A program made the position numbers and the translations under genes. Below, one piece after another: positions 1-64,000 of a DNA stretch of 64,000 nucleotides. The stretch comes from Patescibacteria group bacterium. GTDB lineage: Bacteria > Patescibacteriota > Patescibacteriia > CAIXNZ01. Position 1 is the stretch's first letter. Each line of letters begins with the position of its first letter. The stretch is taken from positions 91,932 through 155,931 of the forward strand of contig JBAZJU010000001.1 in NCBI GenBank assembly GCA_041651155.1, given 5' to 3'. The notes under the pieces are model-generated. The model made no database searches. It worked only from the letters and a program-made list of their open reading frames with translations, and had not been told where the DNA came from.

Positions 1-2
1 AT

Positions 3-335
3 GCCGTCTCTATCTTTTGCGCCATTGAGGAATTAGGGAAATTAAGATTGATCTCAAAGGAGCTTCAGCAAAAATTAATTAAGGCGGCAATAAGGTATCG
101 TGAAAGTAACAAGGGACGAAAAAGGTTTGATTACATTGATTTGCAATCAACCATAAGAGTAACGACATTAGCTTATAGCAGCGCAATCTCCAGGCAGAAC
201 CCTTATAAGATTGAAATGCAGGCTATTTCAAAATGCCCGGATGCCGGAGTGTTGGCCGAAATTTTTTTTGAGGAAAAGCCCGAAAGTGAAGATTGGAAAA
301 TTTCTATCAGAAGTTGCAGCCAATGGAACGATTAA
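3..335 (+). CDS. 3' fragment of a hypothetical protein; the reading frame is open to the window start, and the ORF track places the start at TTG 48
   Basis: The ORF at 48..335 has no in-frame stop back to position 3. No recognisable motif. Confidence 0.3.
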   Translation, partial: AVSIFCAIEELGKLRLISKELQQKLIKAAIRYRESNKGRKRFDYIDLQSTIRVTTLAYSSAISRQNPYKIEMQAISKCPDAGVLAEIFFEEKPESEDWKISIRSCSQWND

Positions 336-564
336 TATCGTTCCTTTTTAATTATGCGAATTTCTGGATTAATGGCAGATGCCCACTTCCTTTGTTAAAA
401 ATAATGCGAATAAACTACGAATATTTCTAGACAAAAAATTGTTTAGAAATGGGCAATCTTTTTATTTTTATGGTATAATTATGGCAGTTGAAAGTTAGAA
501 AGTTTATAAAGTTGAAAGATATACTTTATGAACTTTCTACTTTTTAACTTTTAACTAAAATTCT

Positions 565-906
565 ATGACATTGCCAAATGTTAATGACCCTCAGGTCAAA
601 AAAGACATTGAGGAAAACAAATTAATTGCAGCTATCGGTTACATCGGGATTTTGTGTTTAATCCCGTTGCTTCTAAAGCCAAAATCTCAGTTTGCTAAAT
701 TTCACGGTAAGCAGGGTTTAATTTTAGTTATCGGAGAATTGATTAATATGATCATAGGAATTGTCCCAGTGATTGGCTGGTTTTTGGCCATGATCGGAGG
801 CATTGCTTTAATTATTTTAAGCATCTTGGGAATTTTAAAATCGCTTAACGGTGAATATTGGGAAATGCCGTATTTGGGAGAATATGCGAAGAAGATTAAT
901 ATTTGA
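565..906 (+). CDS. DUF4870-like small membrane protein
   Basis: Two to three TM helices and a KFHGKQGL-type motif characteristic of DUF4870. A TGgTATAAT extended -10 lies upstream at about 470-478. Confidence 0.5.
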   Translation: MTLPNVNDPQVKKDIEENKLIAAIGYIGILCLIPLLLKPKSQFAKFHGKQGLILVIGELINMIIGIVPVIGWFLAMIGGIALIILSILGILKSLNGEYWEMPYLGEYAKKINI

Positions 907-954
907 CGGATTAACACGAATTTAAGACGAATTTAAAATAAAAATAAAAAAAAT

Positions 955-1365
955 ATGGAATTGCTCTATAAAGATTTAAGCTACAGAGTTGTTGGCCTAT
1001 GTATAGAAATTTATAACACTTACGGCTCTTATCATAAAGAAATAGTTTACCATCGCTTGATAAAAGAGAAATTAGATTTAAATGGTATTGATAATATTTC
1101 TGAACCAAAAATTGACTTATATTCACAAGATTCTGGTAAGATTCCTGGTTGTTATGTGCCAGATTTTTTGATTGATAATAAAATTATATTAGAAATAAAA
1201 GCAACTAGAGTAAATTGTTTTAGAGATGAAGAGCAATTAATCCATTATTTAAAAGTTAGCAATTATGAGTTGGGGTATTTAATAAATTTTGGTTTAAGAA
1301 GTTTATATTTTAAAAGGTTAATATATACTAATGATAAAAAGAAAATCCATACAAAAATTCGTTAA
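955..1365 (+). CDS. GxxExxY family protein (PD-(D/E)XK nuclease-like)
   Basis: The N-terminus reads LSYRVVGLCIEIYNTYGSY..E.VY, which fits the TIGR04256 GxxExxY pattern. This family is common in CPR genomes. Confidence 0.5.
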   Translation: MELLYKDLSYRVVGLCIEIYNTYGSYHKEIVYHRLIKEKLDLNGIDNISEPKIDLYSQDSGKIPGCYVPDFLIDNKIILEIKATRVNCFRDEEQLIHYLKVSNYELGYLINFGLRSLYFKRLIYTNDKKKIHTKIR

Positions 1366-1397
1366 ATTTGTTTTAATTAGCGTTAATTAGTATAGCA

Positions 1398-2855
1398 ATG
1401 AAGCGTACAAAAATCGTTTGCACCATCGGCCCCAGTTCCAATAGTGAAAAGGTTTTAACCCAGTTAATAAAGGCCGGCATGAATGTCGCCAGGCTTAATT
1501 TTTCCCATGGAACATATCCGGAACATTCAAGAATTATTAAGTTAATCCGTAAGTTGAGTAAAAAATTTGATCAGCCAATTACCATACTCCAAGACCTCCA
1601 AGGACCAAGGATTCGCGTTGGATTTATTCCTGGCAAAGGTATTTTTTTAAAAACTGGCAAAAAAATTATTTTAACCACTGATTTGCAGGCTAAAACTATT
1701 TTGCCAGGGGAGCGTGTGCCTTCAAAAATTCCAGTCACTTATGACAAATTGCATTTGGATGTGAAAAAAGGCGAGCCAATTCTCCTGGCTGACGGAGTTG
1801 TAAAGTTGAAGGTTGTAAAGTTGAGCGGTAAGGATATTGAATGCTTAATTTTAAATGATGGGTTTATCAGCTCGCAAAAAGGAATTAATTTGCCTGAAAC
1901 AAGACTTTCCATTCCGACAATTACAACTAAGGATAAAAAGGATTTAGAGTTTGGCATTAAAAATAATGTTGACATGGTGGCCTTGTCTTTTGTGCGTACT
2001 GCCAAAGATGTTCAGGATTTGAAAAATATTATCCGCAAATTGGAAATTAAATTCCAGGGCAAAAAATCTCTGCCTACCCAGATCATTGTGAAAGTTGAAA
2101 AAAGGGAAGCAGTGAAAAATTTTAATCAGATTTTAAAAATTACTGATGGCGTGATGGTGGCGCGCGGTGATTTGGGAATTGAAATGCCAGAAGAAGATGT
2201 GCCTTTGGCGCAAAAAATGATGATTGAAAAATGTTTGAATGCTGCCAAGCCGGTCATTGTGGCTACGCAAATGTTGGAATCAATGATTCTAAATCCGCGG
2301 CCCACGCGGGCTGAAGTTTCAGATGTGGCTAATGCGGTGATTGATCACACTGATGCGGTTATGCTTTCTGGCGAAACAGCCGAAGGTAAGTATCCTATTG
2401 AATCTGTAAAGACTATGGCCATAATTTCCGAACGCACTGAAAAATCAAAATATGATGATTTCCAATTCCGTTTTATGTTCAAAGATAAGTTCCATACTGA
2501 TGATGCCATTTCCTCCAGCGCCAATTCTTTAGCTCGTAATTTAAAAGCCAAGGCAATTTTGGTCGCTTCGTTAACAGGTTATACGGGCCGCATTGTTTCA
2601 CGCTATCGTCCGGAACTGCCGATTTTAGTCACCACCAATAATGAAAAAGTCAGGCACCAATTAAATTTAAGCTGGGGAGTTGTGCCTTTTGTTTTGCCTA
2701 AATGCCAGACGATTGAAGATTTGATAGCCAAGGCTTTGATTTATATAAAAAATAAAAAATTCGTTAAAAGGGGTGATAAAATCATTATTATTGCCGGGTT
2801 TCCGCTTGGTAAAAGCGGGAATGTGAATTGGATAAAAATACAGGAAATTAAGTAA
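1398..2855 (+). CDS. pyk: pyruvate kinase
   Basis: TKIVCTIGPSS, NVARLNFSHG, the MVARGDLGIEMP active-site region and a C-terminal regulatory domain. Length 485 aa. Confidence 0.9.
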   Translation: MKRTKIVCTIGPSSNSEKVLTQLIKAGMNVARLNFSHGTYPEHSRIIKLIRKLSKKFDQPITILQDLQGPRIRVGFIPGKGIFLKTGKKIILTTDLQAKTILPGERVPSKIPVTYDKLHLDVKKGEPILLADGVVKLKVVKLSGKDIECLILNDGFISSQKGINLPETRLSIPTITTKDKKDLEFGIKNNVDMVALSFVRTAKDVQDLKNIIRKLEIKFQGKKSLPTQIIVKVEKREAVKNFNQILKITDGVMVARGDLGIEMPEEDVPLAQKMMIEKCLNAAKPVIVATQMLESMILNPRPTRAEVSDVANAVIDHTDAVMLSGETAEGKYPIESVKTMAIISERTEKSKYDDFQFRFMFKDKFHTDDAISSSANSLARNLKAKAILVASLTGYTGRIVSRYRPELPILVTTNNEKVRHQLNLSWGVVPFVLPKCQTIEDLIAKALIYIKNKKFVKRGDKIIIIAGFPLGKSGNVNWIKIQEIK

Positions 2856-2950
2856 TTGGTAATTAGTAAATGGTAATTGGTAAATTGTAAAATTCATTTG
2901 TTAGTAATTAGTAATTTGTAGTTGGTAAACAGTAAATTGAATAATTATTT
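2856..2950. repeat. Degenerate tandem GGTAATT(A/G)GTAAAT-type repeats upstream of the four-helix-bundle gene; an inverted copy lies at 3338-3370
   Basis: ggtaattagtaaatggtaattggtaaattg is upstream. The reverse complement of the downstream ttactaataaccatttaccaattac gives agtaattggtaaatgg. Confidence 0.6.
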
Positions 2951-2956
2951 ATAAAT

Positions 2957-3337
2957 ATGAAAATTACAAAGGTTGAGGATTTAAATGTTTGGCAGGAAGC
3001 AAGATTGTTTTGTAATGATATTTACGATTTGATTAAAAATTTTCCAGCCGACGAAAAATATAATATAGTTAGGCATTTAAGAGAAAATGCTCGTGGCATT
3101 CCGGCAAATATTGCTGAAGGATTTTATAGATATCATTATCAGGATAGTATAAGGTTTTATTTAATCGCCAGAGGTTGTATTGGTGAAATGAAGAGCGATT
3201 TATATATTAGTTTGGATAGGGGATATATTACTAAAGAAAAATTTGAAGATTTAAATAATAAAATTGAAAAAATTTTAATAATGTTAAATGGGATGATTAA
3301 ATCCACCAAAAATCAAATAAAAAACACCAATAACTAG
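2957..3337 (+). CDS. four-helix-bundle protein (TIGR02436, 23S rRNA intervening-sequence protein family)
   Basis: LRENARGIPANIAEGFYRY...FYLIARGCIGEMKSDLYIS motif set. Length 126 aa. Confidence 0.75.
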   Translation: MKITKVEDLNVWQEARLFCNDIYDLIKNFPADEKYNIVRHLRENARGIPANIAEGFYRYHYQDSIRFYLIARGCIGEMKSDLYISLDRGYITKEKFEDLNNKIEKILIMLNGMIKSTKNQIKNTNN

Positions 3338-3424
3338 TTACTAATAACCATTTACCAATTACTTTCCCCCAATTTTAGCCCCAAACGGGTTTTTTTTATT
3401 TTCAAATCTTATCCACACCTAAAA

Positions 3425-3456
3425 TAATTATTATATTGTATAAATTGTGATATAAT
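3425..3456 (+). promoter_or_regulatory. Candidate sigma70 promoter with an extended -10 (TGaTATAAT) for the giant surface-protein gene
   Basis: ttgTGATATAAT at 3448-3456, about 125 nt upstream of the ATG at 3582. Confidence 0.4.
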
Positions 3457-3581
3457 AAGGTTAGAAAAATTCAAAAATGATTAATTTATATATTGCGAAA
3501 AGAAAGGGAGAATACTTAAAGCAAGATTGTTTTGGGTGTGTTTATATTTTAATTAAATATTCATAAAATAAACTTTAATAT

Positions 3582-6500
3582 ATGTATAAGCTCAAAGGAA
3601 ATATAAGCAAATTTTTAATAAGCAGTTTGCTTCTGGGAATAGCCTTAAGTCCGCCAGGGGTTTTGGCAGCCACAACTATTGGAGCTGATATTACTACAGG
3701 TGGCAATTTACAAGTAGATGGAGGGTTGCAGTTTACAAGCGGCGCGGCGAACAATTATATCCTAAGTTCAGATGCGACGGGAAACGCCACCTGGATTTCA
3801 GTTGATACTTCATTGGGTACTTCAAATACAGACAGTTTGCCCCAAGGCGCAACTAACCTTTATTACTCTGATGCTGCTGTAGATGCGCGGATCACTTTGC
3901 AAAAAGGAGCCTTAAACGGCTTGGCAGAACTTGATGCCGGCGGCAAGGTGCCTTCGGGGCAATTACCAGCTATTGTAATTACTAATGTTTATGTGGTGGC
4001 TGACATAACTGCCAGAGACGCTTTAGTTGTTCAGACAGGAGATGTGGCAGTTGTTTTAGATGCTGGAGGAGGCGCAGGTGATTCAAGAACTTATATTTAT
4101 GATGGTACTGTTTGGCAGGAATTATTAGACCCGACAAATATATATCTTAGCAAAGCAAATAATCTATCAGATTTGACCAATGTTGCCTTAGCGCAAACTA
4201 ATTTGGGTTTGGGTACAACTGATACGCCGACATTTTCCGGCTTGATTCTTTCTAATTATCTTGATTTTACGCCAGGAGCGCCTCCTGTTTATAGCGAAGG
4301 TAGAGTCTTTTATGACAGTACAGATAAAGCTTTAACTTATTATAACGAAGCCTCAGCTGTGTCAGTTAGCCTTGGCCAAGAGGCCATGACCAGGGTTTAT
4401 AACCAGACGGGCAGCCAAATAAATAATGGCCAGGCGGTTTACATTAACGGAGCAAATGGAGACGTGCCGACCGTTGCTCTGGCCAAAGCGGATAGCATTA
4501 TTACTTCCAATGTCGTTGGTATCACAACCATGAATATCCCTGATGGCAGTTATGGCTATATTACTTTTTTTGGCTTAATACATGGCTTAAATACTGCAAT
4601 ATATTCCAGCGGAGATGAACTTTTTCTCTCAGATACCGTAGCCGGCGGATTTACGGCCACACGTCCCAACCAACCGAATATTAGCGTTCCTCTTGGCTTC
4701 ATTGTTAAACCAGGCGCGGGAAATGGCATAGTTTTAGCAGAAATTAGTGCATATAAACACGGAGCGCTTGAAGTAGGTACGGTCGCTTTTGGCGCAGCAA
4801 ACGGCTTAATAATGGGTGATCCAAATAATTTATTCTGGGATAATGCCACCAAGCGTCTGGGTATTGGCACTAATATCCCTAATTATACTTTAGACGTAGC
4901 CGGTGATATTAAAGCTGGTGATGGTTCTCTGGTTTTACTTGGCTCTCAAACAAATCCTGATCCAGCTGGAATTAACGGCGCCATGTATTATAATACCTCA
5001 ACTGACAAATTCCGCTGTTTTGAAAATAGCGTTTGGAAAGATTGCGCTGATCCCAGCACTATGCATACGCTTCAGTCTGTCTATGACAATGGCGCAACCA
5101 TTACAACAGCCGGGGCTGTAGATATTGGCTTCACATTATCATCAGGTAATTTCACTGTTTCAGGCGCAGGCTCGGTTGACTTAACGCCGACAGCGGCTTC
5201 CAGTTTTACTTCTGGAGATGCTCTAACACTAACAGCTGGCGCTGCCTCTACCTGGGGAACATCTACTGGGAATTTAAACCTGCAGGTAGCCGGTGCTGGT
5301 GCGACAGCTAATGTGCAAATAGGCGCGGGAGTTGCTTCAGCTACGCCTGATTTGCTTGTTTTAGATCTTGGTAGCGCTGAACCAGCTGGCAGCGCAGGCA
5401 GCATTTATTATAACTCCGGTACAAATAAATTTCGTTGTTATGAAAATGGGGTCTGGGTTAATTGTATTTCAGCTTCAGGCAGCGCAGTCCTTTCCGGCAT
5501 TACTGCCGCAACAGCAGGAAATAGCATAAATAATGGCGATAATGCCCAGGTATGGAATTGGTCATTGACCTCTTTGAATAAGATTGGGTTAAAAATCAGT
5601 GAAAATAGTGCTTCAACCGCAACTGGTACTCCTGCACTGATGGAAGCAAAAACCTTAGCCACTTCTACGGCTACACCCTTGCGCGTAATTAACCAAGGAA
5701 CAGGGCCAAGTTTTATTGTTGAAAATGCAGACAGTGATGCTACTCCTACTTTATATATTGAACCTGCCGGTGCATTACCTATCGTTCACACAGGCCATGT
5801 GGCTATTGGCAGTAATTTTTTTGATCCAACTGCCCCTGAAAAATTAAAAGTAGATTCTGGAACTGAAGATTCTTTTAATATCATCAGCGCTGCCGGTGAT
5901 CTAAATAATTATTTGCAGATTAATGTTACAAATAGGAATGCTGGTAACGATGCTTCTTCTGATTTGGTTGCTACGGCAGATAATGGCGATGAAAGTAATT
6001 ATTATGTGGATTTAGGTATTAATTCATCTGGCTATAGTAATCCTGCTTATTCAATTGGCGGTCCAGATGACTCTTATCTTTTAGCTCAAGGCGGGTTGGG
6101 AGCTGGCGGGAACTTGTCAGTTGGGACAGCTACAACTGGCACAGTTATAAAATTCCATACAGGCGGTTCAACAGCGGCTGATGAAAAGATGAGGATTGAG
6201 GATAGCGGAAATGTGGGTATCGGCACGACTTCGTTAAATGCAAGATTAGATCTGTCGCCTGCTACAGCTGATGCTTTAAGAATTGAGCCGTATGGCGCAG
6301 TTGCCGGTAATACTGGCAATTTGGAATTAATGGAACTGGCAGCTAATGGTTCTAATTATGTGGGCTTTAAAGCGCCTGACAGTATTGCCGCAAATGTGGC
6401 CTGGACATTGCCAAACGCTGATGGCACACCGAGCCAGGTTTTATCAACCGATGGGTTGGGGACATTGTCATGGTCCAGCGGCGCAACCAATTATTGGCAA

Positions 6501-9500
6501 AGAGTAGGGACTACTTTATCGCCCGCAACTGCCGGTGATGATGTTACGACTACTGGAAATATTTCCACTACCGGTGTTGGAACAATTACTTCAGCTGGTC
6601 TATTAACCGGCAGTTTAGGCTCAACCATATCTGGCGCAGCAATTAGTTTAAATGATAATAGCAATTTTAATACCACTATAAATACAGGCACTTCAACCGG
6701 AACAGTAACAATAGGCAGCGCCAATGCCGGAGCAATTCAAATAATCAGCGGTGCAGGTTTAACTTTAACCGGAGGAGCTGCTTCAAATATTAACACTACA
6801 GCAAGCGATCTTAGCTTTCAGCCGGCTGGGATAGGCACAACAGCCAATGTGCAAATCGGTGTTGGTCAGCCAGGTTCGACTACTCCGGATCTTTTGGGGT
6901 TAGATGTCAAAAGTACGGCAGGAGATCCTGCTTCTGGCGCAGATGGCGCAATGTATTATAATGAAAATTCAAATAAATTCCGTTGCCATGTAAACGGAGT
7001 ATGGGCTGATTGTGATACCACCGGTGGCACGGTTACTTTACAATCCGCTTACAATAGTGGCGCTACAATTACCACTGCAGGTGCAGTTGATCTGGCCTTT
7101 ACCTTAACCTCTGGCAATTTTACTGCTGCCGGGGCTGGTTCGGTCAATTTAACGCCCACGGGTGCTTCCAGTTTTACTTCTGGCGGAGCCTTAACCTTGA
7201 CTGGCGGCGCTGCTTCAACCTGGTCAACCAGCTCTGGAGCTTTGACTTTGACTTCAGCAATAGCCGCTACTTGGGGAACCACAGCCGGAGATTTACAATT
7301 ACAAGTAGCTGGCAGCGGTACAACAGCTAATATAAAAGTCGGCGCTGGTGGCGCTGGTTCAGCAACACCTGACTTATTTGCCCTGGACGTGAAATCAAGC
7401 GCAGGTGATCCGGCTGGCTATAATGGCGCCATGTATTATAATCAATCGTCTAATGTTTTCCGTTGTTATGAAGCAGGCGGCTGGAAAGATTGCGGCGCAA
7501 CAGGAACAGGAGCCGCGACTTTGCAACAGTCATATAATGCCGGGTCAACAATTACTACGGCAGGCGCAGTTGATCTGGCTCTAACTTTAACATCAGGCAA
7601 TTTCACTGCCACGGGCGCTGGTTCAGTTAATTTAACCCCAACGGGCGCCTCAAGCTTTACTTCCGGCGGAGCCTTAACTTTGACTGGCGGCGCAGCTTCT
7701 ACCTGGGGCACCTCAGCTGGCAATTTAGCTTTGCAGGTCGCAGGAACCGGGACAACTGCCAACGTACAAATAGGCGCTGGCGGTGCTGGTTCAACTACCC
7801 CTGATCTTTTGGCAATTGATGTAAAATCAGACGCTGGTGATCCCGCAGGATTTAACGGGGCTATCTATTACAATGCCAATGGTAACCGATTTCGTTGTTA
7901 TGAAAATGGAGCCTGGAAAGATTGCGATGCAGGCGTGGTGGCTTCTTTGCAGACAGCATATAATAACGGAGGAACTATAATAACAAATGGCAGCCCAATT
8001 GCTTTTACTTTGACTTCTGGTGATTTCACTGCTACAGGCGCAGGCGCAGTAAATTTAACTCCGACCAGCGCTTCCAGTTTTACTTCAGGAGGCGCTTTAG
8101 CATTGACCGGTGGCGCTGCCTCAACCTGGGGTACAAGCGCGGGAAATTTATCTTTGCAGTCAGCTGGCACTGGCACATCTGCTAATATTCAGATCGGCGC
8201 AGGCGGAGCAGGTTCAACTACGCCTGACAGCTTGGTGCTAGATATTAAGTCAGATGCCGGCGACCCGGCAGGCACAAACGGAGCCATGTATTATAATGCT
8301 AATACAAATAAATTTAGATGTTATGTAAATGGCGCTTGGCTTGACTGCGATATGAGATCAATCGGCACTGCCAAAGGAGACTTAATAGCTTATACGGCAA
8401 GCAATACTCCTGTTAGATTGCCAGTCGGCGGAACAAATGGTTTTATGTTAATGGTTGATTCAACCCAGGCAACAGGTATGAGATGGGGCGCTAATTTACC
8501 GACAGCTAATTCCATTGATTTTACTGAATTGAAAGACGCTATGACTGTTGATGCCAATACTTCAATAAATTTAGCCGGCAAAAATTTAACAATAAACGAT
8601 CTTACTGGCGGCGGCGCATTAAGCATGTCCACTAATGCTGCTGCTTTGACTTTAACTGCCGGTGCGGCTTCAACCTGGTCAACCACAGCCGGCGCATTAA
8701 CAATAAATTCAGGGACAACAACTCCTGCTGCTTTGAATTTAGGCAGTGCGGGAACAAATGCAGTAGCAATAGGCAATGCGGGCAGTACTTTTGCCCTGAC
8801 TTCCAGCGGCGGTTTAAATGTCTCAACTGGCGGCGCTTTAACAGGGGTGGCTTCACTTGATACGATTAGTACTTCAGCTACAGCATTAACTTTTGCAGGC
8901 GCTGGTTCTGTTTCACCAGGTGGCGCAAACAATTTAACGCTGGGTTCTACCAATACCACCTCAACTACAAACATCCAATCAGGAACAGGCAATATAAATT
9001 TAATGCCCGCAACTGCCGGCACAACCGCCAATGTACAAATTGGCGGGGGCGGGGCAGGTTCCGCCACCCCAGATCTTTTAGCTCTGGATGTAAAATCTAC
9101 CGCAGGTGACCCGGCCGGATTTAATGGAGCCATGTATTACAATGCCAGCGCAAACAAATTTAAATGTTATGAAAATAGCGCCTGGAAAGACTGTGATACT
9201 GCTGGGACGCAAACATTGCAAGCGGCCTATAATGGTGGTGCCACGATTACCACTTCAGGCGGCAGTGCTATTACCTTTACTACGCCAATAGGCTCAAATA
9301 ATGCAGGCTTAGTTATAAATCAAAATAATTCAACTAATAATCCTGTTGCCTTACAGATAACTAATGCCGGCACGGGCAATGATATTACCGCGACTAATTG
9401 GTCTGTGACTAAAGCAGGTAATCTTTCTACCAGCGGGAATATTACTACAACCGGTTCTGGCATAATTACTTCAGCGTCAACCTTGACTGCGTCAAATGGC

Positions 9501-10733
9501 TTTACCATGACAACAGGAGCCTTAGGTTTGACAGCGACATCTGGTTCAATCGGGTTGAGCGGTCTTACTACCACTTCAATTGTAAATACGGGCGCATTGA
9601 CTTTAACCGGCGGAGCCGCTTCAACTTTATCAACAACGGCAGGCAATTTAACCCTGCAGGCGGGTTCAGGCACAGTCAGTTTAGGAACTTCTACAAATTT
9701 AACAGCTGGAGGAGCGCTGACCATTGATTCAAATACCACTAGCGCACTTAATCTGGGGACTGGCGCAAATGCCAAGACAATCACGATGGGCAATAATACA
9801 GGCGCGACAAGTTTAGCTCTCAAGGCTGGAACAGGCAGCATATTAATGTCTGGACAGGCAACAGGCACATCCGCAACATTCATGGGCGTGCCGGTTAAAA
9901 CAGACGCTGGTGATCCTACGACAACTCAAATAAACGGCGCAATGTATTATAATTCAAATTCCAACAAATTCCGCTGTTTTGAAAACAGCGTCTGGAAAGA
10001 TTGCGATACGTCAGGAACGACGACTTTACAGCAAGCGTATAACGCGGGCGCAACTATTACTACCGCAGGCGCAACTGATTTGGCTTTAACCCTGGCCTCT
10101 GGCAATTTTACGGCAAGTGGAGCCGGATCTGTTAATTTAACGCCGACAGGTGCCTCAAGCTTTACTTCAGGCGGCGCTTTAACACTGACTGGCGGAGCTG
10201 CTTCTACCTGGTCAACTAGCGCTGGCAATTTAACTTTGCAAGCAGGTTCTGGCACTGTGAGTTTAGGAACTTCTACAAATTTAACAGCTGGAGGAGCACT
10301 GACTATTGATTCAAACACGACTAGCGCTCTCAATTTCGGCACGGGCGCTAATGCCAAGACAATCACTATCGGTAATTCAACTACTACAACAGCTTTAATA
10401 TTAGATGCAGGCACGGGTGGTGTTAAAATTGGCGATAGTACTGCCACGGCAATAACTAATCATTATTCAGCAACAGCTGCCTTAGATTTTGGTTCAATTG
10501 ATGGAGTTTGCACTTCACTAACGATTACAGTGACGGGCGCAGCAGCCGGAGATACAGCGATTGCAACTCCGACACCTGTTGCAGGCGGGATTGAAACTGG
10601 CACTGATTCAGTTTGGAATACCTATGTTTCAGCGGCTAATACTGTTACTGTTCGAGCCTGTGACACAAATCCCGCAGGTGGCGGCTTTAATGCTGCTTCT
10701 CAAACTTGGCGCGTAGATGTCTGGAAACATTAA
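3582..10733 (+). CDS. Giant secreted repetitive surface protein (2383 aa) with a signal peptide, a tail-fibre-like N-terminal region and eight ~150-aa Cys-pair repeats
   Basis: A single uninterrupted ORF with an N-terminal hydrophobic signal and G/T/A/S-rich composition. It has the LSKANNLSDLTNVALAQTNLGLG motif typical of phage tail-fibre proteins. The motif PDLL.LDVKS.AGDPAG.NGAMYYN...NKFRCYENG.WKDCD recurs eight times. Confidence 0.8.
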   Translation: MYKLKGNISKFLISSLLLGIALSPPGVLAATTIGADITTGGNLQVDGGLQFTSGAANNYILSSDATGNATWISVDTSLGTSNTDSLPQGATNLYYSDAAVDARITLQKGALNGLAELDAGGKVPSGQLPAIVITNVYVVADITARDALVVQTGDVAVVLDAGGGAGDSRTYIYDGTVWQELLDPTNIYLSKANNLSDLTNVALAQTNLGLGTTDTPTFSGLILSNYLDFTPGAPPVYSEGRVFYDSTDKALTYYNEASAVSVSLGQEAMTRVYNQTGSQINNGQAVYINGANGDVPTVALAKADSIITSNVVGITTMNIPDGSYGYITFFGLIHGLNTAIYSSGDELFLSDTVAGGFTATRPNQPNISVPLGFIVKPGAGNGIVLAEISAYKHGALEVGTVAFGAANGLIMGDPNNLFWDNATKRLGIGTNIPNYTLDVAGDIKAGDGSLVLLGSQTNPDPAGINGAMYYNTSTDKFRCFENSVWKDCADPSTMHTLQSVYDNGATITTAGAVDIGFTLSSGNFTVSGAGSVDLTPTAASSFTSGDALTLTAGAASTWGTSTGNLNLQVAGAGATANVQIGAGVASATPDLLVLDLGSAEPAGSAGSIYYNSGTNKFRCYENGVWVNCISASGSAVLSGITAATAGNSINNGDNAQVWNWSLTSLNKIGLKISENSASTATGTPALMEAKTLATSTATPLRVINQGTGPSFIVENADSDATPTLYIEPAGALPIVHTGHVAIGSNFFDPTAPEKLKVDSGTEDSFNIISAAGDLNNYLQINVTNRNAGNDASSDLVATADNGDESNYYVDLGINSSGYSNPAYSIGGPDDSYLLAQGGLGAGGNLSVGTATTGTVIKFHTGGSTAADEKMRIEDSGNVGIGTTSLNARLDLSPATADALRIEPYGAVAGNTGNLELMELAANGSNYVGFKAPDSIAANVAWTLPNADGTPSQVLSTDGLGTLSWSSGATNYWQRVGTTLSPATAGDDVTTTGNISTTGVGTITSAGLLTGSLGSTISGAAISLNDNSNFNTTINTGTSTGTVTIGSANAGAIQIISGAGLTLTGGAASNINTTASDLSFQPAGIGTTANVQIGVGQPGSTTPDLLGLDVKSTAGDPASGADGAMYYNENSNKFRCHVNGVWADCDTTGGTVTLQSAYNSGATITTAGAVDLAFTLTSGNFTAAGAGSVNLTPTGASSFTSGGALTLTGGAASTWSTSSGALTLTSAIAATWGTTAGDLQLQVAGSGTTANIKVGAGGAGSATPDLFALDVKSSAGDPAGYNGAMYYNQSSNVFRCYEAGGWKDCGATGTGAATLQQSYNAGSTITTAGAVDLALTLTSGNFTATGAGSVNLTPTGASSFTSGGALTLTGGAASTWGTSAGNLALQVAGTGTTANVQIGAGGAGSTTPDLLAIDVKSDAGDPAGFNGAIYYNANGNRFRCYENGAWKDCDAGVVASLQTAYNNGGTIITNGSPIAFTLTSGDFTATGAGAVNLTPTSASSFTSGGALALTGGAASTWGTSAGNLSLQSAGTGTSANIQIGAGGAGSTTPDSLVLDIKSDAGDPAGTNGAMYYNANTNKFRCYVNGAWLDCDMRSIGTAKGDLIAYTASNTPVRLPVGGTNGFMLMVDSTQATGMRWGANLPTANSIDFTELKDAMTVDANTSINLAGKNLTINDLTGGGALSMSTNAAALTLTAGAASTWSTTAGALTINSGTTTPAALNLGSAGTNAVAIGNAGSTFALTSSGGLNVSTGGALTGVASLDTISTSATALTFAGAGSVSPGGANNLTLGSTNTTSTTNIQSGTGNINLMPATAGTTANVQIGGGGAGSATPDLLALDVKSTAGDPAGFNGAMYYNASANKFKCYENSAWKDCDTAGTQTLQAAYNGGATITTSGGSAITFTTPIGSNNAGLVINQNNSTNNPVALQITNAGTGNDITATNWSVTKAGNLSTSGNITTTGSGIITSASTLTASNGFTMTTGALGLTATSGSIGLSGLTTTSIVNTGALTLTGGAASTLSTTAGNLTLQAGSGTVSLGTSTNLTAGGALTIDSNTTSALNLGTGANAKTITMGNNTGATSLALKAGTGSILMSGQATGTSATFMGVPVKTDAGDPTTTQINGAMYYNSNSNKFRCFENSVWKDCDTSGTTTLQQAYNAGATITTAGATDLALTLASGNFTASGAGSVNLTPTGASSFTSGGALTLTGGAASTWSTSAGNLTLQAGSGTVSLGTSTNLTAGGALTIDSNTTSALNFGTGANAKTITIGNSTTTTALILDAGTGGVKIGDSTATAITNHYSATAALDFGSIDGVCTSLTITVTGAAAGDTAIATPTPVAGGIETGTDSVWNTYVSAANTVTVRACDTNPAGGGFNAASQTWRVDVWKH
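4975..10025 (+). repeat. Intragenic tandem repeats, eight units of about 430-480 nt, each encoding the MYYN..FRCYENG.WKDC motif; a near-identical ~200-nt sub-duplication lies at 9590-9790 and 10170-10370
   Basis: The motif occurrences start near nt 4984, 5404, 6950, 7430, 7863, 8287, 9130 and 9945. The last two sub-blocks are about 90% identical at the DNA level. Confidence 0.75.
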
Positions 10734-10825
10734 TTAAAAATTAATGCCGCGAAGCGGCAGGCTGTCAGACTTGGACAAGGCCAGGTTTAGGCAGGATAAT
10801 TAAAAATTAAAAAATTAAAAACACT

Positions 10826-11545
10826 ATGGACATCAAATCATTGAGACCCAAAGACAAAGCTGGCAAAAAGAAAATGCCGAAAATTTTAAAAACAGTTTTA
10901 ATAATTCTTTTGATCGCTTTTGTAGGTTTTGGTATTTATGCTGAATTAAGCAATTTAGGCTACATTAAAACTTTTCAATTAGCCTGGCAAATCCAGCACC
11001 AGCAGCAGCTTTCAGCTGAAGACAAAGCTATTTTAGCTCAATTGAAAAAAATTATGGTTCTGCCCGACGATGTTACACCTACCATGGCGGTTATTACTGA
11101 TATTGACGCCTTAAAAAAACAGCAGCCAACATTTTTTGCCAATGCCAAAAATGATGATCGTTTAATAATTTATCCTGAGCAGGCAATTATTTTTGACGCT
11201 GCTGCTAATAAAATTATTAAAGTCGGCCCGGTGCAAATTAACCAGGCTACCCAGATCCAGTCTGAAAATTTTGCGATTTATAATAGCTTAAAAGATGATC
11301 CGAATAATTTACAGACAACTGCGATGGAAGCAAAAATTAAGGCAGCTTTTGGTAATGCGGTGGTGTCTGTCAAGGCTAATTCTGCAAAATCTGATTATCC
11401 CAAAACTTTAGTGATTGATATTGCAGGCAATAATCCGGATATTCAAAAAATTGCTGATGCTTTGGGCGGTCAAATTTCAGGTCTGCCAGTAGGAGAGAAA
11501 AAACCAGAGGGAGTAGCTGTTTTGGTGATTATTGGAAAGGAATAA
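10826..11545 (+). CDS. Membrane-anchored protein with a LytR_C-like C-terminal domain
   Basis: An N-terminal TM helix, and the C-terminal PKTLVIDIAGNNPDIQKIADALGG...VAVLVIIGKE resembles the LytR/CpsA/Psr C-terminal domain. Confidence 0.35.
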   Translation: MDIKSLRPKDKAGKKKMPKILKTVLIILLIAFVGFGIYAELSNLGYIKTFQLAWQIQHQQQLSAEDKAILAQLKKIMVLPDDVTPTMAVITDIDALKKQQPTFFANAKNDDRLIIYPEQAIIFDAAANKIIKVGPVQINQATQIQSENFAIYNSLKDDPNNLQTTAMEAKIKAAFGNAVVSVKANSAKSDYPKTLVIDIAGNNPDIQKIADALGGQISGLPVGEKKPEGVAVLVIIGKE

Positions 11546-11628
11546 TCAGTAAAAGCACCAAACAACAAATTCCAAATATCAAATAAACACCAAAAAATAA
11601 ATAACAAATTACAAACAAAAATAAAAAT

Positions 11629-11901
11629 ATGGAGAGAAAATTCGATTTAGAAGATCGCACTTTAATTTTTGGAAAAGAAATAATACATTTGTGTAAATCT
11701 TTGCCTGCAAATACTATAAATTTCAGGTTAATTGATCAAATTATACGTTCAGGGACTTCTATGGGAGCGAATTATAGAGAGGCGAATGAAACAGAAACCA
11801 AAAAAGATTTCAAACATAAAATAAGGATTTGCTTAAGAGAGTGTAAAGAAACGGGATATTGGTTGGAACTTATTGAAGAAGCTAACCCCCCCCCCTTTTA
11901 A
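11629..11901 (+). CDS. four-helix-bundle protein (TIGR02436), apparently frameshifted at a C10 homopolymer; the C-terminus continues in the +1 frame to about 11970
   Basis: The N-terminus is paralogous to the 46668 protein (DLEDRTL.F.K..L.LCK...GANYREAN). The ORF stops as ...EANPPPF. The +1 frame then encodes KEKLRKLLQENNELRKIFASILIKSE, matching the paralog's C-terminus ...QLARIFASIGAKK. Confidence 0.6.
   Translation: MERKFDLEDRTLIFGKEIIHLCKSLPANTINFRLIDQIIRSGTSMGANYREANETETKKDFKHKIRICLRECKETGYWLELIEEANPPPF
11886..11895. repeat. C10 homopolymer tract at the frameshift point
   Basis: cccccccccc sits in an otherwise AT-rich genome, exactly where the reading frame of the four-helix-bundle gene breaks. 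Confidence 0.8.
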
Positions 11902-12009
11902 AGAAAAATTAAGGAAACTTCTACAAGAGAATAATGAGTTAAGAAAAATATTCGCTTCTATTTTAATAAAGTCTGAATAGTTTGAAATTTTGATGCTTGT
12001 TATTTAAGA

Positions 12010-12058
12010 TTTATTTGGCCTACGCCAACCGTAGTTGGCTTCGGCCAACGAAGGTTGG
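12010..12058 (+). repeat. Triple-palindrome element, copy A (gccaac-cgta-gttggc-ttcg-gccaac-gaag-gttgg)
   Basis: Three overlapping 5-6-bp hairpins with tetraloops cgta, ttcg and gaag. Same architecture as copies at 15166 and 46455 but with a different stem sequence. Confidence 0.6.
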
Positions 12059-12208
12059 AGCTTGGTATTTGCTATTTGGTTATTAAAAAGAGGGAGCTTT
12101 TAACCGAAGAACAATATAATTACATTGTTTCTGAACTGAACAAGTTACCTAAAGAAATTAATACTCTGGTAAAATTTACCCGCGAACGTATGTCAATTTA
12201 ATCATTTA

Positions 12209-12706
12209 ATGCTTAAATCATTTATTCATATAATTTCAACCATGAACAAAAAAAAGATTGAAAAATTTTTAAAATCAAAATTATTTTTTATTTTGGTTAT
12301 TATTGTTATTGTCCCTTTGGTAACAGCCGGAGTCTGGGCGGCAACAAATATAGGGACTGATATAGATACTGATGGGAATCTAACTGTTAGTGGCATGGCT
12401 GGTATAAAGAGCGCTACGCCAAGCTTTGATTTAGATGTTAATGGCAATGCCAGAATAACGAATAATAACTTTTTATATTTTGGCGGAACAGGAGCGCTTG
12501 ATACCACTGGTTCTTTACAACATGATGGTACGGATTTTATTTTCAGTACTCCTATTATGCCAACGGGTTATAAATCCAGTGGTGGATCTCCTGGCATAAC
12601 AATTGGAGTTACTGTTAAAGATGGAGATGGCAATAATTGCGCGCTTTTTTTCTCTGATGGTTTGCTGATAGTCACTGATTGCCCGCCTATCCCTCCGCCC
12701 ACTTGA
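12209..12706 (+). CDS. Small secreted protein sharing its N-terminal module with the giant surface protein
   Basis: A signal/TM segment followed by AATNIGTDIDTDGNLTVSG, compared with ATTIGADITTGGNLQVDGG in the 3582 protein. An alternative start lies at M12 (12242). Confidence 0.45.
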   Translation: MLKSFIHIISTMNKKKIEKFLKSKLFFILVIIVIVPLVTAGVWAATNIGTDIDTDGNLTVSGMAGIKSATPSFDLDVNGNARITNNNFLYFGGTGALDTTGSLQHDGTDFIFSTPIMPTGYKSSGGSPGITIGVTVKDGDGNNCALFFSDGLLIVTDCPPIPPPT

Positions 12707-12750
12707 GCTAGGCGCCAAATTCTCTTGAAAATATGTAATTAAAAAATGTC

Positions 12751-14352
12751 ATGAGCCTTAATTTGAATAGGAAAATTTTCATTATTTTAATTGCGTTTAT
12801 ATTTGTATTCGCTCCATTTGTTGTCGGCGCGATTAACGATGTGACAATCAACGGCATTGTTAACTTTAATCTTCTGACCGCTGATACAGCAGATTCAACT
12901 ACCATTTTAGCCGATACAGGCGGGCAGGTTACCTTGTTTAATGTTCAGTCAAATTATATTGATATTACTTTGGATAATTTATCGTCAGTAACTTTTAATG
13001 CTACTGCGCCCAGCCGCTATATTAGAATTTCTTATCAATCTGGTTCAACAGATTATACTATAGCGCCGGCTTGCCCAACAACAACTGCAACTTTAACTGG
13101 TACAGGCGCGCAAGTTGTTTTGCGCCTGGAAGTTTACACGACTAATATCTGTCCTCCGGGTCCAGGCGGAGGCGGTCATACGCCTGTTTTCCCGACTAAT
13201 TACTCGGTAAAAATAAATAGTGGAGCAGCTACAACATCTACCACTAGCGTGACTGTAAATTTAAGCGCTCAAAATGCTGTAGAAGTAGTGGTCAGCAATG
13301 ATCCGAGTTTTATTGGCGCTACCTGGCAATCATTTACAAACCCTCTGAATTTACCCTGGACGCTAACCTCTGGTGATGGCACAAAAACTGTTTATGTAAT
13401 ATACAAAAGTTCAGATGGCAACCTAAGCCCGACTTTAAGCGCTTCTATAATTTTGCAAACTGGTACAGTCGTGCCGCCTGTGGTTCCGCCAGTTGTACCA
13501 CCTGTGGTTCCTCCTCCACCAGGACAATGTGCGATTGATTGTTCTTCAATTACTTATGACCTTTATATTGTTAATCCAAATGGGACAGAAAGGCATATTA
13601 ATACGCTTTATGCCAAGGCTCTTGCTTTAGCTCCTGAAAAAATTCAGTATAGCTTTGAAGATAATGTAGATTTTAATTATAAGGATGTTATTATTATTGT
13701 AGATAAAAGCCAGTGCTCGAGCAGAAAAATTGAAGTAACGGCAGTCAATGGCTCTTGGCACCATCAGATCAAGATAAAATTATTTAATAACGGGCAATTA
13801 TCTGAAGATATATTACTGTGGCCGGATTCCCATTTAGCCATTGGCCAAACCAAGACCATAAATTTTGTAGATTATTCCAGCCTTTGTTTGCAGGAAGTGA
13901 CTTTGAATTCAGGCGATGTTTTTAAAGGCAGCGGAGACACGGTTTATTATTATGGCGCTGATGGCAAGCGTTATATTTTTCCCACTCTCGGCACCTACTT
14001 AAGCTGGTATCCAGATTTTAGCCAGGTTAAAAGAGTGCCGGACAGTCAGTTGCCCAGCATTCCATTAGGTACAAATATTACTTATAAACCCGGCGTTAAA
14101 ATGCTAAAAGCCCAGACTTTGCCAAATGTTTACGCGGTTGATCTCCATGGCGTTTTAAGATGGATTACTTCTGAGACAGTCGCCGCCAGCTTATATGGTT
14201 CGGAATGGAATAAAAACATAGATGATTTAAGCGATGCATTTTTTAGTGATTATATAATTGGGGACGATATTACGAGCGCAACTATTTTTATTCCCAGTTT
14301 GACAAGCGCAGCTGCAATTGATATTAATTATGATAAGCGGATTACGCCTTAA
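12751..14352 (+). CDS. Secreted protein with a (PVVP)n proline linker and the C-terminal ~125-aa shared surface-targeting domain
   Basis: A signal peptide, PPVVPPVVPPVVPPPP, and a C-terminal VYYYGADGKRYIFPTLGTYLSWYPDFSQVKRV...LRWITSETVAASLYGSEW that is homologous to domains in the 47459, 54421, 56633 and 58323 proteins. Confidence 0.6.
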   Translation: MSLNLNRKIFIILIAFIFVFAPFVVGAINDVTINGIVNFNLLTADTADSTTILADTGGQVTLFNVQSNYIDITLDNLSSVTFNATAPSRYIRISYQSGSTDYTIAPACPTTTATLTGTGAQVVLRLEVYTTNICPPGPGGGGHTPVFPTNYSVKINSGAATTSTTSVTVNLSAQNAVEVVVSNDPSFIGATWQSFTNPLNLPWTLTSGDGTKTVYVIYKSSDGNLSPTLSASIILQTGTVVPPVVPPVVPPVVPPPPGQCAIDCSSITYDLYIVNPNGTERHINTLYAKALALAPEKIQYSFEDNVDFNYKDVIIIVDKSQCSSRKIEVTAVNGSWHHQIKIKLFNNGQLSEDILLWPDSHLAIGQTKTINFVDYSSLCLQEVTLNSGDVFKGSGDTVYYYGADGKRYIFPTLGTYLSWYPDFSQVKRVPDSQLPSIPLGTNITYKPGVKMLKAQTLPNVYAVDLHGVLRWITSETVAASLYGSEWNKNIDDLSDAFFSDYIIGDDITSATIFIPSLTSAAAIDINYDKRITP

Positions 14353-14382
14353 ATATATTTAATTAATAATTAATTAAAATTT

Positions 14383-15066
14383 ATGGACTTCCTAAGTTCA
14401 ATTGGCCAAGCTATTATCGATGCCCTGGTTATTCTCTGGGACAAATTAATAGCTTATTTGCCGAATTTGATTGCCGCAATCATTATTTTAATCGTCGGCA
14501 TTTTGATTGCCAAGGCGATTGAAAAATTAATTCAAAAAGTTATTGAAGCTCTTAAAGTTGATGATTTAATCAGAAAAATCAACATTGTCAAAAAGATTGA
14601 AGAATCAGGCACTAAAGTAATTTTTTCTCAGATTTTTGCCTGGCTGGTCAAGTGGTTTTTGTACGTTGCTCTTTTAATTGCTGTTTCCAGCATTTTAAAT
14701 CTTGGGCAATTCACTGACTTTTTGAAATCAATTGCCTTGTATCTGCCAAATGTAATAATTGCAGTCTTGATCTTAGTAGCTGGTTTAGTTTTAGGTTCAT
14801 TTATTGAAGAACTTTTGGTTAAGATCTTGGTTAGCACTAAAGCTAAAGTAGCAGCCTTAGTTGCAAAGGTTGCCAAATGGGCAATTGTAATTTTCAGTGT
14901 TTTAGCTGCTTTGATTCAATTAAATGTGGCGCCGATTTTAATTCAGACATTATTTACAACTATTGCTATGGCTATTGCCTTGGGCGCTGCTTTAGCCTTT
15001 GGCCTGGGGGGCAAAGATGCTGCCAAAGATTGGATTGACCAGATTAAAAAGGAAATTAATCGTTAA
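14383..15066 (+). CDS. Membrane protein with conserved TM-helix repeats (MscS-related or TM_helix type)
   Basis: Four or more TM segments with a repeated I.A..IL.VG.L.AK pattern. Confidence 0.35.
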   Translation: MDFLSSIGQAIIDALVILWDKLIAYLPNLIAAIIILIVGILIAKAIEKLIQKVIEALKVDDLIRKINIVKKIEESGTKVIFSQIFAWLVKWFLYVALLIAVSSILNLGQFTDFLKSIALYLPNVIIAVLILVAGLVLGSFIEELLVKILVSTKAKVAALVAKVAKWAIVIFSVLAALIQLNVAPILIQTLFTTIAMAIALGAALAFGLGGKDAAKDWIDQIKKEINR

Positions 15067-15165
15067 TTTTTTTTAGAAAATATATAAGAACCCTGTTTCG
15101 CTAGAAGCAGGGTTTTTTGGTATAATAAGGTTAAATAACAAATGACAAAAATCAAATAACAAACC

Positions 15166-15203
15166 TTTGTTTGCTGTAGCAAACTACGGTTTGCGAAGGC
15201 AAA
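15166..15203 (+). repeat. Triple-palindrome element, copy B (gtttgc-tgta-gcaaac-tacg-gtttgc-gaag-gcaaa)
   Basis: Near-identical to copy C. It is preceded by A/C-rich AAATAACAAA-type repeats at 15131-15165. Confidence 0.6.
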
Positions 15204-15239
15204 AAAATATCAAATAATAAAATCCAAAATTTTAAATTT

Positions 15240-17591
15240 ATGTCTGAATTGATTTTGAAATTCTCCCAAGTATCCATAAAAGATGTTGGCAAAGTAGGTG
15301 GCAAAAATGCCAGCTTGGGTGAAATGTTTAGGAATTTAATTAAAAAAGGGATTAGTATTCCTGATGGTTTTTGTACTACTGCCAAGGCATGGCAGTATTT
15401 TTTGGAGTATAATTCTTTAAAAAAGCCTATTAAGGAATCTTTGCTAAAGTTAGATAAGAATAATCTGGAAAGTTTGGAATTAACTGGCGCTAAGATCAGA
15501 AATTTAATCATGCGCGGCAGTATTCCGCCAGATTTGGCTGCTGAAATTATTGCAAGTTATAAATTACTTTCCAAGAAATACATGGTTTTAAATGTTGACG
15601 TGGCAGTGCGTTCAAGCGCCACTGCTGAAGATTTGCCAGGCGCTTCTTTTGCCGGCCAGCAGGAATCATATTTAAATATCAAAGGCGAGAAGGAACTACT
15701 TTTAGCCATTAAAAGATGTTTTGCCTCATTGTATACAAATCGCGCAATTTCATATCGCGAAGACCAGGGTTTTAATCATTTGAAAGTTTATTTATCTGTT
15801 GGCGTCCAAAAAATGATCCGTTCTGATTTGGCTTCAGCTGGCGTGATGTTTACGATTGATACAGAATCTGGCTTTAAAGATTTAATAATTATTAATTCTT
15901 CATATGGTTTGGGAGAAAATGTTGTGAAAGGCAGAGTCACGCCTGATGAATTTTTTATCTGGAAATCAAATTTGAAAATTATTAAAAAAGAGCTCGGCAG
16001 TAAAAAAAGAAAATTAATTTACACTAATAATTTAAAAAATCCAACAAAAAATATTTTGGCTGCGCCAAATGAGCGCCAGCAGTTTTCTTTAAAAAATTCT
16101 GAGATTTTGCAGCTGGCAAAATGGGCGCAGATTATTGAGCGCTATTACAAACGTCCCATGGATATTGAGTGGGCCAAAGACGGCCAGGCAAATAAATTGT
16201 ACATTGTCCAAGCACGGCCTGAGACAGTTGAGTCTTTGGTTAATCCCAATATTTTAGAACAATATATTTTGCCCAAAAGAGGGAAAGCAATTTTAAGTGG
16301 GGAAGCCATAGGTCAGAAAATTGCCACTGGCAAAGTTAAAATTATTAAAAATGTTAAACAATTAGGTGCTTTTAACCCGGGCGAGATATTGGTGACTGAA
16401 ATGACTGATCCTGATTGGGAGCCGGTTATGAAAAAAGCCGCTGGCATTATTACTAATTCAGGCGGGAGAACCTGCCATGCGGCCATTGTTTCGCGCGAAT
16501 TGGGCGTGCCGGCAATTGTGGGCAGTAAAATTGCCACCAAAATTTTAAAAGACGGGCAGAAAATTACTTTAAGCTGCGCTGAAGGTGAAAATGGTCGTGT
16601 TTACGATGGATTTTTACCATTTAAAATCAAAAAGACTGATTTGCGCAAGGTAAAAAAGCCTAAGGTAGATATTATGATGAATCTTGGCGACCCAACCCAG
16701 GCTTTTAAATATTCTTTTTTGCCCAATGAGGGTATTGGTTTGGCGCGTTTGGAGTTTATAATAACCAACTATATTAAAATCCATCCCTTAGCGCTCACGA
16801 ATTATCACAAATTGCCGGCTAATTTAAAAAAGCAGATTAATGACTTAACTTCTGCCTATAAAAACAAAACTGATTTTTATGTAGAGCAATTAGCGTTTGG
16901 TATTGCCCAGATTGGAGCTGCTTTTTATCCCAAAGATGTGATTGTGCGCTTTTCTGATTTTAAAACAAATGAATATGCCAATTTAATCGGCGGGGAATTA
17001 TATGAGCCAAAAGAAGCAAATCCAATGATTGGCTGGCGTGGCGCCTCAAGATATTATGATCCGAAATTCAAACCCGCTTTTGATTTGGAATGCCAGGCCA
17101 TAAAAAAGGTCAGAAATGAAATGGGTTTAACCAATATCAAGGTGATGGTGCCGTTTTGCCGCACCTTAGAAGAAGCTAGAAAAGTTATCCAAATATTAAG
17201 GCAAAACGGCCTCAGGCAAGGCCAAAATGGTTTACAGGTTTATGTCATGGTTGAGATTCCCAGCAATGTAATTTTGGCAGATGAATTTGCTAAAATTTTT
17301 GATGGGTTTTCAATTGGTTCCAATGACTTAACTCAATTAACTTTAGGTTTAGACCGGGACTCGGAATTAATTTTACAAATCGGTGATGAAAGAAACGAGG
17401 CAGTAAAAAAACTGGTCATTCAGGCAATTAAATCAGCTAAAAGGGCTAAGATAAAAATCGGCATTTGCGGCCAAGCACCGTCTGATTTCCCTGATTTTGC
17501 CCGCTTTTTAATGGAAGAAGGAATTGATAGCATTTCTTTAACTCCAGATACGGTAATAAAAACACGCCTTGATTTAAGCAAAAAGAGGTGA
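15240..17591 (+). CDS. ppsA: phosphoenolpyruvate synthase (pyruvate, water dikinase)
   Basis: An N-terminal VGGKNASLGEM ATP-grasp motif and the PEP-utilising mobile-domain motif GGRTCHAAIVSRELGVPAIVG. The C-terminal PEP/pyruvate domain is present. Length 783 aa. Confidence 0.85.
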   Translation: MSELILKFSQVSIKDVGKVGGKNASLGEMFRNLIKKGISIPDGFCTTAKAWQYFLEYNSLKKPIKESLLKLDKNNLESLELTGAKIRNLIMRGSIPPDLAAEIIASYKLLSKKYMVLNVDVAVRSSATAEDLPGASFAGQQESYLNIKGEKELLLAIKRCFASLYTNRAISYREDQGFNHLKVYLSVGVQKMIRSDLASAGVMFTIDTESGFKDLIIINSSYGLGENVVKGRVTPDEFFIWKSNLKIIKKELGSKKRKLIYTNNLKNPTKNILAAPNERQQFSLKNSEILQLAKWAQIIERYYKRPMDIEWAKDGQANKLYIVQARPETVESLVNPNILEQYILPKRGKAILSGEAIGQKIATGKVKIIKNVKQLGAFNPGEILVTEMTDPDWEPVMKKAAGIITNSGGRTCHAAIVSRELGVPAIVGSKIATKILKDGQKITLSCAEGENGRVYDGFLPFKIKKTDLRKVKKPKVDIMMNLGDPTQAFKYSFLPNEGIGLARLEFIITNYIKIHPLALTNYHKLPANLKKQINDLTSAYKNKTDFYVEQLAFGIAQIGAAFYPKDVIVRFSDFKTNEYANLIGGELYEPKEANPMIGWRGASRYYDPKFKPAFDLECQAIKKVRNEMGLTNIKVMVPFCRTLEEARKVIQILRQNGLRQGQNGLQVYVMVEIPSNVILADEFAKIFDGFSIGSNDLTQLTLGLDRDSELILQIGDERNEAVKKLVIQAIKSAKRAKIKIGICGQAPSDFPDFARFLMEEGIDSISLTPDTVIKTRLDLSKKR

Positions 17592-17617
17592 TAAGATGGG
17601 TTTAAAGCGTAAATTAC

Positions 17618-17646
17618 TTGACAAGTAATTAAAAATGTGCTATAGT
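17618..17646 (+). promoter_or_regulatory. Consensus-like sigma70 promoter TTGACA-N17-TATAGT
   Basis: ttgaca at 17618-17623, a 17-nt spacer, and tatagt at 17641-17646. An AGGAGG RBS lies 7 nt before the GTG at 17677. Confidence 0.6.
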
Positions 17647-17676
17647 TAAGGAACTAAAATAATACAGGAGGTTTTC

Positions 17677-17922
17677 GTGAAAAGAATGGAATCAGAGATC
17701 CTTGGGGCTATTTCCTTTTGCATCGTCATCTTCTTCTTTTTCTGGGTTTGCGCTGCTGCGGCCGACCCACTCCAGGTGTCGTTGCTGGCCAAAGTGCCAA
17801 GCTTCTACGCCTTCGGCATCCTTTTTCTGGGCTTGTGGTTGGCAATACTTTCCAGCCACGGCAACGAACAGACACTTCGGAAAATGAAGAAAGGCCATAA
17901 GGCCTACGTAGACAAGTATTGA
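17677..17922 (+). CDS. GC-rich orphan small membrane protein (81 aa, two predicted TM helices), GTG start
   Basis: A strong RBS and a canonical promoter and terminator. Local GC is well above the genome background. ORFs open on several frames are typical of a GC-rich insert. Confidence 0.45.
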   Translation: MKRMESEILGAISFCIVIFFFFWVCAAAADPLQVSLLAKVPSFYAFGILFLGLWLAILSSHGNEQTLRKMKKGHKAYVDKY

Positions 17923-17950
17923 GGTACGATCAGTGCCTCAATCTTGCAGC

Positions 17951-17979
17951 GAGGTTCCATCAAGGAACCTCTTTTTTTT
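17951..17979 (+). terminator. Rho-independent terminator (gaggttcc-atca-aggaacctc plus T8)
   Basis: An 8-9-bp stem followed by a run of 8 T. Confidence 0.7.
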
Positions 17980-18054
17980 ATGCTCAAAATTCGCTATAAT
18001 TTAATAATAAGAGCAAGAAGAGCTAGATGAGCAATAGGTGAAATAAGTGAAAAA

Positions 18055-19716
18055 ATGAATATAAAATTTATTTTTATGAGTCTTAAAGAGCTTGTCAAAA
18101 GCATAACAAAAAAAGAATGGCGGTTTGTCATTCTTTTGAGTATTGTAATGATTTTGATTTTCGGCCTGCCTTGTATTTATGCTTATTTAAATGCGCCAGT
18201 AGGCTATTTTTATAATGGTTTGCATACTTTAACCCCAGGCGATTATCCTGTTTATTTTTCCTATATTAATCAAATTAAAGCAGGCCATTGGGAATTAAGG
18301 GATTATTTCACTTCTGAAGCCCAGCCGCTTGGGCTTTTAAATTTTTTTTGGCTGGCAATTGGTCTGATGGCCAGGCTTTTTTCTTTGCCGGCTGATATTG
18401 CCTTTCATCTGGCTAGATTTTTATTGATTCCTCTTTTTTTTATAATTTTTTACATTTTTACTTCATATTTTTTTACTTCAAAAAATCAAAGAAAATTAGC
18501 AGTACTTTTTATTGCATTCTCTTCAGGCATCGGCACATTTTTTGCCAGCTATTTTCTTAAATATCCTTTTAGCTTAGATGATGCTACCTATAAATGGCCG
18601 CTTGATTTTTGGATTCCTGAGCTTAATGTTTTTTCAATTTTAAGCCATTCGCCTCACATAATTTTCTCCTTTATTTTAATGGTGGCTTTTATTTTATTAA
18701 TGCTTTTGGCCTGGGATAATCATAATTATTGGTATAGTATGGCTGCTGGCATAGTCGGCTTTGTCTGGTTTAATTTCCATCCTTTTTTCTTTCCTTATGT
18801 GGTTTTTATTTTATTGCCATATCTAATCTATCTCATTGTTAAAACTAAAAAAATAAAATTGGCTGGGCATTATGTTTTAGCCATGATTTTAAGCTCACCT
18901 TTTGTTTTCTACCACTACTATAAAATTAAAACTGACCTGGTTATTGGCGCCAGAGCCAGCCAAAACATTTTATTAACCCCGCCTTTTCTTTTTGTATTTT
19001 TGGGTTTTGGCTTTTTATTGATTTTTTCTGTTATCGCCATAGTTTATTTAGCTCAGAAAAAGTTATTATTTAAAAATAGTAAGCATGTTTTTTTAGTCAT
19101 TTGGCTAATAGCTAGCTTGTTTTTGATTTATGCGCCTATTTTTTTCCAGAGGAGATTTTTAATGGGCATGCAAATTCCCATGGTATTTTTGATTGTTATT
19201 CTTTTGGCAGATTGGGTAAAATCACATCCAAACTCCAAAATATTGGCCAATAAATTTTTGTTTATCGTATTGTTTGTTATCTTTTTTTGTTTTTCATCGT
19301 TTTTTAATCTGGTCAGAGATGTCTACTATTTTCATACCCATTTTTACCATTTTTACTTGCCGCAGGAATTTAAAACCGGGCTTAATTGGTTAAATGATAA
19401 TAATCAAGCCAATAAAGCAATTTTAAGCTATGAATTAACAGGGGAATTTATTCCTGGTTATATCAATCAGCCTGCTTATCTGGCTCATGGAATTGAAACT
19501 ATAAATTATCAAGACAAAAGAAACGAGGTTTATAAATTTTTTGCTGATCAATTTAGCGAAGATCAGGCCAGAGAATTTTTAAAAACCAATCAAATTGGCT
19601 ATGTGTTTTTTACTGATTTAGAAAGAACTTACGGTCAAATTAAGCCGGCTGGCAAAGATTATTTGCAGTTGGTTTATTCAGCCGGACAGGTAGAGATTTA
19701 CGCGGTTAAAAATTAA
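18055..19716 (+). CDS. Polytopic membrane protein, possibly a GT-C-fold membrane glycosyltransferase
   Basis: About 12 TM helices followed by a C-terminal soluble domain. No decisive motif. Confidence 0.3.
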   Translation: MNIKFIFMSLKELVKSITKKEWRFVILLSIVMILIFGLPCIYAYLNAPVGYFYNGLHTLTPGDYPVYFSYINQIKAGHWELRDYFTSEAQPLGLLNFFWLAIGLMARLFSLPADIAFHLARFLLIPLFFIIFYIFTSYFFTSKNQRKLAVLFIAFSSGIGTFFASYFLKYPFSLDDATYKWPLDFWIPELNVFSILSHSPHIIFSFILMVAFILLMLLAWDNHNYWYSMAAGIVGFVWFNFHPFFFPYVVFILLPYLIYLIVKTKKIKLAGHYVLAMILSSPFVFYHYYKIKTDLVIGARASQNILLTPPFLFVFLGFGFLLIFSVIAIVYLAQKKLLFKNSKHVFLVIWLIASLFLIYAPIFFQRRFLMGMQIPMVFLIVILLADWVKSHPNSKILANKFLFIVLFVIFFCFSSFFNLVRDVYYFHTHFYHFYLPQEFKTGLNWLNDNNQANKAILSYELTGEFIPGYINQPAYLAHGIETINYQDKRNEVYKFFADQFSEDQAREFLKTNQIGYVFFTDLERTYGQIKPAGKDYLQLVYSAGQVEIYAVKN

Positions 19717-19725
19717 ATTTATCAT

Positions 19726-20607
19726 ATGATCCAATTTTTGCATAATTTTTTACCTCAGCCGATTTTACTTCACCTTGCCTTTTTACAAATCCATTGGTAT
19801 GGTTTTTTAATCGCCTTGGGCGCCTTGGCTGGTTTTGGCGCAGTTTATTCGTTGGCCAGGCAATATGGGATAAAAAAAGATGATATTTATAATTTAACTT
19901 TTTATTTAGTCATCTTTGGCTTAATTGGCGACCGTTTGTACTATGTTTTTTACGCCTGGCCTTATTATTCCCAGCATTTATTGGATATTTTTAAAATTTG
20001 GGAAGGAGGTTTGGCCATTCATGGCGCCATGATTGCTGGCGTTTTAGTGATATATATTTATGGACAGAGGCACAAAATTAATTTTTGGCTTTTACTTGAT
20101 ATATTTATTATTGCCTTGCCGTTAGCTATGGCTTTTGGCCGCTGGGGCAATTATTTTAACCAAGAACTTTTCGGGCGGCCGACGTCCTTGCCTTGGGGTA
20201 TCCCAATTAGTCCTGAAAAACGGCCGCCCGAGTTTGTGAATTTTAATTATTTTCACCCTACATTTTTATATGAGAGCTTATGGAATATGCTCATCTTTGC
20301 TTTTTTATACGCCTGGCATAAATTGCGCTTGGCTCGTCTTGGCACGGCTTCGCACGATGCAAGCCGAAGCCAGGTTAAATACAAAAATAACCTTGAACAA
20401 ATTCAAGGTTTGGGAAACATAGCTTTAGTATATTTTATTTTATATTCAGTCGGACGATTTTTAAATGAATATCTGCGGCTTGATTACAGCCCTTATTTTT
20501 TGGGAGTGCGCTGGGCGCAGGTCTTTAGTTTATTAATAATCCTCAGCTGCCTGGCCGTCATTATTTTAAAAAAAATTCACTCCAAAAAATCAGAGCTTGA
20601 AACTTAG
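19726..20607 (+). CDS. lgt: prolipoprotein diacylglyceryl transferase
   Basis: WYGFLIALGALAG, the Lgt signature FGRWGNYFNQELFGRPTSLPWGI, and HPTFLYESLWN. Confidence 0.9.
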   Translation: MIQFLHNFLPQPILLHLAFLQIHWYGFLIALGALAGFGAVYSLARQYGIKKDDIYNLTFYLVIFGLIGDRLYYVFYAWPYYSQHLLDIFKIWEGGLAIHGAMIAGVLVIYIYGQRHKINFWLLLDIFIIALPLAMAFGRWGNYFNQELFGRPTSLPWGIPISPEKRPPEFVNFNYFHPTFLYESLWNMLIFAFLYAWHKLRLARLGTASHDASRSQVKYKNNLEQIQGLGNIALVYFILYSVGRFLNEYLRLDYSPYFLGVRWAQVFSLLIILSCLAVIILKKIHSKKSELET

Positions 20608-21315
20608 GGCAATTTTTCTAATTTTGTACTCATTAAATAAAAGGATCAGATATAAAATGACCAAAAATGCGGCAATGACGAGATTGAAAGATTCTAATCG
20701 TCTCAAAGCATTTACTCCATAAATTGAGAGGTAAATCAGGATTGGCAAATCTTTAAAAATTTCCAGCGCCTCAGCTTTGAATTTAATTAACTTAATAATA
20801 ATTAAAAAAATAATCAGGCTGATAGCCATCCATTTTATGAAATTTTGGCTGTCAATGCTTTTACTTGTGATGATTAGAAAATTTAGGGCGACTAGCAGGG
20901 AGCTGGCAATTATTAAAAAAGTTTTGTGATAAGACTTTATTTTAACAAAAATTTTTATTTTGTAAGCAAAAAATAAAGAGGTAATAAAGATGAGGGGAAT
21001 TGTTACAAGAGTGAAAAGATTGGTCAGGGTCAGGAATAAATTAAATTGATCAATGGTAAAATTTTGCAAGATAGATGATTGGCTGAAAGGGACGTTGAAT
21101 TTTAAAAAAAGATATTCAATTAAAAATGGGGCGGCAACAAAAAAAATTCCGGCCAATATGCCTCTGAGCTTGCCAGTATACTCGGCCAGGCAAATAAATG
21201 ATATTACAAAAGCTAAAAACAGCGTGAAGAACAAAGGCAAAGGGTCTGTGACAAAGAGTGAAATAATCAGAAAGAAAACAAAGAAAATAAACAGGATAAT
21301 AGTAAAATTTCTCAT
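20590..21315 (-). CDS. hypothetical polytopic membrane protein
   Basis: A long ORF, very hydrophobic, convergent with lgt. Confidence 0.4.
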   Translation of the reverse strand: MRNFTIILFIFFVFFLIISLFVTDPLPLFFTLFLAFVISFICLAEYTGKLRGILAGIFFVAAPFLIEYLFLKFNVPFSQSSILQNFTIDQFNLFLTLTNLFTLVTIPLIFITSLFFAYKIKIFVKIKSYHKTFLIIASSLLVALNFLIITSKSIDSQNFIKWMAISLIIFLIIIKLIKFKAEALEIFKDLPILIYLSIYGVNALRRLESFNLVIAAFLVILYLILLFNEYKIRKIALSFKL

Positions 21316-21402
21316 AATTTTGAAGTTAAATTACCGTCTTAATTATAGCATTTTTTACAAATTAGTTTAAATAACAGCTAAAACTATGCTATAATAATTT
21401 AT

Positions 21403-22785
21403 ATGTCTGAAAAAATATTCAAATTAGATTACAGTTTTATGTCTGCCCAAAAAGTGGGCAATTTTGGGTTTAAAGAAACAGATTTAGCCAGTCTGAGCCG
21501 CAAATTGGCCGGTTTTAACAGGAAATTGGAAATAATGGCAGAGGAGCCGGATTTAAGTTTTCGGCAATTGCCTTATGATCAAGAAGCAGTTGAATTAGCT
21601 ATGAAGTTAGCCGGCAGATTAAAGCGCCAATTTACAAATTTAGTCATAGTCGGCATTGGCGGTTCTGATTTAGGCTCCAGGGCTATTTATAGCGCTTTAG
21701 CCGGCAATTATGGCAGCTGCATCAAGAGACCGCAAGCAATGGCCATCAATTTTTTAGGGGATACGACAGATCCCCAGCCAGTGCTTGATTTATTAAAAAT
21801 ATTGGACTTAAAAAAGACTGTTTTTTATATTGTTTCTAAATCAGGCGACACGATTGAACCTTTAAGTAATTTTTTGCTTCTGCGGGAACAGGTAATTAAA
21901 CTTGTTGGTTACAAAAATCATAAGAAACACTTTATTGTCACAACTAATTTAGCAAAAGGCCTGGCCTCGGCCAAGACGGGCGCTCTTTTAGAAATTGCGC
22001 AAAAAGAAGGTTATCTGGTCCTGGGTCATTATCCAGGCGGCGGCCGCTTCTCGGTTTTATCTGTTCATGGATTATTGCCAGCTGCTTGCGCCGGGTTTGA
22101 CCTTAAAAAGCTTTTAGCAGGCGCAAAAGCAATGGATCAACTTAGTAAAAATAATAGCTATTTAAAAAACTTGCCTTGGCTTTTTGCGGCTATGCAATAC
22201 TTGGCTTACAAAAAGGGACAAAACATTTCAGTTTTAATGCCCTACAATTATTATTTGCGCAATTTTGCTTTATGGTTTCGGCAGTTATGGGCGGAAAATT
22301 TGGGCAAGCAATATAATTGGCAGAAGAAAAAAGTTAATGTGGGTATTACTCCTGTAGCTGCTTTGGGTCCGACAGACCAGCATTCTCAGGTTCAACTTTA
22401 TATAGAAGGGCCGTTTGATAAAATTATTACTTTTATTAAAGTTAAAAAATTAGAAAGTTTGAAAGTCCCAAATTACAGGAATTCAGAAATTTCTTATTTG
22501 GGCGGGCATGAGTTTAGTGAGATTTTAAATATTGAACATAAAGCTACGGCAGTTTCTTTAATGAAAAATAAAAGGCCTAATTGCACGATTATTTTGCCAG
22601 AACTTAATGAATATTATCTGGGGCAGATATTTATGTTTTTTGAAATGACCACGGTATATTTAGGAGAATTATTGCAGATTAATGTTTTTAACCAGCCAGG
22701 CGTTGAACAGAGTAAAAGATATATGTACGGGCTTTTGGGCAAGAAAGGGTTTGAGAAAGAGAAAAGGGAAATTTTAAGCATCTAA
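21403..22785 (+). CDS. pgi: glucose-6-phosphate isomerase
   Basis: The VIVGIGGSDLGSRA P-loop-like PGI signature and sugar-isomerase (SIS) domains. Length 460 aa. Confidence 0.85.
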   Translation: MSEKIFKLDYSFMSAQKVGNFGFKETDLASLSRKLAGFNRKLEIMAEEPDLSFRQLPYDQEAVELAMKLAGRLKRQFTNLVIVGIGGSDLGSRAIYSALAGNYGSCIKRPQAMAINFLGDTTDPQPVLDLLKILDLKKTVFYIVSKSGDTIEPLSNFLLLREQVIKLVGYKNHKKHFIVTTNLAKGLASAKTGALLEIAQKEGYLVLGHYPGGGRFSVLSVHGLLPAACAGFDLKKLLAGAKAMDQLSKNNSYLKNLPWLFAAMQYLAYKKGQNISVLMPYNYYLRNFALWFRQLWAENLGKQYNWQKKKVNVGITPVAALGPTDQHSQVQLYIEGPFDKIITFIKVKKLESLKVPNYRNSEISYLGGHEFSEILNIEHKATAVSLMKNKRPNCTIILPELNEYYLGQIFMFFEMTTVYLGELLQINVFNQPGVEQSKRYMYGLLGKKGFEKEKREILSI

Positions 22786-22825
22786 TCAGCCCTTGCCAAA
22801 ATTGAAATTTAATGCTAAAATAGAC

Positions 22826-22848
22826 CTAAGGATTTAATCCTTTTTTTA
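22826..22848 (+). terminator. Weak rho-independent terminator after pgi
   Basis: aggat-tta-atcct followed by a run of 7 T. Confidence 0.4.
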
Positions 22849-22865
22849 TTTTGGAAAATTTATTT

Positions 22866-23004
22866 GGAGCGGTAGTTCCCGCCTTCGCTGAAGCTTCGGT
22901 CTTCACCGACCGAAGTCCCGCCGTGGCGGGACGAAGGTCGGCGGGCAGGCAGCTTGGAAGCATGAGCTGTAGTGGGTGCTAACCAGCTTCATAAATTTTT
23001 TTTA
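22866..23004 (+). other. GC-rich structured element (candidate small RNA or tRNA-derived remnant) whose first 13 nt match the 5' end of the adjacent tRNA-Asp
   Basis: ggagcggtagttc is identical to the tRNA 5' end. There are several perfect hairpins (cttcggtc/gaccgaag, cccgcc/ggcggg, gaagcttc). The element ends in a T9 run at 22996-23004. Confidence 0.4.
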
Positions 23005-23013
23005 AGTTATCCT

Positions 23014-23090
23014 GGAGCGGTAGTTCAGTTGGTTAGAACGCTACCCTGTCACGGTAGAGGTCACGGGTTCGAGTCCCGCCCGCTCCGCAC
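23014..23090 (+). tRNA. tRNA-Asp (anticodon GTC)
   Basis: A cloverleaf with GGAGCGG/CCGCTCC acceptor, GTTC..GAAC D-arm, CTACC-CTGTCAC-GGTAG anticodon arm and GGGTTCGAGTCCC T-arm. CCA is not encoded. Confidence 0.85.
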
Positions 23091-23105
23091 CGAACCAGAA
23101 CAAAA

Positions 23106-23136
23106 CAACACCTAATATAAAGGGTGTTGTTTTTAT
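23106..23136 (+). terminator. Terminator after tRNA-Asp (caacacc..ggtgttg plus T-run)
   Basis: A 7-bp stem followed by TTTTTT. Confidence 0.55.
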
Positions 23137-23208
23137 TATTGAAGATTTTGTTCGGTCTTTTGAGATAAAAAAGCCAAAGATTTTTCCTTGTGAAATATAT
23201 CTTTGGCC

Positions 23209-24225
23209 TTATTTTTTTCTGTTTCGTGAGAATGATTTTGGATAGTTGGCGTGCCTTCTAATTAATTGCTTGAGCGGTTCATTCCGCTTTACAATATTTT
23301 GCACGATTAAGTGACGCAATAAGTCGCTGGGCGTCTTACTGCATTTAGCCAGGTTGCTTATTAGCAGATACGAGAAATAAGTTCTTTTGCATAACAATTC
23401 TGTTGTTTTTTGGCAAAATGGGATGTCATGCAATAAGATTAGAACTCTGCCTTCAGTGTCATAGATAAACGCCGTTTTTTCTTCAGGTTGCGCCCTTAAG
23501 AATTTTTCTTTTAGGATTTTCCTGGCATTTTGCCTGTTTGTATCAGGATAATCCCTGCTATTAGCAATATTCCACGATTGCATTAAGGTTTTTGAGTTTA
23601 AAATCATTCTTAACTGGTATTCAGTTATAAATGAATTTTTTAATAAATTTGCCTGGACATTTAAGTCGTGCAACAATTGTGCGTTGCGGCAAATAAACTC
23701 AAGTCCCTGGGAATTTTTATGGAATTTTGCTATTAAACGGGCATGTTCTAATCCCGAAGAATGATTTTCCAGAATCTTTTTAATTACCCGAGTATCAGGA
23801 TCATGGCACAGGGCAAAAAGCAATGCCCCTGTCTGGAGAGTGGCTTCATTTATTCTTTGGTCAACTGTCATTGAGGAGAATTTTTCACGATATATAGCCA
23901 AGTGATTCTCGTTTTTGATATTTTCCGGCGCTTTGAAAATATCATTGTTATACTTTTCGATTTCCTCAAGTAAAGTGGGCAAGAAGTTGCCATTTTGATA
24001 CCAGTTAGGATTTTCTGCCCTTAGTTTGGCATCATTTTTCATGGCGCAATTTAGGCAAATCACGGTATAATTGCTAATGTCAGAACCAACAGCGGTTTTC
24101 GGCGCGCAATAGAAAAATGGCCATTCTTTATTGCTTGAATCCTTAAATTTTTGTCCGATAGTGCCTTTTGTATTACACTTTGAACAAGAACATTCCAAGG
24201 CCTTTAAAGACTCGTTATTTGTCAC
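23209..24225 (-). CDS. Hypothetical protein with an N-terminal Cys-rich zinc ribbon
   Basis: CSCSKC...C..C/CLNC near the N-terminus. No other recognisable domain. The gene lies next to a tRNA gene. Confidence 0.45.
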   Translation of the reverse strand: MTNNESLKALECSCSKCNTKGTIGQKFKDSSNKEWPFFYCAPKTAVGSDISNYTVICLNCAMKNDAKLRAENPNWYQNGNFLPTLLEEIEKYNNDIFKAPENIKNENHLAIYREKFSSMTVDQRINEATLQTGALLFALCHDPDTRVIKKILENHSSGLEHARLIAKFHKNSQGLEFICRNAQLLHDLNVQANLLKNSFITEYQLRMILNSKTLMQSWNIANSRDYPDTNRQNARKILKEKFLRAQPEEKTAFIYDTEGRVLILLHDIPFCQKTTELLCKRTYFSYLLISNLAKCSKTPSDLLRHLIVQNIVKRNEPLKQLIRRHANYPKSFSRNRKK

Positions 24226-24367
24226 GTAAGTCTGCCTCCTTTCAGATTTTTTATTACTTTAACAAATAGTTCCAGCATAGTCAACTTGTCCCGCCCCAAA
24301 AACCGTGATTTATTCTCGGCTTTTTGATCTTGATTATTTTGATTTTTTTTGATATTATATTAACAAT

Positions 24368-25189
24368 ATGAAAAAAACATTTTTCTTTATTTTACTTGTA
24401 ATTTTTTTTATTTTGGGCGCTAGTGCCTTGCTTTTTTTGCTGTTAAATCAAACATTAAAAAATAATCAGAATTTAGTCAAAAAGATTGAGACACCGAATA
24501 TTAATTCATCAGGCCAAGTAGTCAACCTAAACAATACCAACCAAATTAAAATTCCAAATAATACGCAAACTTCCAACCCGGCTGTTAAAACCGTTAATTC
24601 GGTAATATTGGCCGTGCCCTATATAAATGAATCGCCTGATGGCAACTGGACAGGATATTGGAAAAACGCTTGTGAAGAAGCCAGCATTGCCATGGTTGAA
24701 AATTTTTATCTTGGCAAACAAACCGTGAGCACAAAAGATGCCATGGATTTTATGAACAATTTATTTACCATAGAAAATAAGATTTTTGGTTCCAATACCA
24801 ATACAGACGCCAAGCAAACAGTCCAGCTTATTAATGATTATTCTTCTTATAAAGCGGTGATTAAAGAGGCGCCCACGGTTGAAGATATAAAAAGTGAATT
24901 ACAGCAAAATCGGCCGGTAATTGTGCCTTTGTATGGTTTTGATTTGCATAATAAAAATATTCCCTTTGTGCCGGCGCCCAGAGGCACTTCTTATCATATG
25001 ATTGTGATTATTGGTTATGATGATACGACAAAAGAATTTATCACTAATGATGATGGCGATAATAAACAAGGAGCTAGCCACCATTATGGTTATGATTTGC
25101 TGATGAATGCCATTCATGATTGGAGTTATGTTACCAAACAGGCTGATGGCCCTGCCAAAGCGATTTTTACTTATCCAAAAAATAGTTGA
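24368..25189 (+). CDS. Secreted C39-like (papain-fold) peptidase domain protein
   Basis: A signal/TM segment, a candidate catalytic Cys in WKNACEEASIAMV and a His in SYHMIVIIGYDD, with spacing typical of Peptidase_C39_2. Confidence 0.45.
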   Translation: MKKTFFFILLVIFFILGASALLFLLLNQTLKNNQNLVKKIETPNINSSGQVVNLNNTNQIKIPNNTQTSNPAVKTVNSVILAVPYINESPDGNWTGYWKNACEEASIAMVENFYLGKQTVSTKDAMDFMNNLFTIENKIFGSNTNTDAKQTVQLINDYSSYKAVIKEAPTVEDIKSELQQNRPVIVPLYGFDLHNKNIPFVPAPRGTSYHMIVIIGYDDTTKEFITNDDGDNKQGASHHYGYDLLMNAIHDWSYVTKQADGPAKAIFTYPKNS

Positions 25190-25366
25190 GACTTCAACTA
25201 GTTCCCGCCTTTATTATTTACATGGTAATATAAAACAGTAGGTTTGGATAAAAATACTTTAAAGGTTAAGGGTTGGATGGTGAATATGATAAATATTGTT
25301 GAACAAAATTGGCTGGATACTTTTATTGCCGCTGCTGATTTTAAAATAAATAATTAATTATATTTT

Positions 25367-26020
25367 ATGAGAAAAACTTTTTTTATTCTAGGCGCCTTAA
25401 TTATTATGGCAGGCTGTCAGGCGACTAAAAACGAGAATACTAATTTAAATGTCAATGAGAACGCGAATGCAAACAACCAATCTGACCTCCCCGCGATTTA
25501 TAGCCAACTGGGAATGGAGGATTTATTAAGCCAATATAATGGCGCGATTATAAAAACAAATTTGGGCGATATTAAGGTAAAATTTTATAACCTGGATTCG
25601 CCTCTAACAGTTAATAATTTTTTAAATTTAGCTAAAAAAGGTTTTTATGATGGCACTAAATTTCATCGCGTGATTAAAGATTTTATGATTCAGGGCGGTG
25701 ATCCTAATAGCAAGGATGATAATTGGGCTGATGATGGCATGGGCGGGCCTGGCTATAAATTTAAAGATGAAATTAATACTCATAAACTGGTGCGCGGAAG
25801 TTTGGCCATGGCTAATTCCGGATCAAATACCAATGGCTCACAGTTTTTTATAGTAACCAAAGAATCTACGCCCTGGTTAGACGGTTCATACAATAATTTT
25901 GGTGAAGTAATATCCGGAATGGAAGCGGTTGATAAAATAGAAGCAGTTAAAACAAATGAAAATGATCATCCTTTAGATGATATTATTATTAAAAGTATTG
26001 AATTAATTAAAATAGATTAA
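25367..26020 (+). CDS. Peptidyl-prolyl cis-trans isomerase (cyclophilin type), lipoprotein
   Basis: An IMAGC lipobox, and [15 protein letters not shown] with [19 protein letters not shown]. Confidence 0.85.
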
Positions 26021-26034
26021 TTAAATAATTAGCT

Positions 26035-26274
26035 ATGAAAAAAATTATTAAAATTTTTTATCCTTATCGTTTTTTTATTCTTGCGTTGGTAATTATTATT
26101 AGTATTTTATTGTTATGGTATTTTTTTGTGGGGAAATACCACGGCTTTTTTTGCGAGAGATATTCGTATGCTGAATGCCCATCATTAATTTGCGAGCGTG
26201 TAGGTCAATGTTCTTCGCAGGACGATGTTTCTTTTTCTCTGGCTCCTTGTCAGTGTAAATCTCTGTGGAAATAA
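26035..26274 (+). CDS. Small TM protein with a Cys-rich tail
   Basis: An N-terminal TM helix, six Cys in the C-terminal 45 aa, and a terminator directly downstream. Confidence 0.3.
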   Translation: MKKIIKIFYPYRFFILALVIIISILLLWYFFVGKYHGFFCERYSYAECPSLICERVGQCSSQDDVSFSLAPCQCKSLWK

Positions 26275-26312
26275 AACATCTTGACAATTTGGGCATCTCA
26301 AGTAATTCATTA

Positions 26313-26345
26313 AAAAAACTCCTCCGCGTTCGGAGGGGTTTTGCG
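26313..26345. terminator. Bidirectional terminator (cctccg-cgtt-cggagg flanked by A-run and T-run)
   Basis: aaaaaaactcctccgcgttcggaggggttttg. Confidence 0.6.
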
Positions 26346-26909
26346 CTAATCTTTTTGGAAGCGACCGACAATTGGCAAGTTTTTTTCGGGGTGTTTGGCT
26401 AATGCCATTTTGACTAAAGAGTTGAGTTTAATTCCATTTTTAGCTGCTACGGCTAGGGCAGTGGCGCGATGCATGCCTTCAACGATTCTGATTTCACCAT
26501 TGACTATTACGCCGCTAATAATGGTTTGAACTGGAAAATTTTTTAACATAGTTTGCACCCCGGAGTTTTTTTCTACTTTCTGATCTTGAGCTAGGCTGGA
26601 AAATGACGGAGCTGTCTGTCCGTGATAATATAATTCTACCCAGGAACGAAATGGTCCGCCATGGCAAAAGGGTAATATAATCAGTGGCTCGGGTATATTG
26701 TATAATTGCCATTTTAAATCAGCTAAACCTAGTGGTTGAACATAAGTTTGGCGCCATTCTTCCCATGATTTGAAGCCGCGGCTTTGCCAGTGAGTAATCC
26801 AGTGGGAATTGGGATAATCTTCATTCTGACGCCAAATTTCAAAAACATCAGGCCAAGTTAGCTCTTTGATTAGGTCAAGCTTTATTTGTTTGTCTTTTAA
26901 GTTGTCCAT
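26346..26909 (-). CDS. Hypothetical protein, possibly a ParB/sulfiredoxin-like domain
   Basis: The motif RIVEGMHRATALAVAA resembles the ParB-like DGhHR core. Weak. Confidence 0.3.
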   Translation of the reverse strand: MDNLKDKQIKLDLIKELTWPDVFEIWRQNEDYPNSHWITHWQSRGFKSWEEWRQTYVQPLGLADLKWQLYNIPEPLIILPFCHGGPFRSWVELYYHGQTAPSFSSLAQDQKVEKNSGVQTMLKNFPVQTIISGVIVNGEIRIVEGMHRATALAVAAKNGIKLNSLVKMALAKHPEKNLPIVGRFQKD

Positions 26910-26934
26910 AGTATTTTTTTTGCGATTTGTTATT

Positions 26935-27165
26935 AAAGGGCTCTCCAGCTCTGTGTCCTCTCATTGTCATCCTGAGCCGAGCGAAGGATCTGTTAATCTA
27001 GGGTCACACTCAAACCCCTCTCAGACACAGAGCCCTGTCATAACAGAACTGCTTGATTGTGATTTAAGCCCGCCTTGTCCGAAAGTAATTACTGGGTTTA
27101 TCAAATCACCGAAGTTGCAGATCCTTCCTGCGTCAGGATGACAAGGCGGGAGCGAGGTAGGTTAA
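26935..27165. ncRNA. GC-rich structured intergenic element with pseudoknot-compatible long-range pairings; candidate ncRNA or 5' leader of the 26346..26909 gene
   Basis: Complementary pairs: gctctgtgtc (26947) with gacacagagc (27023); gtcatcctga (26966) with tcaggatgac (27141); gcccgccttgtc (27069) with gacaaggcggg (27150). The ORF 26866..27141 here is implausible. Confidence 0.35.
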
Positions 27166-27189
27166 TTTTTCATACTTTAATTATACACC

Positions 27190-27225
27190 AAAAAAAATAA
27201 AACCCCCTCATTTTTGGCGAGGGGG
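27190..27225 (-). terminator. Rho-independent terminator for the LysE gene (ccccctc..gaggggg plus U-run on the - strand)
   Basis: aaaaaaaataaaaccccctcatttttggcgaggggg. Confidence 0.65.
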
Positions 27226-27237
27226 CTAAATAACTTG

Positions 27238-27858
27238 TTATTCCCGGGCAAATACTATTTTAAGTCCCAGGGAAATTAGAAGGGCACCGAAAATTTTTTC
27301 CAAGTAAATTACGTACCTTTGGTATCTTGCTTTGACCTGCTTGATCGTGAATACTGTCGCAACAAGAGCAAACCAGGCAAATACAATGAAAGAAATTTCC
27401 AGTCCGTAAAATATTTTCAGGTTCAAGGTTGAAGTCGGGGAGATGATTTGAGAAAAAATACTTAAAAAGAACAAGGTTACTTTGGGGTTGGTTATGCTGG
27501 TTAAAAAGCCGATCTTGAGAGCCTGCCAGTTGGTGATTATTTTTAGTGTAGCGGCTCCATTTTTGTTTCCTGCCTTTAGTCTTTTTGCCCTTAGCATTTT
27601 AATGCCCAAGTACATTAGATAGGCTGCCCCGCCCAGTTTAAGTAGATTAAACACCAGAATTGATTGGGCAATGATAAGCCCCAGGCCGATAATAGAATAA
27701 GAAGCGTGGAGCAAAGTGCCTAAACCAATACCTAGTGCCGTAAATATCCCGATTTTTCTGGTATAGACAATGCTGTTTCTGGACACAATGGCAAAATCAG
27801 GACCTGGCGAGATAGCGCCAATAATAGCTGCCAAAGTTACGATTATAATTTCGTGCAT
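27238..27858 (-). CDS. LysE/RhtB family amino-acid exporter
   Basis: MHEIIIVTLAAIIGAISPGPDF.. N-terminal signature, six TM helices, 206 aa. Confidence 0.8.
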   Translation of the reverse strand: MHEIIIVTLAAIIGAISPGPDFAIVSRNSIVYTRKIGIFTALGIGLGTLLHASYSIIGLGLIIAQSILVFNLLKLGGAAYLMYLGIKMLRAKRLKAGNKNGAATLKIITNWQALKIGFLTSITNPKVTLFFLSIFSQIISPTSTLNLKIFYGLEISFIVFAWFALVATVFTIKQVKARYQRYVIYLEKIFGALLISLGLKIVFARE

Positions 27859-27879
27859 TGGATTCCTCCTTTTTCAAAA

Positions 27880-28212
27880 TTATGCTTTTACTTTTTCCTT
27901 AGCCACGGCAAAAGGTATCTGAATAAGCTCAAGCAATAGTTCTTCTTCCTCGCGATATATTTTGAATTTCATGCCGCAAATTTCATAGACCCTATAATCA
28001 GCATAATCATGTTTATCTTTTAGCATTGGCAGCGAAAATACTGACCGCGGGATTGAGAGCCAATATTGATGATTCTCAGGCTCTTGGATAAGGTTGCCTT
28101 TCAGCATATCTGCTACTGCTTCAGGGCTTTCAGCAAAGATTGCTCCGTGAACAGTTAACAAATTATTAGGATCTTCGTGAAATTTTTTATCAATGATAAT
28201 GTACAATCTCAT
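27880..28212 (-). CDS. hypothetical protein
   Basis: A 110-aa ORF with good coding periodicity. No recognisable motif. Confidence 0.4.
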   Translation of the reverse strand: MRLYIIIDKKFHEDPNNLLTVHGAIFAESPEAVADMLKGNLIQEPENHQYWLSIPRSVFSLPMLKDKHDYADYRVYEICGMKFKIYREEEELLLELIQIPFAVAKEKVKA

Positions 28213-28290
28213 TAGATTAGCCTCCTTTTTTACTGAACTGTTTTGATTACAGAATGTTAGTATTTTATTTAATTTTTGTCAAGGTAGCGA

Positions 28291-28329
28291 ATAAAAACTG
28301 CGCGCTCCGACGTATGTTGGAGCGCGCAG
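28291..28329 (-). terminator. Terminator of the infC-rpmI-rplT operon (11-bp GC stem ctgcgcgctcc/ggagcgcgcag)
   Basis: A perfect 11-bp stem, followed by a U-run on the - strand (plus-strand ataaaaa). Confidence 0.7.
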
Positions 28330-28345
28330 AGATCAATGTAATTTT

Positions 28346-28690
28346 TTATTTTACCGCTTCTACTATTTTAGCAAAAACTTGAGGATTATTGACTGCCAGG
28401 TCAGCCAGGACTTTACGGTCCAGTTCAATTTTTTTCTTATTTAAGAGATCTATAAATTTAGAATAGTTTAAGCCATGTTCGCGCACAGCTGCATTAATCC
28501 TGATTTGCCAAAGCTGGCGGAAATCTCTTTTTTTATCTTTGCGTCCGACATAAGCATGCACTCCAGCCTTAAGCATAGCTGTTTTGCCTAAGCGAATAGT
28601 CTTTTTGCGGCCCCATTTATAACCTTTGGTGGCTCGGCGGATGGTATGTCTTTTCTTTAAGTGGATTTTAGCTCGTTTAACTCTGGACAT
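28346..28690 (-). CDS. rplT: 50S ribosomal protein L20
   Basis: [15 protein letters not shown]...GYKWGRKK...[11 protein letters not shown]: a full-length L20. Confidence 0.95.
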
Positions 28691-28807
28691 GTTTTTTCTA
28701 ATTATTTGTTAATGCTTACATCTACAGATTACTGATAATTACAGATATACAGATGATATTTTATGACAATTCGTAAATCTGTATAAATCCGTAATCAGTA
28801 GAAAATT

Positions 28808-29005
28808 TTAATTGTATGGCATTAAGGATTTAAGCTGTCTGGAAATGGTTTTGTCAGCTTGTTGCGTTCTTCTTTTGGCTCTGGTGATATTGCTGGATTC
28901 GCGGGCATTAAAATGATCCTGGCCAGCTTTCTTTTTCATGAGCTTGCCTTTGTTCGTTACTCTGTATCGTTTAGCGATTGATTGATGAGTTTTAATTTTT
29001 GGCAT
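28808..29005 (-). CDS. rpmI: 50S ribosomal protein L35
   Basis: MPKIKTHQSIAKRYRVTNKGKLMKKKAG. Confidence 0.9.
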   Translation of the reverse strand: MPKIKTHQSIAKRYRVTNKGKLMKKKAGQDHFNARESSNITRAKRRTQQADKTISRQLKSLMPYN

Positions 29006-29032
29006 AGGTGAATTCCTAATTATGAATTATGT

Positions 29033-29060
29033 CCGCCAGCGGCGGATCCGCCTTTGGCGG
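29033..29060 (-). promoter_or_regulatory. Twin GC hairpins immediately upstream of the rpmI RBS; candidate L20 operator or attenuator
   Basis: On the - strand, ttccgccaaaggcgg-a-tccgccgctggcgga sits about 20 nt before the AGGA RBS. Confidence 0.3.
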
Positions 29061-29163
29061 AAGATATGAGCTGAATATAAGGAAATCTTTAAAAAAATAA
29101 AAATAGCTCTTCTTGGCTAATTTGAAATTAGTTTAGCTTAATTTTAAATTTTCGTCAAGCCGT

Positions 29164-29724
29164 TTAACTCTTTTTGGCAATAATAGCTGAAAAATTGGCA
29201 CCTTGTCTTTTAATTTCCTGTTCTGTTCTTATTTCTACTATTTGGTTAATTGAACTCACAAAATTTTCAATTAATTCTTTGGCTAATTCCGGATGAGCTT
29301 TCTCCCTGCCTTTTAAGATGACCAAAATGCTAATTTTATCGCCGCGGTTTAAAAATTTTTCAGCCTGATTAATTCTGACATCAAGGTCATGCTTGCCAAT
29401 GCGCGGTGAAAGGCGAATTTCTTTGAGCTCAACTTCTTTTTGCTGGGCTTTTTGCTTGCGGCTGGCTTTTTCCTGCTGGTACTTAAAACTGCTGTAATTG
29501 ATAAATTTAGTCACTGGCGGTTCAGCTTTGGGAGAAACAGCCACTAAATCTAATTCTCGCTCCTTAGCCATGGCAATCGCTTGCGCAGTCGGCATGACGC
29601 CAAGCATCTGGCCTTTTTCATCAATAACGCGGACAGAAAGAGAGCGGATTCGTTCATTAACCGGATATGTGTCTGGGATTTGTTGTCTTTGCGCTTGTCT
29701 ATGGCGGAAATGAATGCGTTTCAA
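29164..29724 (-). CDS. infC: translation initiation factor IF-3
   Basis: NERIRSLSVRVIDEKGQMLGVM...ERELDLVAVSP..PPVTKF and C-terminal IF3 domains. Confidence 0.9.
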   Translation of the reverse strand: MKRIHFRHRQAQRQQIPDTYPVNERIRSLSVRVIDEKGQMLGVMPTAQAIAMAKERELDLVAVSPKAEPPVTKFINYSSFKYQQEKASRKQKAQQKEVELKEIRLSPRIGKHDLDVRINQAEKFLNRGDKISILVILKGREKAHPELAKELIENFVSSINQIVEIRTEQEIKRQGANFSAIIAKKS

Positions 29725-29742
29725 TGTGGTGTAGGTTAATAA

Positions 29743-29985
29743 TTAAATTAATCGTTTATTTCTAAAAGCAATGCCTGAAGATGTTTTAAGATATCTTTCA
29801 AAGTTTAATGCTTTTTCTTTATTTTCAAATGCGCAGTAAAAAATTATTTTCCATGGTTTAAATGTGTCAGTATATTCCGAATTACCTTTATTATGATCAA
29901 TTAGTCTATTATCGATATTCTCGGAAAATCCTGTATATAATTTTTTAGGGAATTTGATGCTTTGGAGAATATAAACAAAAAACAT
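29743..29985 (-). CDS. GIY-YIG nuclease family protein (small URI-type)
   Basis: FFVYILQS...KLYTGFSENIDNRLIDHNKG...PWKIIFYCAFENKEKALNFERYLK. Length 80 aa. Confidence 0.75.
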   Translation of the reverse strand: MFFVYILQSIKFPKKLYTGFSENIDNRLIDHNKGNSEYTDTFKPWKIIFYCAFENKEKALNFERYLKTSSGIAFRNKRLI

Positions 29986-30160
29986 TGTTTCGTTTTTATT
30001 TTAAAAATTTTATTAAATAGCTCGTCATTTTAGTGGCGTGCCATTCGAAGCGCAGTAAAAAGATTTTAACTTGCCCTTCTTCGCTTATTCTTTGTTATTC
30101 TCTTAGCTAAAATCTTAAAGTTAATAAAGCTACGAAGGGCATTCTTCGCTGCGCGAAGAA

Positions 30161-30549
30161 TGGAGATGGCGGGAATTGAACCCGCGTCTAGAAAGCCTTT
30201 TAAAATACTTCTACAAGCTTATTTTAGATTAAAATTACGCCTTAAGATAATAATCTAAACAAAAATCTTAGGGCCTGCCTTAAATTTTTAGCTTAATAAC
30301 TTAAGGCTAAATTATTGAGCGAGCCTGAATTTATGGCACCCAATACCTTTTATCAGGCATCAAAGGCGTGGATGGTTGCTGTTTTAGTTAAACTGCAACT
30401 GACGCAAGGTTAAAAGCAAAAGCTGCTTTAACATTGCTTAATAAGTTTTTTGCACTTATTAGATTTCTATTTTTAGTTTTACGAGATTAAATAGCATGCT
30501 CGGCTTGCGATATTTTTAAAAGATCTTCCTATCGAGGCCTGTCATCCCC
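30161..30549 (-). ncRNA. ssrA: tmRNA (SsrA)
   Basis: On the - strand the 5' end is GGGGAUGACAGGCCUCGAU. The 3' end GCGGGUUCAAUUCCCGCCAUCUCCA gives the T-arm and an acceptor pairing with the 5' GGGGAUG. A 9-bp terminator hairpin (30141-30160) follows. smpB is the next gene upstream, with a TTACAAT-repeat promoter region at 30550-30630. Confidence 0.8.
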
Positions 30550-30630
30550 GAGTGACTATTGTAAAACAATTGTAAGAAAATTGTAAGACTATTGTTTTAC
30601 CAGGTCTTACAATTGTATTACTAACATTCA

Positions 30631-31083
30631 TTATCTGAATCTAGTTTTTAGGGCTCTTTGAACGCTTCGTTTTTCTTCTCTTTCTTTAATTGATCTGCGT
30701 TTATCAAAGAGTTTTTTTCCTTTGGCTAAGGCTAGCTCTAATTTGATTTTCTTATGCTTAGTATACAATGAAAGCGGGATTAAGGTCAAGCCTATTTGCT
30801 GTAATCTTACAGTTAAAAAGTGAATTTCTTTTTTATTTAGTAATAATTTCCTTGAGCGCGTAGGATCATAGTTTGGTAATGGTCCTGCCATTTTATAGGC
30901 TGGCACATTGGCATTGATTAAATATAGTTCGTTTTGATGCAGAGTCACATAAGCGCCTTGTAAGCTGGCATGGCCAGCTCTGATTGATTTTACTTCTTGC
31001 CCTGTTAAAACTAAGCCAGCCTCGAAAGTATCCAGGATTTGGAAATCAAATTTAGCTCGTTTGTTAAGGGTTAAGACTGTCAT
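30631..31083 (-). CDS. smpB: SsrA-binding protein
   Basis: KFDFQILDTFEAGLVLTGQEVKSIRAG...LLLNKKEI: a full-length SmpB. Confidence 0.9.
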   Translation of the reverse strand: MTVLTLNKRAKFDFQILDTFEAGLVLTGQEVKSIRAGHASLQGAYVTLHQNELYLINANVPAYKMAGPLPNYDPTRSRKLLLNKKEIHFLTVRLQQIGLTLIPLSLYTKHKKIKLELALAKGKKLFDKRRSIKEREEKRSVQRALKTRFR

Positions 31084-31380
31084 ACTTTTTGCTTAATGCT
31101 TATATTTTATAATATCCTATTTTTAACAAATAAAGAAGGCAAAAACCTTCTTTTTAAGTCTGAACAGCAAATTGCTGGTCACAGAGCCAAATAAGGAAGT
31201 CAGCTTTGGTTTTAGCCTCGCTGACTTGGGTAATAGTTTTTTCTTAAGGCCTGTAAACAGCAACCTGTTGTTCAGTCAATGGTAATTGCTAAAATTAGCA
31301 TATTTTTTTATTTTTGTCAAGGTTTGACCAATTGGCATTTTTTTCGTATAATAAAATTAGTTAATTATTAATCAAGTTAT

Positions 31381-32439
31381 ATGGATTCAGCCAATTCTAA
31401 GAAGATTAATCTGGATATATCAACCTCATCAATAATTAAAGTATTAGTCGTAATTTTTTTAGTCTGGATTTTGTATTTAATCAGAGACGTAGTGGCGATT
31501 TTGCTTTTTGCCTTTATTTTCGTGTCAATTCTTGAACCTGCGGTCAACTGGTTGCGAGCCAGAAAGATCCCCAGGACTTTATCAGTAATCTTGATATATT
31601 TAGTTTTATTAGCGGTTTTAGGTCTGATTATCGCTCTGATAATTCCGCCGATTAACGATCAAATTGATCAAATCTCAAATTCTTTCCCGGCCTATTGGCA
31701 AAAATTTAATTTGGAATTCGGCAATATCAGCCAGTTTTTAAACCAATACGGAATCGGCCAGGAAATTGAAAATGCAATTGTTAATTTAAAATATAATATT
31801 CCGCAGACAACGAGCGGCTTATTTTCTCAGGTTGGCCAATTTTTCTCTGGGGTATTTTCAGTCTTTATCATTTTAGTCATTATTTTTTATAGTTTGGCAG
31901 AAGAAAATGCGACCAAAAGGATTTTTCGTTCCATCTTGCCCAGCCAATATCTGCCTTATACTTATCAAGTTTTCAGCCGTATCCAAAACAAATTGGGTCT
32001 TTGGTTGCGGGGCCAATTAATATTAAGCTTAATTGTGTTTCTTTTGGTTTATATCGGGCTTTTATTTTTAGGCGTCAGATATGCGTTAATTTTAGGCATT
32101 ATTGCCGGCCTGGTAGAATTTGTACCCTATATCGGTCCGATTATGTCTGGCATTTTGGCTGTGACCCTGACGTTTTTTCAGTCGCCAATCAGCGCGCTCT
32201 TAGTTTTAATTTTATATGTTGCCATCCAATTAGTGCAAAATAATATCCTCACTCCTAAAATTATGCAAAGGGCAGTGGGCTTGAATCCGGTTGTGAGCAT
32301 TGTGGCATTACTCATTGGCGGTAATTTAGGCGGAGTAATTGGGGCAATATTAGCTATCCCATTAGCCACTGCCTTGAGTGTCTTTGCTCAGGATTTTTTG
32401 GAAAAGAAGAGGGCGCGTGAATTAACGCTTGAAGAATAA
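31381..32439 (+). CDS. AI-2E family transporter (PerM/YhhT-like permease)
   Basis: Eight TM helices and the conserved LVEFVPYIGPIMSGI and GGVIGAILAIPLA segments. Confidence 0.7.
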   Translation: MDSANSKKINLDISTSSIIKVLVVIFLVWILYLIRDVVAILLFAFIFVSILEPAVNWLRARKIPRTLSVILIYLVLLAVLGLIIALIIPPINDQIDQISNSFPAYWQKFNLEFGNISQFLNQYGIGQEIENAIVNLKYNIPQTTSGLFSQVGQFFSGVFSVFIILVIIFYSLAEENATKRIFRSILPSQYLPYTYQVFSRIQNKLGLWLRGQLILSLIVFLLVYIGLLFLGVRYALILGIIAGLVEFVPYIGPIMSGILAVTLTFFQSPISALLVLILYVAIQLVQNNILTPKIMQRAVGLNPVVSIVALLIGGNLGGVIGAILAIPLATALSVFAQDFLEKKRARELTLEE

Positions 32440-33205
32440 TTTTTTTAAAATGACAAGAATAGATGAAAATAATAACCACAGCAATATCAGCGATTTGGAA
32501 GCTGAGGTGGAAAAATTAAAAAAGACTTTAAAACGCAAGAAAAATAAGAAATTTTTCAATTGCGGCTCTTGTTTGCTGTTTTTTATTTTATTTTTGCTGA
32601 TAAGCGGCTTGGTCGGGGCTTATTATGTATCTCTTAGCGGATTGATAGAAGTACCTTATTTTACCAAAAAGTTCTATCATGAGCCCAGGCCAAGTTATTT
32701 AGTCAATGCTGTAAATTTAGGAGTGGCTCAGAAAGATTTTATTCAGGTTCTGGAAGCTGAAGCTAAAAAACAGGTTTTGCTGCAGAAAAAGACCACTAAT
32801 TTGAAGCTGAATTTGGGAATTAGCGAGGGGCAATTGTCAGCTATGCTCAGGGAACAAGCGCAGAAAAACGAAGCCTTGAACCAAAGGATTGAATATATCC
32901 AGTCTGCGGTTTTACCCGATGAATTGGAAGTATTTGCCAAGCTAAAAGAGCCCAAATTGTTTATTACCTTCAATATAAAGCCAACAATTGAAGATAAGGC
33001 ATTAAAATTAAAAACTGATAATTTCAAAATCGGGAACTTGCCAATGCCAAAATTTATTGGTAATATGATTATTACTAATTTTGCGGCCAAAAGCATAAAT
33101 CAATTATTAGCCTCATTCTCAAGTATATTTGAAATTACGGCCATAAAATTAGAGGCCAAAATGGTCTCGCTGGAGATACTTGTTAAAAATTTAAATTTTA
33201 ATTAG
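32429..33205 (+). CDS. Hypothetical membrane-anchored coiled-coil protein
   Basis: One TM helix and a charged helical region. It overlaps the upstream gene by 11 nt. Confidence 0.4.
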   Translation: MKNNFFKMTRIDENNNHSNISDLEAEVEKLKKTLKRKKNKKFFNCGSCLLFFILFLLISGLVGAYYVSLSGLIEVPYFTKKFYHEPRPSYLVNAVNLGVAQKDFIQVLEAEAKKQVLLQKKTTNLKLNLGISEGQLSAMLREQAQKNEALNQRIEYIQSAVLPDELEVFAKLKEPKLFITFNIKPTIEDKALKLKTDNFKIGNLPMPKFIGNMIITNFAAKSINQLLASFSSIFEITAIKLEAKMVSLEILVKNLNFN

Positions 33206-33206
33206 A

Positions 33207-33968
33207 ATGCTTTTTCGAAAAATAATAGTATTTTTTTGTCCGTTATTGTTATTTTCGGCTTTGGAATTAATGTTTTTTAATATTAGTCTGCTGCCATATT
33301 GCCTGGCATTTAGCGCCTTGATATTATTTATAGCCTTGAAATATTTAATTAAAGGCAAATTGCTGAGCTTTGAATTTCTATATTTAAGCCTTTTGCCTTT
33401 TTTATTCCTGATTACGACTGTGTTTTTCCTTTTTATTTTAAATGATAATTGGATCAGGCATGCTATTATTGCCAGTTTCGTCATTATTTCAGGCTTTTAT
33501 TTGGAAAATATTTTCCTTTATTTTAATCAGCCTGACGTCTATCAGCTTGAAACCCTGGAAAATTTTTCCAGTTTTTTAATTCTTATCATTTTTTTTCTGC
33601 TGGCGGTTAATCTGAACTCACTAAGTGTTTTTATTAATTTGCCGCTCTGGCTGCTTTCAATAATTTTGCTAATTTGTCTGACGCTTTTACTCCTGGCCGG
33701 CTTTTGGTTCGGCAAATTAAAACATGAGCTAAAAACCGTTTATCTTCTGATTATAAATATAATAATATTAGAAGTATTCTGGGGTTTGTCTTTTTTGCCC
33801 ACAAACTTTTATGTCAGCAGCATTATTTTAACGATTTTTTTCTATTTTTCATGGGGAATAATAAAGGCAAAATTACATGATGAATTAGACAGGAAAAACA
33901 TCTGGCGTTACCTGGCGATAAGCTCAATTTTGATATTTTTAATAATTATAACTTCGTCTTGGATATAA
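33207..33968 (+). CDS. hypothetical polytopic membrane protein
   Basis: About 8 TM helices. No motif. Confidence 0.4.
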   Translation: MLFRKIIVFFCPLLLFSALELMFFNISLLPYCLAFSALILFIALKYLIKGKLLSFEFLYLSLLPFLFLITTVFFLFILNDNWIRHAIIASFVIISGFYLENIFLYFNQPDVYQLETLENFSSFLILIIFFLLAVNLNSLSVFINLPLWLLSIILLICLTLLLLAGFWFGKLKHELKTVYLLIINIIILEVFWGLSFLPTNFYVSSIILTIFFYFSWGIIKAKLHDELDRKNIWRYLAISSILIFLIIITSSWI

Positions 33969-33988
33969 AAAATTAACCTAATCATCAT

Positions 33989-35146
33989 ATGGAACAAGAA
34001 GCAAAGAAAGCAAAAAAAGGTTTTAAATTATTTGGCGTAATCGTGCTGATCATTGTAGCGGGTTTTGTTGCCGGCTTGAGCGGAGAATTTATAGCGCGTT
34101 ATTATTTGTCTAATGTGGCTTTTTTCAGGGATTTGTATTTTACAGGAAGTACAAATCAAACCCAGGGTGAAATAGTGATCAATGATCCAAGGAAAGTGGT
34201 CGTAGAGCAGGATTTAAGATTGAGCCAGATTAAAAATGAAATTCGCCCCTCGGTCTTAAATATTTATAGCCGTCAAAAAGATAATAAAAATTTGCTTGAT
34301 AATATATTTTTGCCTGAAGATTTTTTAGGCCAGGCAATAGTGCTGACCAGCGACGGCTGGCTGATTAGCAATGCAAATGTCAGTCTTGGCTCGCAAACAG
34401 GCGTAGTCATTGGCGAAAATAAAAAAATATACAAGATTGAAAAAATCATACAAGATCCAGCCAGCAGCATTAATTTTATAAAAATTAATGCGCAAAATTT
34501 GTCTGTCGCCAAACTGGCGGACATTAGTAAAATTACCGATGGGGAACAATTAGTCGCTTATAATAGTTTTTCTAATATATTTAATTTAGCCAATATCTCC
34601 AATGGGAAATATAAAGAGATTAGCAGCCGTTATGATTATATCAACTCAACCCAGATTTTAGATAAAGCTATCTTATTAAATAAAAATTTAGGTTCTGACT
34701 TTGTAAGCGCGCCAATTTTTAATTTCCAGTCAGAATTAATTGGATTTATATACAATTCCGCTAATACAGCCAATAAAGTTATTCCCATCAATTATATTGA
34801 TCCAATCATAAACCAGGTATTGAAAGGCGAAAAAATTACCAGGCCATATTTGGGAATTAATTATATTGATTTAGCCCAGGTAGACGGTTTAGATGAAACT
34901 GTCAGGCAAGGCGCGATAAATGGAGCCTTGATCTGGCCCAATCAAAAGGGGATTGCTATCGCCGCTGACAGTCCTTTAACCGGTAAATTAGTAAAAGGCG
35001 ATATAATTACCAGTTTTGAAAATCAAGCACTGGATGCCAATAATAACTTAAATGACTTGCTTTTAGAATATAAAAGCGGCCAGCAAGTAAGCATTAAATA
35101 TTTGCACGAACAAAAAGCAGCTGAAATCAGCATTGTCTTGAAATAA
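33989..35146 (+). CDS. HtrA/DegP-like (S1C fold) protein with a C-terminal PDZ domain; catalytic His and Ser appear substituted
   Basis: An N-terminal TM helix. SNANV sits where TNAHVV is expected. GSDFVSAPIF sits where GNSGGPL is expected. A PDZ-like KGDIITSFENQAL follows. Confidence 0.4.
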   Translation: MEQEAKKAKKGFKLFGVIVLIIVAGFVAGLSGEFIARYYLSNVAFFRDLYFTGSTNQTQGEIVINDPRKVVVEQDLRLSQIKNEIRPSVLNIYSRQKDNKNLLDNIFLPEDFLGQAIVLTSDGWLISNANVSLGSQTGVVIGENKKIYKIEKIIQDPASSINFIKINAQNLSVAKLADISKITDGEQLVAYNSFSNIFNLANISNGKYKEISSRYDYINSTQILDKAILLNKNLGSDFVSAPIFNFQSELIGFIYNSANTANKVIPINYIDPIINQVLKGEKITRPYLGINYIDLAQVDGLDETVRQGAINGALIWPNQKGIAIAADSPLTGKLVKGDIITSFENQALDANNNLNDLLLEYKSGQQVSIKYLHEQKAAEISIVLK

Positions 35147-35195
35147 ACATTGGATATATACCTCTAACTTTAGCCCTAAAAGGTTATTTTAGAAC

Positions 35196-35224
35196 AAAAG
35201 ACTCTTATTGAAAGAGTTTTTTTG
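35196..35224 (+). terminator. rho-independent terminator
   Basis: actctt-attga-aagagt followed by a run of 6-7 T. Confidence 0.6.
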
Positions 35225-35236
35225 TTTGCGTTGGTC

Positions 35237-35265
35237 TTGACAAACTTTAGATTATGTGATATGAT
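35237..35265 (+). promoter_or_regulatory. sigma70-type promoter TTGACA-N17-TATGAT for the polysaccharide cluster
   Basis: A near-consensus -35 and -10 with exact 17-nt spacing. Confidence 0.55.
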
Positions 35266-35322
35266 TTTAAATCAAATAATAACTTATTCAGGAAGCTATT
35301 TCCTGGGATAAATTTAAATTTT

Positions 35323-36135
35323 ATGGAAAACTTACAATATTCAAAAATTTTAAGAACAAATTGGGACATTGTGGCTTTAATCATAGGCATTACAATGGTT
35401 TTATCATTGATAATCAGCTTAGTTCAGCCATTCCAATATTCAGCCGGCACCCAGATTTTAATTATTCAAAAACAAGAATTAAATACTGATGCCTATACAG
35501 CTACTAAATCAGCCGAAACAATCGGTAAAAATTTAGCTGGCATTATTTATACCTCGTCTTTTTATAACGAAGTTATTGAATCAAACAGCGCCTTGGCCGG
35601 TAAATTTCCCCAGGATAGCATTGAACGAAGAAAGGAATGGAAAAAGAATGTGAAGGCGATTGTGTTGCCAGAAACCGGCATGTTGGAAATTGATGTTTAT
35701 GATGCTGACCGGAATTTTGCTTCTCAACTAGCCAGAAATATTTCTTATGTCTTAGTTAATAAAGGCTCTGAATACCATGGCGGCGGTACAAATGTGGAAA
35801 TTAAAGTGGTTGATGATGTTTTTATCAGCAAATATCCAGTCAAGCCAAATGTCATCTTAAATAGTTTATTGGCTTTAATAATCGGCTTTATCTTAGGCAG
35901 TATTTTTGTGATTTTGAATGAAGCCAGCAAATTAAATAAAAATACAAATACAAATCTAATCTCAGAGCTAGATAAACCTAAAGAAATTGAGGCTAATGAA
36001 AAATTAGTAAATAACTATGAAGTAATTCGGGCTAATCTTGAGAAAGATTTTGGGTTTGTGTCTGAAGCAGAAACCCCAGCTCCTGTAGCTGAAAGGAAGA
36101 TAGAAATCAGAACAATGTATGACCATTTGCAATAA
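35323..36135 (+). CDS. Wzz-like polysaccharide chain-length determinant protein
   Basis: An N-terminal TM helix after ILRTNWDIV, a periplasmic region and a C-terminal TM helix, matching Wzz topology. Confidence 0.5.
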   Translation: MENLQYSKILRTNWDIVALIIGITMVLSLIISLVQPFQYSAGTQILIIQKQELNTDAYTATKSAETIGKNLAGIIYTSSFYNEVIESNSALAGKFPQDSIERRKEWKKNVKAIVLPETGMLEIDVYDADRNFASQLARNISYVLVNKGSEYHGGGTNVEIKVVDDVFISKYPVKPNVILNSLLALIIGFILGSIFVILNEASKLNKNTNTNLISELDKPKEIEANEKLVNNYEVIRANLEKDFGFVSEAETPAPVAERKIEIRTMYDHLQ

Positions 36136-36165
36136 ATTTAATAAACTTAAATAATTTCAACAAAT

Positions 36166-36201
36166 CACCCTTAGCCGTATGGCAGGGGTGTTTTGTTTTT
36201 T
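36166..36201 (+). terminator. Terminator-like hairpin plus T-run
   Basis: caccc...ggggtg followed by ttttgtttttt. Confidence 0.4.
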
Positions 36202-36212
36202 GGGCCTAAAAT

Positions 36213-36241
36213 TTGACAAAAATTAAAAATTGTGTTAGAAT
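36213..36241 (+). promoter_or_regulatory. sigma70-type promoter TTGACA-N17-TAGAAT
   Basis: The ORF-track TTG start at 36213 is actually the -35 box. The true start is the ATG at 36276. Confidence 0.5.
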
Positions 36242-36275
36242 TAAGATATTATTATATATATCTATTTTCTCAAAT

Positions 36276-37262
36276 ATGGCTAATCTTAGACTGCCAAATG
36301 ATTTGGTTTTGGCAATTACCTATAATTGCAATTCAAAATGCCGCATGTGCAATATCTGGAAAACAGAGCAAATGCCAGTTTTAGATTTGGCAGAATATAA
36401 AAAATTGCCCCAGAACTTAAAAGAAGTAAATATAACTGGCGGTGAGCCATTTCTTAGCCCTAATTTAATTGAAATAATCAAAATATTAGTAAACCTAAAT
36501 CCTCTGGTTAGGATTATTATTTCAACTAATGGCTTTGCTACGGAATTAATCAAGACCAAGATGCAGGAAATTTTAAAAATTAAGCCTGATATTGGCCTGG
36601 GGGTTTCAGTAGATGGCATAGGCGCAGCTCATGATCAGATAAGAGGTATTTCCGACGGTTTTGACAAGGTTATGGCTACGATTAAGGCACTTCAAGCCAT
36701 GGAGGTAAAGGATTTACGCTTGGCCTTTACGGCCGGGGATTATAATATCTTAGAATTAAATAAGGTTTATAAATTAGCCCAGGAATTAGGCGTGGAATTT
36801 AGCTTGGCTGCGATTCACAATGCTGATAATTATTTTAATACCGTAGACAATCAGATTAACCGGATTGAAGATTTTAAAAAAGAATTTAGGCGCTTGATTC
36901 AGGCTGAATTAAAATCATGGAATTATAAAAAATGGCTGCGCGCGTATTTTGCCTATGCGCTATTAAGATTTATTGAAACAAAAAAAAGATTACTGCCAAA
37001 TTATTCCGGCCGAGATAATGTATTTATTGATCCGCTCGGCGATGTTTACCCGGCTGATGTATCCGGTCATTTAATGGGTAATTTGAAAGATTTCCCTAAT
37101 TTTAAGGAGCTGTATGATTCAAAGCGAGCTCAGGAAGCAATTGCTTTAGAAAAATTAGATCAAAACTGGATGATTTGCACAGCCAGAAGCGCTATAAAAA
37201 GACATCCTGTGGCGATTATAGCCTGGATCTTAAAAAATAAGCTTTGGGGAGCAAAATTATAA
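36276..37262 (+). CDS. radical SAM enzyme
   Basis: The CNSKCRMCNIW CxxxCxxC cluster, about 25 aa from the proposed start at MANLRL. The ORF track extends it to 36213. Confidence 0.7.
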   Translation: MANLRLPNDLVLAITYNCNSKCRMCNIWKTEQMPVLDLAEYKKLPQNLKEVNITGGEPFLSPNLIEIIKILVNLNPLVRIIISTNGFATELIKTKMQEILKIKPDIGLGVSVDGIGAAHDQIRGISDGFDKVMATIKALQAMEVKDLRLAFTAGDYNILELNKVYKLAQELGVEFSLAAIHNADNYFNTVDNQINRIEDFKKEFRRLIQAELKSWNYKKWLRAYFAYALLRFIETKKRLLPNYSGRDNVFIDPLGDVYPADVSGHLMGNLKDFPNFKELYDSKRAQEAIALEKLDQNWMICTARSAIKRHPVAIIAWILKNKLWGAKL

Positions 37263-37263
37263 T

Positions 37264-38646
37264 ATGGCTTTAATTAAAAATAAAATATTTTGGCTAATCA
37301 TAATTCTGGCAGCTCTTATAACCGCCAGTCTTAGCCTGACCAATGAAGGGTCATGGTATCCTTTAATTTTTTTAATTTTTATTTTGCTGTTTTTAATTTT
37401 TTTAAGCCGTCCAGAACTGGGCATTTACCTGATCGCTTTATTATTCCCTTATAATGACTGGCTGTTTATTTATTATGAATATAATATTCCTTATGTTGAT
37501 TTAATTGCTTTGCTTCTTTTTATAGCCTGGTTGGCTAGAGTAATATATTTATATCTGGAAAAACGTGAAAAATTAAGCCTGAAAAATTTTCCTCTTTTAG
37601 GCTTGATGCTTGTTTTTATAATCGCTTCATTTTTATCCTTATTAAATATAGAGGGGCAATGGTTGTTGATGGGCATAAAATACATTTTTAGGCCGATAAT
37701 TTTCTTTTATCTCATGTTTGTGATTTTGCCGTTTAATATCATTGATAATTATAAAAAGCTGGACAATACCTTTAAAATCATATGTTTTACGGGCATGATC
37801 TTAGCTTTTATCGGTATCGTCTCTTTAATTATTCCTCCGTTTGAAAATATTAATAGGGCAATGCCAATTTCTATTTTTGGCATCTGGCCTTTAGGCAGCA
37901 ATCAAAATGCTTTGGCTGAAATTTTTGTCGTGACCATACCGCTGGCTTTGATTTTATTTTGGAAAGAAAAAGATATTTTTATGAAAGCAGTCTATTTAAT
38001 CTGCGTATTATTAATGGCAGGCGTGAATATGCTGACTTTGTCCAGAGCAGGTTGGATTGCTTTTGCTATGGAATTATTATTGTTAGTGATTTTAAAATAT
38101 CGCCATGAAGTCAAAAAATTTTTTACCAACTCTTTGTCTTATATAATTGGCTTACTGCTTGTCCCTGTTATTTATTTAATGTATCAATTGTTTGCTTCAG
38201 GTATAGTTTCTGCATCAGATTCAAACCGTTTAAAATTAATTGATATTGCTCTGACCTTATTCAGCAGCCATCCTTTTTTGGGCAATGGGGCGGGAACTTT
38301 TACTTTAATTTTAGGGCAAATCAGGTGGTATCTGATTGAATATGGAGGGGTACTTGATGCCCATAGCTATTTATTTAAAACATTGGCTGAAACAGGCGTA
38401 GTCGGAACTTTAAGTTTTATCGCGCTTTTAGCTTATGTTTGTTATATTATATTCAGAGGTTATATTAAAGCTAAAGATAGCCAGGCGTCGTTAGTTATTT
38501 TGGGCTGTTTTTTGGCAGTAATCGGCGCTTTCATATTCCAATTTTTTGGCACAAGCTACTATTTAGCCAAGATGTGGCTGCCAGTAGGATTGGCGTTGGC
38601 AAGTTTACAAATTTTTAATTTATATAAAGTAAAATTATTTACATAA
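37264..38646 (+). CDS. O-antigen ligase/polymerase family membrane protein (Wzy_C-like)
   Basis: About 10-12 TM helices and a large periplasmic loop late in the protein. Context is a glycan cluster. Confidence 0.5.
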   Translation: MALIKNKIFWLIIILAALITASLSLTNEGSWYPLIFLIFILLFLIFLSRPELGIYLIALLFPYNDWLFIYYEYNIPYVDLIALLLFIAWLARVIYLYLEKREKLSLKNFPLLGLMLVFIIASFLSLLNIEGQWLLMGIKYIFRPIIFFYLMFVILPFNIIDNYKKLDNTFKIICFTGMILAFIGIVSLIIPPFENINRAMPISIFGIWPLGSNQNALAEIFVVTIPLALILFWKEKDIFMKAVYLICVLLMAGVNMLTLSRAGWIAFAMELLLLVILKYRHEVKKFFTNSLSYIIGLLLVPVIYLMYQLFASGIVSASDSNRLKLIDIALTLFSSHPFLGNGAGTFTLILGQIRWYLIEYGGVLDAHSYLFKTLAETGVVGTLSFIALLAYVCYIIFRGYIKAKDSQASLVILGCFLAVIGAFIFQFFGTSYYLAKMWLPVGLALASLQIFNLYKVKLFT

Positions 38647-38650
38647 TTAT

Positions 38651-39193
38651 ATGATTTTAAAAGACATTAAACGAATTTGCGGATTAAACCAATGGTCGGG
38701 TCTAAAAAAGATTAAAATTATTTTTATGCCTGGTTTTTGGGCTATTTTAGTTTACCGTTATGGTAATTTTTTTACTCGCTTAAATATTCCGGTCATTAAA
38801 CAACTTGGTTTGATTGCCTATTTTCCTTTTAAAATTTTAGTGGAAATTTTTTGGGGCGTTTCAATTTCACGGAAAGCAAAAATTGGTCCTGGATTTTTTA
38901 TAAATCATTTTGGCTGTATTTTTATCCATTTTGACGCGCAACTAGGCCAGGACTGCGTTATTAGCCAGGAAGTGACAATTGGCGTCAAAGGCTGGGATAC
39001 TCATGCTGGCGCGCCAAAAATCGGAGATAGAGTCAGAATCGGGCCGGGCGCTAAAATTTTAGGTCCCATTACGATCGGAGATAATTCAATCATTGGCGCT
39101 AATGCTGTCGTGACTAAAGATGTGGAGGCAAATAGCGTGGTTGGCGGAGTGCCTGCAAAATTTATTAAAACAAATCTAGTCTTAAATCCTTAA
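38651..39193 (+). CDS. Hexapeptide-repeat acetyltransferase (CysE/NodL-like left-handed beta-helix)
   Basis: The [LIV]G..[STAV]x[LIV] repeats in IGPGAKILGPITIGDNSIIGANAVV. Confidence 0.7.
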   Translation: MILKDIKRICGLNQWSGLKKIKIIFMPGFWAILVYRYGNFFTRLNIPVIKQLGLIAYFPFKILVEIFWGVSISRKAKIGPGFFINHFGCIFIHFDAQLGQDCVISQEVTIGVKGWDTHAGAPKIGDRVRIGPGAKILGPITIGDNSIIGANAVVTKDVEANSVVGGVPAKFIKTNLVLNP

Positions 39194-39201
39194 ATAAATT
39201 T

Positions 39202-39933
39202 ATGTCAGAGCAAACAAATAAATTATTTGATAAATATTTGTCCACTAGTTTTTTTGAAACCAATCAACTAGAGGCAAGCTTGGATAATATTAAGCATATT
39301 GCCTCAACTTATGATTGGAATTATAAAAAGATAATTCCGGCTGATAAAAATAGCAAAATTTTAGACATTGGCTGCGGCTTAGGTCAATTTTTATATTGGT
39401 TAAAAAATAATGGCTATAATAATTATTTGGGAGTAGACTTAAGCCAGGAAATGCTGGATTTTTGCAAGGCCAATGTAACCGGCCAGGTTTTAAAGATAAG
39501 TTCCATGACTGAATTTTTGGCTGACAAAAAAGATCAATATGATCTTATTGTTTTAAATGACGTGATTGAACATCTGCCCAAAACTGAAATTATTAATGAT
39601 TTGGCACTAATTAAATCAGCTTTAAAACAAGGCGGCATGTTAATTGTGAAAACAAATAATTTGGCTGCCATCACCGGCCCCAGATTGCGCTATGAAGATT
39701 TTACCCACGAAGTCGGCCTGACTGAACATAGTTTAATGCAAGTTTTACTGCTTGCTGGCTACAAACAGGTGGAGATTCGAGCTTTTGCCATGCCCAGAAC
39801 AAGCATCTTGCGCTGGATTAGATTTATTGTCCAGACGATTTTACACCAGCTGTGGCGTTCAATGTTCTTTTGGGAATTTACCCTTGTGCCAAAGATTGTT
39901 GATGAATTAATCTTTGCCGTAGCCAAAAAATAA
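39202..39933 (+). CDS. Class I SAM-dependent methyltransferase
   Basis: Motif I ILDIGCGLGQF and an acidic post-I residue in VDLSQEM. Confidence 0.7.
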   Translation: MSEQTNKLFDKYLSTSFFETNQLEASLDNIKHIASTYDWNYKKIIPADKNSKILDIGCGLGQFLYWLKNNGYNNYLGVDLSQEMLDFCKANVTGQVLKISSMTEFLADKKDQYDLIVLNDVIEHLPKTEIINDLALIKSALKQGGMLIVKTNNLAAITGPRLRYEDFTHEVGLTEHSLMQVLLLAGYKQVEIRAFAMPRTSILRWIRFIVQTILHQLWRSMFFWEFTLVPKIVDELIFAVAKK

Positions 39934-39942
39934 ATTTTAAAT

Positions 39943-41166
39943 ATGAAGATACTTATGATTAATAAATTTTTTTACAGAAAAGGCGGTTCAGAAGCCTATA
40001 TGTTTGATTTGCTTGAACTTTTAAAAAAAGCCGGCCACGAAGTTGTTGAATTTTCCATGAAAGATGAGAAAAACCAGGCTTCAAAATACTCTGATTTTTT
40101 TATTGATAAAATTGATTTTAACAAAAGGCAGGGTTTTTTAGAGGATTTGAAAAAAGCAGGCCATTTAATTTATTCGTTTGAAGCGAAGAGAAAATTAGAG
40201 GCTTTAATAAAAAAAGCCAAGCCAGATATTGCGCATCTGCATAATTTTAGCTTTCAGCTCACACCTTCTATTTTGCAGACTTTGAAAAAATATAACATTC
40301 CAATTGTTTGGACAATGCACGATTATAAATTAATTTGCCCTAATTACCGCTTATTTACCCAAGGGTCAGTCTGCGAACGCTGCAAAGTCCATAAATATTA
40401 CAATTGCTGGAAGTATAAATGCATTAAAAACAATTCAGGCATGAGCTTTTTAGCAATGCTGGAAATGTATTTGCATAAGCTGATTTTAAGAAGTTATGAA
40501 AAAATTGATTGTTTTATTGCGCCCAGCAAATTTTTAGAGGCTAAAGTTTTAGATTGGGGGATTAATGAAGCCAAAGTTAAACAGTTATACCACTTGCTTG
40601 ATCTTGAGAAATTGAACGTTAATCCTGAAATAGGCGAGGGCTTGCTCTATTTTGGCCGTTTAGCTGAAGAAAAAGGCTTAAAGATTTTGCTGGAGGCAAT
40701 GAAGGACTTGCCAAACATAAAATTAAAAATAGTTGGCGCGGGGCCGCAAAAACAAGAATTACAAAACTATATTGCGGGCAATAATTTAAATAATGTAGAA
40801 ATAGTCAGCCACAAAACAGGATCTGAGCTTTATGATTTAATTAAAAATGCCAGATTAGTGGTGGTACCTTCAATCTGGTATGAGAATAATCCAATTTCTA
40901 TTTTAGAAGCCTTTGCTTTTGGCAAGCCGGTGATTGGCTCAAATTTAGGCGGAATCCCGGAATTAGTCAGAGAAAATAAAACCGGCTTTTTATTTACTGC
41001 CGGAAATAGCCGTGAATTAAAAAATAAAATTGCCCAAAATTATAATAAGGCTGAAGAATTAAAAATATGGGGCGCTAATGCGCGCCAGCTTGTTGCCTCT
41101 ATTTCTAATCCCGCAGATCATTTGCAGTCTTTGCTGGATTTATATCAAAAGCTAATAAAAAAATAA
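39943..41166 (+). CDS. Glycosyltransferase family 4 (GT-B, Glycos_transf_1)
   Basis: GT4 C-terminal E..G..[IV]EA-type signature (LEAFAFGKPVIGSNLGGIPELV). Confidence 0.75.
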   Translation: MKILMINKFFYRKGGSEAYMFDLLELLKKAGHEVVEFSMKDEKNQASKYSDFFIDKIDFNKRQGFLEDLKKAGHLIYSFEAKRKLEALIKKAKPDIAHLHNFSFQLTPSILQTLKKYNIPIVWTMHDYKLICPNYRLFTQGSVCERCKVHKYYNCWKYKCIKNNSGMSFLAMLEMYLHKLILRSYEKIDCFIAPSKFLEAKVLDWGINEAKVKQLYHLLDLEKLNVNPEIGEGLLYFGRLAEEKGLKILLEAMKDLPNIKLKIVGAGPQKQELQNYIAGNNLNNVEIVSHKTGSELYDLIKNARLVVVPSIWYENNPISILEAFAFGKPVIGSNLGGIPELVRENKTGFLFTAGNSRELKNKIAQNYNKAEELKIWGANARQLVASISNPADHLQSLLDLYQKLIKK

Positions 41167-41167
41167 T

Positions 41168-42406
41168 ATGGCTAAGGCTCAAGCAAAAAAAATTTTATTA
41201 TTAACCGGGATTTTTTATCCTGATGTTTTTGGCGGCAGCGGCAAACTCGTTTATTATCATGCCAAAGAATTAGTTAGGCAAGGTTTTGCTGTTACGGTTT
41301 TAACCAGGAAATATAAAGAAGAATTTCCTAGCCATGAAAATTTAGAGGGTATTGAGATTTATCGCTATGAATCCAAATTAAATAAAATCTGGGGAAAAAG
41401 CCTGACTGATATTTTTGTTTTGCCAAAAATTATTAAAAAATTCTGTCAAAATACTAATTTTGATCTGGCTATGTTCTATGATGAATTCCAGGTCAATGCT
41501 TTTGTAAAAGCAAAAGTTAATTTACCGGCAATTTACGTTTTTTTGGCCAGTTATGCCCAGGAGCTTGCGCTGGAAGGTTTGGAACGTAAAACAGGCATTA
41601 AGTTTATTGATGGCTTAATTAAAAATATTTGGGTAAAAATTTTAAATAAGATTGAAATAAATAATTTAAAAATTGCGAATAAGATCGTAGTCTTAAGCGA
41701 GTTTTCTAAAAAAATAATACTAGAGATATTGCCTCAAATTGATAAGCAAAAAATAAAGATTATCCCAGGAGGAGTTGACCTGGGCTTGTTTACCGCGCCT
41801 AAAGATAAAAATTTTTTAAAAACAGAATTAAATTTACCTTTAAATAAACTGGTGATTTTAACAGTCAGACGCCTGGTTGGCAGGACAGGAGTGGATAATT
41901 TAATTGCCGCAGTTTCGCAATTAAAGAAAGTATATCCAGATTTTGTGCTTTTGATTATTGGCAGCGGATTTTTGGCTGCCAAGCTTAAAACCATGGTTGC
42001 AGAATTAAATTTACAGGCTAATGTTAAGTTCTTAGGCTTTATTAAAGAAAATGATCTAGTTAAATATTATCAAGCCGCTGATTTATTTGTTTTGCCTACT
42101 TTAGCTTATGAAGGTTTTGGCCTGGCAACATTGGAAGCGCTGGCCTGCGGAACACCTGTTTTGGGCACACCTGTTGGCGCTACGCCTGAAATTCTAAGTA
42201 AAATAAACAAATCCTATATTTTAGCTGGCAATGAACCCGAGGCTATTTTTCAGGGAATTAATAATTTTATCAAACAAAAAGACAAACCTGAAAATTATAA
42301 TTTAAGCCAGCAATTGCGGCAATTTGTAATAAAGAACTATAGCTGGACTAAATCAGGCCAAAGTTTAAAAGAAGAAATTGCTACTTTGCTAGGATTGACA
42401 TTTTAG
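41168..42406 (+). CDS. glycosyltransferase family 4
   Basis: EGFGLATLEALACGTPVLGTPVGATPE. It is separated from the upstream gene by 1 nt. Confidence 0.75.
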   Translation: MAKAQAKKILLLTGIFYPDVFGGSGKLVYYHAKELVRQGFAVTVLTRKYKEEFPSHENLEGIEIYRYESKLNKIWGKSLTDIFVLPKIIKKFCQNTNFDLAMFYDEFQVNAFVKAKVNLPAIYVFLASYAQELALEGLERKTGIKFIDGLIKNIWVKILNKIEINNLKIANKIVVLSEFSKKIILEILPQIDKQKIKIIPGGVDLGLFTAPKDKNFLKTELNLPLNKLVILTVRRLVGRTGVDNLIAAVSQLKKVYPDFVLLIIGSGFLAAKLKTMVAELNLQANVKFLGFIKENDLVKYYQAADLFVLPTLAYEGFGLATLEALACGTPVLGTPVGATPEILSKINKSYILAGNEPEAIFQGINNFIKQKDKPENYNLSQQLRQFVIKNYSWTKSGQSLKEEIATLLGLTF

Positions 42407-42464
42407 TAGCTTGCTGTTAATTTCAAGGCAGAATACTAGAAAAAATATTTACTAAATACTTTAG

Positions 42465-42488
42465 CAGGGGAGAAAGCTCCCTTTTTTA
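42465..42488 (+). terminator. rho-independent terminator (ggggag-aaag-ctccc plus T6)
   Basis: cagggggagaaagctcccttttttatt. Confidence 0.6.
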
Positions 42489-42544
42489 TTATGTTATTTT
42501 TTATCTAAAGTTAGCTCTGAAATTGAATTATATCGGTTTTATCC

Positions 42545-42573
42545 TTGACAAAGAAGATTAATTATGCTATTAT
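42545..42573 (+). promoter_or_regulatory. sigma70-type promoter TTGACA-N17-TATTAT
   Basis: Exact -35, 17-nt spacer. Confidence 0.55.
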
Positions 42574-42643
42574 TTATTATTAACATGATTATCAATGATT
42601 TTGTTAAATTGTATGAACCAAGTAGGCAAACAATTAAGCAAAA

Positions 42644-43828
42644 ATGGTAATAAATTTAAATAACAGTGTATATATTATGAAAATTTACTTTATCGGACAA
42701 AAAGGCATCCCAGCCATCTATGGCGGCGTGGAAAGCCATGTGCAAGAATTAGCAACTCGTTTAGCCAAAGAAGGCCACGAGGTTTTTGTCTATGTCCGAA
42801 ATTATTATACTCCTAAAGATTTAAACGAATTTAAAGGCGTGAAATTGATTCATTTGCCTAGCATCAAGACTAAGCATTTAGATGCTATTTCTCATACTTT
42901 ATTGGCTAGTTTGGATGTTTTAAGAAGGGATGCTGATATTATTCATTATCATGCCATTGGCCCTTCAAGTTTGCTGTGGATTCCCAAATTATTCAAAAAG
43001 CAGGCTAAAGTCATTTCCACTTTTCATTCTGATGATCGCAAGCATAAAAAGTGGGGTTTAATTGCCCGCAAATTTTTAGCCTTAGGCGCATATATTTCTG
43101 TCAGATGGCCTGATAAAACAATTGCTGTTTCTAAATATCAGAGTAAAACTCATGGCTTTGAATTTAATGGCGAATTAGAATATATTCCTAATGGCGTGCC
43201 AACCTTTACTCAAGTCAATCCCCAATTAATTACTGAAAAATGGGGATTGCAAGGCAATGACTATATTTTGGCTGTGTCTCGCTTGATTAAGCACAAAGGC
43301 TTGCATTATTTGATCAGAGCTTATTCTATTTTGAAAAATGTTGATAAAAAGCTCGTGATTGTTGGTGAGGCAAATTATACTGATAATTATGTGCAATATT
43401 TAAAGAATTTAGCTGGGGATAATAAGAATATAATTTTTACCGGCAATCAGACCAGCCAGACTTTGGCTGAATTATATTCTAATGCCTATTTATTTGTGCA
43501 GCCATCTGAAGCTGAAGGCTTATCCATTGCTTTACTTGAAGCAATGTCTTATGGCAAGGCTGTGATCTGCAGTGATATTGAACCTAATAAAGAAGCAGTA
43601 TCTGATCTGGCCTTAACTTTTAGAAATAAAAGCATTAGCGATTTAAGCCAGAAATTAAGATACTTATTGAATCATCCTGAAATAGTGAATACCATGGGCG
43701 TTAAATTGCAGGAACGAGCCCTGGTTGAATATAATTGGGATAATATTGCCAAAAGAACCATTGCGCTTTATGAAGCAGCGCGTTCTGAAGAAATGGCAAG
43801 CAAAGCAGTCCAAATTGTTGAAGCTTAA
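42644..43828 (+). CDS. Glycosyltransferase family 4; likely true start at M12 (42677)
   Basis: EGLSIALLEAMSYGKAVICSDI. Confidence 0.75.
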   Translation: MVINLNNSVYIMKIYFIGQKGIPAIYGGVESHVQELATRLAKEGHEVFVYVRNYYTPKDLNEFKGVKLIHLPSIKTKHLDAISHTLLASLDVLRRDADIIHYHAIGPSSLLWIPKLFKKQAKVISTFHSDDRKHKKWGLIARKFLALGAYISVRWPDKTIAVSKYQSKTHGFEFNGELEYIPNGVPTFTQVNPQLITEKWGLQGNDYILAVSRLIKHKGLHYLIRAYSILKNVDKKLVIVGEANYTDNYVQYLKNLAGDNKNIIFTGNQTSQTLAELYSNAYLFVQPSEAEGLSIALLEAMSYGKAVICSDIEPNKEAVSDLALTFRNKSISDLSQKLRYLLNHPEIVNTMGVKLQERALVEYNWDNIAKRTIALYEAARSEEMASKAVQIVEA

Positions 43829-43836
43829 TAATAATA

Positions 43837-43869
43837 CTTATATAATAAAAAACGTTCTTCTTCGGAAGA
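43837..43869. terminator. Bidirectional terminator (aacgttcttc-ttcg-gaagagcgtt)
   Basis: A 10-bp stem with one mismatch, flanked by an A-run and a T-run. Confidence 0.6.
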
Positions 43870-43980
43870 GCGTTTTTTAATTTTTAATTACTAATTTTTA
43901 ATTTTAAATCAATGATGAAATGAGATGAAATGATAAAATAAAATTTTTAATAAAACTGGGTATATTAGGTCACAAGGATT

Positions 43981-44265
43981 TCAGGGTCTATCTGATTTAA
44001 TGATTTGGGGGTTTGGGCTGTAATGTTTGTTATTGATCTTCCATTTATCCACATATTGGCCAATGCCTTTTTGATTGGTTTTATTCCTGACAGTGGGCTT
44101 TTTTTGCGACCATTTGAGCAAGCTCTCAAAGTTAAGCTTATAACGTCCACGTACGACAATATAGCGCAATTCCTGGCTTTTAAGCGCGCGCCTGATTGTT
44201 TTTGGATCAATGCCAAAGAGTTTGGCAGCCTCAGATATTGAAAGGCGGATTATATTTGGTTCCAT
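43981..44265 (-). CDS. Excisionase/MerR-like HTH_17 DNA-binding protein
   Basis: LSISEAAKLFGIDPKTIRRALKS helix-turn-helix. Basic C-terminal tail. It is antisense to the surrounding cluster. Confidence 0.55.
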   Translation of the reverse strand: MEPNIIRLSISEAAKLFGIDPKTIRRALKSQELRYIVVRGRYKLNFESLLKWSQKKPTVRNKTNQKGIGQYVDKWKINNKHYSPNPQIIKSDRP

Positions 44266-44280
44266 ATGGTTATAACTTAT

Positions 44281-44302
44281 TTGTCCACGATAATGTGGAC
44301 AA
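44281..44302. promoter_or_regulatory. Perfect palindrome TTGTCCAC-N6-GTGGACAA just upstream of the HTH gene; candidate operator
   Basis: ttgtccacgataatgtggacaa lies 16 nt upstream of the - strand start codon. A 13-bp GC hairpin (aggttcggcctcc/ggaggccgaacct) lies further upstream at 44352-44385. Confidence 0.5.
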
Positions 44303-44543
44303 AGTTAGTATATCAGGAACTCTTGATTTTAGCAAGTGTAGAGTAATTAGAGGTTCGGCCTCCAATTTGGAGGCCGAACCTCTTTGCGTTTACGAAAGGT
44401 CGCGGATGTACAATTTAGTGTTATTTCGTGTCAATTTTTCGTGGTTCAGCTCCATTTGAACAAAAATTTGATTCATGCTAAAATGCTAATATCTCCAAGA
44501 TGTTATATTGCTGTGTAACATTTTTTTAATTCAAACGTCTTAT

Positions 44544-45113
44544 AAAATGCCTACCAATATCTTTAAAGAAAAATATCTATTATTCCGGGCGAAAAACAAG
44601 GATTCAGAAGCATTTGCCCGCGTGTACGATTTTTATGTGGATAGGATCTACCGCTTTGTTTTTTTTAAAATAAATCGGCCAGATGAAGCTCAGGATATTA
44701 CTTCTGAAGTTTTTTTAAAAACCTGGCAATATATTATTGATGGCAAAAAGATCAATAATTTAAATGCGCTATTTTACAAAATCGCCAGGAATTTAGTAAT
44801 TGACCATTATCGCAAGGCCAGCGCTCAGGATGTGTCGCTGGAGAATATAAAAGCAGATGCGGAGGAAATAAAAGAACTTGCTGATGAGCAAATAAATAAA
44901 ATTGATAAAAAGATACAGGTTGAAAAAATAGAAGAAAAATTAAGAGGGTTAAAAGATGATTATCGCGAAATAATAATTTTAAGATATATTGAAGACTTAT
45001 CAATCGGCCAGATCGCGGAAATAGTGGAAAAGAAAAAAGGCGCGGTGCGGGTTATTTTATATAGGGCGCTGAATGCTTTGAAAGACCTAATGGGTGAAGC
45101 TGATAAAAAATAA
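44544..45113 (+). CDS. ECF-type RNA polymerase sigma factor (sigma-70 family, regions 2 and 4)
   Basis: Region 2 YRFVFFKI..DEAQDITSEVFLKTW and LVIDHYRK. Region 4 LSIGQIAEIVEKKKGAVRVILYRALNALK. The ORF track starts at 44508. Confidence 0.8.
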   Translation, partial: KMPTNIFKEKYLLFRAKNKDSEAFARVYDFYVDRIYRFVFFKINRPDEAQDITSEVFLKTWQYIIDGKKINNLNALFYKIARNLVIDHYRKASAQDVSLENIKADAEEIKELADEQINKIDKKIQVEKIEEKLRGLKDDYREIIILRYIEDLSIGQIAEIVEKKKGAVRVILYRALNALKDLMGEADKK

Positions 45114-46470
45114 AATTTACAACTCAAATAAAACAATGAAGAAACGCGACCTTCTCAAACAAATTAATAATTTGAAAAAAACAATTAAGCCTGATTCAGC
45201 CTGGCAAAAGGCAAATCGGGAGATTTTGCTGTCTCAAATCAAATCCCAGACCAGCGCAGAATTTTCTTATAGCCACAAAATAATGCTGCAGAATTTATTT
45301 CTGGCTGTTTATAAGCCGGTTGGCAGCATGATTTTAATTTGCAGCGTTTTATTCGGCGCCTGGATTGCCAGCGTGGGGGCGACTAAAAACAGCCAGCCGG
45401 GCGATTTATTATACGGCTTGAAATTAACCGCAGAAAGAATGCAGGTTAATTTGACTATGAATGATGAAAAACGTACTAATTTAGAAATCGCTTTTGCTGA
45501 AAGAAGGTTAGATGAAATCAAGCAGACTACTGCCAAAGACGGTTCAAACAAAAACAAGAAGAATCTGGAAGTAACCCTGAAAAATTTTCAGGAAAGCATA
45601 AATAATGTCAAAAGCAATCTGGCCAAATTAGAAGCGACTGATAAGCAGGCTGCTTTGAAAGTTGCTGATTTAATTGATGAAAAGACCAAGTCTTATGTCG
45701 GGATATTAAAAGATCAACAAGATCAAAATCCGCAATTTGTGGCGAGTGAAAACGCTGAACAGGCTATTTCAGATTCCAAAGCAACAGGCAATAAAGCTTT
45801 AAGCGTGATTTTGGAAGAGTTTGAAGCCGGCAATAGCGGCTTGAAAGTTGATGATTTAAGGCAAAAAATTAATACCAGAATTGATGATTTGGATAAAAAC
45901 ATAGAATCAGCCAAAAGTGATATCCCCCTGATTATTGAGAATAAGAAAATAGCTGATGAAGCGGCCGCTGCCAAAGCTCTGGCGGATAAAGAAGCTGCCA
46001 AAAAAGCCGAGGAAGAAGCCGCCGCTAAGGTTTTGGCGGATAAAGAAGCCTTGGCGAAAACGGAGCTAAGCTCCGACGCTTCGGAGCTTAGCTCCGTTCA
46101 GGAAGTTGCTAATACCAATACTAATACATCACCAGAACCGGTTAAAGAAGCCCAGCCAGAATTACAGAACACTAATAGTTCAGCTGAAATCAAGCAAGAT
46201 GAGCAAATAGTTAGCCAGCCTGAAGAGGTTTTGCCAACGATTGATGAGATTAAAAATAAGCCTGCAGAAGCCGCAGCCTTATTGGTCAGAGCGCGTGATT
46301 ATGTAAAAAGCGGTTCTGTGAGCCAGGCTTTTGATCTGGTAAAACAGGCTGATGACATTATGACTTTGGTCAATAAAGTGATTAAGGCAAATAGTGTTTA
46401 TTTAGAAGCACCGGAAGAAGTGAAGGTAGGTGAACCGGTTGATGTAATGACGAACCTTCGTTTGCAGTAG
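45094..46470 (+). CDS. Putative anti-sigma factor (single-pass membrane, coiled-coil, Ala/Lys/Glu-rich)
   Basis: It overlaps the sigma gene by 20 nt, suggesting translational coupling. A TM helix lies at about residue 76-96. The periplasmic part is helical and low-complexity. Confidence 0.45.
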   Translation: MKLIKNKIYNSNKTMKKRDLLKQINNLKKTIKPDSAWQKANREILLSQIKSQTSAEFSYSHKIMLQNLFLAVYKPVGSMILICSVLFGAWIASVGATKNSQPGDLLYGLKLTAERMQVNLTMNDEKRTNLEIAFAERRLDEIKQTTAKDGSNKNKKNLEVTLKNFQESINNVKSNLAKLEATDKQAALKVADLIDEKTKSYVGILKDQQDQNPQFVASENAEQAISDSKATGNKALSVILEEFEAGNSGLKVDDLRQKINTRIDDLDKNIESAKSDIPLIIENKKIADEAAAAKALADKEAAKKAEEEAAAKVLADKEALAKTELSSDASELSSVQEVANTNTNTSPEPVKEAQPELQNTNSSAEIKQDEQIVSQPEEVLPTIDEIKNKPAEAAALLVRARDYVKSGSVSQAFDLVKQADDIMTLVNKVIKANSVYLEAPEEVKVGEPVDVMTNLRLQ

Positions 46471-46492
46471 CAAACTACGGTTTGCGAAGGCA
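46455..46492 (+). repeat. Triple-palindrome element, copy C, overlapping the stop codon of the 45094 gene
   Basis: ccttcgtttgcagtagcaaactacggtttgcgaagg, with an outer ccttcg/cgaagg stem. It is followed by A/C-rich repeats at 46493-46660. Confidence 0.6.
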
Positions 46493-46667
46493 AATGACAA
46501 AGCATCAATAACAAAATAAATTCAAATAATTAAATTTAAATAACAAAACTTGAATAACAAAAAAATAATCAATGACAAAATCTAGATAACCAAAAAATAA
46601 GAAATAAATAAAAATTTCCGCCTCTGGCGGAAAATAATAAAACAAAAATAAAAATTAAAGTAAAAAT

Positions 46668-47009
46668 ATGGATTTTGATTTGGAGGATAGGACATTAAAA
46701 TTTGCGAAAAATTGCCTTGATTTGTGCAAGCAATTGCAGAAGGATGTTATAAGTTTGGAGTTGGTTAAGCAATTTGTGAGAGCGTGCTGTTCAGTCGGGG
46801 CAAATTATAGAGAAGCAAATGACACAATAACTAAAAAGGATTTTTTACATAAAATTGCGATTTGTCGTAGGGAGTCTAAAGAAAGTAAGTATTGGTTGGA
46901 ATTGTTGCTGCACACTAACCCCAATTTTAAACTGCAAATTGAACCTCTGATTGACGAATCCCACCAACTAGCCCGCATCTTTGCCAGCATCGGCGCGAAA
47001 AAGAAGTAG
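46668..47009 (+). CDS. four-helix-bundle protein (TIGR02436)
   Basis: A paralog of the 2957 and 11629 genes. It is flanked by A/C-rich repeats upstream and their inverted T/G-rich copies at 47010-47140. Confidence 0.75.
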   Translation: MDFDLEDRTLKFAKNCLDLCKQLQKDVISLELVKQFVRACCSVGANYREANDTITKKDFLHKIAICRRESKESKYWLELLLHTNPNFKLQIEPLIDESHQLARIFASIGAKKK

Positions 47010-47118
47010 TTTAGTTATTTGATATTAAGTATTAGTTATTTAAATTTTGAGTTTATTTTGGTTATTAAGTATTAGGTATTTGGTATTCTTTTGGTATTTT
47101 ATATTGGTCATTTGGTAT

Positions 47119-47458
47119 TTGATAAAATTTACAATTTAATTAATAATAGCTGGTAAATCGCCAAGGGGATTATGCAGGGTTTCCTTGGCGGTTTATCCGC
47201 TCGTTCTCTGCTTAATTGCAGAGGACACAGCTTTGGATTTTAAAGATCCGAAGCAAGCTAATTAATGCTCTTTGTTTGAAAGCTAGGTTAAAGTATGAAG
47301 ATTAAGGCCTGGATTTCAAAGGGTAAAGGTCGATTTCTGGTTTAACCAGAAGACCTTTTTGGGAACAGGATTACTTTCAAGCCTCTAAGAGGCAAGAAAG
47401 AAACTTAACTTCCTACTCTGGCGATCGGGCAAGGAGTTTAAGAAAGGACAAGTTTAAT
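47119..47458 (+). promoter_or_regulatory. Candidate promoter (TTGATA-N17-AATAAT) plus ~300-nt GC-enriched structured 5' leader of the S-layer-like gene; contains an ECF-like GGAAC-N17-TCTAA motif at 47362-47388
   Basis: Multiple short hairpins (cgccaagg/ccttggcg, ctctgc/gcagag, gcctc/gaggc). No ORF. Long leaders are typical of S-layer genes. Confidence 0.35.
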
Positions 47459-50400
47459 ATGATTAAGAAAATTTTTACTGTTGGCGTGGTAGTATTGACC
47501 ATTTTTTGGGCTGTCGGTCTAGCAGCATTTGTTCCAACCGCTCAGGCTACAACTTTTAGCTCTGGCGATTTGATCAAAGCTTCTTTACCAGCAGTTTATT
47601 ACTACGGTGCTGACGGCAAAAGGTATGTGTTCCCAAACGAACCAACATACAAAACCTGGTATGCTGACTTCTCCAGCGTGAAAACTATCACTGACGGAGA
47701 ATTAGCCACCATTCAAATCGGCGGCAATGTCACTAACAAACCAGGCGTTAAAATGGTGAAAATCACCACTGATCCAAAAGTATACGCTGTGGCTGCAAAT
47801 GGCACATTGAGGTGGGTAACCACTGAATCACTTGCTGCTTCTTTATACGGTTCTAACTGGGGAGCAATGATTCTTGATGTGTCTGATGCTTTCTTTGTTA
47901 ATTACTCTATTGGCGCTCAAATCAGCAATGTTTCTGATTATTCTCCATCTGCTGCAACTGCTGCTGCTCAATCAATCAATGTTGATAAGGGCTTAGCAGG
48001 CGCAACAACAACTGGCGGTAATTTAAATGTTTCTTTAGCATCTGATACACCAGCTGCTTCTACAGTTGCTGGCGGTGCTGCTGCTAATATGTCAAAGATC
48101 ATTTTAGCTACTGGTTCCGCAGCTGTTAAAGTTAAATCTTTATACATCACTCGTTCAGGCTTAAGCGCAAACGATGATGTTGAAAATGTTAAATTAATCA
48201 ATGTTGCTGGCGCTACTGTTGGCGATGTTGGTTCATTTGGTTCAAACAGCAAAGCATTAATTTCTTTTGTTCCATCATTAGAAATTGCTGCTAATACTTC
48301 AGTCTCATATTATGTCCGTGCTAGTATCAGATTAGGCGCTCCTGCTGGCAACACGGTTGCTTTGGGCGTTGCATTAAATACTGATGTAGTATTGGAAGCA
48401 GGTACTGTTAGCGGTGCATTCCCAGTCGTTGGCAACTACATGTCAATTGTAGCTTTAGCTAACATTGGCAGTGCTACTGTTGGCCAAGATGCAGCAGTTG
48501 TCGATACTATGCCAGATGCTGGCGCAAAAAGAGTTCAGGTCTCTGAATTTTACGTCATGGCTGGTGCAAATGAAGATTTGACTATTGAAGCTATGAGTTT
48601 AATTGAAGCTGGTTCAGCAAATACTGCTGATTCAGCTAATATTGAATTATACAGTTTGACAGAAGGTAGAACATTGGGCACTGCTGCTTCATGGGATGCA
48701 AATTCTCGTGTTACTGTTGGTAGCATGAATGTTGTTATTCCAAGAGGTGGTAAACACATTTTCCAGGTTTATGCTGATATCGTAAGCGGTTCAGGCAACG
48801 TTATTGATGTTGATTTAACTGATGGTACTGATGTTTTAGTAACTGTTAAGGGTAATACCTATGGTTTTTATCTTTCTCCAATAGTTGCTGTGACTCCTCC
48901 ATTAAACTGGGATGGTCAAGGTATTCCAGGAGTAGGTGGTCAAACCGTAGGCGCTGGTTTATTAAATGTTACTAAATCAACTTCTTCTCCAGCTACTGGT
49001 AATATTGCTCGCGCTTCTGATCAGGCAATTGCAACTTATGATTATGAAGTACGAGGTGAATCTATTAAGATTACTTCAACTATGGTTACAATTACAGAAG
49101 GTGCTGCATTTAATAATGTTGTTCCAAACTGGAATAGAGTTGCTAATGTGAAATTAGTTGATGAAAACGGTTTAGTTGTTGCGGGCCCAAAGAATTTAAC
49201 AAATGTATCTGTCGGCGCTGCCGGTGGTGTTACAACTGTTACTTTCAATGAAACTTATGTTGTACCAACTGGTACTCATAAATACACTGTTAAAGTTGAT
49301 GTTTTGAGCAATGCTCCAGCTGGCGCAACAGCTACTTTGGTAGCTAGTTTAACTCCAAGCGCTGATATTACAGCAACTGGGGTTACAACTCGTGAAAGTG
49401 TAGTTCCAACGCCTGCTGTTGCTGTCGCTGGCAATGGTGAGACTATCTTGGGTGTAGCATTAACTGTTACCAATTTAACTCAACCAGCTGCTAGATCAAT
49501 TGCTGTTGGTACTCAGAATTTTGTCTGGGCAACTACTTCATTAGATGCAACTGCTTCTGGTGAAGATGTTCGTGTTTCATCTGTTACAGTTTTGGATACT
49601 TTAGGTGTTGGTAATACTGATGATATGACTGCTTTGCAGAATCTTTCAATCTGGGCAGATTTAACATCAGCTAGTTCTACTCGTGGTGATGCTTATGAAA
49701 CAAAGGTTTCTAATAATGAGCAGCCAACACTTGCTACTACTAAAGCAATTAACTTAACACAAGTTATCACTGTTCCAAAAGGAACTTATGTTAAGATTGC
49801 TGTTGTTGGTAATTTATCAACCTTAGCATTTGTTACAGATACTCACCAGATTAGTATTGCTGCGCCTATAACAGCAACTGGTAAATCAACAGGCAATGCT
49901 CCTGTTATCCCAGCTATTATTACTTTGGGACAGGTAATGCTTGTATCTGCTTCTGGTACTTTAACTGCGTCATTAGATGCTTCTACTCCATTAGCTAATA
50001 TTGTAGTTAGTGGTGCACAAAAGGTTACTGTTGCTGCTTTCAAATTAACAGCTGATAATATTGAAGCTATTGAACTTGATGATCTTTTGGTTAATGATGT
50101 TGCGGCAATTGCTACAAATCCAGTTGCATCAAATTGGTACTTGTATGCAAATAGTCGCGCTGATGGCGGTTCAATTGCTGATCCGGTTGCTGTAGCTGCT
50201 GGCGGTTTTGCGCCACAATTCATTTTAGCTGATAATACAATTGTTGTTCCATCTAATAGCAGTGTTGTCTTGACTCTTAAAGCAGACATCGCCCCTGTTG
50301 ATGGCGCTACTGTAATTAATGGTGATGATTTAATCCCAGAAATTACTGCAGCTGCAAGCATAAATGCTACAGGCGTGTCTTCTGGTGTCCCAGCCACCAT

Positions 50401-50956
50401 CTTTAATGGTCTTGGCTGGTTCCCAAAAACTGCTGCTACAGATTTGGCATTTGCTTCAAAACCAACTATCAGCCTAAATGCTTCTTCTCCAAGCGGTGCC
50501 TTAGTGCCAAGCGCTAATACTTTAGTAGCCATCTTTAATATTGCTGCTGATTCAGCTGATGATATTTCCTTTGATGACGCTGGAAGCGCAGGCACAAAAT
50601 TAGTAGTTACTATGGCTGAAGCTTGTACTGGTGCTGGTGGCGCTACAAATATGATTTTGAAAGACGAAGGTGGCACAGTTTTATCTACCGCAACAGAAGC
50701 TGCTGATGCATGTACTGTTGGCAATAAGACATTTGAAGTCTGGACTAACCCATTAGTTATTGCTAAAGGTACCACCAAGAAAGTATATGTCTATGGTGTT
50801 ACTACTAGTGCAACAACTGCTGGTGATAATTTACAGGCTTCTATTACAGATGCTGCTGCTGGCAATGTTACTTGGGGTATTAATGGTGCAGGTGCTTTTG
50901 CAACTGCTGCCATTACTGCTCGTGGTTCAATTTATGCCAATGCACTTTCTAGATAA
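47459..50956 (+). CDS. Large secreted surface (S-layer-like) protein, 1165 aa, with the N-terminal shared ~125-aa domain
   Basis: A signal peptide (AFVPTAQA), then GDLIKASLPAVYYYGADGKRYVFPN...LRWVTTESLAASLYGSNW. A/T/S/G/V-rich with few Cys. Paralogous to 54421. Confidence 0.8.
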   Translation: MIKKIFTVGVVVLTIFWAVGLAAFVPTAQATTFSSGDLIKASLPAVYYYGADGKRYVFPNEPTYKTWYADFSSVKTITDGELATIQIGGNVTNKPGVKMVKITTDPKVYAVAANGTLRWVTTESLAASLYGSNWGAMILDVSDAFFVNYSIGAQISNVSDYSPSAATAAAQSINVDKGLAGATTTGGNLNVSLASDTPAASTVAGGAAANMSKIILATGSAAVKVKSLYITRSGLSANDDVENVKLINVAGATVGDVGSFGSNSKALISFVPSLEIAANTSVSYYVRASIRLGAPAGNTVALGVALNTDVVLEAGTVSGAFPVVGNYMSIVALANIGSATVGQDAAVVDTMPDAGAKRVQVSEFYVMAGANEDLTIEAMSLIEAGSANTADSANIELYSLTEGRTLGTAASWDANSRVTVGSMNVVIPRGGKHIFQVYADIVSGSGNVIDVDLTDGTDVLVTVKGNTYGFYLSPIVAVTPPLNWDGQGIPGVGGQTVGAGLLNVTKSTSSPATGNIARASDQAIATYDYEVRGESIKITSTMVTITEGAAFNNVVPNWNRVANVKLVDENGLVVAGPKNLTNVSVGAAGGVTTVTFNETYVVPTGTHKYTVKVDVLSNAPAGATATLVASLTPSADITATGVTTRESVVPTPAVAVAGNGETILGVALTVTNLTQPAARSIAVGTQNFVWATTSLDATASGEDVRVSSVTVLDTLGVGNTDDMTALQNLSIWADLTSASSTRGDAYETKVSNNEQPTLATTKAINLTQVITVPKGTYVKIAVVGNLSTLAFVTDTHQISIAAPITATGKSTGNAPVIPAIITLGQVMLVSASGTLTASLDASTPLANIVVSGAQKVTVAAFKLTADNIEAIELDDLLVNDVAAIATNPVASNWYLYANSRADGGSIADPVAVAAGGFAPQFILADNTIVVPSNSSVVLTLKADIAPVDGATVINGDDLIPEITAAASINATGVSSGVPATIFNGLGWFPKTAATDLAFASKPTISLNASSPSGALVPSANTLVAIFNIAADSADDISFDDAGSAGTKLVVTMAEACTGAGGATNMILKDEGGTVLSTATEAADACTVGNKTFEVWTNPLVIAKGTTKKVYVYGVTTSATTAGDNLQASITDAAAGNVTWGINGAGAFATAAITARGSIYANALSR

Positions 50957-51009
50957 TTGTTGATTCACTGAGATATATTCTTTCCGCGCTCGCGGAATAG
51001 AATAGCGAA

Positions 51010-51044
51010 CCCCTCTGGCGCAAGTCAGGGGGGTTTTGTTTTGG
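51010..51044 (+). terminator. rho-independent terminator (cccctctg..cagggggg plus T-run)
   Basis: An 8-bp stem with one G-U, followed by ttttgttttgg. Confidence 0.6.
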
Positions 51045-51259
51045 TGGAAGAATGGTGGTTTGGGAGGAATTTATCAACCTCCCCCAATCCCCCTCCTTTT
51101 CTAAGGAGGGGGTATGGAGGTTATCATGACCTAAGGTGCAGGGCTTTGGGTTTTGTTTTTTGGGGAAGATCGTGGAGGGAGTGGGACGGTTGATTTGTTT
51201 TGTTTAGGGATTTATGGTATTATAAAGGGAGCAATTATTTAATATTCAATTTAAAAAAT

Positions 51260-51517
51260 ATGAAAGAAAAAAATAAATTACAATTTAATATTATTTTTAG
51301 GCCTGAAGAAGAAGGTGGATTTACTGCAATAGTTCCGTCTTTGCCAGGTTGTATTACTTACGGCAAAGATTTAAAAGAAGCTAAAAAAATGGCGATTGAT
51401 GCAATTTATGGCTATATTGAATCAGTAAAAAAACATAAAGAAGAAATACAGTCAGATGAGGAAAGTTTTATTAGTTTAATTAGGCTTCCTCAAAAGCACT
51501 CTAGACTTTATGCCTAA
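51260..51517 (+). CDS. hicB: HicB family antitoxin (UPF0150 N-domain)
   Basis: EEGGFTAIVPSLPGCITYGKDLKEAKKMAIDAI. The ORF-track start at 51200 lies inside the conserved promoter repeat, so the real start is 51260. Confidence 0.65.
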   Translation: MKEKNKLQFNIIFRPEEEGGFTAIVPSLPGCITYGKDLKEAKKMAIDAIYGYIESVKKHKEEIQSDEESFISLIRLPQKHSRLYA

Positions 51518-51734
51518 ATTGCCATCATTAACTCCAAAGAAACTTTTACGAGTATTGGAAAAATGCGGGTTTGTAACAGACCATATAGCCGGCAGCCACT
51601 ATATCCTTTTTCAATCCGCTTCAAATAAAAGAATTACATTGCCATTCCATTGTAAAGATTTGCCAAAAGGTACCCTCCACTCTATTTTAAAGGCAGCCGG
51701 AATTGAAATAACAGATTTGAAAAAATTAAAATAA
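51510..51734 (+). CDS. hicA: HicA family mRNA interferase toxin
   Basis: LLRVLEKCGF...GSHYILF...LPFHCKDLPKGTLHSILKAAGI. It overlaps hicB by 8 nt. Confidence 0.7.
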   Translation: MPKLPSLTPKKLLRVLEKCGFVTDHIAGSHYILFQSASNKRITLPFHCKDLPKGTLHSILKAAGIEITDLKKLK

Positions 51735-51948
51735 CTCGTCTCGGCTCGCCTCGCGAAGCGGGCTTCGCTGGACATAGATATCGTTTTTGTCCCTTGAGTG
51801 CCTTCGCCGAAGTCGGATGAAAAACACAAATCTCGCCATTTTTTAAAGGGCGTTTTTTGTTTTGCTCTGTAACACATTTGGTGCAGGGCTTTGGTTTTTA
51901 CGATAAAATTAAGGTCGGAAACCCCATAAATTTGGGTTTTATGCCGTA

Positions 51949-52014
51949 TTGACTTTTGGCAGAAAAAGAAGTAAAATGAAAGTAGTTTCAATAAAAATGA
52001 AAGTAGTTTCAATT
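51949..52014 (+). promoter_or_regulatory. Promoter TTGACT-N17-TAAAAT with two 17-nt direct repeats (ATGAAAGTAGTTTCAAT x2) as a candidate operator of the MNT-HEPN pair
   Basis: The -35 is at 51949-51954, the -10 at 51972-51977. The direct repeats are at 51976-51992 and 51998-52014. Confidence 0.5.
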
Positions 52015-52016
52015 TT

Positions 52017-52547
52017 ATGAATATTAAATTGACCATTCTCAATAAGAAAGTATTTAATTTCTTGGCTGATTGGCCTGAAAAACAGTTTTTTTCTAAGGAA
52101 ATCTCCGACAGATTGGGGATATCTTTGGGTGGCGCCCATAACAGCCTCAAGGCTCTGCTAAAGGCAGGCGTGGTTGTTTTTGAGCAAAAAGGGAATATGA
52201 AGTTTTTTAAAATTAACTTTAGCAGCCCTTTGTTTAAACAATTGCGCTCGGCAGGCATTGTGGAGAGCCTTTTGCCTTTGGTTAAGAAAATAAAAAATCA
52301 CTGCCTCAATGTGATTTTATTCGGCTCCGCGGCCAGGGGCGAACAGACTGCCAAAAGCGATATTGATATTTTTATATTAACCAATAATCCGTTGGAAATA
52401 AGAAAATTACTGCCAGCCAAAATTAACCGACTGCTTCTTAAGGCCATAATTAAAAAACCGAATGAGTGGAGCGAAATGGAAATTAAGGAACCGGAGTTTT
52501 TTAGGGAAATAAAAAACGGGATTAAATTATATGAATCAAGATTTTAA
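52017..52547 (+). CDS. Nucleotidyltransferase (MNT, minimal NTase) with an N-terminal winged-helix; antitoxin-type partner of HEPN
   Basis: ILFGSAARGEQTAKSDIDIF matches the GS-x9-DxD NTase motif. Confidence 0.7.
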   Translation: MNIKLTILNKKVFNFLADWPEKQFFSKEISDRLGISLGGAHNSLKALLKAGVVVFEQKGNMKFFKINFSSPLFKQLRSAGIVESLLPLVKKIKNHCLNVILFGSAARGEQTAKSDIDIFILTNNPLEIRKLLPAKINRLLLKAIIKKPNEWSEMEIKEPEFFREIKNGIKLYESRF

Positions 52548-52968
52548 TGATTGCCTGGACAAGGGCAAGATAAAAATATTTTCCAGGGGGAAGTTTGTTG
52601 CCCCTAAGGAAATCAGATTGGCTGAGGAAGACTTGAAGATTGCCTCGGCAAGCTTTAGTGACGGCAATTTTCGCTGGTGCGTGATTCAGACGTATTATTC
52701 TATGTTTCATTCAGCGAGAGCCTTATTGTATTATCAAAATTATCGGGAGCATAGCCATTATTGCCTTATTCAGGCAATCAGAGCATTGTATGTTGGAAAC
52801 AAATTATTGGATTTGTCACTGGTTGAAGCAATGGCCGAAGCGAAAAATCTGAGGGAAGCCGCGGATTATTACGGAGATTATAGCCAAATTAACGCGGAAA
52901 AATTATTGGAACATGCCAAGAATTTTTTAAAAGCGGCAAAGGATATTATAAAAAATGGTACTTTATAG
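52531..52968 (+). CDS. HEPN domain protein (toxin-type partner of MNT)
   Basis: Helical; FHSARALLYYQ and LREAADYYGDY fit the Rx4-6H-type HEPN motif region. It overlaps the MNT gene by 17 nt. Confidence 0.65.
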   Translation: MNQDFNDCLDKGKIKIFSRGKFVAPKEIRLAEEDLKIASASFSDGNFRWCVIQTYYSMFHSARALLYYQNYREHSHYCLIQAIRALYVGNKLLDLSLVEAMAEAKNLREAADYYGDYSQINAEKLLEHAKNFLKAAKDIIKNGTL

Positions 52969-53238
52969 CGGACTTCAGTCCGCGAATGACCCCATTACCT
53001 TACGGGGACTTCCACCGTCGCTCTGTGAGTTATGGCGGACAAGAAAGTCCCCTGTAATGATTTTTCTTTGTTAAGGTCCTCTGTAATGATTTCTCTTTAT
53101 TTTTATGATAAAATTAAGGTGGAAAACCCCATAAATTTGGTTTAAGGAGGGGGTGTTTACAGGAGTTTTTTATTTGTTTTGTTTAGGGATTTATGGTATT
53201 ATGAAAGGAGCAATTATTTAATATTTTATTTAAAAAAT

Positions 53239-53508
53239 ATGAAAGAACAATCCTGCCTGCCGGCAGGCAGGTTAAAAATTTCAAAATTTGGCAGGCAATT
53301 GCCTATTGTTATTGAAAAAGGGGAAGATGGTTTTTATATTGTAGAATGCCCGCTTTTTGACGGTTGTTTTACACAGGGTAAAACAATTGATGAGGCGCTT
53401 AGAAATATTAAAGAAGTCATATCTTTGATTTTGGCAGAAAAAGACGCCAGAAATACTTTGAAGGAATATAAATCAACAGAATTTAGTTTGCATACCATTA
53501 CCGTTTAA
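53239..53508 (+). CDS. HicB-like antitoxin, second copy
   Basis: EDGFYIVECPLFDGCFTQGKTIDEALRNIKEVI. The ~80-nt upstream region (53164-53241) is a repeat of 51185-51262. Confidence 0.6.
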   Translation: MKEQSCLPAGRLKISKFGRQLPIVIEKGEDGFYIVECPLFDGCFTQGKTIDEALRNIKEVISLILAEKDARNTLKEYKSTEFSLHTITV

Positions 53509-53511
53509 TTT

Positions 53512-53703
53512 ATGACCCGCTTACCCATTATTTCCGGCAGGAAATTGATTAAAGTTCTTAATAAGGTTGGTTATGAATCTATCAGGCATCAAAGGCGTGG
53601 ATGGTTGCTGTTACTGATTATAAAGTTATTGACCGATCATTATTATTAAAGATATTGCGCGATGCAGAATTATCCGCAGATGATTTTATGAAGTTGATGA
53701 ATT
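53512..53703 (+). pseudogene. hicA-like gene, frameshifted; contains a 33-nt segment identical to part of the tmRNA gene
   Basis: Frame 1 encodes MTRLPIISGRKLIKVLNKVGYESIRHQ. Frame 3 continues KAWMVAVTDYKVIDRSLLLKILRDAELSADDFMKLMN, which aligns to the HicA C-terminus. The segment 53580-53612 equals 30350-30382. Confidence 0.55.
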
Positions 53704-53761
53704 AATATTTGAATATATATATTTACAGACCGCCTGGCCTTTCCGGGTGGTTTTGTTTTTT

Positions 53762-53795
53762 GCCCTGCACCAGTCGCTTCTCTCCGGTGCAGGGC
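53762..53795 (+). repeat. REP-like perfect hairpin gccctgcacc-N14-ggtgcagggc upstream of the transposase; solo half-copies occur at 51135 and 51890
   Basis: A 10-bp perfect inverted repeat. ggtgcagggcttt recurs three times in the island. Confidence 0.55.
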
Positions 53796-53846
53796 TTTAT
53801 ATTTTGGAAATTGAATGGTAAAATTAAGGTGGGGAAAAATAAAAAT

Positions 53847-54395
53847 ATGAATGAATTATTTAAAAATAAATATCGTACAGATTCCGTTCGTTTAAAAGAA
53901 TGGGATTATTCTTGGCCGGGTTTATATTATGTAACAATTTGTACCAAGGATCGTTTTTGTTGTTTAGGGGATGTAAAAAATGGTTTGGTTTATTTATCGG
54001 AAATTGGGAAAATCGTGTTTGAAGAATGGTTAAATACGCCAAAGATCAGACCGAATGTGGCGTTGGATGATTTTATTATAATGCCGAATCATATTCATGG
54101 AATTATAGAAATTAAAGAAATTGGGGATGTTGTAGAGACGCATTGCAATGCGTCTCTACAGAAACCCACATTCGGCCCGCAACGCAATAATTTGGCCTCA
54201 ATAATTCGTGGTTTTAAAGGGGTTGCCAAGAAAAGAATAAATCAAAAATTTGGAGAAAATTATTTTGCCTGGCAATCTGGCTATTACGAACACATTGTCC
54301 GGGACGAAGATGATTATGCCAGAATTAAAGAATATATTGCCTTAAATCCGATCAGATGGGAACTTGACAGAAATAATCCAAAAAATAGATCCTAA
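53847..54395 (+). mobile_element. IS200/IS605-family Y1 (HUH) transposase, RAYT-like
   Basis: The HUH motif PNHIHGIIEI and the catalytic Tyr region QSGYYEHIVRDEDDYARIKEYIALNPIRW. The ORF track extends it to 53709. No room exists for a right-end hairpin before the next gene. Confidence 0.7.
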
Positions 54396-54420
54396 AATAT
54401 TAATTATAAATTTTAAAATT

Positions 54421-56397
54421 ATGTCAAAACGAATTTTCACAATCGGAATTGTGGCTATGACCATATTGTGGTCTATTGGCTTGTCTGCTTTTACACCAAG
54501 CGCGCAGGCAGCCACAATTAATTCAGGCGATTTAATTAAGGCTTCCACGCCTGCGGTTTATTATTATGCCAATGACGGCAAACGCTATGTTTTTCCCAAT
54601 GAAAAAACATTTAAAACCTGGTATGCTGATTTTTCCAGTGTGAAAATAATTACAGATGCAGAATTGTCTGCTATTTCTATTGGCGGCAACGTTACTTACA
54701 GACCCGGAGTTAAAATGGTAAAAATCACGACCGATCCCAAAGTCTATGCTGTGGCTAGCAATGGGACATTGCGCTGGATAACAACAGCCTCTTTGGCCAC
54801 GCAATTATATGGCGCAAATTGGGCGACAATGGTTGATGATGTGCCTGATTCATTTTATGTGAATTATAATGTTGGTTCGCCAATTAATAATCTGACTGAT
54901 TATAATCCTGCAGCCACAACCGCAGCTTCCCCTTCAATTAATGCTGATAAAAGCTTGATTATGCCGACTGTTGGTTCAGTTTTGACAGTTTCTCTGGCAC
55001 CTGATACACCGGCTGCTGGTACTGTGCCTGCTGGTACGACTGTTAATTTTACTAAGATTATTTTTAGCGCGAGTAATTCAGCAGTCAGCATTAATTCAAT
55101 CTATGTAACGCGTTTTGGCTTGAGTACAAATAATGATGTAACTAATATTCAGTTTGTTAATACCAGTAATGTGGCGATTAGCAGTATTGCGAGTTTAGGT
55201 TCTGATAGCAAAGCCTTAGTTACATTTAGCCCTGCTTTAATTGTTAATCCAAATAGTCCTGTGAGCGTATATATCAGGGCAAACATTAGCCAAACAATCT
55301 CAAGTGGTAATACTATAGGTTTGGGTATTAATTCAGCCAGTGACATTAAATTGGCTCCAGGCACAATTAATGGCATCTTTCCAATGCTAGGAAATTATCT
55401 GGGCAGCAGCTCTTCTGCCAATATTTCAGGTTTAACCCCGCCGGAAGGAATTTTAATTGCTGGCAGAAGTAAACAGGGCGTAGCTTCGTTTAAAGTCCAG
55501 GCAGGCCAGGCAGAAGATATGGATTTAAATAGCGTCACAATCACTGATACAGGCACTGGCAAAGTAGCTAATACCTGGTATTTATATTCAAGCAAAAGAA
55601 ATGACGGCATTTCTATCAGCGAACCGGTGGGAACTGCGATTATGGACTCAGTGAATAAAAATGCCAGATTTATTTTGCCTACCAATACGATAATTATACC
55701 TGCCAGCCAAAGTGTTACTTTGACAGTTGCAGTTGATGCTGTGTTAGTTGATGGGGTGACAGTGCAAAATGGCGATACGCTTCACGCAATTGTAGCGGCT
55801 GGAACTGATATTGTGGCCACAGGCAAGGCTTCTGGCCAGCAAATAAACGGCAGCGCCGTACTTGACTCTAAAATATATTATATCTTAGCCTCTTACCCTT
55901 ATTTCAGCCTGGATGCTGCTTCGCCAAAAGGAGCCTTAGTGCCTGGAGCCAATACCTTGCTGGCTATTTATGATGTGACAGCTGACTCGGCTGATGAGGT
56001 GGACTTTTTAAACGCAGGGACAAATACTTCTGGCGTGGCTAATAAGTTAAGGGTTGATATCGCGCACAATTGTACTGCCGGCCTTGGTTTGGGGCTCACT
56101 TTGAAAGATGAAGCTGGCAATGTGCTGGACACTCAGGCAGTTGATGTGTGTAATAGCGCCAGCGCAACTTTTACCTTTGGCAATCCTAATAATTTGGCAA
56201 TTGCAGCCGGCGCCACAAAAAAATTATATATTTACGCTGATACTCAAGGCGCGACCAGCGCAGGGGATAGCATTCAGCTTTATTTAAGCGATTCAAATCC
56301 GGCAAATGTTGATTTCGCGATAAATGGAGCAGGTAATTATCAATTTGCCCAGTTTATTTTCAGAAGCAATATTTATAGCAATCCTTTGGCGAGATAA
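54421..56397 (+). CDS. Secreted surface protein, paralog of 47459, with the N-terminal shared domain
   Basis: A signal peptide (AFTPSAQA), then GDLIKASTPAVYYYANDGKRYVFPN.... It is collinear with the 47459 N-terminus and C-terminus (...YSNPLAR versus ...YANALSR). The ORF track starts at 54364. Confidence 0.8.
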   Translation: MSKRIFTIGIVAMTILWSIGLSAFTPSAQAATINSGDLIKASTPAVYYYANDGKRYVFPNEKTFKTWYADFSSVKIITDAELSAISIGGNVTYRPGVKMVKITTDPKVYAVASNGTLRWITTASLATQLYGANWATMVDDVPDSFYVNYNVGSPINNLTDYNPAATTAASPSINADKSLIMPTVGSVLTVSLAPDTPAAGTVPAGTTVNFTKIIFSASNSAVSINSIYVTRFGLSTNNDVTNIQFVNTSNVAISSIASLGSDSKALVTFSPALIVNPNSPVSVYIRANISQTISSGNTIGLGINSASDIKLAPGTINGIFPMLGNYLGSSSSANISGLTPPEGILIAGRSKQGVASFKVQAGQAEDMDLNSVTITDTGTGKVANTWYLYSSKRNDGISISEPVGTAIMDSVNKNARFILPTNTIIIPASQSVTLTVAVDAVLVDGVTVQNGDTLHAIVAAGTDIVATGKASGQQINGSAVLDSKIYYILASYPYFSLDAASPKGALVPGANTLLAIYDVTADSADEVDFLNAGTNTSGVANKLRVDIAHNCTAGLGLGLTLKDEAGNVLDTQAVDVCNSASATFTFGNPNNLAIAAGATKKLYIYADTQGATSAGDSIQLYLSDSNPANVDFAINGAGNYQFAQFIFRSNIYSNPLAR

Positions 56398-56420
56398 AAA
56401 ATTTAAAGATTACAGCTCCT

Positions 56421-56455
56421 AGGCTCGTCGGCGAGATACGCTTGTCTCGCCGACG
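56421..56455. repeat. Perfect 13-bp GC-rich hairpin (ctcgtcggcgaga..tctcgccgacgag), REP-like; followed by a 10-bp inverted-repeat pair at 56467-56478 and 56518-56530
   Basis: No flanking T-run on either strand. The GC-rich composition is foreign to the surrounding sequence. Confidence 0.5.
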
Positions 56456-56632
56456 AGGAAATTTGGGACTCAATTCCCAATTGTAGATAATTATAAGCGG
56501 TTGTTTAGGAAGTAATTCGGAATTGAGTTCCGTTGCCAGCTCATTTTTATGGGCTGGTTTGTTTTTAAAGCGATATTTTGATAAAATTAAGGTATACATA
56601 TAAATCAATAATTAAATTTTAAATCAAAACTT

Positions 56633-58267
56633 ATGCGTAAAATCATTTTCTTATTTTTGATTTCATTAATTTTAGTTGTGCCTCAAGCTAAGGCATTTCA
56701 GTCCAATGCTATTGTTAATAATGGCGCGCCTTATACGACTTTTTACCGCGGTACTTTTGATGATTTGGTCATGGATTTCAGCTTAATTACTCTAAATGCC
56801 GATACGGTTAAGGCAATTTCTTTAAAAAATTTAGGCACTTCCAGCTACTTGCGCGATATAACATATATGAAATTGTGGGCTGATGAAGGGCCGCTTGGGT
56901 TCCAGGGCATGGGCATTGACCGCGAAATCGGGACTCTGAGCTATTCAACGACATACTTGTCTTGGTCAATTGAAAACCTTAACGAAATAATCAATACAAG
57001 TGAAAGATTTTTTATCTCAGTGGAAACTTATTCCAGTTTGAGTGCTTCAACCACCATTCATATGCAGATTCCTATTTTAACGGATAATAACAATAATGGC
57101 AGCTATGATGCCGGCGACTTTGGCATTTTTATGGATTCTGGCAATAATGGACCGACTGATGTGAACATTGATAATGCCAATACACAAGTAACCAGCACCT
57201 CGTCAGTTGATAGCTTGACGCCAAAAGTGATTTTAGCAAATTTGAATGATGGCGCGATTTTAACAAATGATAATTTTATTATCAACGGTTTGGTGCGTGA
57301 TCAGGGCAATACTTATCTGCAAACATTCCAGATAATTATTGATGATCAGGCAATCAGCATTGATAATTACGATCAGTTTAACTATACCTGGAATTATAAT
57401 TGGCAGAATATCAGCGATGGAAAACATACAGTGAGTGTTTTGGCGCGCGATGGCTGGGGCAATACTACCCAGACCAATCCATTAACGATTACTGTGAATA
57501 AGCAGCTATTTTCAGTTGCAAATTCAGCAGCGACAATTGATAAGTCAGGGATTAAAAATGACGGTTTGGATAAGGCCACGGTCACTGTAATTATCAAAGA
57601 TCAAAACAATCTGCCAATAGCGAATCGTCAGATAACAGTGGAAACGAGTTCGGATGTGATTATTTCCAATCCGACTAATAATTCTGATGCAAGCGGGAAA
57701 ATTGTTTTTGAAGTAAGATCCACCGCTTTAGGCCTGAAAACAATAGCAGTTAAGGTTGCTGATACGCTTTTGCAGACTTTAACTTTAAACGTTAATACGG
57801 GAATTCAGCCTGCTTTTGGCCTTAATTTTGGGGATTTAATCAAAGCCTCAACTCCGGCTGTTTATTATTACGGGGCTGATGGCAAAAGATATGTTTTTCC
57901 CAATTTAAAAACATATTTGACCTGGTATAATGATTTTTCTGGAGTTAAAGCAATTACTGATGAACAGCTCGGACAAATTACAATCGGCGGGAATGTGACA
58001 TATCGTCCGGGAGTTAAACTTGTTAAAATTACTACTGATCCAAAAGTTTACGCCATAGACAGCCATGGAACTTTGCGCTGGATTACCTCTGAGCAACTGG
58101 CTATCCAGCTGTATGGCGCTAAATGGAATACACTGGTTGAGGATGTCTCAGATGCTTTTTTTGTTAATTACTTGACGGGAAACCAGATAAATTCTTTGAG
58201 TGATTTTAGTCCGGTTGATGTTAAAAATGCGGCTGGTACGATTAATATTGATAAGGGGTTATTATAG
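56633..58267 (+). CDS. Secreted protein with bacterial Ig-like (Big_1-type) domains and the C-terminal shared domain
   Basis: A signal peptide. KATVTVIIKDQNNLPIANRQITVETSS...GKIVFEVRSTALG is Big-like. The C-terminus reads GDLIKASTPAVYYYGADGKRYVFPN.... Confidence 0.6.
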   Translation: MRKIIFLFLISLILVVPQAKAFQSNAIVNNGAPYTTFYRGTFDDLVMDFSLITLNADTVKAISLKNLGTSSYLRDITYMKLWADEGPLGFQGMGIDREIGTLSYSTTYLSWSIENLNEIINTSERFFISVETYSSLSASTTIHMQIPILTDNNNNGSYDAGDFGIFMDSGNNGPTDVNIDNANTQVTSTSSVDSLTPKVILANLNDGAILTNDNFIINGLVRDQGNTYLQTFQIIIDDQAISIDNYDQFNYTWNYNWQNISDGKHTVSVLARDGWGNTTQTNPLTITVNKQLFSVANSAATIDKSGIKNDGLDKATVTVIIKDQNNLPIANRQITVETSSDVIISNPTNNSDASGKIVFEVRSTALGLKTIAVKVADTLLQTLTLNVNTGIQPAFGLNFGDLIKASTPAVYYYGADGKRYVFPNLKTYLTWYNDFSGVKAITDEQLGQITIGGNVTYRPGVKLVKITTDPKVYAIDSHGTLRWITSEQLAIQLYGAKWNTLVEDVSDAFFVNYLTGNQINSLSDFSPVDVKNAAGTINIDKGLL

Positions 58268-58322
58268 AATTTTAAATTTTAAATTTTAAATTTTAAGTCA
58301 ATTTTAAATAGTTTAATTATAA

Positions 58323-59888
58323 ATGAAGAAGTTTCAATTCATTATTGGTCTTTTAATATCCAGCCTTTTAGTGGGCAGTTTTGCTTTTGCGCAGGAATTA
58401 TTGCCAAATGATCCATATTATAGCCGGCAATGGTATTTGGAAAAATTAAACCTGCCCCAAATCTGGGCGCAGGAAACCGGCTCAAAAAATGTAATTATCG
58501 CAGTCATTGATTCTGGCATTGATGTTTCACACCCTGATTTGCATGATAATATCTGGGTTAATCAAAAGGAAATCCTAGGCGATGGCATTGATAATGACCA
58601 TAATGGCTATATTGATGATATTAGCGGCTGGGACTTTATAAATAATAGCAATGATCCTTCGCCCAAATATGATGTTAGTTGCTTGCAAAATAACACTTGC
58701 ACTGAAGACGGCATTTTTCACGGCACATTTGTGGCCGGGGTGGCTGCGGCTGTCGGCAATAATGGCATTGGCACAACAGGGGTTGCTTGGAATGTAAAAA
58801 TAATGCCGCTGAGAGTGCTGAATGAAAATGGCAGCGGCAATACTGTAGACGTGGTTAAAGCTATTGAATATGCGATTAATAATGGCGCCAACATCATTAA
58901 TTTAAGTTTTGTCGGCGACACATATGATTTAGCTTTAGAACAGGCATTGGTCAACGCTTATCAAAAGGGATTAGTGATAGTGGCTGCTTCTGGCAATGAA
59001 AATCAGGCTGGCCAGGCAATTAATTTAGATTTAACTAAAATGTACCCAGTCTGCCATCAAGGTCCTGGCGGCCAAAGAATATTACTTGGCGTGGGCGCAA
59101 CAGACATTTTTAAAAAAATAACCGAGTTTTCCAATTACGGCTCAAGCTGTGTTGATATCATGGCGCCTGGCAGAGATTTTTTTGGCACCCTGGTCTATAA
59201 TCCTCAGGTGAGCAGTTTTAATCAATATTATGGCGGTAATTTTTCCGGCACTTCTTTGGCTGCGCCTGTTGTTTCAGGCGTGGCCGCTTTAATAAAATCA
59301 TATAAGCCGGAATTGACCAACCAGCAGATCATGGATGCAATTAATAAGAATGCTGAAAATATTGATGCGCTAAATCCTGCCTTTGTAGGGAAAATGGGCA
59401 ATGGCTTGATAGATCCGGTTAAAATTTTTCAGAATTTGAAAATGTCTGTAATTAACAGCCAATTGATCAAGGGTTCCACGGCTGCAATTTATTATTTAGG
59501 CAGTGATGGCAAACGCTATACTTTCCCGGATCAAAAGGTTTTTTTTAGCTGGTATGACAGCTTTAAGGGCATTAAACAAATTTCCGATCGGGAATTGTCT
59601 GATTTTACACTGGGAGGAATCGTAACTTACAGGCCAGGCGCAATGGTTAAAATTCAAACTGATCCAAAAGTGTATGCAGTAACCCAGGGCGGTATTCTAA
59701 GATGGATTAAAAATGAAACAATAGTCCAGGCATTGTATGGCAATGTTTGGGCGCAATTAATTTTTGATGTGCCAGATTCTTATTTTGCTATTTATAAAAT
59801 TGGCGCTGACATAAATAGCGCGCTAGATTTCAATCCTGTCATAGAGAAAAATAATGTACCTTCAATTGATATAGATAAGAGCTTATAA
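58323..59888 (+). CDS. Subtilisin-like serine protease (peptidase S8) with the C-terminal shared domain
   Basis: The catalytic triad contexts are VIAVIDSGID (Asp), HGTFVAGVAAA (His) and GTSLAAPVVSGVAAL (Ser). A signal peptide is present. Confidence 0.85.
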   Translation: MKKFQFIIGLLISSLLVGSFAFAQELLPNDPYYSRQWYLEKLNLPQIWAQETGSKNVIIAVIDSGIDVSHPDLHDNIWVNQKEILGDGIDNDHNGYIDDISGWDFINNSNDPSPKYDVSCLQNNTCTEDGIFHGTFVAGVAAAVGNNGIGTTGVAWNVKIMPLRVLNENGSGNTVDVVKAIEYAINNGANIINLSFVGDTYDLALEQALVNAYQKGLVIVAASGNENQAGQAINLDLTKMYPVCHQGPGGQRILLGVGATDIFKKITEFSNYGSSCVDIMAPGRDFFGTLVYNPQVSSFNQYYGGNFSGTSLAAPVVSGVAALIKSYKPELTNQQIMDAINKNAENIDALNPAFVGKMGNGLIDPVKIFQNLKMSVINSQLIKGSTAAIYYLGSDGKRYTFPDQKVFFSWYDSFKGIKQISDRELSDFTLGGIVTYRPGAMVKIQTDPKVYAVTQGGILRWIKNETIVQALYGNVWAQLIFDVPDSYFAIYKIGADINSALDFNPVIEKNNVPSIDIDKSL

Positions 59889-59901
59889 ATAATATTTTAA
59901 A

Positions 59902-60309
59902 ATGATTATATTTAAAAAGCTTATATATCGGCAATTTTTTAAATTCTGTCTGGTGGGCGCAATTAATACTGTGATTGATTTCTCAGTATATTTATTTTTT
60001 AACCGTGTTCTTGGGCTTTATTTCCTTTACGCGAATATCCTGGCAATTTTAGCGGCCATGACATTTAGTTTCTTTGTTAATAAATATTGGACATTTCAAA
60101 ATAATGAAAAAAAACTGCATACTCAATATCTGAAATTCGCCCTGGTAAATTTGGTTTATTTTTTACTCTATAATTCAATTTTATTCGGCTTAGTTGAATA
60201 TTTTAAGGTTTTTGACCTGGCGGCAAAAATTATTGCCATAATAATCGGCTTATTTTGGAATTTTTTTGCCAATCGCCGCTGGACATTTAGGCCAGCCCCC
60301 AAAATTTAA
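59902..60309 (+). CDS. GtrA family polysaccharide-synthesis membrane protein
   Basis: FFKFCLVGAINTVIDFSVY...NKYWTF. Four TM helices, 135 aa. Confidence 0.75.
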   Translation: MIIFKKLIYRQFFKFCLVGAINTVIDFSVYLFFNRVLGLYFLYANILAILAAMTFSFFVNKYWTFQNNEKKLHTQYLKFALVNLVYFLLYNSILFGLVEYFKVFDLAAKIIAIIIGLFWNFFANRRWTFRPAPKI

Positions 60310-60386
60310 GGGGGCTTTATTTTTATGGTAAACTTTGCTAAAATAGGAATATCAAATTATTTGAATTAACAACTAATTTAAACATT

Positions 60387-61424
60387 ATGGCAAAAGCCAA
60401 AGCTTTATTTGAGAAAAAAAATATTTTAGTACTAGGGGGCGCTGGATTTATTGGCTCACATTTGTGCGATAAATTAGTGCAAAAGAGCAAGGTCATCTGC
60501 TTTGATAATTTTATTTCCGGACAAAGGGAAAATATTGACCATCTTCTGCAAAATGAAAATTTTATTTTTATTAATGATGATATTAATAATCTGACTGATT
60601 TAGAAAAATACAAAGAACTAGAGCGCTTCCAAGTAAAATTTCAGGGCATCCAGGAAATTTATAATTTAGCCTGTCCGACCTCGCCTAAAGATTTTACCAA
60701 GCAGACTGTTTACACTGCCCAGACAAACAGTCTGGGCACAATCCGCGCCTTGGATTTAGCTGTTAAATATAAAGCCAAACTGCTTCATTTCTCATCTTCA
60801 GTGGTTTATGGACCGCGCGGGGGTGAAGATCCTGTGATGAAAGAAAATGTTTATTATCCGCTAAGCCCTTTAACTCCCAGAGGGTGTTATGATGAAGGCA
60901 AGAGATTTGCTGAAACTTTGGTTTATACTTATCGTCAGTTTTATAATATAGATGCCAAAATTTTAAGAATTTTTACCACCTATGGTCCGCGCATGCCGCT
61001 TTTTGTCGGCCACATGATCCCGGATTTTATTGTCGCGGCTTTAGATAATCAACCGCTGATTATTTATGGCGATGAAAATTTTACCACCACCCTTTGTTAC
61101 ATAACAGATGTAATTGACGCTTGCTTTAAAATTATGGCCTCAACCGAGTCTGGCCCGTTTAATATCGGTAACCCAGAAGAATATAAAATTTCAGAGGTTG
61201 CCCAAAAAATATTAAAAATGACTGATTCGGAAGCGGAAATTCATTATGCCGAACCTCTTCTTTTTATGTCGCGTTTAGGTTTGCCAGATATCAGCCTGGC
61301 CAGAGAAAAATTACAGTGGTTTCCGATTACTTTATTAGAGAAAGGCTTGGAGGAAACAGTGGAATATAGCAAAGCCAATAAGGTGATAATTGATTGGAGC
61401 AAAGTTGAAGAAATTAAGGATTAG
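60387..61424 (+). CDS. NAD-dependent epimerase/dehydratase, UDP-glucuronate decarboxylase (UXS)-like
   Basis: The GGAGFIGSHL Rossmann motif, an FDNF.SG..EN pattern, an SSSVVYG catalytic Ser region, and a Y..K motif in the YDEGK context. Confidence 0.7.
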   Translation: MAKAKALFEKKNILVLGGAGFIGSHLCDKLVQKSKVICFDNFISGQRENIDHLLQNENFIFINDDINNLTDLEKYKELERFQVKFQGIQEIYNLACPTSPKDFTKQTVYTAQTNSLGTIRALDLAVKYKAKLLHFSSSVVYGPRGGEDPVMKENVYYPLSPLTPRGCYDEGKRFAETLVYTYRQFYNIDAKILRIFTTYGPRMPLFVGHMIPDFIVAALDNQPLIIYGDENFTTTLCYITDVIDACFKIMASTESGPFNIGNPEEYKISEVAQKILKMTDSEAEIHYAEPLLFMSRLGLPDISLAREKLQWFPITLLEKGLEETVEYSKANKVIIDWSKVEEIKD

Positions 61425-61492
61425 GATTAAATATTATGCATTAAGTAGAATATTTAAAAGGGTAGAGGGTTGGCTCTATCCTTTTGTGAAGT

Positions 61493-62539
61493 ATGAAAAA
61501 AGTAGCAATCATTATTGTAAATTATAACGGTTTAGAATACTTATCAGCTTGTTTGACGAGTTTATTGAGTTTGGATTATCCAAAAGAAGATTATAAAGTT
61601 TTTTTTGTTGATAATGCCTCAATAGACAGTTCGGTTGATTTTGTTAGAAATAATTTTCCGCAGGCTGAAATTATTATTAATAATGAAAATTTAGGTTTTG
61701 CCGAAGGTAATAATATTGCCATAAAAAAGGCTCTGGCTGAAAACTTTGACTTTGTTCTTTTGATTAATCAGGATACGATTTCTGAACCTGATTTTTTAAA
61801 AAAGTTAGTTGAAGAAACAGCCAAGGCAGAAGATATTGGAGCGGTTCAGCCGCGCATCATGTTGTATCCCGAAAAAGATAAGGTTAATTCTTTGGGTAAT
61901 TCAATCCATTATTTAGGTTTTGGTTTTTCCAGCGGCGGTTATCAGAAATTTGCCGGCAATTTAGAGCTAAAAGAAATCGCCTATGCCAGCGGAGCCGCGG
62001 TTTTAATTAAAACAAATGTGCTGAAAAAAATCGGGCTTTTTGACCCTGATTTTTTTATGTACCATGAAGATTTAGATTTGGGCTGGCGCATGCGCTTGGC
62101 AGGATATAAAATTTTAGTGGTGCCTCAAGCTGTTATTTATCATAAATATGAATTTAGCAAAAGCATAAAGAAGTATTATTTTATGGAACGCAATCGCTTT
62201 ATTTGCCTTTTGGAAAATTATAAGCCGGGAACTTTGATTTTAATTTTTCCTGCCTGGCTGGCAATGGAAATCGGTTTGTTTTTGTTTTCACTTAAGTCAG
62301 GGTTTTGGAAAGAGAAATTGAGGGCTTATGGGTATTTTTTTAAATTTTCTGCGTGGCAGAAAATTGGAAGGGTAAGAAGGGAAAGAAGGGTAAAAAGGGT
62401 AAAAGGGGATAAGGAAATTGTGGAATTATTTACAGGCAAGATTGAATTTCAGGAATTAGATAGCTGGCTTTTAAATAAAGTTGTAAATCCCATCTTTAAT
62501 TTGTATTGGCAAGTAATTAAAAGTTTGATAATTTGGTAG
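61493..62539 (+). CDS. glycosyltransferase family 2
   Basis: VAIIIVNYNGLEYL...FFVDNAS... DxD-like region, a GT-A fold and C-terminal TM helices. Confidence 0.8.
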   Translation: MKKVAIIIVNYNGLEYLSACLTSLLSLDYPKEDYKVFFVDNASIDSSVDFVRNNFPQAEIIINNENLGFAEGNNIAIKKALAENFDFVLLINQDTISEPDFLKKLVEETAKAEDIGAVQPRIMLYPEKDKVNSLGNSIHYLGFGFSSGGYQKFAGNLELKEIAYASGAAVLIKTNVLKKIGLFDPDFFMYHEDLDLGWRMRLAGYKILVVPQAVIYHKYEFSKSIKKYYFMERNRFICLLENYKPGTLILIFPAWLAMEIGLFLFSLKSGFWKEKLRAYGYFFKFSAWQKIGRVRRERRVKRVKGDKEIVELFTGKIEFQELDSWLLNKVVNPIFNLYWQVIKSLIIW

Positions 62540-62632
62540 TAGATACAAATTTACAAATTAACTATAAATTATTACAAATATTCAGAAACCAATTCGTAGT
62601 TATATGTATCTGATTTGTAGATTTGTAACAAT
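62506..62632. repeat. 127-bp direct repeat, copy 1 (covers the GT2 stop codon and intergenic region); copy 2 at 62936-63062
   Basis: The copies differ at two positions. A diverged third remnant of the GT2 3' end (encoding NLYWRVVKLFIFW*) lies at 62640-62700. Confidence 0.75.
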
Positions 62633-62684
62633 AAAAAAATCGCCAATCCAGTTTTTAACTTGTATTGGCGAGTGGTGAAGCTTT

Positions 62685-62879
62685 TTATTTTTTGGTAATT
62701 TTTTCTCCAGGTGAATTGCAGTCCCAGGAAAAATTGCATTCTGTGCAGGTAACTGCAACTTTATTAGGAATTTTAATAGCAGCCGGTTTCCCGCATTTTA
62801 GGCAAATATTTGTTTCTCCTGTCATAACATGGGCTGCCCAAATTTGAACATCCTTATCTGATGGATTCTTGTCCGCCAT
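62685..62879 (-). CDS. Small zinc-ribbon protein (CxxC...CxxC) inserted between the direct repeats
   Basis: CLKCGKP...CTEC, 64 aa. Confidence 0.4.
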   Translation of the reverse strand: MADKNPSDKDVQIWAAHVMTGETNICLKCGKPAAIKIPNKVAVTCTECNFSWDCNSPGEKITKK

Positions 62880-62935
62880 TTAAACCTCCTTGATTTTTGT
62901 TTCAGCTTAACAATTTTATGTATGAAAGTCAAGGG

Positions 62936-63062
62936 TTGGCAAGTAATTAAAAGTTTGATAATTTGGTAGTAGATACAAATTTACAAATTAACTACAAATT
63001 ATTACAAATATTCAGAAACCAATTCGTAGTTATATGTATCTGATTTGTATATTTGTAACAAT
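62936..63062. repeat. 127-bp direct repeat, copy 2, ending immediately before the ATG of the downstream GT4 gene
   Basis: See copy 1. Confidence 0.75.
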
Positions 63063-64000
63063 ATGAAAATAGCCCAAGTCGTCTGCAGATTTAAACCATA
63101 CAAAGGCGGCATCAGCAATGTAGCTTATGACCAGTCTTTGGGTTTAGCTAAATTAGGACATGAAGTTACGGTTTTTACTCCTTTATATAATGTTAAAGAT
63201 AATAATTTTACTGCGCCTGAATTTAAAATAACACGATTAATCCCCTGGGGAAAAATTGGCAATGGCGCGTTTTTGCCTCAGCTTTTTTGGCAATTGAAAA
63301 ATTTTGACATTGTTCATTTGCATTACCCATTTTTTGGCGGGGCTGAAATTGTCTGGCTCTTAAAGCTGGTTAAAGGTGCAAAAATGAAATTAGTAATTAA
63401 TTATCAGATGGATGTAATTGGCGGCATATTCATGAAACCTTTTTTTAAATTCCACACCAGATTTATTATGCCGCACATTATTAAAGCAGCTGATAAAGTC
63501 ATTGTCTCTTCCATGGATTATGCGCAAAATTCAAATATAAAAGAGCAAGTTGAGAAGAATCCCGCAAAATTTATTGAATTGCCGCCAAGTGTTGATTTGG
63601 AAAGATTTATTCCAGCGCCAAAAACCAAAGATCTTTTGTATAAATATGGTATTCACCCGGAATTTGACCGCATTTTGCTTTTTGTCGGCGCATTAGATAA
63701 AGCCCACTATTTTAAAGGCATTGATTTTTTAATCAATTCATTTAATGTTTTAGATTATTCTGGCAGCCAAGATGCAATCTATAGGATTAAACTTTTAATT
63801 GTTGGCGAGGGCAATTTAAAGCCAAAATATCAAGAAGAGGTCGCTAAAGCAGGAGAGCAAGGTAAAATTATTTTTGCTGATCCAGTTTCAGATTTAGATC
63901 TGCCCAAGTATTATAATTTGGCAGATGTAGTAATCTTACCTTCTATTGACCGTTCAGAAGCATTTGGCATAACCTTGATTGAAGCCATGGCTTGCGCCAA
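63063..64000 (+). CDS. Glycosyltransferase family 4 (5' partial, runs off the window); not in the ORF track because no stop codon lies within the window
   Basis: MKIAQVVCRFKPYKGGISNVAYDQSLGLAKLGHEVTVFTP... and a later SEAFGITLIEAMACA EX7E-type motif. Confidence 0.7.
   Translation, partial: MKIAQVVCRFKPYKGGISNVAYDQSLGLAKLGHEVTVFTPLYNVKDNNFTAPEFKITRLIPWGKIGNGAFLPQLFWQLKNFDIVHLHYPFFGGAEIVWLLKLVKGAKMKLVINYQMDVIGGIFMKPFFKFHTRFIMPHIIKAADKVIVSSMDYAQNSNIKEQVEKNPAKFIELPPSVDLERFIPAPKTKDLLYKYGIHPEFDRILLFVGALDKAHYFKGIDFLINSFNVLDYSGSQDAIYRIKLLIVGEGNLKPKYQEEVAKAGEQGKIIFADPVSDLDLPKYYNLADVVILPSIDRSEAFGITLIEAMACA

Follow-up and report, generated by a model that had tools for sequence, protein, structure and literature searches.

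The 7.1-kb open reading frame at 3582..10733 (+ strand) of the window, the 64,000-nucleotide stretch of DNA from a Patescibacteria group bacterium that was analysed here, appears to encode a very long, Sec-exported surface fibre of a CPR cell, probably homotrimeric and assembled from modules of the phage-tail-fibre type. We assign this reading a probability of roughly 60%. The protein is best read as a CPR variant of the trimeric, mosaic fibres represented by phage tail fibres and by the mosaic adhesive trimer (MAT) proteins of Bdellovibrio bacteriovorus. Such a fibre would be a good candidate for the structure that holds epibiotic bacteria to their hosts, as the first-pass annotation had proposed. 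The support for that role is indirect and comes from the homology of several modules to those of phage tail fibres, from homology to the MAT prey-recognition fibres of Bdellovibrio (PMC10769870), and from the way in which homologues keep the N-terminus but shuffle the distal modules; attachment itself is what we infer from these likenesses. Giant surface proteins of CPR have been proposed as host-attachment fibres before (PMC8080830).

The gene is indeed a single open frame from ATG to stop, and its 2383-aa product is a 100% match to an NCBI entry, 'MAG: hypothetical protein WC460_00505 [Patescibacteria group bacterium]', on a 348-kb contig. A scan with a 19-mer window finds a sole hydrophobic segment, at aa 11-35, followed by the sequence VLA↓ATT. 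This arrangement is consistent with a predicted Sec signal peptide and thus supports the earlier description of the protein as secreted; the homologues have a similar N-terminal signal layout. The protein as a whole is rich in T/G/A/S and has few charges. At 3377-3400 a hairpin and T-run resembling a terminator mark the end of the preceding gene, and the promoter-like site listed in Table 1 suggests that the giant ORF may be the first of a transcription unit.

Table 1. Features of the giant ORF and of linked genes, with nucleotide positions in the window
Feature	Position (nt)	Residues	Strand	Remarks
Promoter-like site 5' of giant ORF	3541..3569		+	consensus scan only
Predicted Sec signal peptide	3582..3668	1-29	+	K-rich n-region, FLISSLLLGIAL core, VLA↓A cleavage site
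Conserved N-terminal head	3669..4277	30-232	+	begins ATTIG.DI.T.GNL.V.G; proposed cell-proximal attachment end
Beta-tulip module	4254..4781	225-400	+	probable trimerisation module, common to phage tail fibres
Cys knob 1	4884..5045	435-488	+	motif; Cys 479/488
Cys knob 2	5304..5465	575-628	+	motif; Cys 619/628
Inserted module	5466..6536	629-985	+	MAT-type beta-helix stretch aa 810-887 (nt 6009-6242)
Cys knob 3	6852..7013	1091-1144	+	motif; Cys 1135/1144
Cys knob 4	7332..7493	1251-1304	+	motif; Cys 1295/1304; AF2 model
Cys knob 5	7764..7925	1395-1448	+	motif; Cys 1439/1448; AF2 model
Cys knob 6	8187..8348	1536-1589	+	motif; Cys 1580/1589
Inserted module 'GTAKGDLIAYTASNTPVRLPVGGTNG...'	8349..8681	1590-1700	+	match to PHROG phrog_33513, 1.7e-6
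Cys knob 7	9033..9194	1818-1871	+	motif; Cys 1862/1871
Inserted module	9195..9551	1872-1990	+	common to P0005, P0010, P0013
Duplicated linker block, copy A	9591..9794	2004-2071	+	compared with copy B
Cys knob 8	9843..10004	2088-2141	+	motif; Cys 2132/2141
Duplicated linker block, copy B	10173..10376	2198-2265	+	compared with copy A
C-terminal ~100-aa domain	10434..10730		+	proposed distal tip; Cys 2310, 2360 conserved; ends WRVDVWKH
Partner gene, 239-aa protein	10826..11545		+	one N-terminal membrane segment and extracytoplasmic domain
165-aa ORF	12209..12706		+	same mature N-terminus AATNIGTDIDTDGNLTVSG as fibre, directly after hydrophobic segment
Linked gene, 533-aa secreted protein	12751..14352		+	conserved N-terminal domain and 'YYYGADGKRY.FP' domain

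The head and the beta-tulip module (Table 1) share homology with segments of phage tail proteins. The tail-fibre-like motif that had been noticed in the head (LSKANNLSDL..NLGLG) is the stretch LSKANNLSDLTNVALAQTNLGLG at aa 189-211 (nt 4146-4214), which is 47% identical to an annotated tail fiber protein of Escherichia phage SRT8 (E 1e-4). The wider head aligns with minor tail proteins of Gordonia phages, and PHROG tail families match it at 5e-9 to 1e-3, so that this part of the earlier description is confirmed. The model of aa 225-400, with a pLDDT of 92, shows the beta-tulip fold known from decoration and appendage proteins of phages, and a match search finds the module frequently in phage tail fibres. 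In published structures, such decoration and appendage proteins are trimers.

Downstream of the beta-tulip module, the shaft is punctuated by eight copies of a knob of ~55 aa with the motif ..DPAG.NGAMYYN...NKFRCYENG.WKDC, each with two invariant Cys nine residues apart; together they account for 16 of the 18 Cys of the protein. The eight motif copies and their Cys pairs had been described as a series of ~150-aa repeats. The copies and the pairs stand, but a regular array does not: the knobs follow one another at 140, 516, 160, 144, 141, 282 and 270 aa, a spacing made uneven by the insertion of unrelated modules. Tandem Repeats Finder detects no array in the ORF because the units are too divergent and interrupted. 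The knob matches 4,236 protein clusters. There are also short proteins with a single knob immediately before an end domain of ~150 aa, and a sister motif that lacks the Cys is present in S74-type tail-fibre-like proteins. Searches of Pfam, PHROGs and NCBIfam with the whole protein and with single repeat units gave no match for the repeat or the C-terminus, and sequence and profile searches of the PDB (whole protein, repeat, beta-tulip and C-terminal profiles) gave none that was significant.

Modelling of a repeat pair, which the first-pass annotation had suggested, gave a poor monomer AF2 model of knob-linker-knob overall (pLDDT 61.5), in which the knob itself is a three-stranded antiparallel sheet with a pLDDT of 70-84. 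The low confidence of the monomer is compatible with an obligate oligomer and does not prove one. A Foldseek search of this model against the PDB returned matches at E>0.7 only, from which we draw no conclusion. In the strand register of the model, read by eye from the DSSP string rather than from coordinates, the two Cys of a knob do not pair directly across strands. This leaves an intrachain disulfide uncertain, and a bond between chains would be equally possible.

Of the inserted modules, that at aa 629-985 links the protein to a characterised adhesive fibre. In a phmmer search of the PDB, aa 810-887 match the crystallised tip of Bd2133 (8ond, E 2.8e-6) and Bd2439 (8ol4, E 0.008), and a capping-loop-like motif, VGIGTTSLNARL, lies in the same module at nt 6213-6248. 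This module is also found in 12 homologues, including S74-type proteins. The module at aa 1590-1700 recurs in nine homologues, in some as several copies, and that at aa 1872-1990 matches no family in Pfam or PHROG. The first-pass annotation had named a match of the repeat to a characterised adhesin or tail-fibre repeat as evidence against it, and this applies in part. One inserted module matches MAT and the knob has a Cys-less sister in S74-type proteins; the Cys knob itself has no characterised relative, and the protein as a whole is less novel than had been supposed.

The last two sub-blocks had been taken for a recent duplication, about 90% identical in DNA, that showed the array to be still expanding. 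Neither point is supported. The two copies of the linker block share 81-82% DNA identity and 94% protein identity, with 90% reached only in a core of ~90 nt; their codons differ by 28 synonymous and 4 non-synonymous changes, and the block is also present in proteins from other organisms. It is therefore an old module under selection and gives no evidence of array expansion. These values also bear on whether several repeat-containing genes were collapsed or joined during assembly, the least probable of the readings that we weighed. The sequence does come from a metagenome assembly, the protein is known from one contig, and its internal repeats reach 60-82% DNA identity. At no more than 82% over 200 nt, however, the repeats are too divergent to collapse, and the frame is open across 7.1 kb. 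Furthermore, in independent assemblies from other samples the ORFs are complete, at 1,300-5,000 aa, and share the N-terminus, modules and C-terminus of this one.

Comparison of these homologues shows that the N-terminus is kept, the remainder is shuffled and the C-terminal domain varies. The head (first ~215-250 aa) is 48-68% identical in P0002, P0007, P0008 and P0015, with rearranged modules downstream. At the other end, the C-terminal ~100-aa domain is kept in P0002, P0004, P0007, P0015, P0021 and P0058, and different end domains occur in other homologues; the types recognised are C1q-like, Peptidase_G2/S74-like and WRVDVW.H, assigned by eye except for one Pfam match to Peptidase_S74. The phage-tail domains found in the homologues are Peptidase_S74, DUF5907, BppL_N and PTR. 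One source labels homologue P0002 a trimeric autotransporter adhesin. The C-terminal domain of the fibre has no relative in Pfam, PHROG or the PDB, and because of this no ligand can be proposed.

Genome loci with the shared repeat unit are nearly all from CPR, and a pattern scan with the linker alignment (A2) finds 79 loci among genomes. In the orthologous locus L003, the flanking genes are 68-81% identical to those of the window, yet the fibre has 1827 aa and three knobs; directly upstream of it lies a second giant with PG-binding domains. One Saccharibacteria chromosome holds several knob loci. Literature searches found no description of the fibre or knob family in CPR.

Many giants per genome that look like paralogues, within a very large family, could also indicate a structural part of a fibrous envelope or coat, acting as spacer, protective layer or means of cell-cell cohesion rather than as a specific host-recognition adhesin. 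We consider this unlikely, though the most probable of the alternatives. The T/G/A/S-rich, low-charge composition would suit such a coat, and the thick fibrous coat of Vampirococcus has been attributed to giant proteins (PMC8080830). Against it, receptor-binding fibres, those of phages and MAT, are the proteins that combine a fixed N-terminus with exchanged distal modules and tips; proteins that form a coat lattice are not. In addition, the protein has no SLH or other wall-binding domain. Anchoring of the fibre by sortase, SLH or PG-binding domains was likewise rejected: Pfam finds none of these, and the protein ends in WRVDVWKH with no C-terminal hydrophobic segment. We also rejected a trimeric autotransporter adhesin, since no Pfam family matches any part of the protein, YadA-type anchors included, and the C-terminal ~100 aa look soluble, with no hydrophobic or barrel-like end.

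The fibre gene is chromosomal, syntenic, and genetically linked to genes for a small membrane protein and a wall-binding protein. It sits among housekeeping genes, which encode pyruvate kinase, PPDK, Lgt, PGI and a mechanosensitive-channel-like protein, and a second organism has the locus in synteny. The ORFs scanned around it, from about 0.5 to 26 kb of the window, include no gene for a capsid, terminase, tail or integrase. This context speaks against a virion component encoded by a phage or prophage tail-fibre gene, which we regard as very improbable. In favour of such an origin are the several modules homologous to phage tail proteins and one phage-like contig, L088, which has PHROG matches to major head and tail-fibre families and encodes a 788-aa protein with a true Cys knob. 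The protein has a Sec-type signal segment, however, and two pattern scans of 2.9 million viral contigs found seven related loci, one with a true Cys knob by pattern, against the 79 genome loci. We rejected a prophage origin on gene context and synteny.

ORFs on either side of the fibre gene (2957-3337 and 11629-11901) match 23S_rRNA_IVP, the first also the PHROG 'Avd protein of DGR', and locus L003 holds an IVP gene as well. Because these Avd-like genes flank the fibre gene, we considered whether a diversity-generating retroelement (DGR) or another hypervariation system has it as its variable target; CPR genomes are rich in DGRs (10.1101/2020.04.01.020958). There is, however, no template/variable repeat pair and no near-identical repeat involving the ORF within the 64-kb window, no reverse transcriptase among the ORFs scanned around the gene, and no Pfam match for the C-terminus, C-type lectin families included. 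Without a repeat pair in the window or a reverse transcriptase among the scanned ORFs, we rejected a DGR target, the chance of which we place slightly below even that of a virion gene.

Linkage to the partner gene also supports the surface-fibre reading. Homologues of the partner gene adjoin knob genes in 19 of 82 related loci, always on the strand of the knob match, and in at least 13 they start within ~60 nt of the fibre-gene stop. All of the 60 partner homologues are from CPR where the organism is named, and none is annotated; a resemblance to LytR_C is limited to one homologue and is weak (E 0.027). The small protein at 12209 does carry the N-terminal module of the fibre, as had been claimed, with AATNIGTDIDTDGNLTVSG common to both; this 165-aa ORF is not called in L003. 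The 533-aa protein is 45-56% identical to neighbours of the fibre gene in L001, L002 and L003. PG_binding_1 domains are found in its homologues, with SLH in one of them; in five of the six loci examined, there is a wall-binding protein near the fibre gene. Wall-binding domains sit in the linked gene family and not in the fibre. Neither the partner nor the 533-aa protein has a relative in the PDB or NCBIfam.

In the mechanism that we propose, the exported chains would trimerise outside the membrane, with the conserved head docking to the envelope. The partner, tethered to the membrane and encoded by the next gene, could be an anchor or an assembly factor; its position recalls the assembly-chaperone genes that are often found behind those for phage tail fibres. 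The neighbour that binds peptidoglycan may be involved as well. No wall anchor can be recognised in the fibre itself, and these roles for the neighbouring genes are guesses. The eight Cys knobs would act as disulfide-stapled clamps that hold a T/G/A/S-rich, beta-structured shaft in register, and the two-Cys C-terminal domain at the far end would bind a ligand on the host-cell surface. Scaled from the ~550 Å model of Bd3182, the shaft might be on the order of 100-170 nm long. Specificity would change as modules and tips are shuffled between lineages.

More tentatively, phage tail-fibre modules may have been domesticated across CPR into Sec-exported, disulfide-stapled trimeric host-recognition fibres, with the knob as a new trimer clamp, the downstream membrane protein as the extracytoplasmic counterpart of an assembly chaperone or anchor, and shuffled tips and modules setting the hosts. 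We hold this wider proposal to be possible rather than probable. If it is true, the host range of uncultivated CPR lineages would be predictable from sequence. Knowledge of the means by which ultra-small CPR/Patescibacteria recognise and hold their bacterial hosts is largely limited to type IV pili and a small number of adhesins in cultivated Saccharibacteria. The locus points to a large unannotated family that combines the architecture of phage and Bdellovibrio receptor-binding fibres with a conserved partner gene, and whose sequence would allow the attachment repertoires of different metagenomes to be compared.

Among known systems, the giant proteins of Vampirococcus lugosii (PMC8080830) and the adhesins of Southlakia epibionticum (PMC10633639) come from the same kind of organism and have the same proposed role, in a fibrous surface and in host attachment. 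The Southlakia adhesins are essential for epibiotic growth, and the proteins are described as carrying WD40, PKD, integrin, fibronectin, VCBS and dockerin domains; term searches of both papers find no mention of a tail-fibre/MAT-type architecture, a Cys knob or a partner gene. Phage tail fibres, spikes and appendages (T5 L-shaped fibre pb1, K1F endosialidase with its S74 chaperone, phi29 gp12) share the head and beta-tulip modules and a mosaic architecture with the CPR fibre, and Cys-less sisters of the knob occur in S74-type tail-fibre-like proteins. The small gene directly 3' of the fibre gene recalls tail-fibre assembly genes, by analogy only. Unlike phage fibres, the CPR fibre is encoded outside any phage genome or structural cluster, has a Sec-type signal and is far longer than most, and its Cys knobs occur in only one predicted viral contig.

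The MAT fibres of B. bacteriovorus (e.g. Bd2133, Bd2439 and Bd3182; Caulton et al. 2024, PMC10769870) are also among the closest known systems. For these proteins surface location, trimer state and ligand binding have been shown; for the CPR fibre they are predicted. They are ~1,000 aa long and the CPR fibre is 2-5 times longer; its head is of a different, phage-minor-tail-like type and is joined to a beta-tulip module, its shaft is punctuated by Cys-pair knobs that the MAT paper does not mention, and a dedicated downstream gene for a membrane protein is a feature of the CPR system. The owner of MAT is a Gram-negative predator, whereas the fibre described here is from a CPR organism; CPR cells have a single membrane in published electron micrographs (PMC8080830). 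The homology to the trimeric beta-helix region of Bd2133 covers only ~80 aa (aa 810-887; 8ond covers 662-1031). Capping-loop-like [VL]GIGT..[PL]...L motifs occur in both, two of them in the CPR fibre, which resembles the 'NS74' subgroup in lacking an S74 domain that some of its homologues have. Like the MAT fibres, the CPR fibre is a protein of the cell, encoded on the chromosome and related to phage tail fibres; both combine a conserved N-terminus with exchanged distal modules and tips, and both come from bacteria that live on other bacteria.

The fibre protein (2383 aa) is encoded by a single uninterrupted ORF, as the first-pass annotation had claimed, and is identical to an NCBI entry from a 348-kb contig, 'MAG: hypothetical protein WC460_00505 [Patescibacteria group bacterium]'. 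It is enriched in T, G, A, S, L and N and contains only 18 Cys, two of which lie within the final 100 residues. The other 16 form the eight predicted pairs, with nine-residue spacing, in the motif ..DPAG.NGAMYYN...NKFRCYENG.WKDC; we call the ~55-aa unit around each pair a knob. Secretion had also been proposed, and because the sole hydrophobic segment (aa 11–35) is followed by VLA|ATT the product does look Sec-exported. Hydrophobic-segment analysis of the whole protein found no membrane or sortase-type anchor at the C-terminal end. The mature N-terminus, AATNIGTDIDTDGNLTVSG, is shared with the small downstream ORF, as had been noted. The G+C content of the giant ORF (43–48%, window 4001–10000) exceeds that of most of the window (33–39%), which fits its Gly/Ala/Thr/Ser-rich composition.

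Most of the first-pass description thus holds, but the proposed repeat layout fared less well. Rather than forming a regular array of ~150-aa units, the knobs lie at uneven intervals (140, 516, 160, 144, 141, 282 and 270 aa), an effect of the insertion of three unrelated modules (aa 629–985, 1590–1700 and 1872–1990). Two linker blocks, copies A and B, had been read as a recent duplication with ~90% DNA identity in a still-expanding array. Their DNA identity is 81–82%, their proteins are 94% identical with 28 synonymous and 4 non-synonymous codon differences, and the block is also present in other organisms' proteins, all of which contradicts that reading. On these counts the block is an old module under selection, uninformative about ongoing expansion. 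It is also unlikely that the giant ORF is an assembly chimera, since its repeats have diverged too far to collapse and the same architecture is recovered from independent assemblies.

Features in and around the fibre locus and elsewhere in the window
Feature	Position	Strand	Remarks
Avd-like (23S-rRNA-intervening-sequence) four-helix-bundle ORF	2957-3337	+	
Fibre gene	3582-10733	+	
Linker block, copy A	9591-9794		
Linker block, copy B	10173-10376		
GC-rich perfect hairpin	10745-10759		TGCCGCGAAGCGGCA; 12 nt 3' of fibre stop
Promoter-like site	10772-10800		10/12; between hairpin and partner gene
Partner gene	10826-11545		directly downstream of fibre gene; 239 aa, one N-terminal membrane segment, extracytoplasmic domain
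Avd-like ORF, shorter copy	11629-11901	+	90 aa; IVP gene at equivalent place in L003
Small ORF	12209-12706		
533-aa ORF	12751-14352		homologues adjoin fibre gene in L001, L002, L003 and P0002 locus
VYYYGADGKRY domain copies	13904-14135, 47556-47787, 54518-54749, 57822-58053, 59458-59556		
tRNA-Asp gene	23014-23088	+	
tmRNA gene	30161-30549	-	tag AKNLLSNVKAAFAFNLASVAV
Second large ORF	47459-50956	+	1165 aa
Near-identical direct repeats	51190-51271 / 53169-53250		93% over 82 nt
Near-identical direct repeats	62506-62644 / 62936-63074		96% over 139 nt

When the whole protein was searched, no Pfam or NCBIfam family was matched and the sole PHROG match was weak (E 0.003, a function-unknown family); more matches emerged once it was searched as separate segments. 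The head had been described as tail-fibre-like, and aa 46–310 indeed match five PHROG tail, minor-tail and tail-fibre families (E 5e-9 to 1e-3). In tblastn against annotated phage genomes, aa 95–235 match Gordonia phage minor tail proteins (36% identity, 84% query coverage) and a Xylella phage tail protein, and the Escherichia phage SRT8 tail fiber protein aligns precisely on the LSKANNLSDL...NLGLG stretch. The next module, aa 225–400, occurs in 30 homologous proteins, marine phage-like fibres among them, and an AlphaFold2 model from the alignment of these segments is confident and all-beta (pLDDT 91.9, pTM 0.84). Its fold is the beta-tulip known from phage decoration and appendage proteins, whose assemblies are trimeric. 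A Foldseek search of predicted viral structures with this model gave 128 matches at E<=1e-3, the best with a TM of 0.9 and 25–40% identity, under the names tail fiber-like, intramolecular-chaperone (S74) domain, collagen triple helix, Mtd N-terminal domain and lambda Stf repeat. Proteins of these kinds are trimeric fibre proteins.

Whole-protein homologues of the fibre carry the phage-tail domains Peptidase_S74, DUF5907, BppL_N and PTR. The insert at aa 629–985 matches the crystal structure of the Bdellovibrio Bd2133 tip (8ond, E 2.8e-6) and that of Bd2439 (8ol4, E 0.008), both mosaic adhesive trimer (MAT) fibres. The region matched is an intertwined trimeric beta-helix with capping loops (PMC10769870).

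The knob has no relative in Pfam, PHROG or the PDB. AlphaFold2 modelling of a knob–linker–knob monomer gave moderate confidence in the knobs only (pLDDT 70–84), each modelled as a sheet of three antiparallel strands (MYYN / FRCY / WKDC) and then a short helix, and a fold search with this weak model returned nothing significant. The T/G/A/S-rich linker takes no fold as a monomer, which matches, short of proof, what would be expected of an intertwined oligomeric shaft. Both knob Cys are invariant across 64 diverse knobs; in the modelled strand register, as read from the DSSP string without coordinates, they are not direct cross-strand partners, and the presumed disulfide could be intrachain or interchain.

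Searching 1.84 billion cluster representatives with a 56-position knob profile gave 4,236 proteins at E<=1e-3, 1,836 at E<=1e-10 and 234 at E<=1e-30. Some weaker matches are to a Cys-less sister motif, G.I.YN....K.E.Y..G.W..L, which is repeated in S74-type tail-fibre-like giants. Many short proteins, one from a 1.2-Mb Saccharibacteria contig, consist of a single knob followed directly by a ~150-aa end domain, an arrangement that would fit a knob serving as neck or clamp ahead of the tip. Four knob proteins of ~330–350 aa (P0062, P0066, P0068 and P0069) have a conserved 'GGGG.PKESHVIFFA.....F' tail directly after the knob, which resembles a C-terminal signal for sorting or processing.

Scanning a set of genomes, one for each species, with the repeat-unit alignment, whose patterns sat in the linker, yielded 79 loci. 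Those credibly named are nearly all Patescibacteria (CPR): Saccharibacteria and Andersen-, Falkow-, Uhr-, Peregrini-, Berkel-, Nomura-, Moranii- and Collierbacteria. Labels such as Gammaproteobacteria, Pseudomonadales or Bdellovibrionales are attached to a minority; most of these labels come from a single automated MAG series, and we suspect that they are unreliable. Among 2.9 million viral contigs, the linker-based scan found four related loci and the knob-based scan three, and by pattern only one of these viral loci has a true Cys knob. This locus (L088), a phage-like contig, encodes, at 5032–7395, a 788-aa protein with one such knob among head and tail genes and has PHROG matches to major head, tail fibre and virion structural families; it may represent a CPR phage with the knob module in common with its host's fibres.

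The fibre gene is preceded, in order, by genes for a PD-(D/E)XK protein, pyruvate kinase and an Avd-like 23S-rRNA-IVP protein, and followed by those for a mechanosensitive-channel-like protein, PPDK, Lgt and PGI; no phage genes were seen among the scanned ORFs around it. Synteny extends to the orthologous locus L003 of a different sample, where a fibre gene is accompanied by a 246-aa protein (68% identical to the partner), an IVP gene, a 501-aa PG_binding_1 protein (51–56% identical to the 533-aa ORF product), a channel-like protein (81% identical to its counterpart) and PPDK. A virion tail fibre is an unlikely identity for the giant protein, as gene context, synteny and signal segment all argue against it. 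It is also unlikely to be the target of a diversity-generating retroelement (DGR), because the window lacks a template/variable repeat pair and no reverse transcriptase was found among the scanned ORFs.

The L003 fibre has 1827 aa and three knobs only, and aligns well with the window fibre over just the first ~200 residues (68%), the remainder being rearranged. The homologues P0002, P0007 and P0015 likewise have a conserved N-terminus and are mosaic beyond it, and C-termini vary among homologues. Judged from these alignments, the homologues follow the pattern seen in phage fibres and the tip-swapping MAT family. Directly upstream of the L003 fibre gene, a second giant gene (1–6639, at least 2,212 aa) runs into the contig end; it has no Cys knobs, ends in the YYYG domain plus two repeats that by eye resemble PG-binding ones, and appears wall-anchored. 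The P0002 locus has four prepilin-type N_methyl genes upstream, one of at least 1,289 aa, suggesting a possible connection of fibre loci with type IV pilus-like genes.

In 19 of 82 related loci, most of which cover just 3 kb to either side of the match, a partner homologue adjoins a knob-containing gene. Every one of the 19 shares the strand of the knob match, and 13 start within about 60 nt after the knob ORF stop. Partner identity falls to 25–35% in distant lineages, so the linkage is old. Of 60 database homologues, every named one is a CPR 'hypothetical protein' lacking Pfam domains; several lie on contigs equal in length to those bearing other giants, hence probably on the same contigs. 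One homologue has a weak LytR_C match (E 0.027). Homologues of the 533-aa ORF product bear PG_binding_1 and, in one case, SLH. The fibre itself has no wall anchor, and we infer that the partner and the 533-aa protein may tether or assemble it.

Elsewhere, a ~75-aa 'VYYYGADGKRY.FPN..TY.SWY' domain without a Pfam match recurs in five window ORFs (DNA identity 61–77%); because it adjoins PG_binding_1 domains in related loci, it may serve CPR secreted proteins as a cell-wall-binding module. It opens the second large ORF, which has an N-terminal hydrophobic signal-like segment, a T/A/V/S-rich repetitive region after the domain and no Pfam match. The 82-nt direct repeats look like duplicated upstream regions that include the starts of two small ORFs.

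Homology to two kinds of receptor-binding fibres, together with the conserved gene neighbourhood, makes an attachment-fibre role plausible for the giant protein; a non-specific fibrous coat is a less likely alternative. The family is large, lacks annotation and is open to direct testing. The underlying concept, phage-derived chimeric fibres on bacteria living on bacteria and giant CPR surface proteins, is already published. A fibrous attachment surface built from giant surface proteins of CPR epibionts has been proposed (PMC8080830), and adhesins are essential for the epibiotic growth of a Saccharibacterium (PMC10633639), but the proteins in both studies were described with domains other than those found here. 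MAT proteins, which are chromosomal, phage-related and ~1,000 aa long, form trimeric fibres on the surface of the predator. Their N-terminal domain is conserved, their tips (S74, TNF-like, C-type lectin and novel sandwiches) are exchangeable, and one MAT protein binds prey glycans (PMC10769870); a term search of that paper found no mention of CPR. The fibre protein shares with them a homologous beta-helix module, a mosaic logic and a lifestyle context, but it is 2–5 times longer, has a different type of head, contains a beta-tulip module and Cys knobs, and is encoded beside a linked partner gene.

Follow-up and report, generated by a model that had tools for sequence, protein, structure and literature searches.

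Very small palindromic repeats of Patescibacteria genomes, probably mobile, with internal tetranucleotides complementary to their junctions

The short palindromes that recur between genes of a Patescibacteria group bacterium probably belong to a family of very small, non-autonomous, mobile insertion repeats of Patescibacteria (CPR) genomes, comparable to REP elements and to the SDR repeats of cyanobacteria. The copies described here lie in a 64,000-nt stretch of one metagenome contig of 294 kb, referred to hereafter as the window, and in genomes and metagenomes scanned for relatives. The element is a discrete unit with 6-nt inverted ends, and a 4-nt repeat at both junctions is complementary to a tetranucleotide inside the unit.

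The design can be written g' [CCTTCG g CCGWAG g' CTWCGG g CGAAGG] g', in which the bracketed type I unit is 36 nt long and has the tetranucleotide g' on either side. Four constant 6-mers (CCTTCG, CCGWAG, CTWCGG and CGAAGG) are separated by the variable tetranucleotides g, g' and g, and the ends of the unit are perfect 6-nt terminal inverted repeats (CCTTCG/CGAAGG). The constant 6-mers are arranged as two inverted-repeat pairs, one nested in the other; the constant part therefore equals its own reverse complement, and a single copy gives an equal score on both strands at the same coordinates. Pairing of g with g' makes a nested hairpin of 12 bp. In a second form, type II, the inserted unit is about 37-38 nt long.

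Copies and empty sites in the window

All three copies reported in the initial annotation were found in the sequence as described, each of type I and listed without strand. Copy A (12015-12058) reads TTGG [CCTACG ccaa CCGTAG ttgg CTTCGG ccaa CGAAGG] TTGG, with the 36-nt unit at 12019-12054 and the flanking 4-nt repeats at 12015-12018 and 12055-12058. Copy B (15160-15203) reads CAAA [CCTTTG tttg CTGTAG caaa CTACGG tttg CGAAGG] CAAA, and its unit (15164-15199) lies between a terminator at 15089-15118 and the start of ppsA at 15240. Copy C (46451-46494, unit 46455-46490) reads CGAA [CCTTCG tttg CAGTAG caaa CTACGG tttg CGAAGG] CAAA. It does overlap a stop codon, as had been noted: the last five codons of the DUF5667 gene at 45094-46470 come from copy C, as does its TAG stop (46468-46470). 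The outer CCTTCG/CGAAGG stem that had been described for copy C is present there, but it is a constant of the whole family and not specific to this copy; the corresponding versions are CCTACG/CGAAGG in copy A and CCTTTG/CGAAGG in copy B.

A fourth copy, D, is a type II variant on the + strand at 22896-22941, between pgi (21403-22785) and a tRNA gene (23014-23087). It reads TCGG [TCTTCA ccga CCGAAG TCCCGC CGTG GCGGGA CGAAGG] TCGG and has type II relatives in L170, L014 and L071. It shares the ends and the GAA/GAA internal loop of the family and is flanked by a repeat, here TCGG, whereas the sequence of its inner hairpin (GTCCCGC-CGTG-GCGGGAC) bears no relation to the outer arms. Three copies of type I and one of type II within 64 kb far exceed chance, and all four are intergenic or at a gene end.

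A general scan of the window for the architecture first proposed (X-loop-X'-loop-X-loop-X') returned exactly copies A to C as GC-containing cases. The pattern GTTKGC-N4-GCMAAC-N4-GTTKGC gave 9 overlapping matches in the window where 0.33 were expected, and none of 100 shuffles reached 9. The arms and their order are real, but each copy has five arms, not four. These are 6 nt long, are spaced by exactly 10 nt, and span 12014-12059, 15159-15204 and 46450-46495; five are visible because the nested hairpin of a type I copy can be drawn on either strand with an offset of 10 nt. A covariance-model search of the kind suggested as a check (model R1, filters off) found only copies A to C in the window, at 71-73 bits.

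Alternating inverted 6-mers at exact 10-bp spacing would also suit an array of half-sites on one helix face, bound by a dimeric or oligomeric regulator or by a nucleoid protein. We find this hardly credible. Within one genome the half-sites differ from copy to copy (CAAA, CCAA and CCGA types), the inner stem varies independently of the outer one with complementarity kept in both, the conserved GNA/GAA pair has no palindromic symmetry in duplex DNA, and the neighbouring genes are unrelated.

Copy A had been aligned with copies B and C in the forward direction. That alignment is structurally valid, since the constant parts equal their own reverse complement, but by sequence the reverse complement aligns better (36 of 46 identities, compared to 21 of 46), and the reverse-complemented copy differs from B and C by one concerted G/T change per arm. 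Judged by its arm sequence and by the T-rich arrays that flank it, copy A is inverted relative to the other two. On the + strand its spacers are fully canonical (CTAC, CGTA, TTCG and GAAG) and its predicted fold reaches -24.8 kcal/mol (z -3.2).

Copies in AT-rich genomes sit in tandem arrays with a period of about 7 nt, the array unit resembling the arm and target sequences. Copy B was inserted in an A-rich array of this kind (AAATAAC/AATGACA, 15128-15163, + strand); similar arrays flank copy C (46495-46610) and, in inverted form, copy A (11975-12013 and 12060-12085). An empty target site, TTTG at 47090-47093 (no strand given), lies within a T-rich heptamer array downstream of a PF05635 gene.

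Distribution, fold and covariation of the family

Two scans extended the family beyond the window. Scan 1 held the arms fixed and left the rest free (GTTNGC-N4-GCNAAC-N4-GTTNGC-N4-GCNAA) in a collection of species-representative genomes, and yielded 16 loci of the element. These lie in about 11 MAGs whose labels read Patescibacteria, Parcubacteria or Uhrbacteria, and in a few more of doubtful label. Other matches, in Myxococcota and further groups, were unrelated repeats. The spacers of these loci were conserved although the pattern had left them free. The free arm base N was T, G or A and was concerted in arms 1-4 in every copy; the arm 0 base was concerted with them in 17 of 19 copies.

Scan 2 held the spacers fixed and left the arms free (CGNNNNCCGWAGNNNNCTWCGGNNNNCGAAGG) in a metagenome collection. 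It found the element in at least 117 metagenome stretches, which reduced to 112 non-redundant copies with at least 20 different tetranucleotides. Among the matches listed, CCGA/TCGG was the commonest tetranucleotide, followed by CCCG, CAAA, CCAA, CTAA and CTGA. There were several copies per MAG, nearly all of them singletons, the exceptions being a tandem pair in L147 and two copies 1.6 kb apart in L059. No copy was found in the viral contigs scanned. The initial annotation had held that its proposal would fail if relatives contained neither further copies nor covariation; both were found well beyond the window.

Rfam 15 at the gathering threshold matched only the tmRNA and tRNA in the window, and E-value scans of copies A and B against Rfam gave only sub-threshold chance matches. 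The literature searched on palindromic repeats or MITEs of Patescibacteria contained no description of such an element.

RNAalifold applied to the scan 1 set predicted one nested hairpin, in which arms 1 and 4 pair with each other, as do arms 2 and 3. From the outside inwards, the predicted fold consists of an outer stem, a symmetric 3x3 internal loop in which G(A/U)A faces GAA, and an inner stem capped by a C(UNCG)G loop, found in 16 of 19 copies. This single hairpin, formable on both strands, replaces the three overlapping hairpins that had been proposed. The loop sequences had been read correctly, with C(UUCG)G or C(UACG)G in the middle, but GAAG is not a GNRA loop; GUA and GAA, which had been taken for hairpin loops, both fall in the 3x3 internal loop of the best-supported fold.

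The nested hairpin is strongly supported by covariation. In the arm-free scan 2 set 95.3% of cells were paired, compared to 74.1% in shuffles; all eight variable pairs changed on both sides (256 cells), and none of 500 shuffles reached the observed score. Folds with adjacent hairpins or with the other nesting left only 76.8% and 75.3% of cells paired, respectively, in the same set. The inner stem is unrelated to the outer stem in L024:2653-2707, in a group of copies beside tRNA-Ser genes and in type II copies, so the nesting is not a mere consequence of the arms being alike.

A fold in which the spacers pair (CCTTCG with CGAAGG and CCGWAG with CTWCGG) was rejected. It had 91.7% of cells paired against 90.0% in shuffles, which gives it no covariation support, and its central pairs are broken in 5 and 8 of the 19 copies; these central positions behave as free loop nucleotides. 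For copy B this spacer pairing is the predicted optimum.

As first claimed, the stems vary while the pairing and the loop motifs stay, and this holds far outside the window too. The further step, that such covariation marks a selected cis-regulatory or processing RNA, was poorly founded, because at each insertion the flanking tetranucleotide is matched by the variable ones. At every one of the four positions (columns 15-18 with 45-48), 91-93% of cells show pairing between the right flank and the internal tetranucleotide, and left and right flanks are identical in 69 of the 112 copies.

Several properties of the fold would nevertheless suit a functional cis-acting RNA kept by selection, such as a processing or RNase III site, a 3'-end stabiliser, or a factor-dependent or bidirectional terminator. 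Besides the covariation, the frequent C(UNCG)G loop and the conserved G(A/U)A/GAA internal loop, these include a predicted stability of -17 to -25 kcal/mol with z about -3 to -4, and the fact that the canonical fold is available to each of the four window copies on the sense strand of its neighbouring genes. Against it, mismatches in the stems give no sign that wobble pairs are tolerated on a transcribed strand: G.U occurs in 15 cells and A.C in 13, with no excess of G.U, so that neither a transcribed strand nor RNA over single-stranded DNA is singled out. No Rfam family corresponds to the element, and there is no U-tract. No T-run follows any of copies A to C on the sense strand, and an intrinsic terminator, defined by a GC-rich hairpin with a U-tract, was rejected; the view that these are not ordinary terminators therefore stands, and copy B in fact lies downstream of a canonical one (15089-15118).

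One lineage bears on this question from both sides. Here the element stays in one place, with a tRNA-Ser gene on one side and a small GIY-YIG nuclease gene on the other, and compensatory changes have occurred in its inner stem. This looks like long-term retention under selection, beyond mere parasitism, and speaks for a cis-acting RNA; yet the canonical fold of this tRNA-Ser group falls on the strand that is antisense to the genes on either side.

Insertion polymorphism and candidate enzymes

Syntenic contigs of relatives were fetched via homologs of ppsA and of the DUF5667 gene. In L163, in which ppsA is 86% identical, the spacer between the mechanosensitive-channel gene and ppsA is near-identical to that of the window, including the terminator and the A-rich array. 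Compared to L163, copy B is a clean 40-nt indel: the window has AATAA-CAAA-[36 nt]-CAAA-AAAAT where L163 has AATAA-CAAA-AGAAT, so that CAAA occurs once in L163 and twice in the window. The element was absent upstream of ppsA from all five relatives compared. The reciprocal case was seen at the empty site of the window at 47090-47093, where L170 carries TTTG-[37-nt type II element]-TTTG, a 41-nt insertion with TTTG duplicated. Either of these two presence/absence cases could formally be a precise deletion between 4-nt repeats. Presence is patchy as well: about 120 kb of related contigs (L163-L169 and L171-L173) contained no copy, compared to four in the 64-kb window. For copy A the orthologous region was too diverged for a clean empty site, and the C-termini of DUF5667 homologs, compared to date the insertion of copy C, had tails too variable for this purpose.

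The surroundings of the copies point the same way. Relative to co-directional neighbours, 14 copies had the same orientation and 12 the opposite one; the absence of a preference is accounted for by the ability of the type I hairpin to form on either strand. At AT-rich loci the element was always intergenic or at a gene end, and a few of the spacers were convergent or divergent. Its neighbours are unrelated to one another and include ppsA, secA, yidC, gdh, the DUF5667 gene, a 5'-3' exonuclease gene, and tRNA and tRNA-editing genes.

PF05635 (23S rRNA IVS protein) genes adjoin copies A and C and the copy in L027. A linkage to this family was rejected, as just one of nine further small neighbours tested is PF05635; the association is weak because PF05635 genes are abundant.

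Taken together, clean indels with 4-nt repeats, the lack of orientation bias, unrelated neighbours and patchy presence indicate a dispersed insertion element of the REP/SDR type. Clean indels between close relatives, the 14:12 orientation count and the unrelated gene contexts, divergent spacers included, fit poorly with a gene-specific regulatory RNA, and we regard selection for a cis-acting RNA as an unlikely origin of the family. It is compatible with secondary co-option of a mobile element, and the transcripts of a mobile DNA repeat would fold incidentally.

The arrays around the AT-rich copies raise another explanation, in which replication slippage or template switching in heptamer arrays produces quasi-palindromes de novo and no element moves. 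AT-rich copies do lie inside tandem arrays of about 7 nt whose unit is like the arms, and the arms are concerted in each copy as if templated from nearby sequence. However, the 24 constant nucleotides recur with arms that range from A/T-rich (CAAA) to G+C-rich (CCGA and CCCG), and an independent origin of this constant sequence is implausible. The element is also found in flanks other than heptamer arrays, and the indel boundaries are exact and identical. Slippage is therefore a very improbable source of the copies.

For the preferred reading, a mobile insertion repeat, the route of spread can be sketched as follows. Copies would spread as DNA, both into AT-rich heptamer arrays and into other spacers, and their sites may be picked through complementarity to the internal tetranucleotides or identity with them. 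An enzyme acting in trans that recognises hairpins in single-stranded DNA would be the most likely agent. The leading candidate is a RayT/IS200-type Y1 HUH transposase, and a GIY-YIG nuclease would be the alternative. We would go further only tentatively, and by analogy: the variable tetranucleotides might be guides, and the element a minimal trans-mobilised hairpin substrate that chooses its site by base pairing. One point counts against a mobile repeat in general: new arm variants would need three internal tetranucleotides to change in concert, which point mutation can hardly achieve.

The window contains a gene for a RayT-like Y1 transposase (53847-54395), the product of which has the HUH and Tyr motifs and matches the NCBIfam model REP_Tyr_transpos at 59 bits (E 4e-16), below the curated cut-off of 80. 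Homologs occur on the element-bearing contigs behind L091, L094, L170 and L003. This RayT-like family has more than 2000 members, and those with an organism name are mostly from Patescibacteria-group lineages. The element did not flank the gene in the window or its homologs in L091, L094 and L171-L173, which makes the link between the two circumstantial. The RayT-like genes are packed between host genes, and the one in L170 is flanked by a different hairpin repeat that is itself absent from the window. The second candidate association is that of the GIY-YIG nuclease gene beside the element in the tRNA-Ser lineage. No transposase or nuclease was found physically linked to the element.

After insertion, the element would be co-transcribed with the flanking genes and would add a very stable hairpin to their mRNA. 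Such a hairpin may stabilise the message, cause pausing or direct processing, and might act as a barrier to exonucleases. The predicted stability and the UNCG loop make a consequence at the RNA level plausible, and since the UNCG loop is a stability motif of the RNA type, some selection at that level is plausible too.

Relation to known repeats and significance

The closest parallels are the SDR repeats and the REP/REPIN sequences. In 2008 Elhai et al. reportedly described the repeats SDR1-8 in Nostocaceae as hairpins of 21-27 nt with compensatory changes, often in heptamer arrays. They are also said to insert at short specific sequences, with recent insertion polymorphism and no linked transposase. 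The element shares with them a length of tens of nucleotides, dispersal, a hairpin with compensatory changes, heptamer arrays, insertion at short specific sequences, indel polymorphism and the lack of a linked transposase. It differs in size (36-38 nt, compared to 21-27 nt) and in the phylum of its host. Unlike the SDRs, moreover, it has a self-complementary constant part, forms the same hairpin on both strands and has tetranucleotides that match the flanking repeat. SDRs are reported solely in Nostocaceae, with insertion at specific short sites (PMC5861425).

REP sequences and REPINs are extragenic imperfect palindromes of 20-40 nt, present in many copies and mobilised by RAYT (Y1 HUH) transposases (PMC3733652, PMC3116915), and one end of the hairpin bears a conserved unpaired GTAG (or CGTC) tag (PMC3733652). 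The 36-nt palindrome resembles them in its many dispersed extragenic copies, in complementary stem changes between sub-families, in the location of most copies between same-direction genes, and in the presence of RayT-like genes in the same genomes. GTAG stands 5' of the inner hairpin in all three type I copies of the window, and alignment A1 has it in 6 of its 19 copies. Across the family, however, this position is GWAG, with CGAA in 11 of the 19 copies of that alignment, so a GTAG or CGTC tag is not invariant here. The copies are singletons, not inverted doublets (REPIN) or clusters, and there is no REPtron, the RayT-like genes not being flanked by the element. In addition, a clear 4-nt repeat flanks the element and covaries with its internal sequence. 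Among the REP families compared, there was no counterpart to the symmetric five-arm scaffold with its target-matching tetranucleotides.

The matching tetranucleotides invite comparison with IS200/IS605 transposons. Their target and cleavage sites, as Barabas et al. in 2008 are said to have established, are recognised by pairing with an internal guide tetranucleotide. Both systems are hairpin-based, and in both a tetranucleotide at the foot of the hairpin is complementary to the tetranucleotide at the junction. Neither yields a true target duplication, since the right-hand tetranucleotide can belong to the element. The Patescibacteria element differs in having no transposase gene, in forming only one composite hairpin, and in its perfect terminal inverted repeats of 6 nt, a feature not known from IS200/IS605 elements. 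The parallel, which we infer by analogy, may extend to how sites are recognised.

MITEs are typically 50-500 bp in size. Like them, the element is non-autonomous, has terminal inverted repeats and short flanking direct repeats (CAAA, TTTG), and shows presence/absence polymorphism; it differs in being about an order of magnitude smaller and in having a flanking repeat that matches internal sequence. No insertion sequence with CCTTCG ends was found among the genes examined near elements or the window ORFs scanned.

Two further systems were considered and rejected. TIGR (Tas) arrays have two kinds of 8-12-nt repeat in alternation, separated by variable 9-nt spacers, in 5-15 units next to a gene with a Nop domain (PMC12045711). 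The element is a single 36-nt unit that forms no array, its 4-nt variable parts are mutually complementary, and no Nop-domain gene was found among the window ORFs scanned with Pfam. In the window the arms (GCNAAC/GTTNGC) resemble the RYYYAAC/GTTRRRY of integron attC sites, but arms such as GTCGGC and GCCCGC occur elsewhere, and the neighbouring genes examined showed neither an integrase nor a cassette context.

For annotation, the lesson is that structure alone is no ground for calling such hairpins regulatory RNAs or terminators. The genomes of CPR/Patescibacteria are tiny and streamlined. To our knowledge they are known solely from metagenomes, and their non-coding DNA is almost unexplored. 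The repeat is among the smallest mobile-looking DNA elements, and the literature searched held no description of it for Patescibacteria. An inserting element of 36 nt would mean that even streamlined CPR genomes harbour active selfish DNA; its insertion can rewrite the last codons of a gene, and it offers a simple marker of genome dynamics at the strain level.

What is unusual in its design is that interchangeable tetranucleotides, matching the insertion site, are set in a constant scaffold that is self-complementary. If site choice proves to be base pairing, the family would be a natural example of retargetable single-strand DNA insertion. Were the tetranucleotides guides, the arm variants (CAAA, CCAA, CTAA, CTGA, CCGA, CCCG and others) would be naturally retargeted lineages of the smallest guide-directed mobile element known, and the widespread RayT-like proteins of Patescibacteria would gain a function and their missing substrate.

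Heptamer arrays and PF05635 cassettes

Many of the intergenic spacers in the window are filled by tandem arrays of units of about 7 nt (AAATAAC, CAAATAA, GTAATTG, TTTGGTA and others), similar to cyanobacterial STRR heptamer arrays. These arrays occur in either orientation (2852-2950, 3326-3363, 11559-11629, 15133-15163, 46495-46610 and 47011-47121), and the hairpin elements of the window are located within them.

Three small genes of the window encode PF05635 proteins (23S rRNA intervening-sequence protein), at 2957-3337, 11629-11901 and 46668-47009; the copy at 11629 appears to be truncated or frameshifted. Each of the three lies between heptamer arrays that are inverted in orientation, as at 2957-3337, where GTAATTGGTAAAT lies upstream and ATTTACCAATTAC downstream. 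The cassette at 46495-47125 is present in L170, a syntenic contig from a relative, and is missing from two other syntenic contigs, L168 and L169. Because of this distribution, the array-bracketed PF05635 cassettes also look mobile.

The hairpin element at tRNA genes and in a larger repeat

GGAGCGGTAGTTC, the 13 nt with which the tRNA gene at 23014-23087 begins, is found a second time 146 nt upstream (22868-22880), directly before the type II hairpin element of the window. This second copy may be what is left of an insertion or a duplication event at the tRNA. In metagenome stretches a conserved order was observed: a tRNA-Ser gene comes first, the hairpin element directly adjoins the 3' end of that gene, and a small GIY-YIG nuclease gene follows (L090 2527-2930 and about 12 similar loci, among them L068, L072, L076, L106, L119, L125, L143 and L144). 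Several tRNA-Ser anticodons are represented at these loci, and the inner stem of the element carries compensatory changes from one locus to the next.

In GC-rich metagenome contigs (pattern matches in L051, L058, L073, L087, L099, L128 and others) the element lies within a non-coding repeat, about 250 nt long, that is both conserved and dispersed. This repeat is built from several hairpins and has an optional 55-nt module. No match to this repeat was found in Rfam.

A RayT-like gene and other small genes

A RayT-like Y1 HUH transposase gene (53847-54395) contains, in-frame and between its HUH and Tyr motifs, a perfect GTAG-tagged palindrome, GTAGAGACGCATTG/CAATGCGTCTCTAC (54130-54160), with no second occurrence in the window. 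In L170 (1000-1830 and 5130-5195) the RayT-like gene has a different hairpin repeat (GTAACAGACTAAAGTCTGTCGTTCC...) on both flanks, a REPtron-like arrangement, and an additional 63-nt insertion relative to the window adjoins the type II element.

Further small genes in the window are of kinds that are frequently mobile or linked to defence: PDDEXK_3, GIY-YIG, HicB-like (two copies) and HEPN (955-1365, 29743-29985, 51200-51517, 52531-52968 and 53179-53508). A perfect 21-nt tandem repeat is present at 51973-52013.

A double palindrome in the DUF5667 gene and a hairpin upstream of the 1165-aa gene

Within the DUF5667 coding region, a double palindrome (CGGAGC-TAA-GCTCCG ACGCTT CGGAGC-TTA-GCTCCG, 46060-46097) codes for TELSSDASELSSV. 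The surrounding region is of low complexity and varies among homologs, and the palindrome therefore cannot be called an insertion. Upstream of the 1165-aa gene is a conserved hairpin, gctggtaaatcgccaagggga...tccttggcggtttatccgc (window 47135-47200; L168 4380-4560; L169 4400-4560). In the relatives it shows compensatory changes, and its loop holds an extra insert of about 100 nt. This hairpin may be a structured leader RNA.

Follow-up and report, generated by a model that had tools for sequence, protein, structure and literature searches.

A GC-rich, self-contained gene in a Patescibacteria genome encodes a member of a small, lineage-specific family of predicted helical-hairpin membrane proteins

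The stretch of Patescibacteria DNA analysed here (64 kb, referred to throughout as the window) carries on its plus strand, between positions 17618 and 17979, a compact block made up of a promoter, a ribosome-binding site, one small gene and a terminator. As read from the sequence, the promoter is of the sigma-70 type, with a −35 element TTGACA (17618–17623) and a −10 element TATAGT (17641–17646) separated by a 17-nt spacer; the spacer ends in TGc and thus supplies an extended −10 TG (17638–17639), which comes in addition to 11 of 12 consensus matches. Transcription would begin at about 17653–17655. A Shine-Dalgarno (SD) sequence, AGGAGG (17666–17671), precedes by 5 nt a GTG at 17677, the start of an 81-aa coding sequence (17677–17922) that ends in TGA at 17920–17922. 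An intrinsic terminator, GAGGTTCC-ATCAA-GGAACCTC then T8 (17951–17979), separates the small gene from the genes downstream; its stem-loop (17951–17971) has 8 bp, of which 5 are G-C, and the T8 tract occupies 17972–17979. A further 10-bp hairpin, AUUGAGGUAC-GAUCA-GUGCCUCAAU, spans the stop codon (17918–17942, plus strand) and is missing from L001, the corresponding locus of a Parcubacteria metagenome-assembled genome (MAG). GC content over 200 nt peaks at 0.52 at the block, against 0.29–0.44 over most of the region from 15 to 21 kb (local values reach 0.475 within the PEP synthase gene), and the coding sequence itself has a GC content of 0.50 compared with 0.36 in its flanks. A preliminary description of this DNA had pointed to the TTGACA-N17-TATAGT promoter, the AGGAGG, the GTG-start 81-aa ORF, the terminator and the rise in GC, each of which was found in the sequence, and to overlapping ORFs, of which six were counted (48–81 aa; three on the plus and three on the minus strand). 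Its further statement that these signals were stronger than anywhere else in the window was overstated: a promoter scan of the 64 kb returned four additional sites with 11 of 12 matches, three of them with the TG, so this genome has consensus sigma-70 promoters of its own. That the block is one self-contained transcription unit forms part of an overall explanation which, taken as a whole, we consider likely. We also noted a 15-nt direct repeat, CTTTTTCTGGG(T/C)TTG, within the small gene (17736–17750 and 17821–17835), whose copies fall in different reading frames (FFWV and LFLGL) and whose presence is probably due to chance.

The genes around the block form a conserved neighbourhood that was recovered in ten distinct loci, in the order MscS-like protein (227 aa), PEP synthase (∼783 aa), small gene, 553-aa membrane protein and Lgt, with PGI further downstream. 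The window shows exactly this order: a 783-aa enzyme of the PEP synthase/PPDK family lies upstream (15240–17591), and a 553-aa polytopic membrane protein (18055–19716), conserved in most relatives, and Lgt (prolipoprotein diacylglyceryl transferase; 19726–20607) lie downstream, all on the plus strand. L001, which was found by a scan with the 553-aa protein as query, encodes a PEP synthase 90% identical and a 553-aa protein 80% identical to those of the window, and its promoter, SD and terminator are also kept. Across the relatives, a promoter of the form TTGAC[A/T]-N17-TATA[A/G]T with the TG was present in 10 of 10 distinct loci, an SD of AGGAGG or GGGGG type occurred in every relative, and in all ten loci a GC stem leads into a T-run (T8 in most, TTTT in L004 and L009). 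The 553-aa protein returned no match in Pfam, NCBIfam or PDB profile searches, and its single-sequence structural model was discarded (pLDDT 49.7); a GT-C-like glycosyltransferase would be our guess. L008 and L012 lack its gene while keeping the small gene, and this weakens the case for an obligate partnership between the two.

The relatives also showed local variations on this arrangement. In L002, L007, L008 and L010 the 5′ untranslated region of the small gene is longer, at ∼80–90 nt, and holds a recurring AGCTGAAAA(A)GG box (L002: 5880–6000; L007: 5890–6000; L008: 1330–1446; L010: 440–560); the ORF call in L010 runs into this region, giving a product of 110 aa. Several relatives carry an extra ORF of 73–79 aa with a CxxC...CxxC zinc-ribbon pattern between PEP synthase and the small gene (L002: 5574–5816; L004: 3869–4090; L008: 1041–1280; L010: 112–351; L009: 3–239), which is absent from both the window and L001.

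Several lines of evidence indicate that the 81-aa ORF is a protein-coding gene. At the same spot in L001 the corresponding frame stays open as an 87-codon, TTG-start ORF, the sole long ORF of that stretch, and the peptides of the window and L001 align from end to end (44–46% identity), with indels of whole codons. Nucleotide differences between the two fall at codon positions 1, 2 and 3 in the proportion 36/24/47 (pN 0.35, pS 0.79); mean pairwise differences by codon position over ten distinct loci of the family were 0.55/0.39/0.66, and dN/dS was 0.31 and 0.35 in the two closer pairs, the only ones that are not saturated. An open frame in L001, substitutions concentrated at third positions and dN/dS below 1 together identify a real protein gene, on which, from this substitution pattern, purifying selection acts in a relaxed form. 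The GTG start appears to be right because the N-terminus that it gives (MKRMESE...) fits the MKK/MKR pattern of the family and because the SD stands at an ideal spacing of 5 nt, and on these two grounds the start codon given in the preliminary description is upheld. In the NCBI annotation the copy in the window starts instead at a later internal ATG, giving 78 aa, which is probably three codons too late.

In early searches for homologues a single peptide matched only itself and a two-sequence alignment only its two members, and it was the exhaustive HMM search alone that revealed the family: among 1.84 billion representatives it returned seven more proteins (81–95 aa; E = 4 × 10−9 to 1 × 10−4). 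A follow-up word-indexed profile search added four more, one of them from Candidatus Buchananbacteria RBG_13_39_9, and the family as established by profile search totals 13 protein clusters of 78–110 aa. The protein had been described beforehand as an orphan, a label contradicted by these 13 related clusters. Metagenome scans for the small protein contributed nothing beyond this, the first being empty and the second yielding only copies of known loci. By direct homology, three members correspond to existing entries annotated as “hypothetical protein”: WC460_00540 (the source genome), NTX00_02345 (a Parcubacteria MAG) and A2Y67_04440 (Candidatus Buchananbacteria RBG_13_39_9). Members share a common architecture: the N-terminus is of MKK/MKR type, the first hydrophobic helix closes with FxxFW, the loop DPxKxSLxAQVP leads to another hydrophobic helix, and the basic tail carries EQxxxKIKKG.... 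The motifs W23, DP, SLxAQVP and EQxxxKIKK persist at 25–45% identity. In our searches the family was found only in Patescibacteria/Parcubacteria, in Buchananbacteria and their relatives. The small protein had no significant match in Pfam, NCBIfam, PHROGs, PADLOC, PDB sequence profiles or a Foldseek comparison with the PDB. On the sequences recovered, this is a small, fast-evolving and lineage-specific family that was previously undescribed.

An AlphaFold2 (AF2) model built on the 13-sequence alignment (mean pLDDT 80; ∼90 in both helices) predicts that the protein is a helical hairpin in the membrane. Residues 2–29 (17680–17763) form a short charged N-terminus and helix 1 (pLDDT ∼90), with a hydrophobic core at approximately residues 9–29 that includes the conserved F19 and W23. 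The inter-helix loop DPLQVSLLAKVP (residues 30–41; 17764–17799), which includes one short turn in the model, carries DPxKxSLxAQVP, the best conserved of the family motifs. Residues 42–60 (17800–17856) form helix 2, the second transmembrane (TM) segment, and residues 61–81 (17857–17919) form a basic tail, EQxxxK(I/M)KKG(HKAYV), that is predicted to be disordered and whose fuller consensus reads EQxxxKIKKGHKAYVxKY; all four segments lie on the plus strand. Because the tail is strongly basic, the positive-inside rule suggests that both termini are cytoplasmic (N-in/C-in) and that the conserved loop faces outward. The earlier proposal of a gene for a small two-TM protein is thereby supported: the gene is real and monocistronic, and both helices of its product are hydrophobic. 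A lipoprotein, considered since the gene lies near lgt, was rejected: Cys residues occupy different alignment columns in different members, and a lipobox after a signal-peptide core is absent. F-type ATPase subunit c, SecG, CrgA and Pmp3/YqaE are likewise two-helix hairpins of ∼80 aa, but share no sequence, profile or significant fold match with the small protein, and to our knowledge their signature motifs are absent from it.

One alternative is a type I toxin or holin-like pore former whose structured mRNA restrains translation, and the preliminary description had likewise suggested a small toxic membrane peptide or a holin-like protein. The protein is indeed small and hydrophobic, and its two helices and highly charged C-terminus recall class II holins of the two-TM, S21 type, which are of similar size (∼70–90 aa) and likewise end in a charged tail after a pair of hydrophobic helices; unlike these, it is most conserved in the loop, not the tail. 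It shows no profile similarity to Pfam or PHROG holins (the best PHROG holin hit had E = 0.92 in 1 of 13 members, and Pfam Phage_holin_3_6 gave E = 0.13 in 1 of 9 members) and no significant PADLOC match, it has no viral relatives, and there are no endolysin or phage genes nearby. Type I toxins are under ∼60 aa, have a single TM helix and are often multicopy. Hok, Fst and TisB resemble the small protein in being small, hydrophobic and encoded by a structured monocistronic mRNA, but the members at 81–95 aa, with two helices, exceed the typical size of this class. Restraint by the mRNA would draw on two observations, namely that the message is more structured than background and that, in the window as well as in L001, the SD and the 3′ arm of the terminator are complementary. 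However, the SD is unpaired in the minimum free energy (MFE) structure of the window and in both centroid folds, pairing only in the MFE structure of L001, and is thus accessible; the sole antisense promoter-like site (18098–18070) is not conserved in L001, which leaves the small gene without a conserved antisense RNA promoter of the kind associated with type I toxins. The gene is present as a single copy in the 64-kb window, is inherited vertically and has a chromosomal synteny with housekeeping genes that is fixed across the lineage, and an unguarded toxin under a consensus promoter and a strong SD would be lethal. With neither homology, phage context nor a conserved antisense promoter behind it, a toxic or holin-like function is improbable.

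It had also been proposed that the block was acquired recently by horizontal transfer; the donor would then have been richer in GC. Two observations lend themselves to this reading. First, GC at third codon positions (GC3) is 0.65 in the small gene, far outside the distribution for the window (mean 0.346, SD 0.042, maximum 0.437 in 39 long genes). Second, when the window is set against its closest relative, L001, nucleotide identity within the block is lowest in the small gene, at 38–60% vs 80–88% in the flanks; the divergence hot spot within the syntenic block spans window positions 17689–17940. Nonetheless, the same position, promoter and terminator recur in nine other distinct loci of AT-rich relatives, and the block is thus conserved in place among AT-rich genomes with raised GC of its own. 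No flanking repeats or mobility genes were found around the small gene; blastn gave no match to plasmids, with phage matches confined to the AT-rich promoter stretch, and scans of viral contigs for the small protein returned no relatives. The small gene has diverged by ∼0.45, no more than its flanks have at synonymous sites (0.48–0.62), so weak constraint on helix residues suffices to account for it, and replacement of the allele, which we considered as a cause of the dip in identity, is unneeded at a divergence no higher than the neutral level of the flanks. In the pairs L004–L009 and L002–L010 the flanks have diverged at least as far as the small gene, indicating that the rate of the small gene is uneven among lineages.

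The base composition of the gene points in the same direction. The C-ending share among two-fold pyrimidine codons, NNC/(NNC+NNT), was 17/23 (0.74) in the small gene compared with 358/1,692 (0.21) in flanking genes (Fisher P = 1 × 10−7), and TTA is used for 0 of 10 Leu in the copy of the window. The C-ending share exceeded that of the flanks 2- to 4-fold in 9 of 9 loci having flanking genes (P = 3 × 10−2 to 3 × 10−8); these P values are optimistic, as are those for structure given below, since family members are not independent samples. Gene GC across the family is 0.36–0.50 vs 0.29–0.42 in the flanks. Synonymous sites between family members are saturated, and amelioration should have erased a donor signature, yet GC3 and the C-ending bias are raised in all relatives; a bias common to every member despite such saturation is best explained by maintenance through selection. 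From these comparisons the rise in GC is a trait of the family, lying mostly at third positions (C-ending codons and avoidance of TTA), and not a mark of foreign origin. With the gene at the same place in nine other AT-rich loci and GC3 raised in all, a recent import is very improbable, and vertical inheritance at a fixed position is, from sequence comparison, part of the overall explanation that we judge likely as a whole. A preference for C-ending NNY codons is a classical mark of highly expressed genes, and here it fits with the consensus promoter, the SD and the terminator, suggesting that the gene is probably highly expressed. Translational selection alone may not explain a share of 0.74, however, because ribosomal protein L20 and IF3 in the window are weakly C-biased (0.31 and 0.26, respectively).

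Folding of the message was assessed at several levels. The whole transcript folds more stably than shuffled sequences (z = −3.9 in the window and −5.1 in L001), although a z of −4 is found among the lowest 3% of ordinary 330-nt windows across this genome, for which the mean z was −1.03 (SD 1.6) and among which four others equalled or beat the small-gene transcript. For the coding sequence alone, mean z was −2.2 vs dinucleotide shuffles and −2.33 vs synonymous-codon shuffles that hold protein and GC3 constant, with 8 of 10 sequences at or below −2.0; 48 control segments of other genes gave a mean z of −0.56 (SD 1.0; Mann-Whitney P = 2 × 10−4, optimistic for the reason given above). The gain in stability, genuine though modest, is not matched by a shared fold. 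RNAalifold on a 10-sequence codon alignment gave an empty consensus, and in the four closest sequences strict conservation was limited to two helices, that of the terminator and a GGCC-AYAA-GGCC mini-hairpin within the codons for GHKA; a few other predicted helices, one of them long-range, had no net covariation support (covariation term −0.06). In the window the mini-hairpin, GGCCAUAAGGCC, lies in the region coding for the tail (17893–17904, plus strand; the scan reports 17892–17905 on the minus strand). The messages thus seem to have been selected to be compact and GC3-rich without a common structure, and we infer that their stable folding reflects selection on mRNA stability or expression.

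A GC-rich island of ∼320 nt running from promoter to terminator in an AT-rich CPR genome has the classic look of a structured RNA, and the preliminary description had raised a misannotated one. RNase P RNA, 6S, SRP RNA and tmRNA in AT-rich genomes are likewise GC-rich islands of ∼320 nt with their own strong promoter and terminator, but the small gene differs from them in having neither an Rfam match nor a conserved structure and in bearing a clear coding signature. Rfam searches at the gathering score over the whole window returned only tmRNA and one tRNA, and at E ≤ 10 over 17550–18050 the best scores were 14–17 bits against cut-offs of 41–270. A manual comparison with the motifs of RNase P (CR-I and CR-IV), SRP and 6S gave resemblances, GAAGAAAGGCC and ACAGAC, that were rejected because they occur in the wrong order and form a local hairpin. 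That the block encodes a structured non-coding RNA, with its ORF a by-product of GC content, is extremely improbable: its own promoter and terminator, the raised GC with ORFs overlapping in several frames, the stable folding relative to shuffles and a GGGUUU...GACCC hairpin with two compensatory pairs between the window and L001 are what the idea can claim, against which stand the empty Rfam and consensus-structure results, the ordinary rank of the folding energy within this genome, the fact that only the coding frame is open in L001, and a codon-position pattern, dN/dS and conserved protein motifs that all indicate a protein.

Other features of the window were recorded in passing. A tmRNA gene (30158–30549, minus strand; 145 bits) adjoins smpB (30631–31083, minus strand), with L20, L35 and IF3 following shortly downstream, also on the minus strand (28346–29724). 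A 321-nt intergenic stretch at 47140–47460 (plus strand) folds exceptionally stably, with z = −9.96 (MFE −127.9 kcal/mol), into several long perfect hairpins and precedes a 1,165-aa Ala-rich repeat ORF (47459–50956); an Rfam search at E ≤ 1 found nothing in it, and it may represent a structured leader or a new non-coding RNA. Close by, a PF05635 gene (“23S rRNA-intervening sequence protein,” an Avd-like four-helix bundle; 46668–47009) is bracketed by AT-rich tandem repeats of AATAACAAAA type (46493–46612), with inverted copies at 47011–47047; the repeat arms are 37 nt long and 78% complementary. A very large ORF of 2,383 aa occupies 3582–10733 (plus strand).

Our preferred reading is of a vertically inherited protein gene, in which a self-contained unit with an extended −10 promoter, a strong SD, a GTG start and a terminator would produce a helical-hairpin protein. 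On its signals the small gene would be very highly expressed, and its GC3-rich, unusually folded mRNA may aid the efficiency of translation or the stability of the message. The protein itself might then be plentiful in the cell membrane, as an accessory or structural part that perhaps acts together with the envelope enzymes encoded nearby; this role is put forward tentatively, as a possibility against which the odds presently lie, and the link to envelope enzymes is rated low since adjacency is its one basis. More speculative, and unlikely, is a stronger form of the proposal, in which few membrane components of these ultra-small bacteria would outnumber the hairpin protein and the mRNA itself would be selected to be GC3-rich and tightly folded without a fixed structure, in a genome otherwise rich in AT; a weaker variant would give the RNA of the small gene a second, non-coding role. 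Were the stronger form true, it would imply selection for a long mRNA half-life or for avoidance of U-runs in a heavily transcribed membrane-protein message, with codon choice driven by the physical properties of the mRNA and not by tRNA pools.

On the evidence assembled here, the GC-rich island would be neither a hidden RNA gene, a toxin cassette nor foreign DNA. What the analysis defines instead is a new family of small proteins in a clade of Parcubacteria, with unusually strong expression signals and with an unusual codon bias and mRNA folding that appear to be selectively maintained, and it corrects the probable start codon in the annotation. Should the protein prove as plentiful as its expression signals imply, it would be a candidate structural or accessory component of the membrane in organisms whose envelopes are poorly understood.
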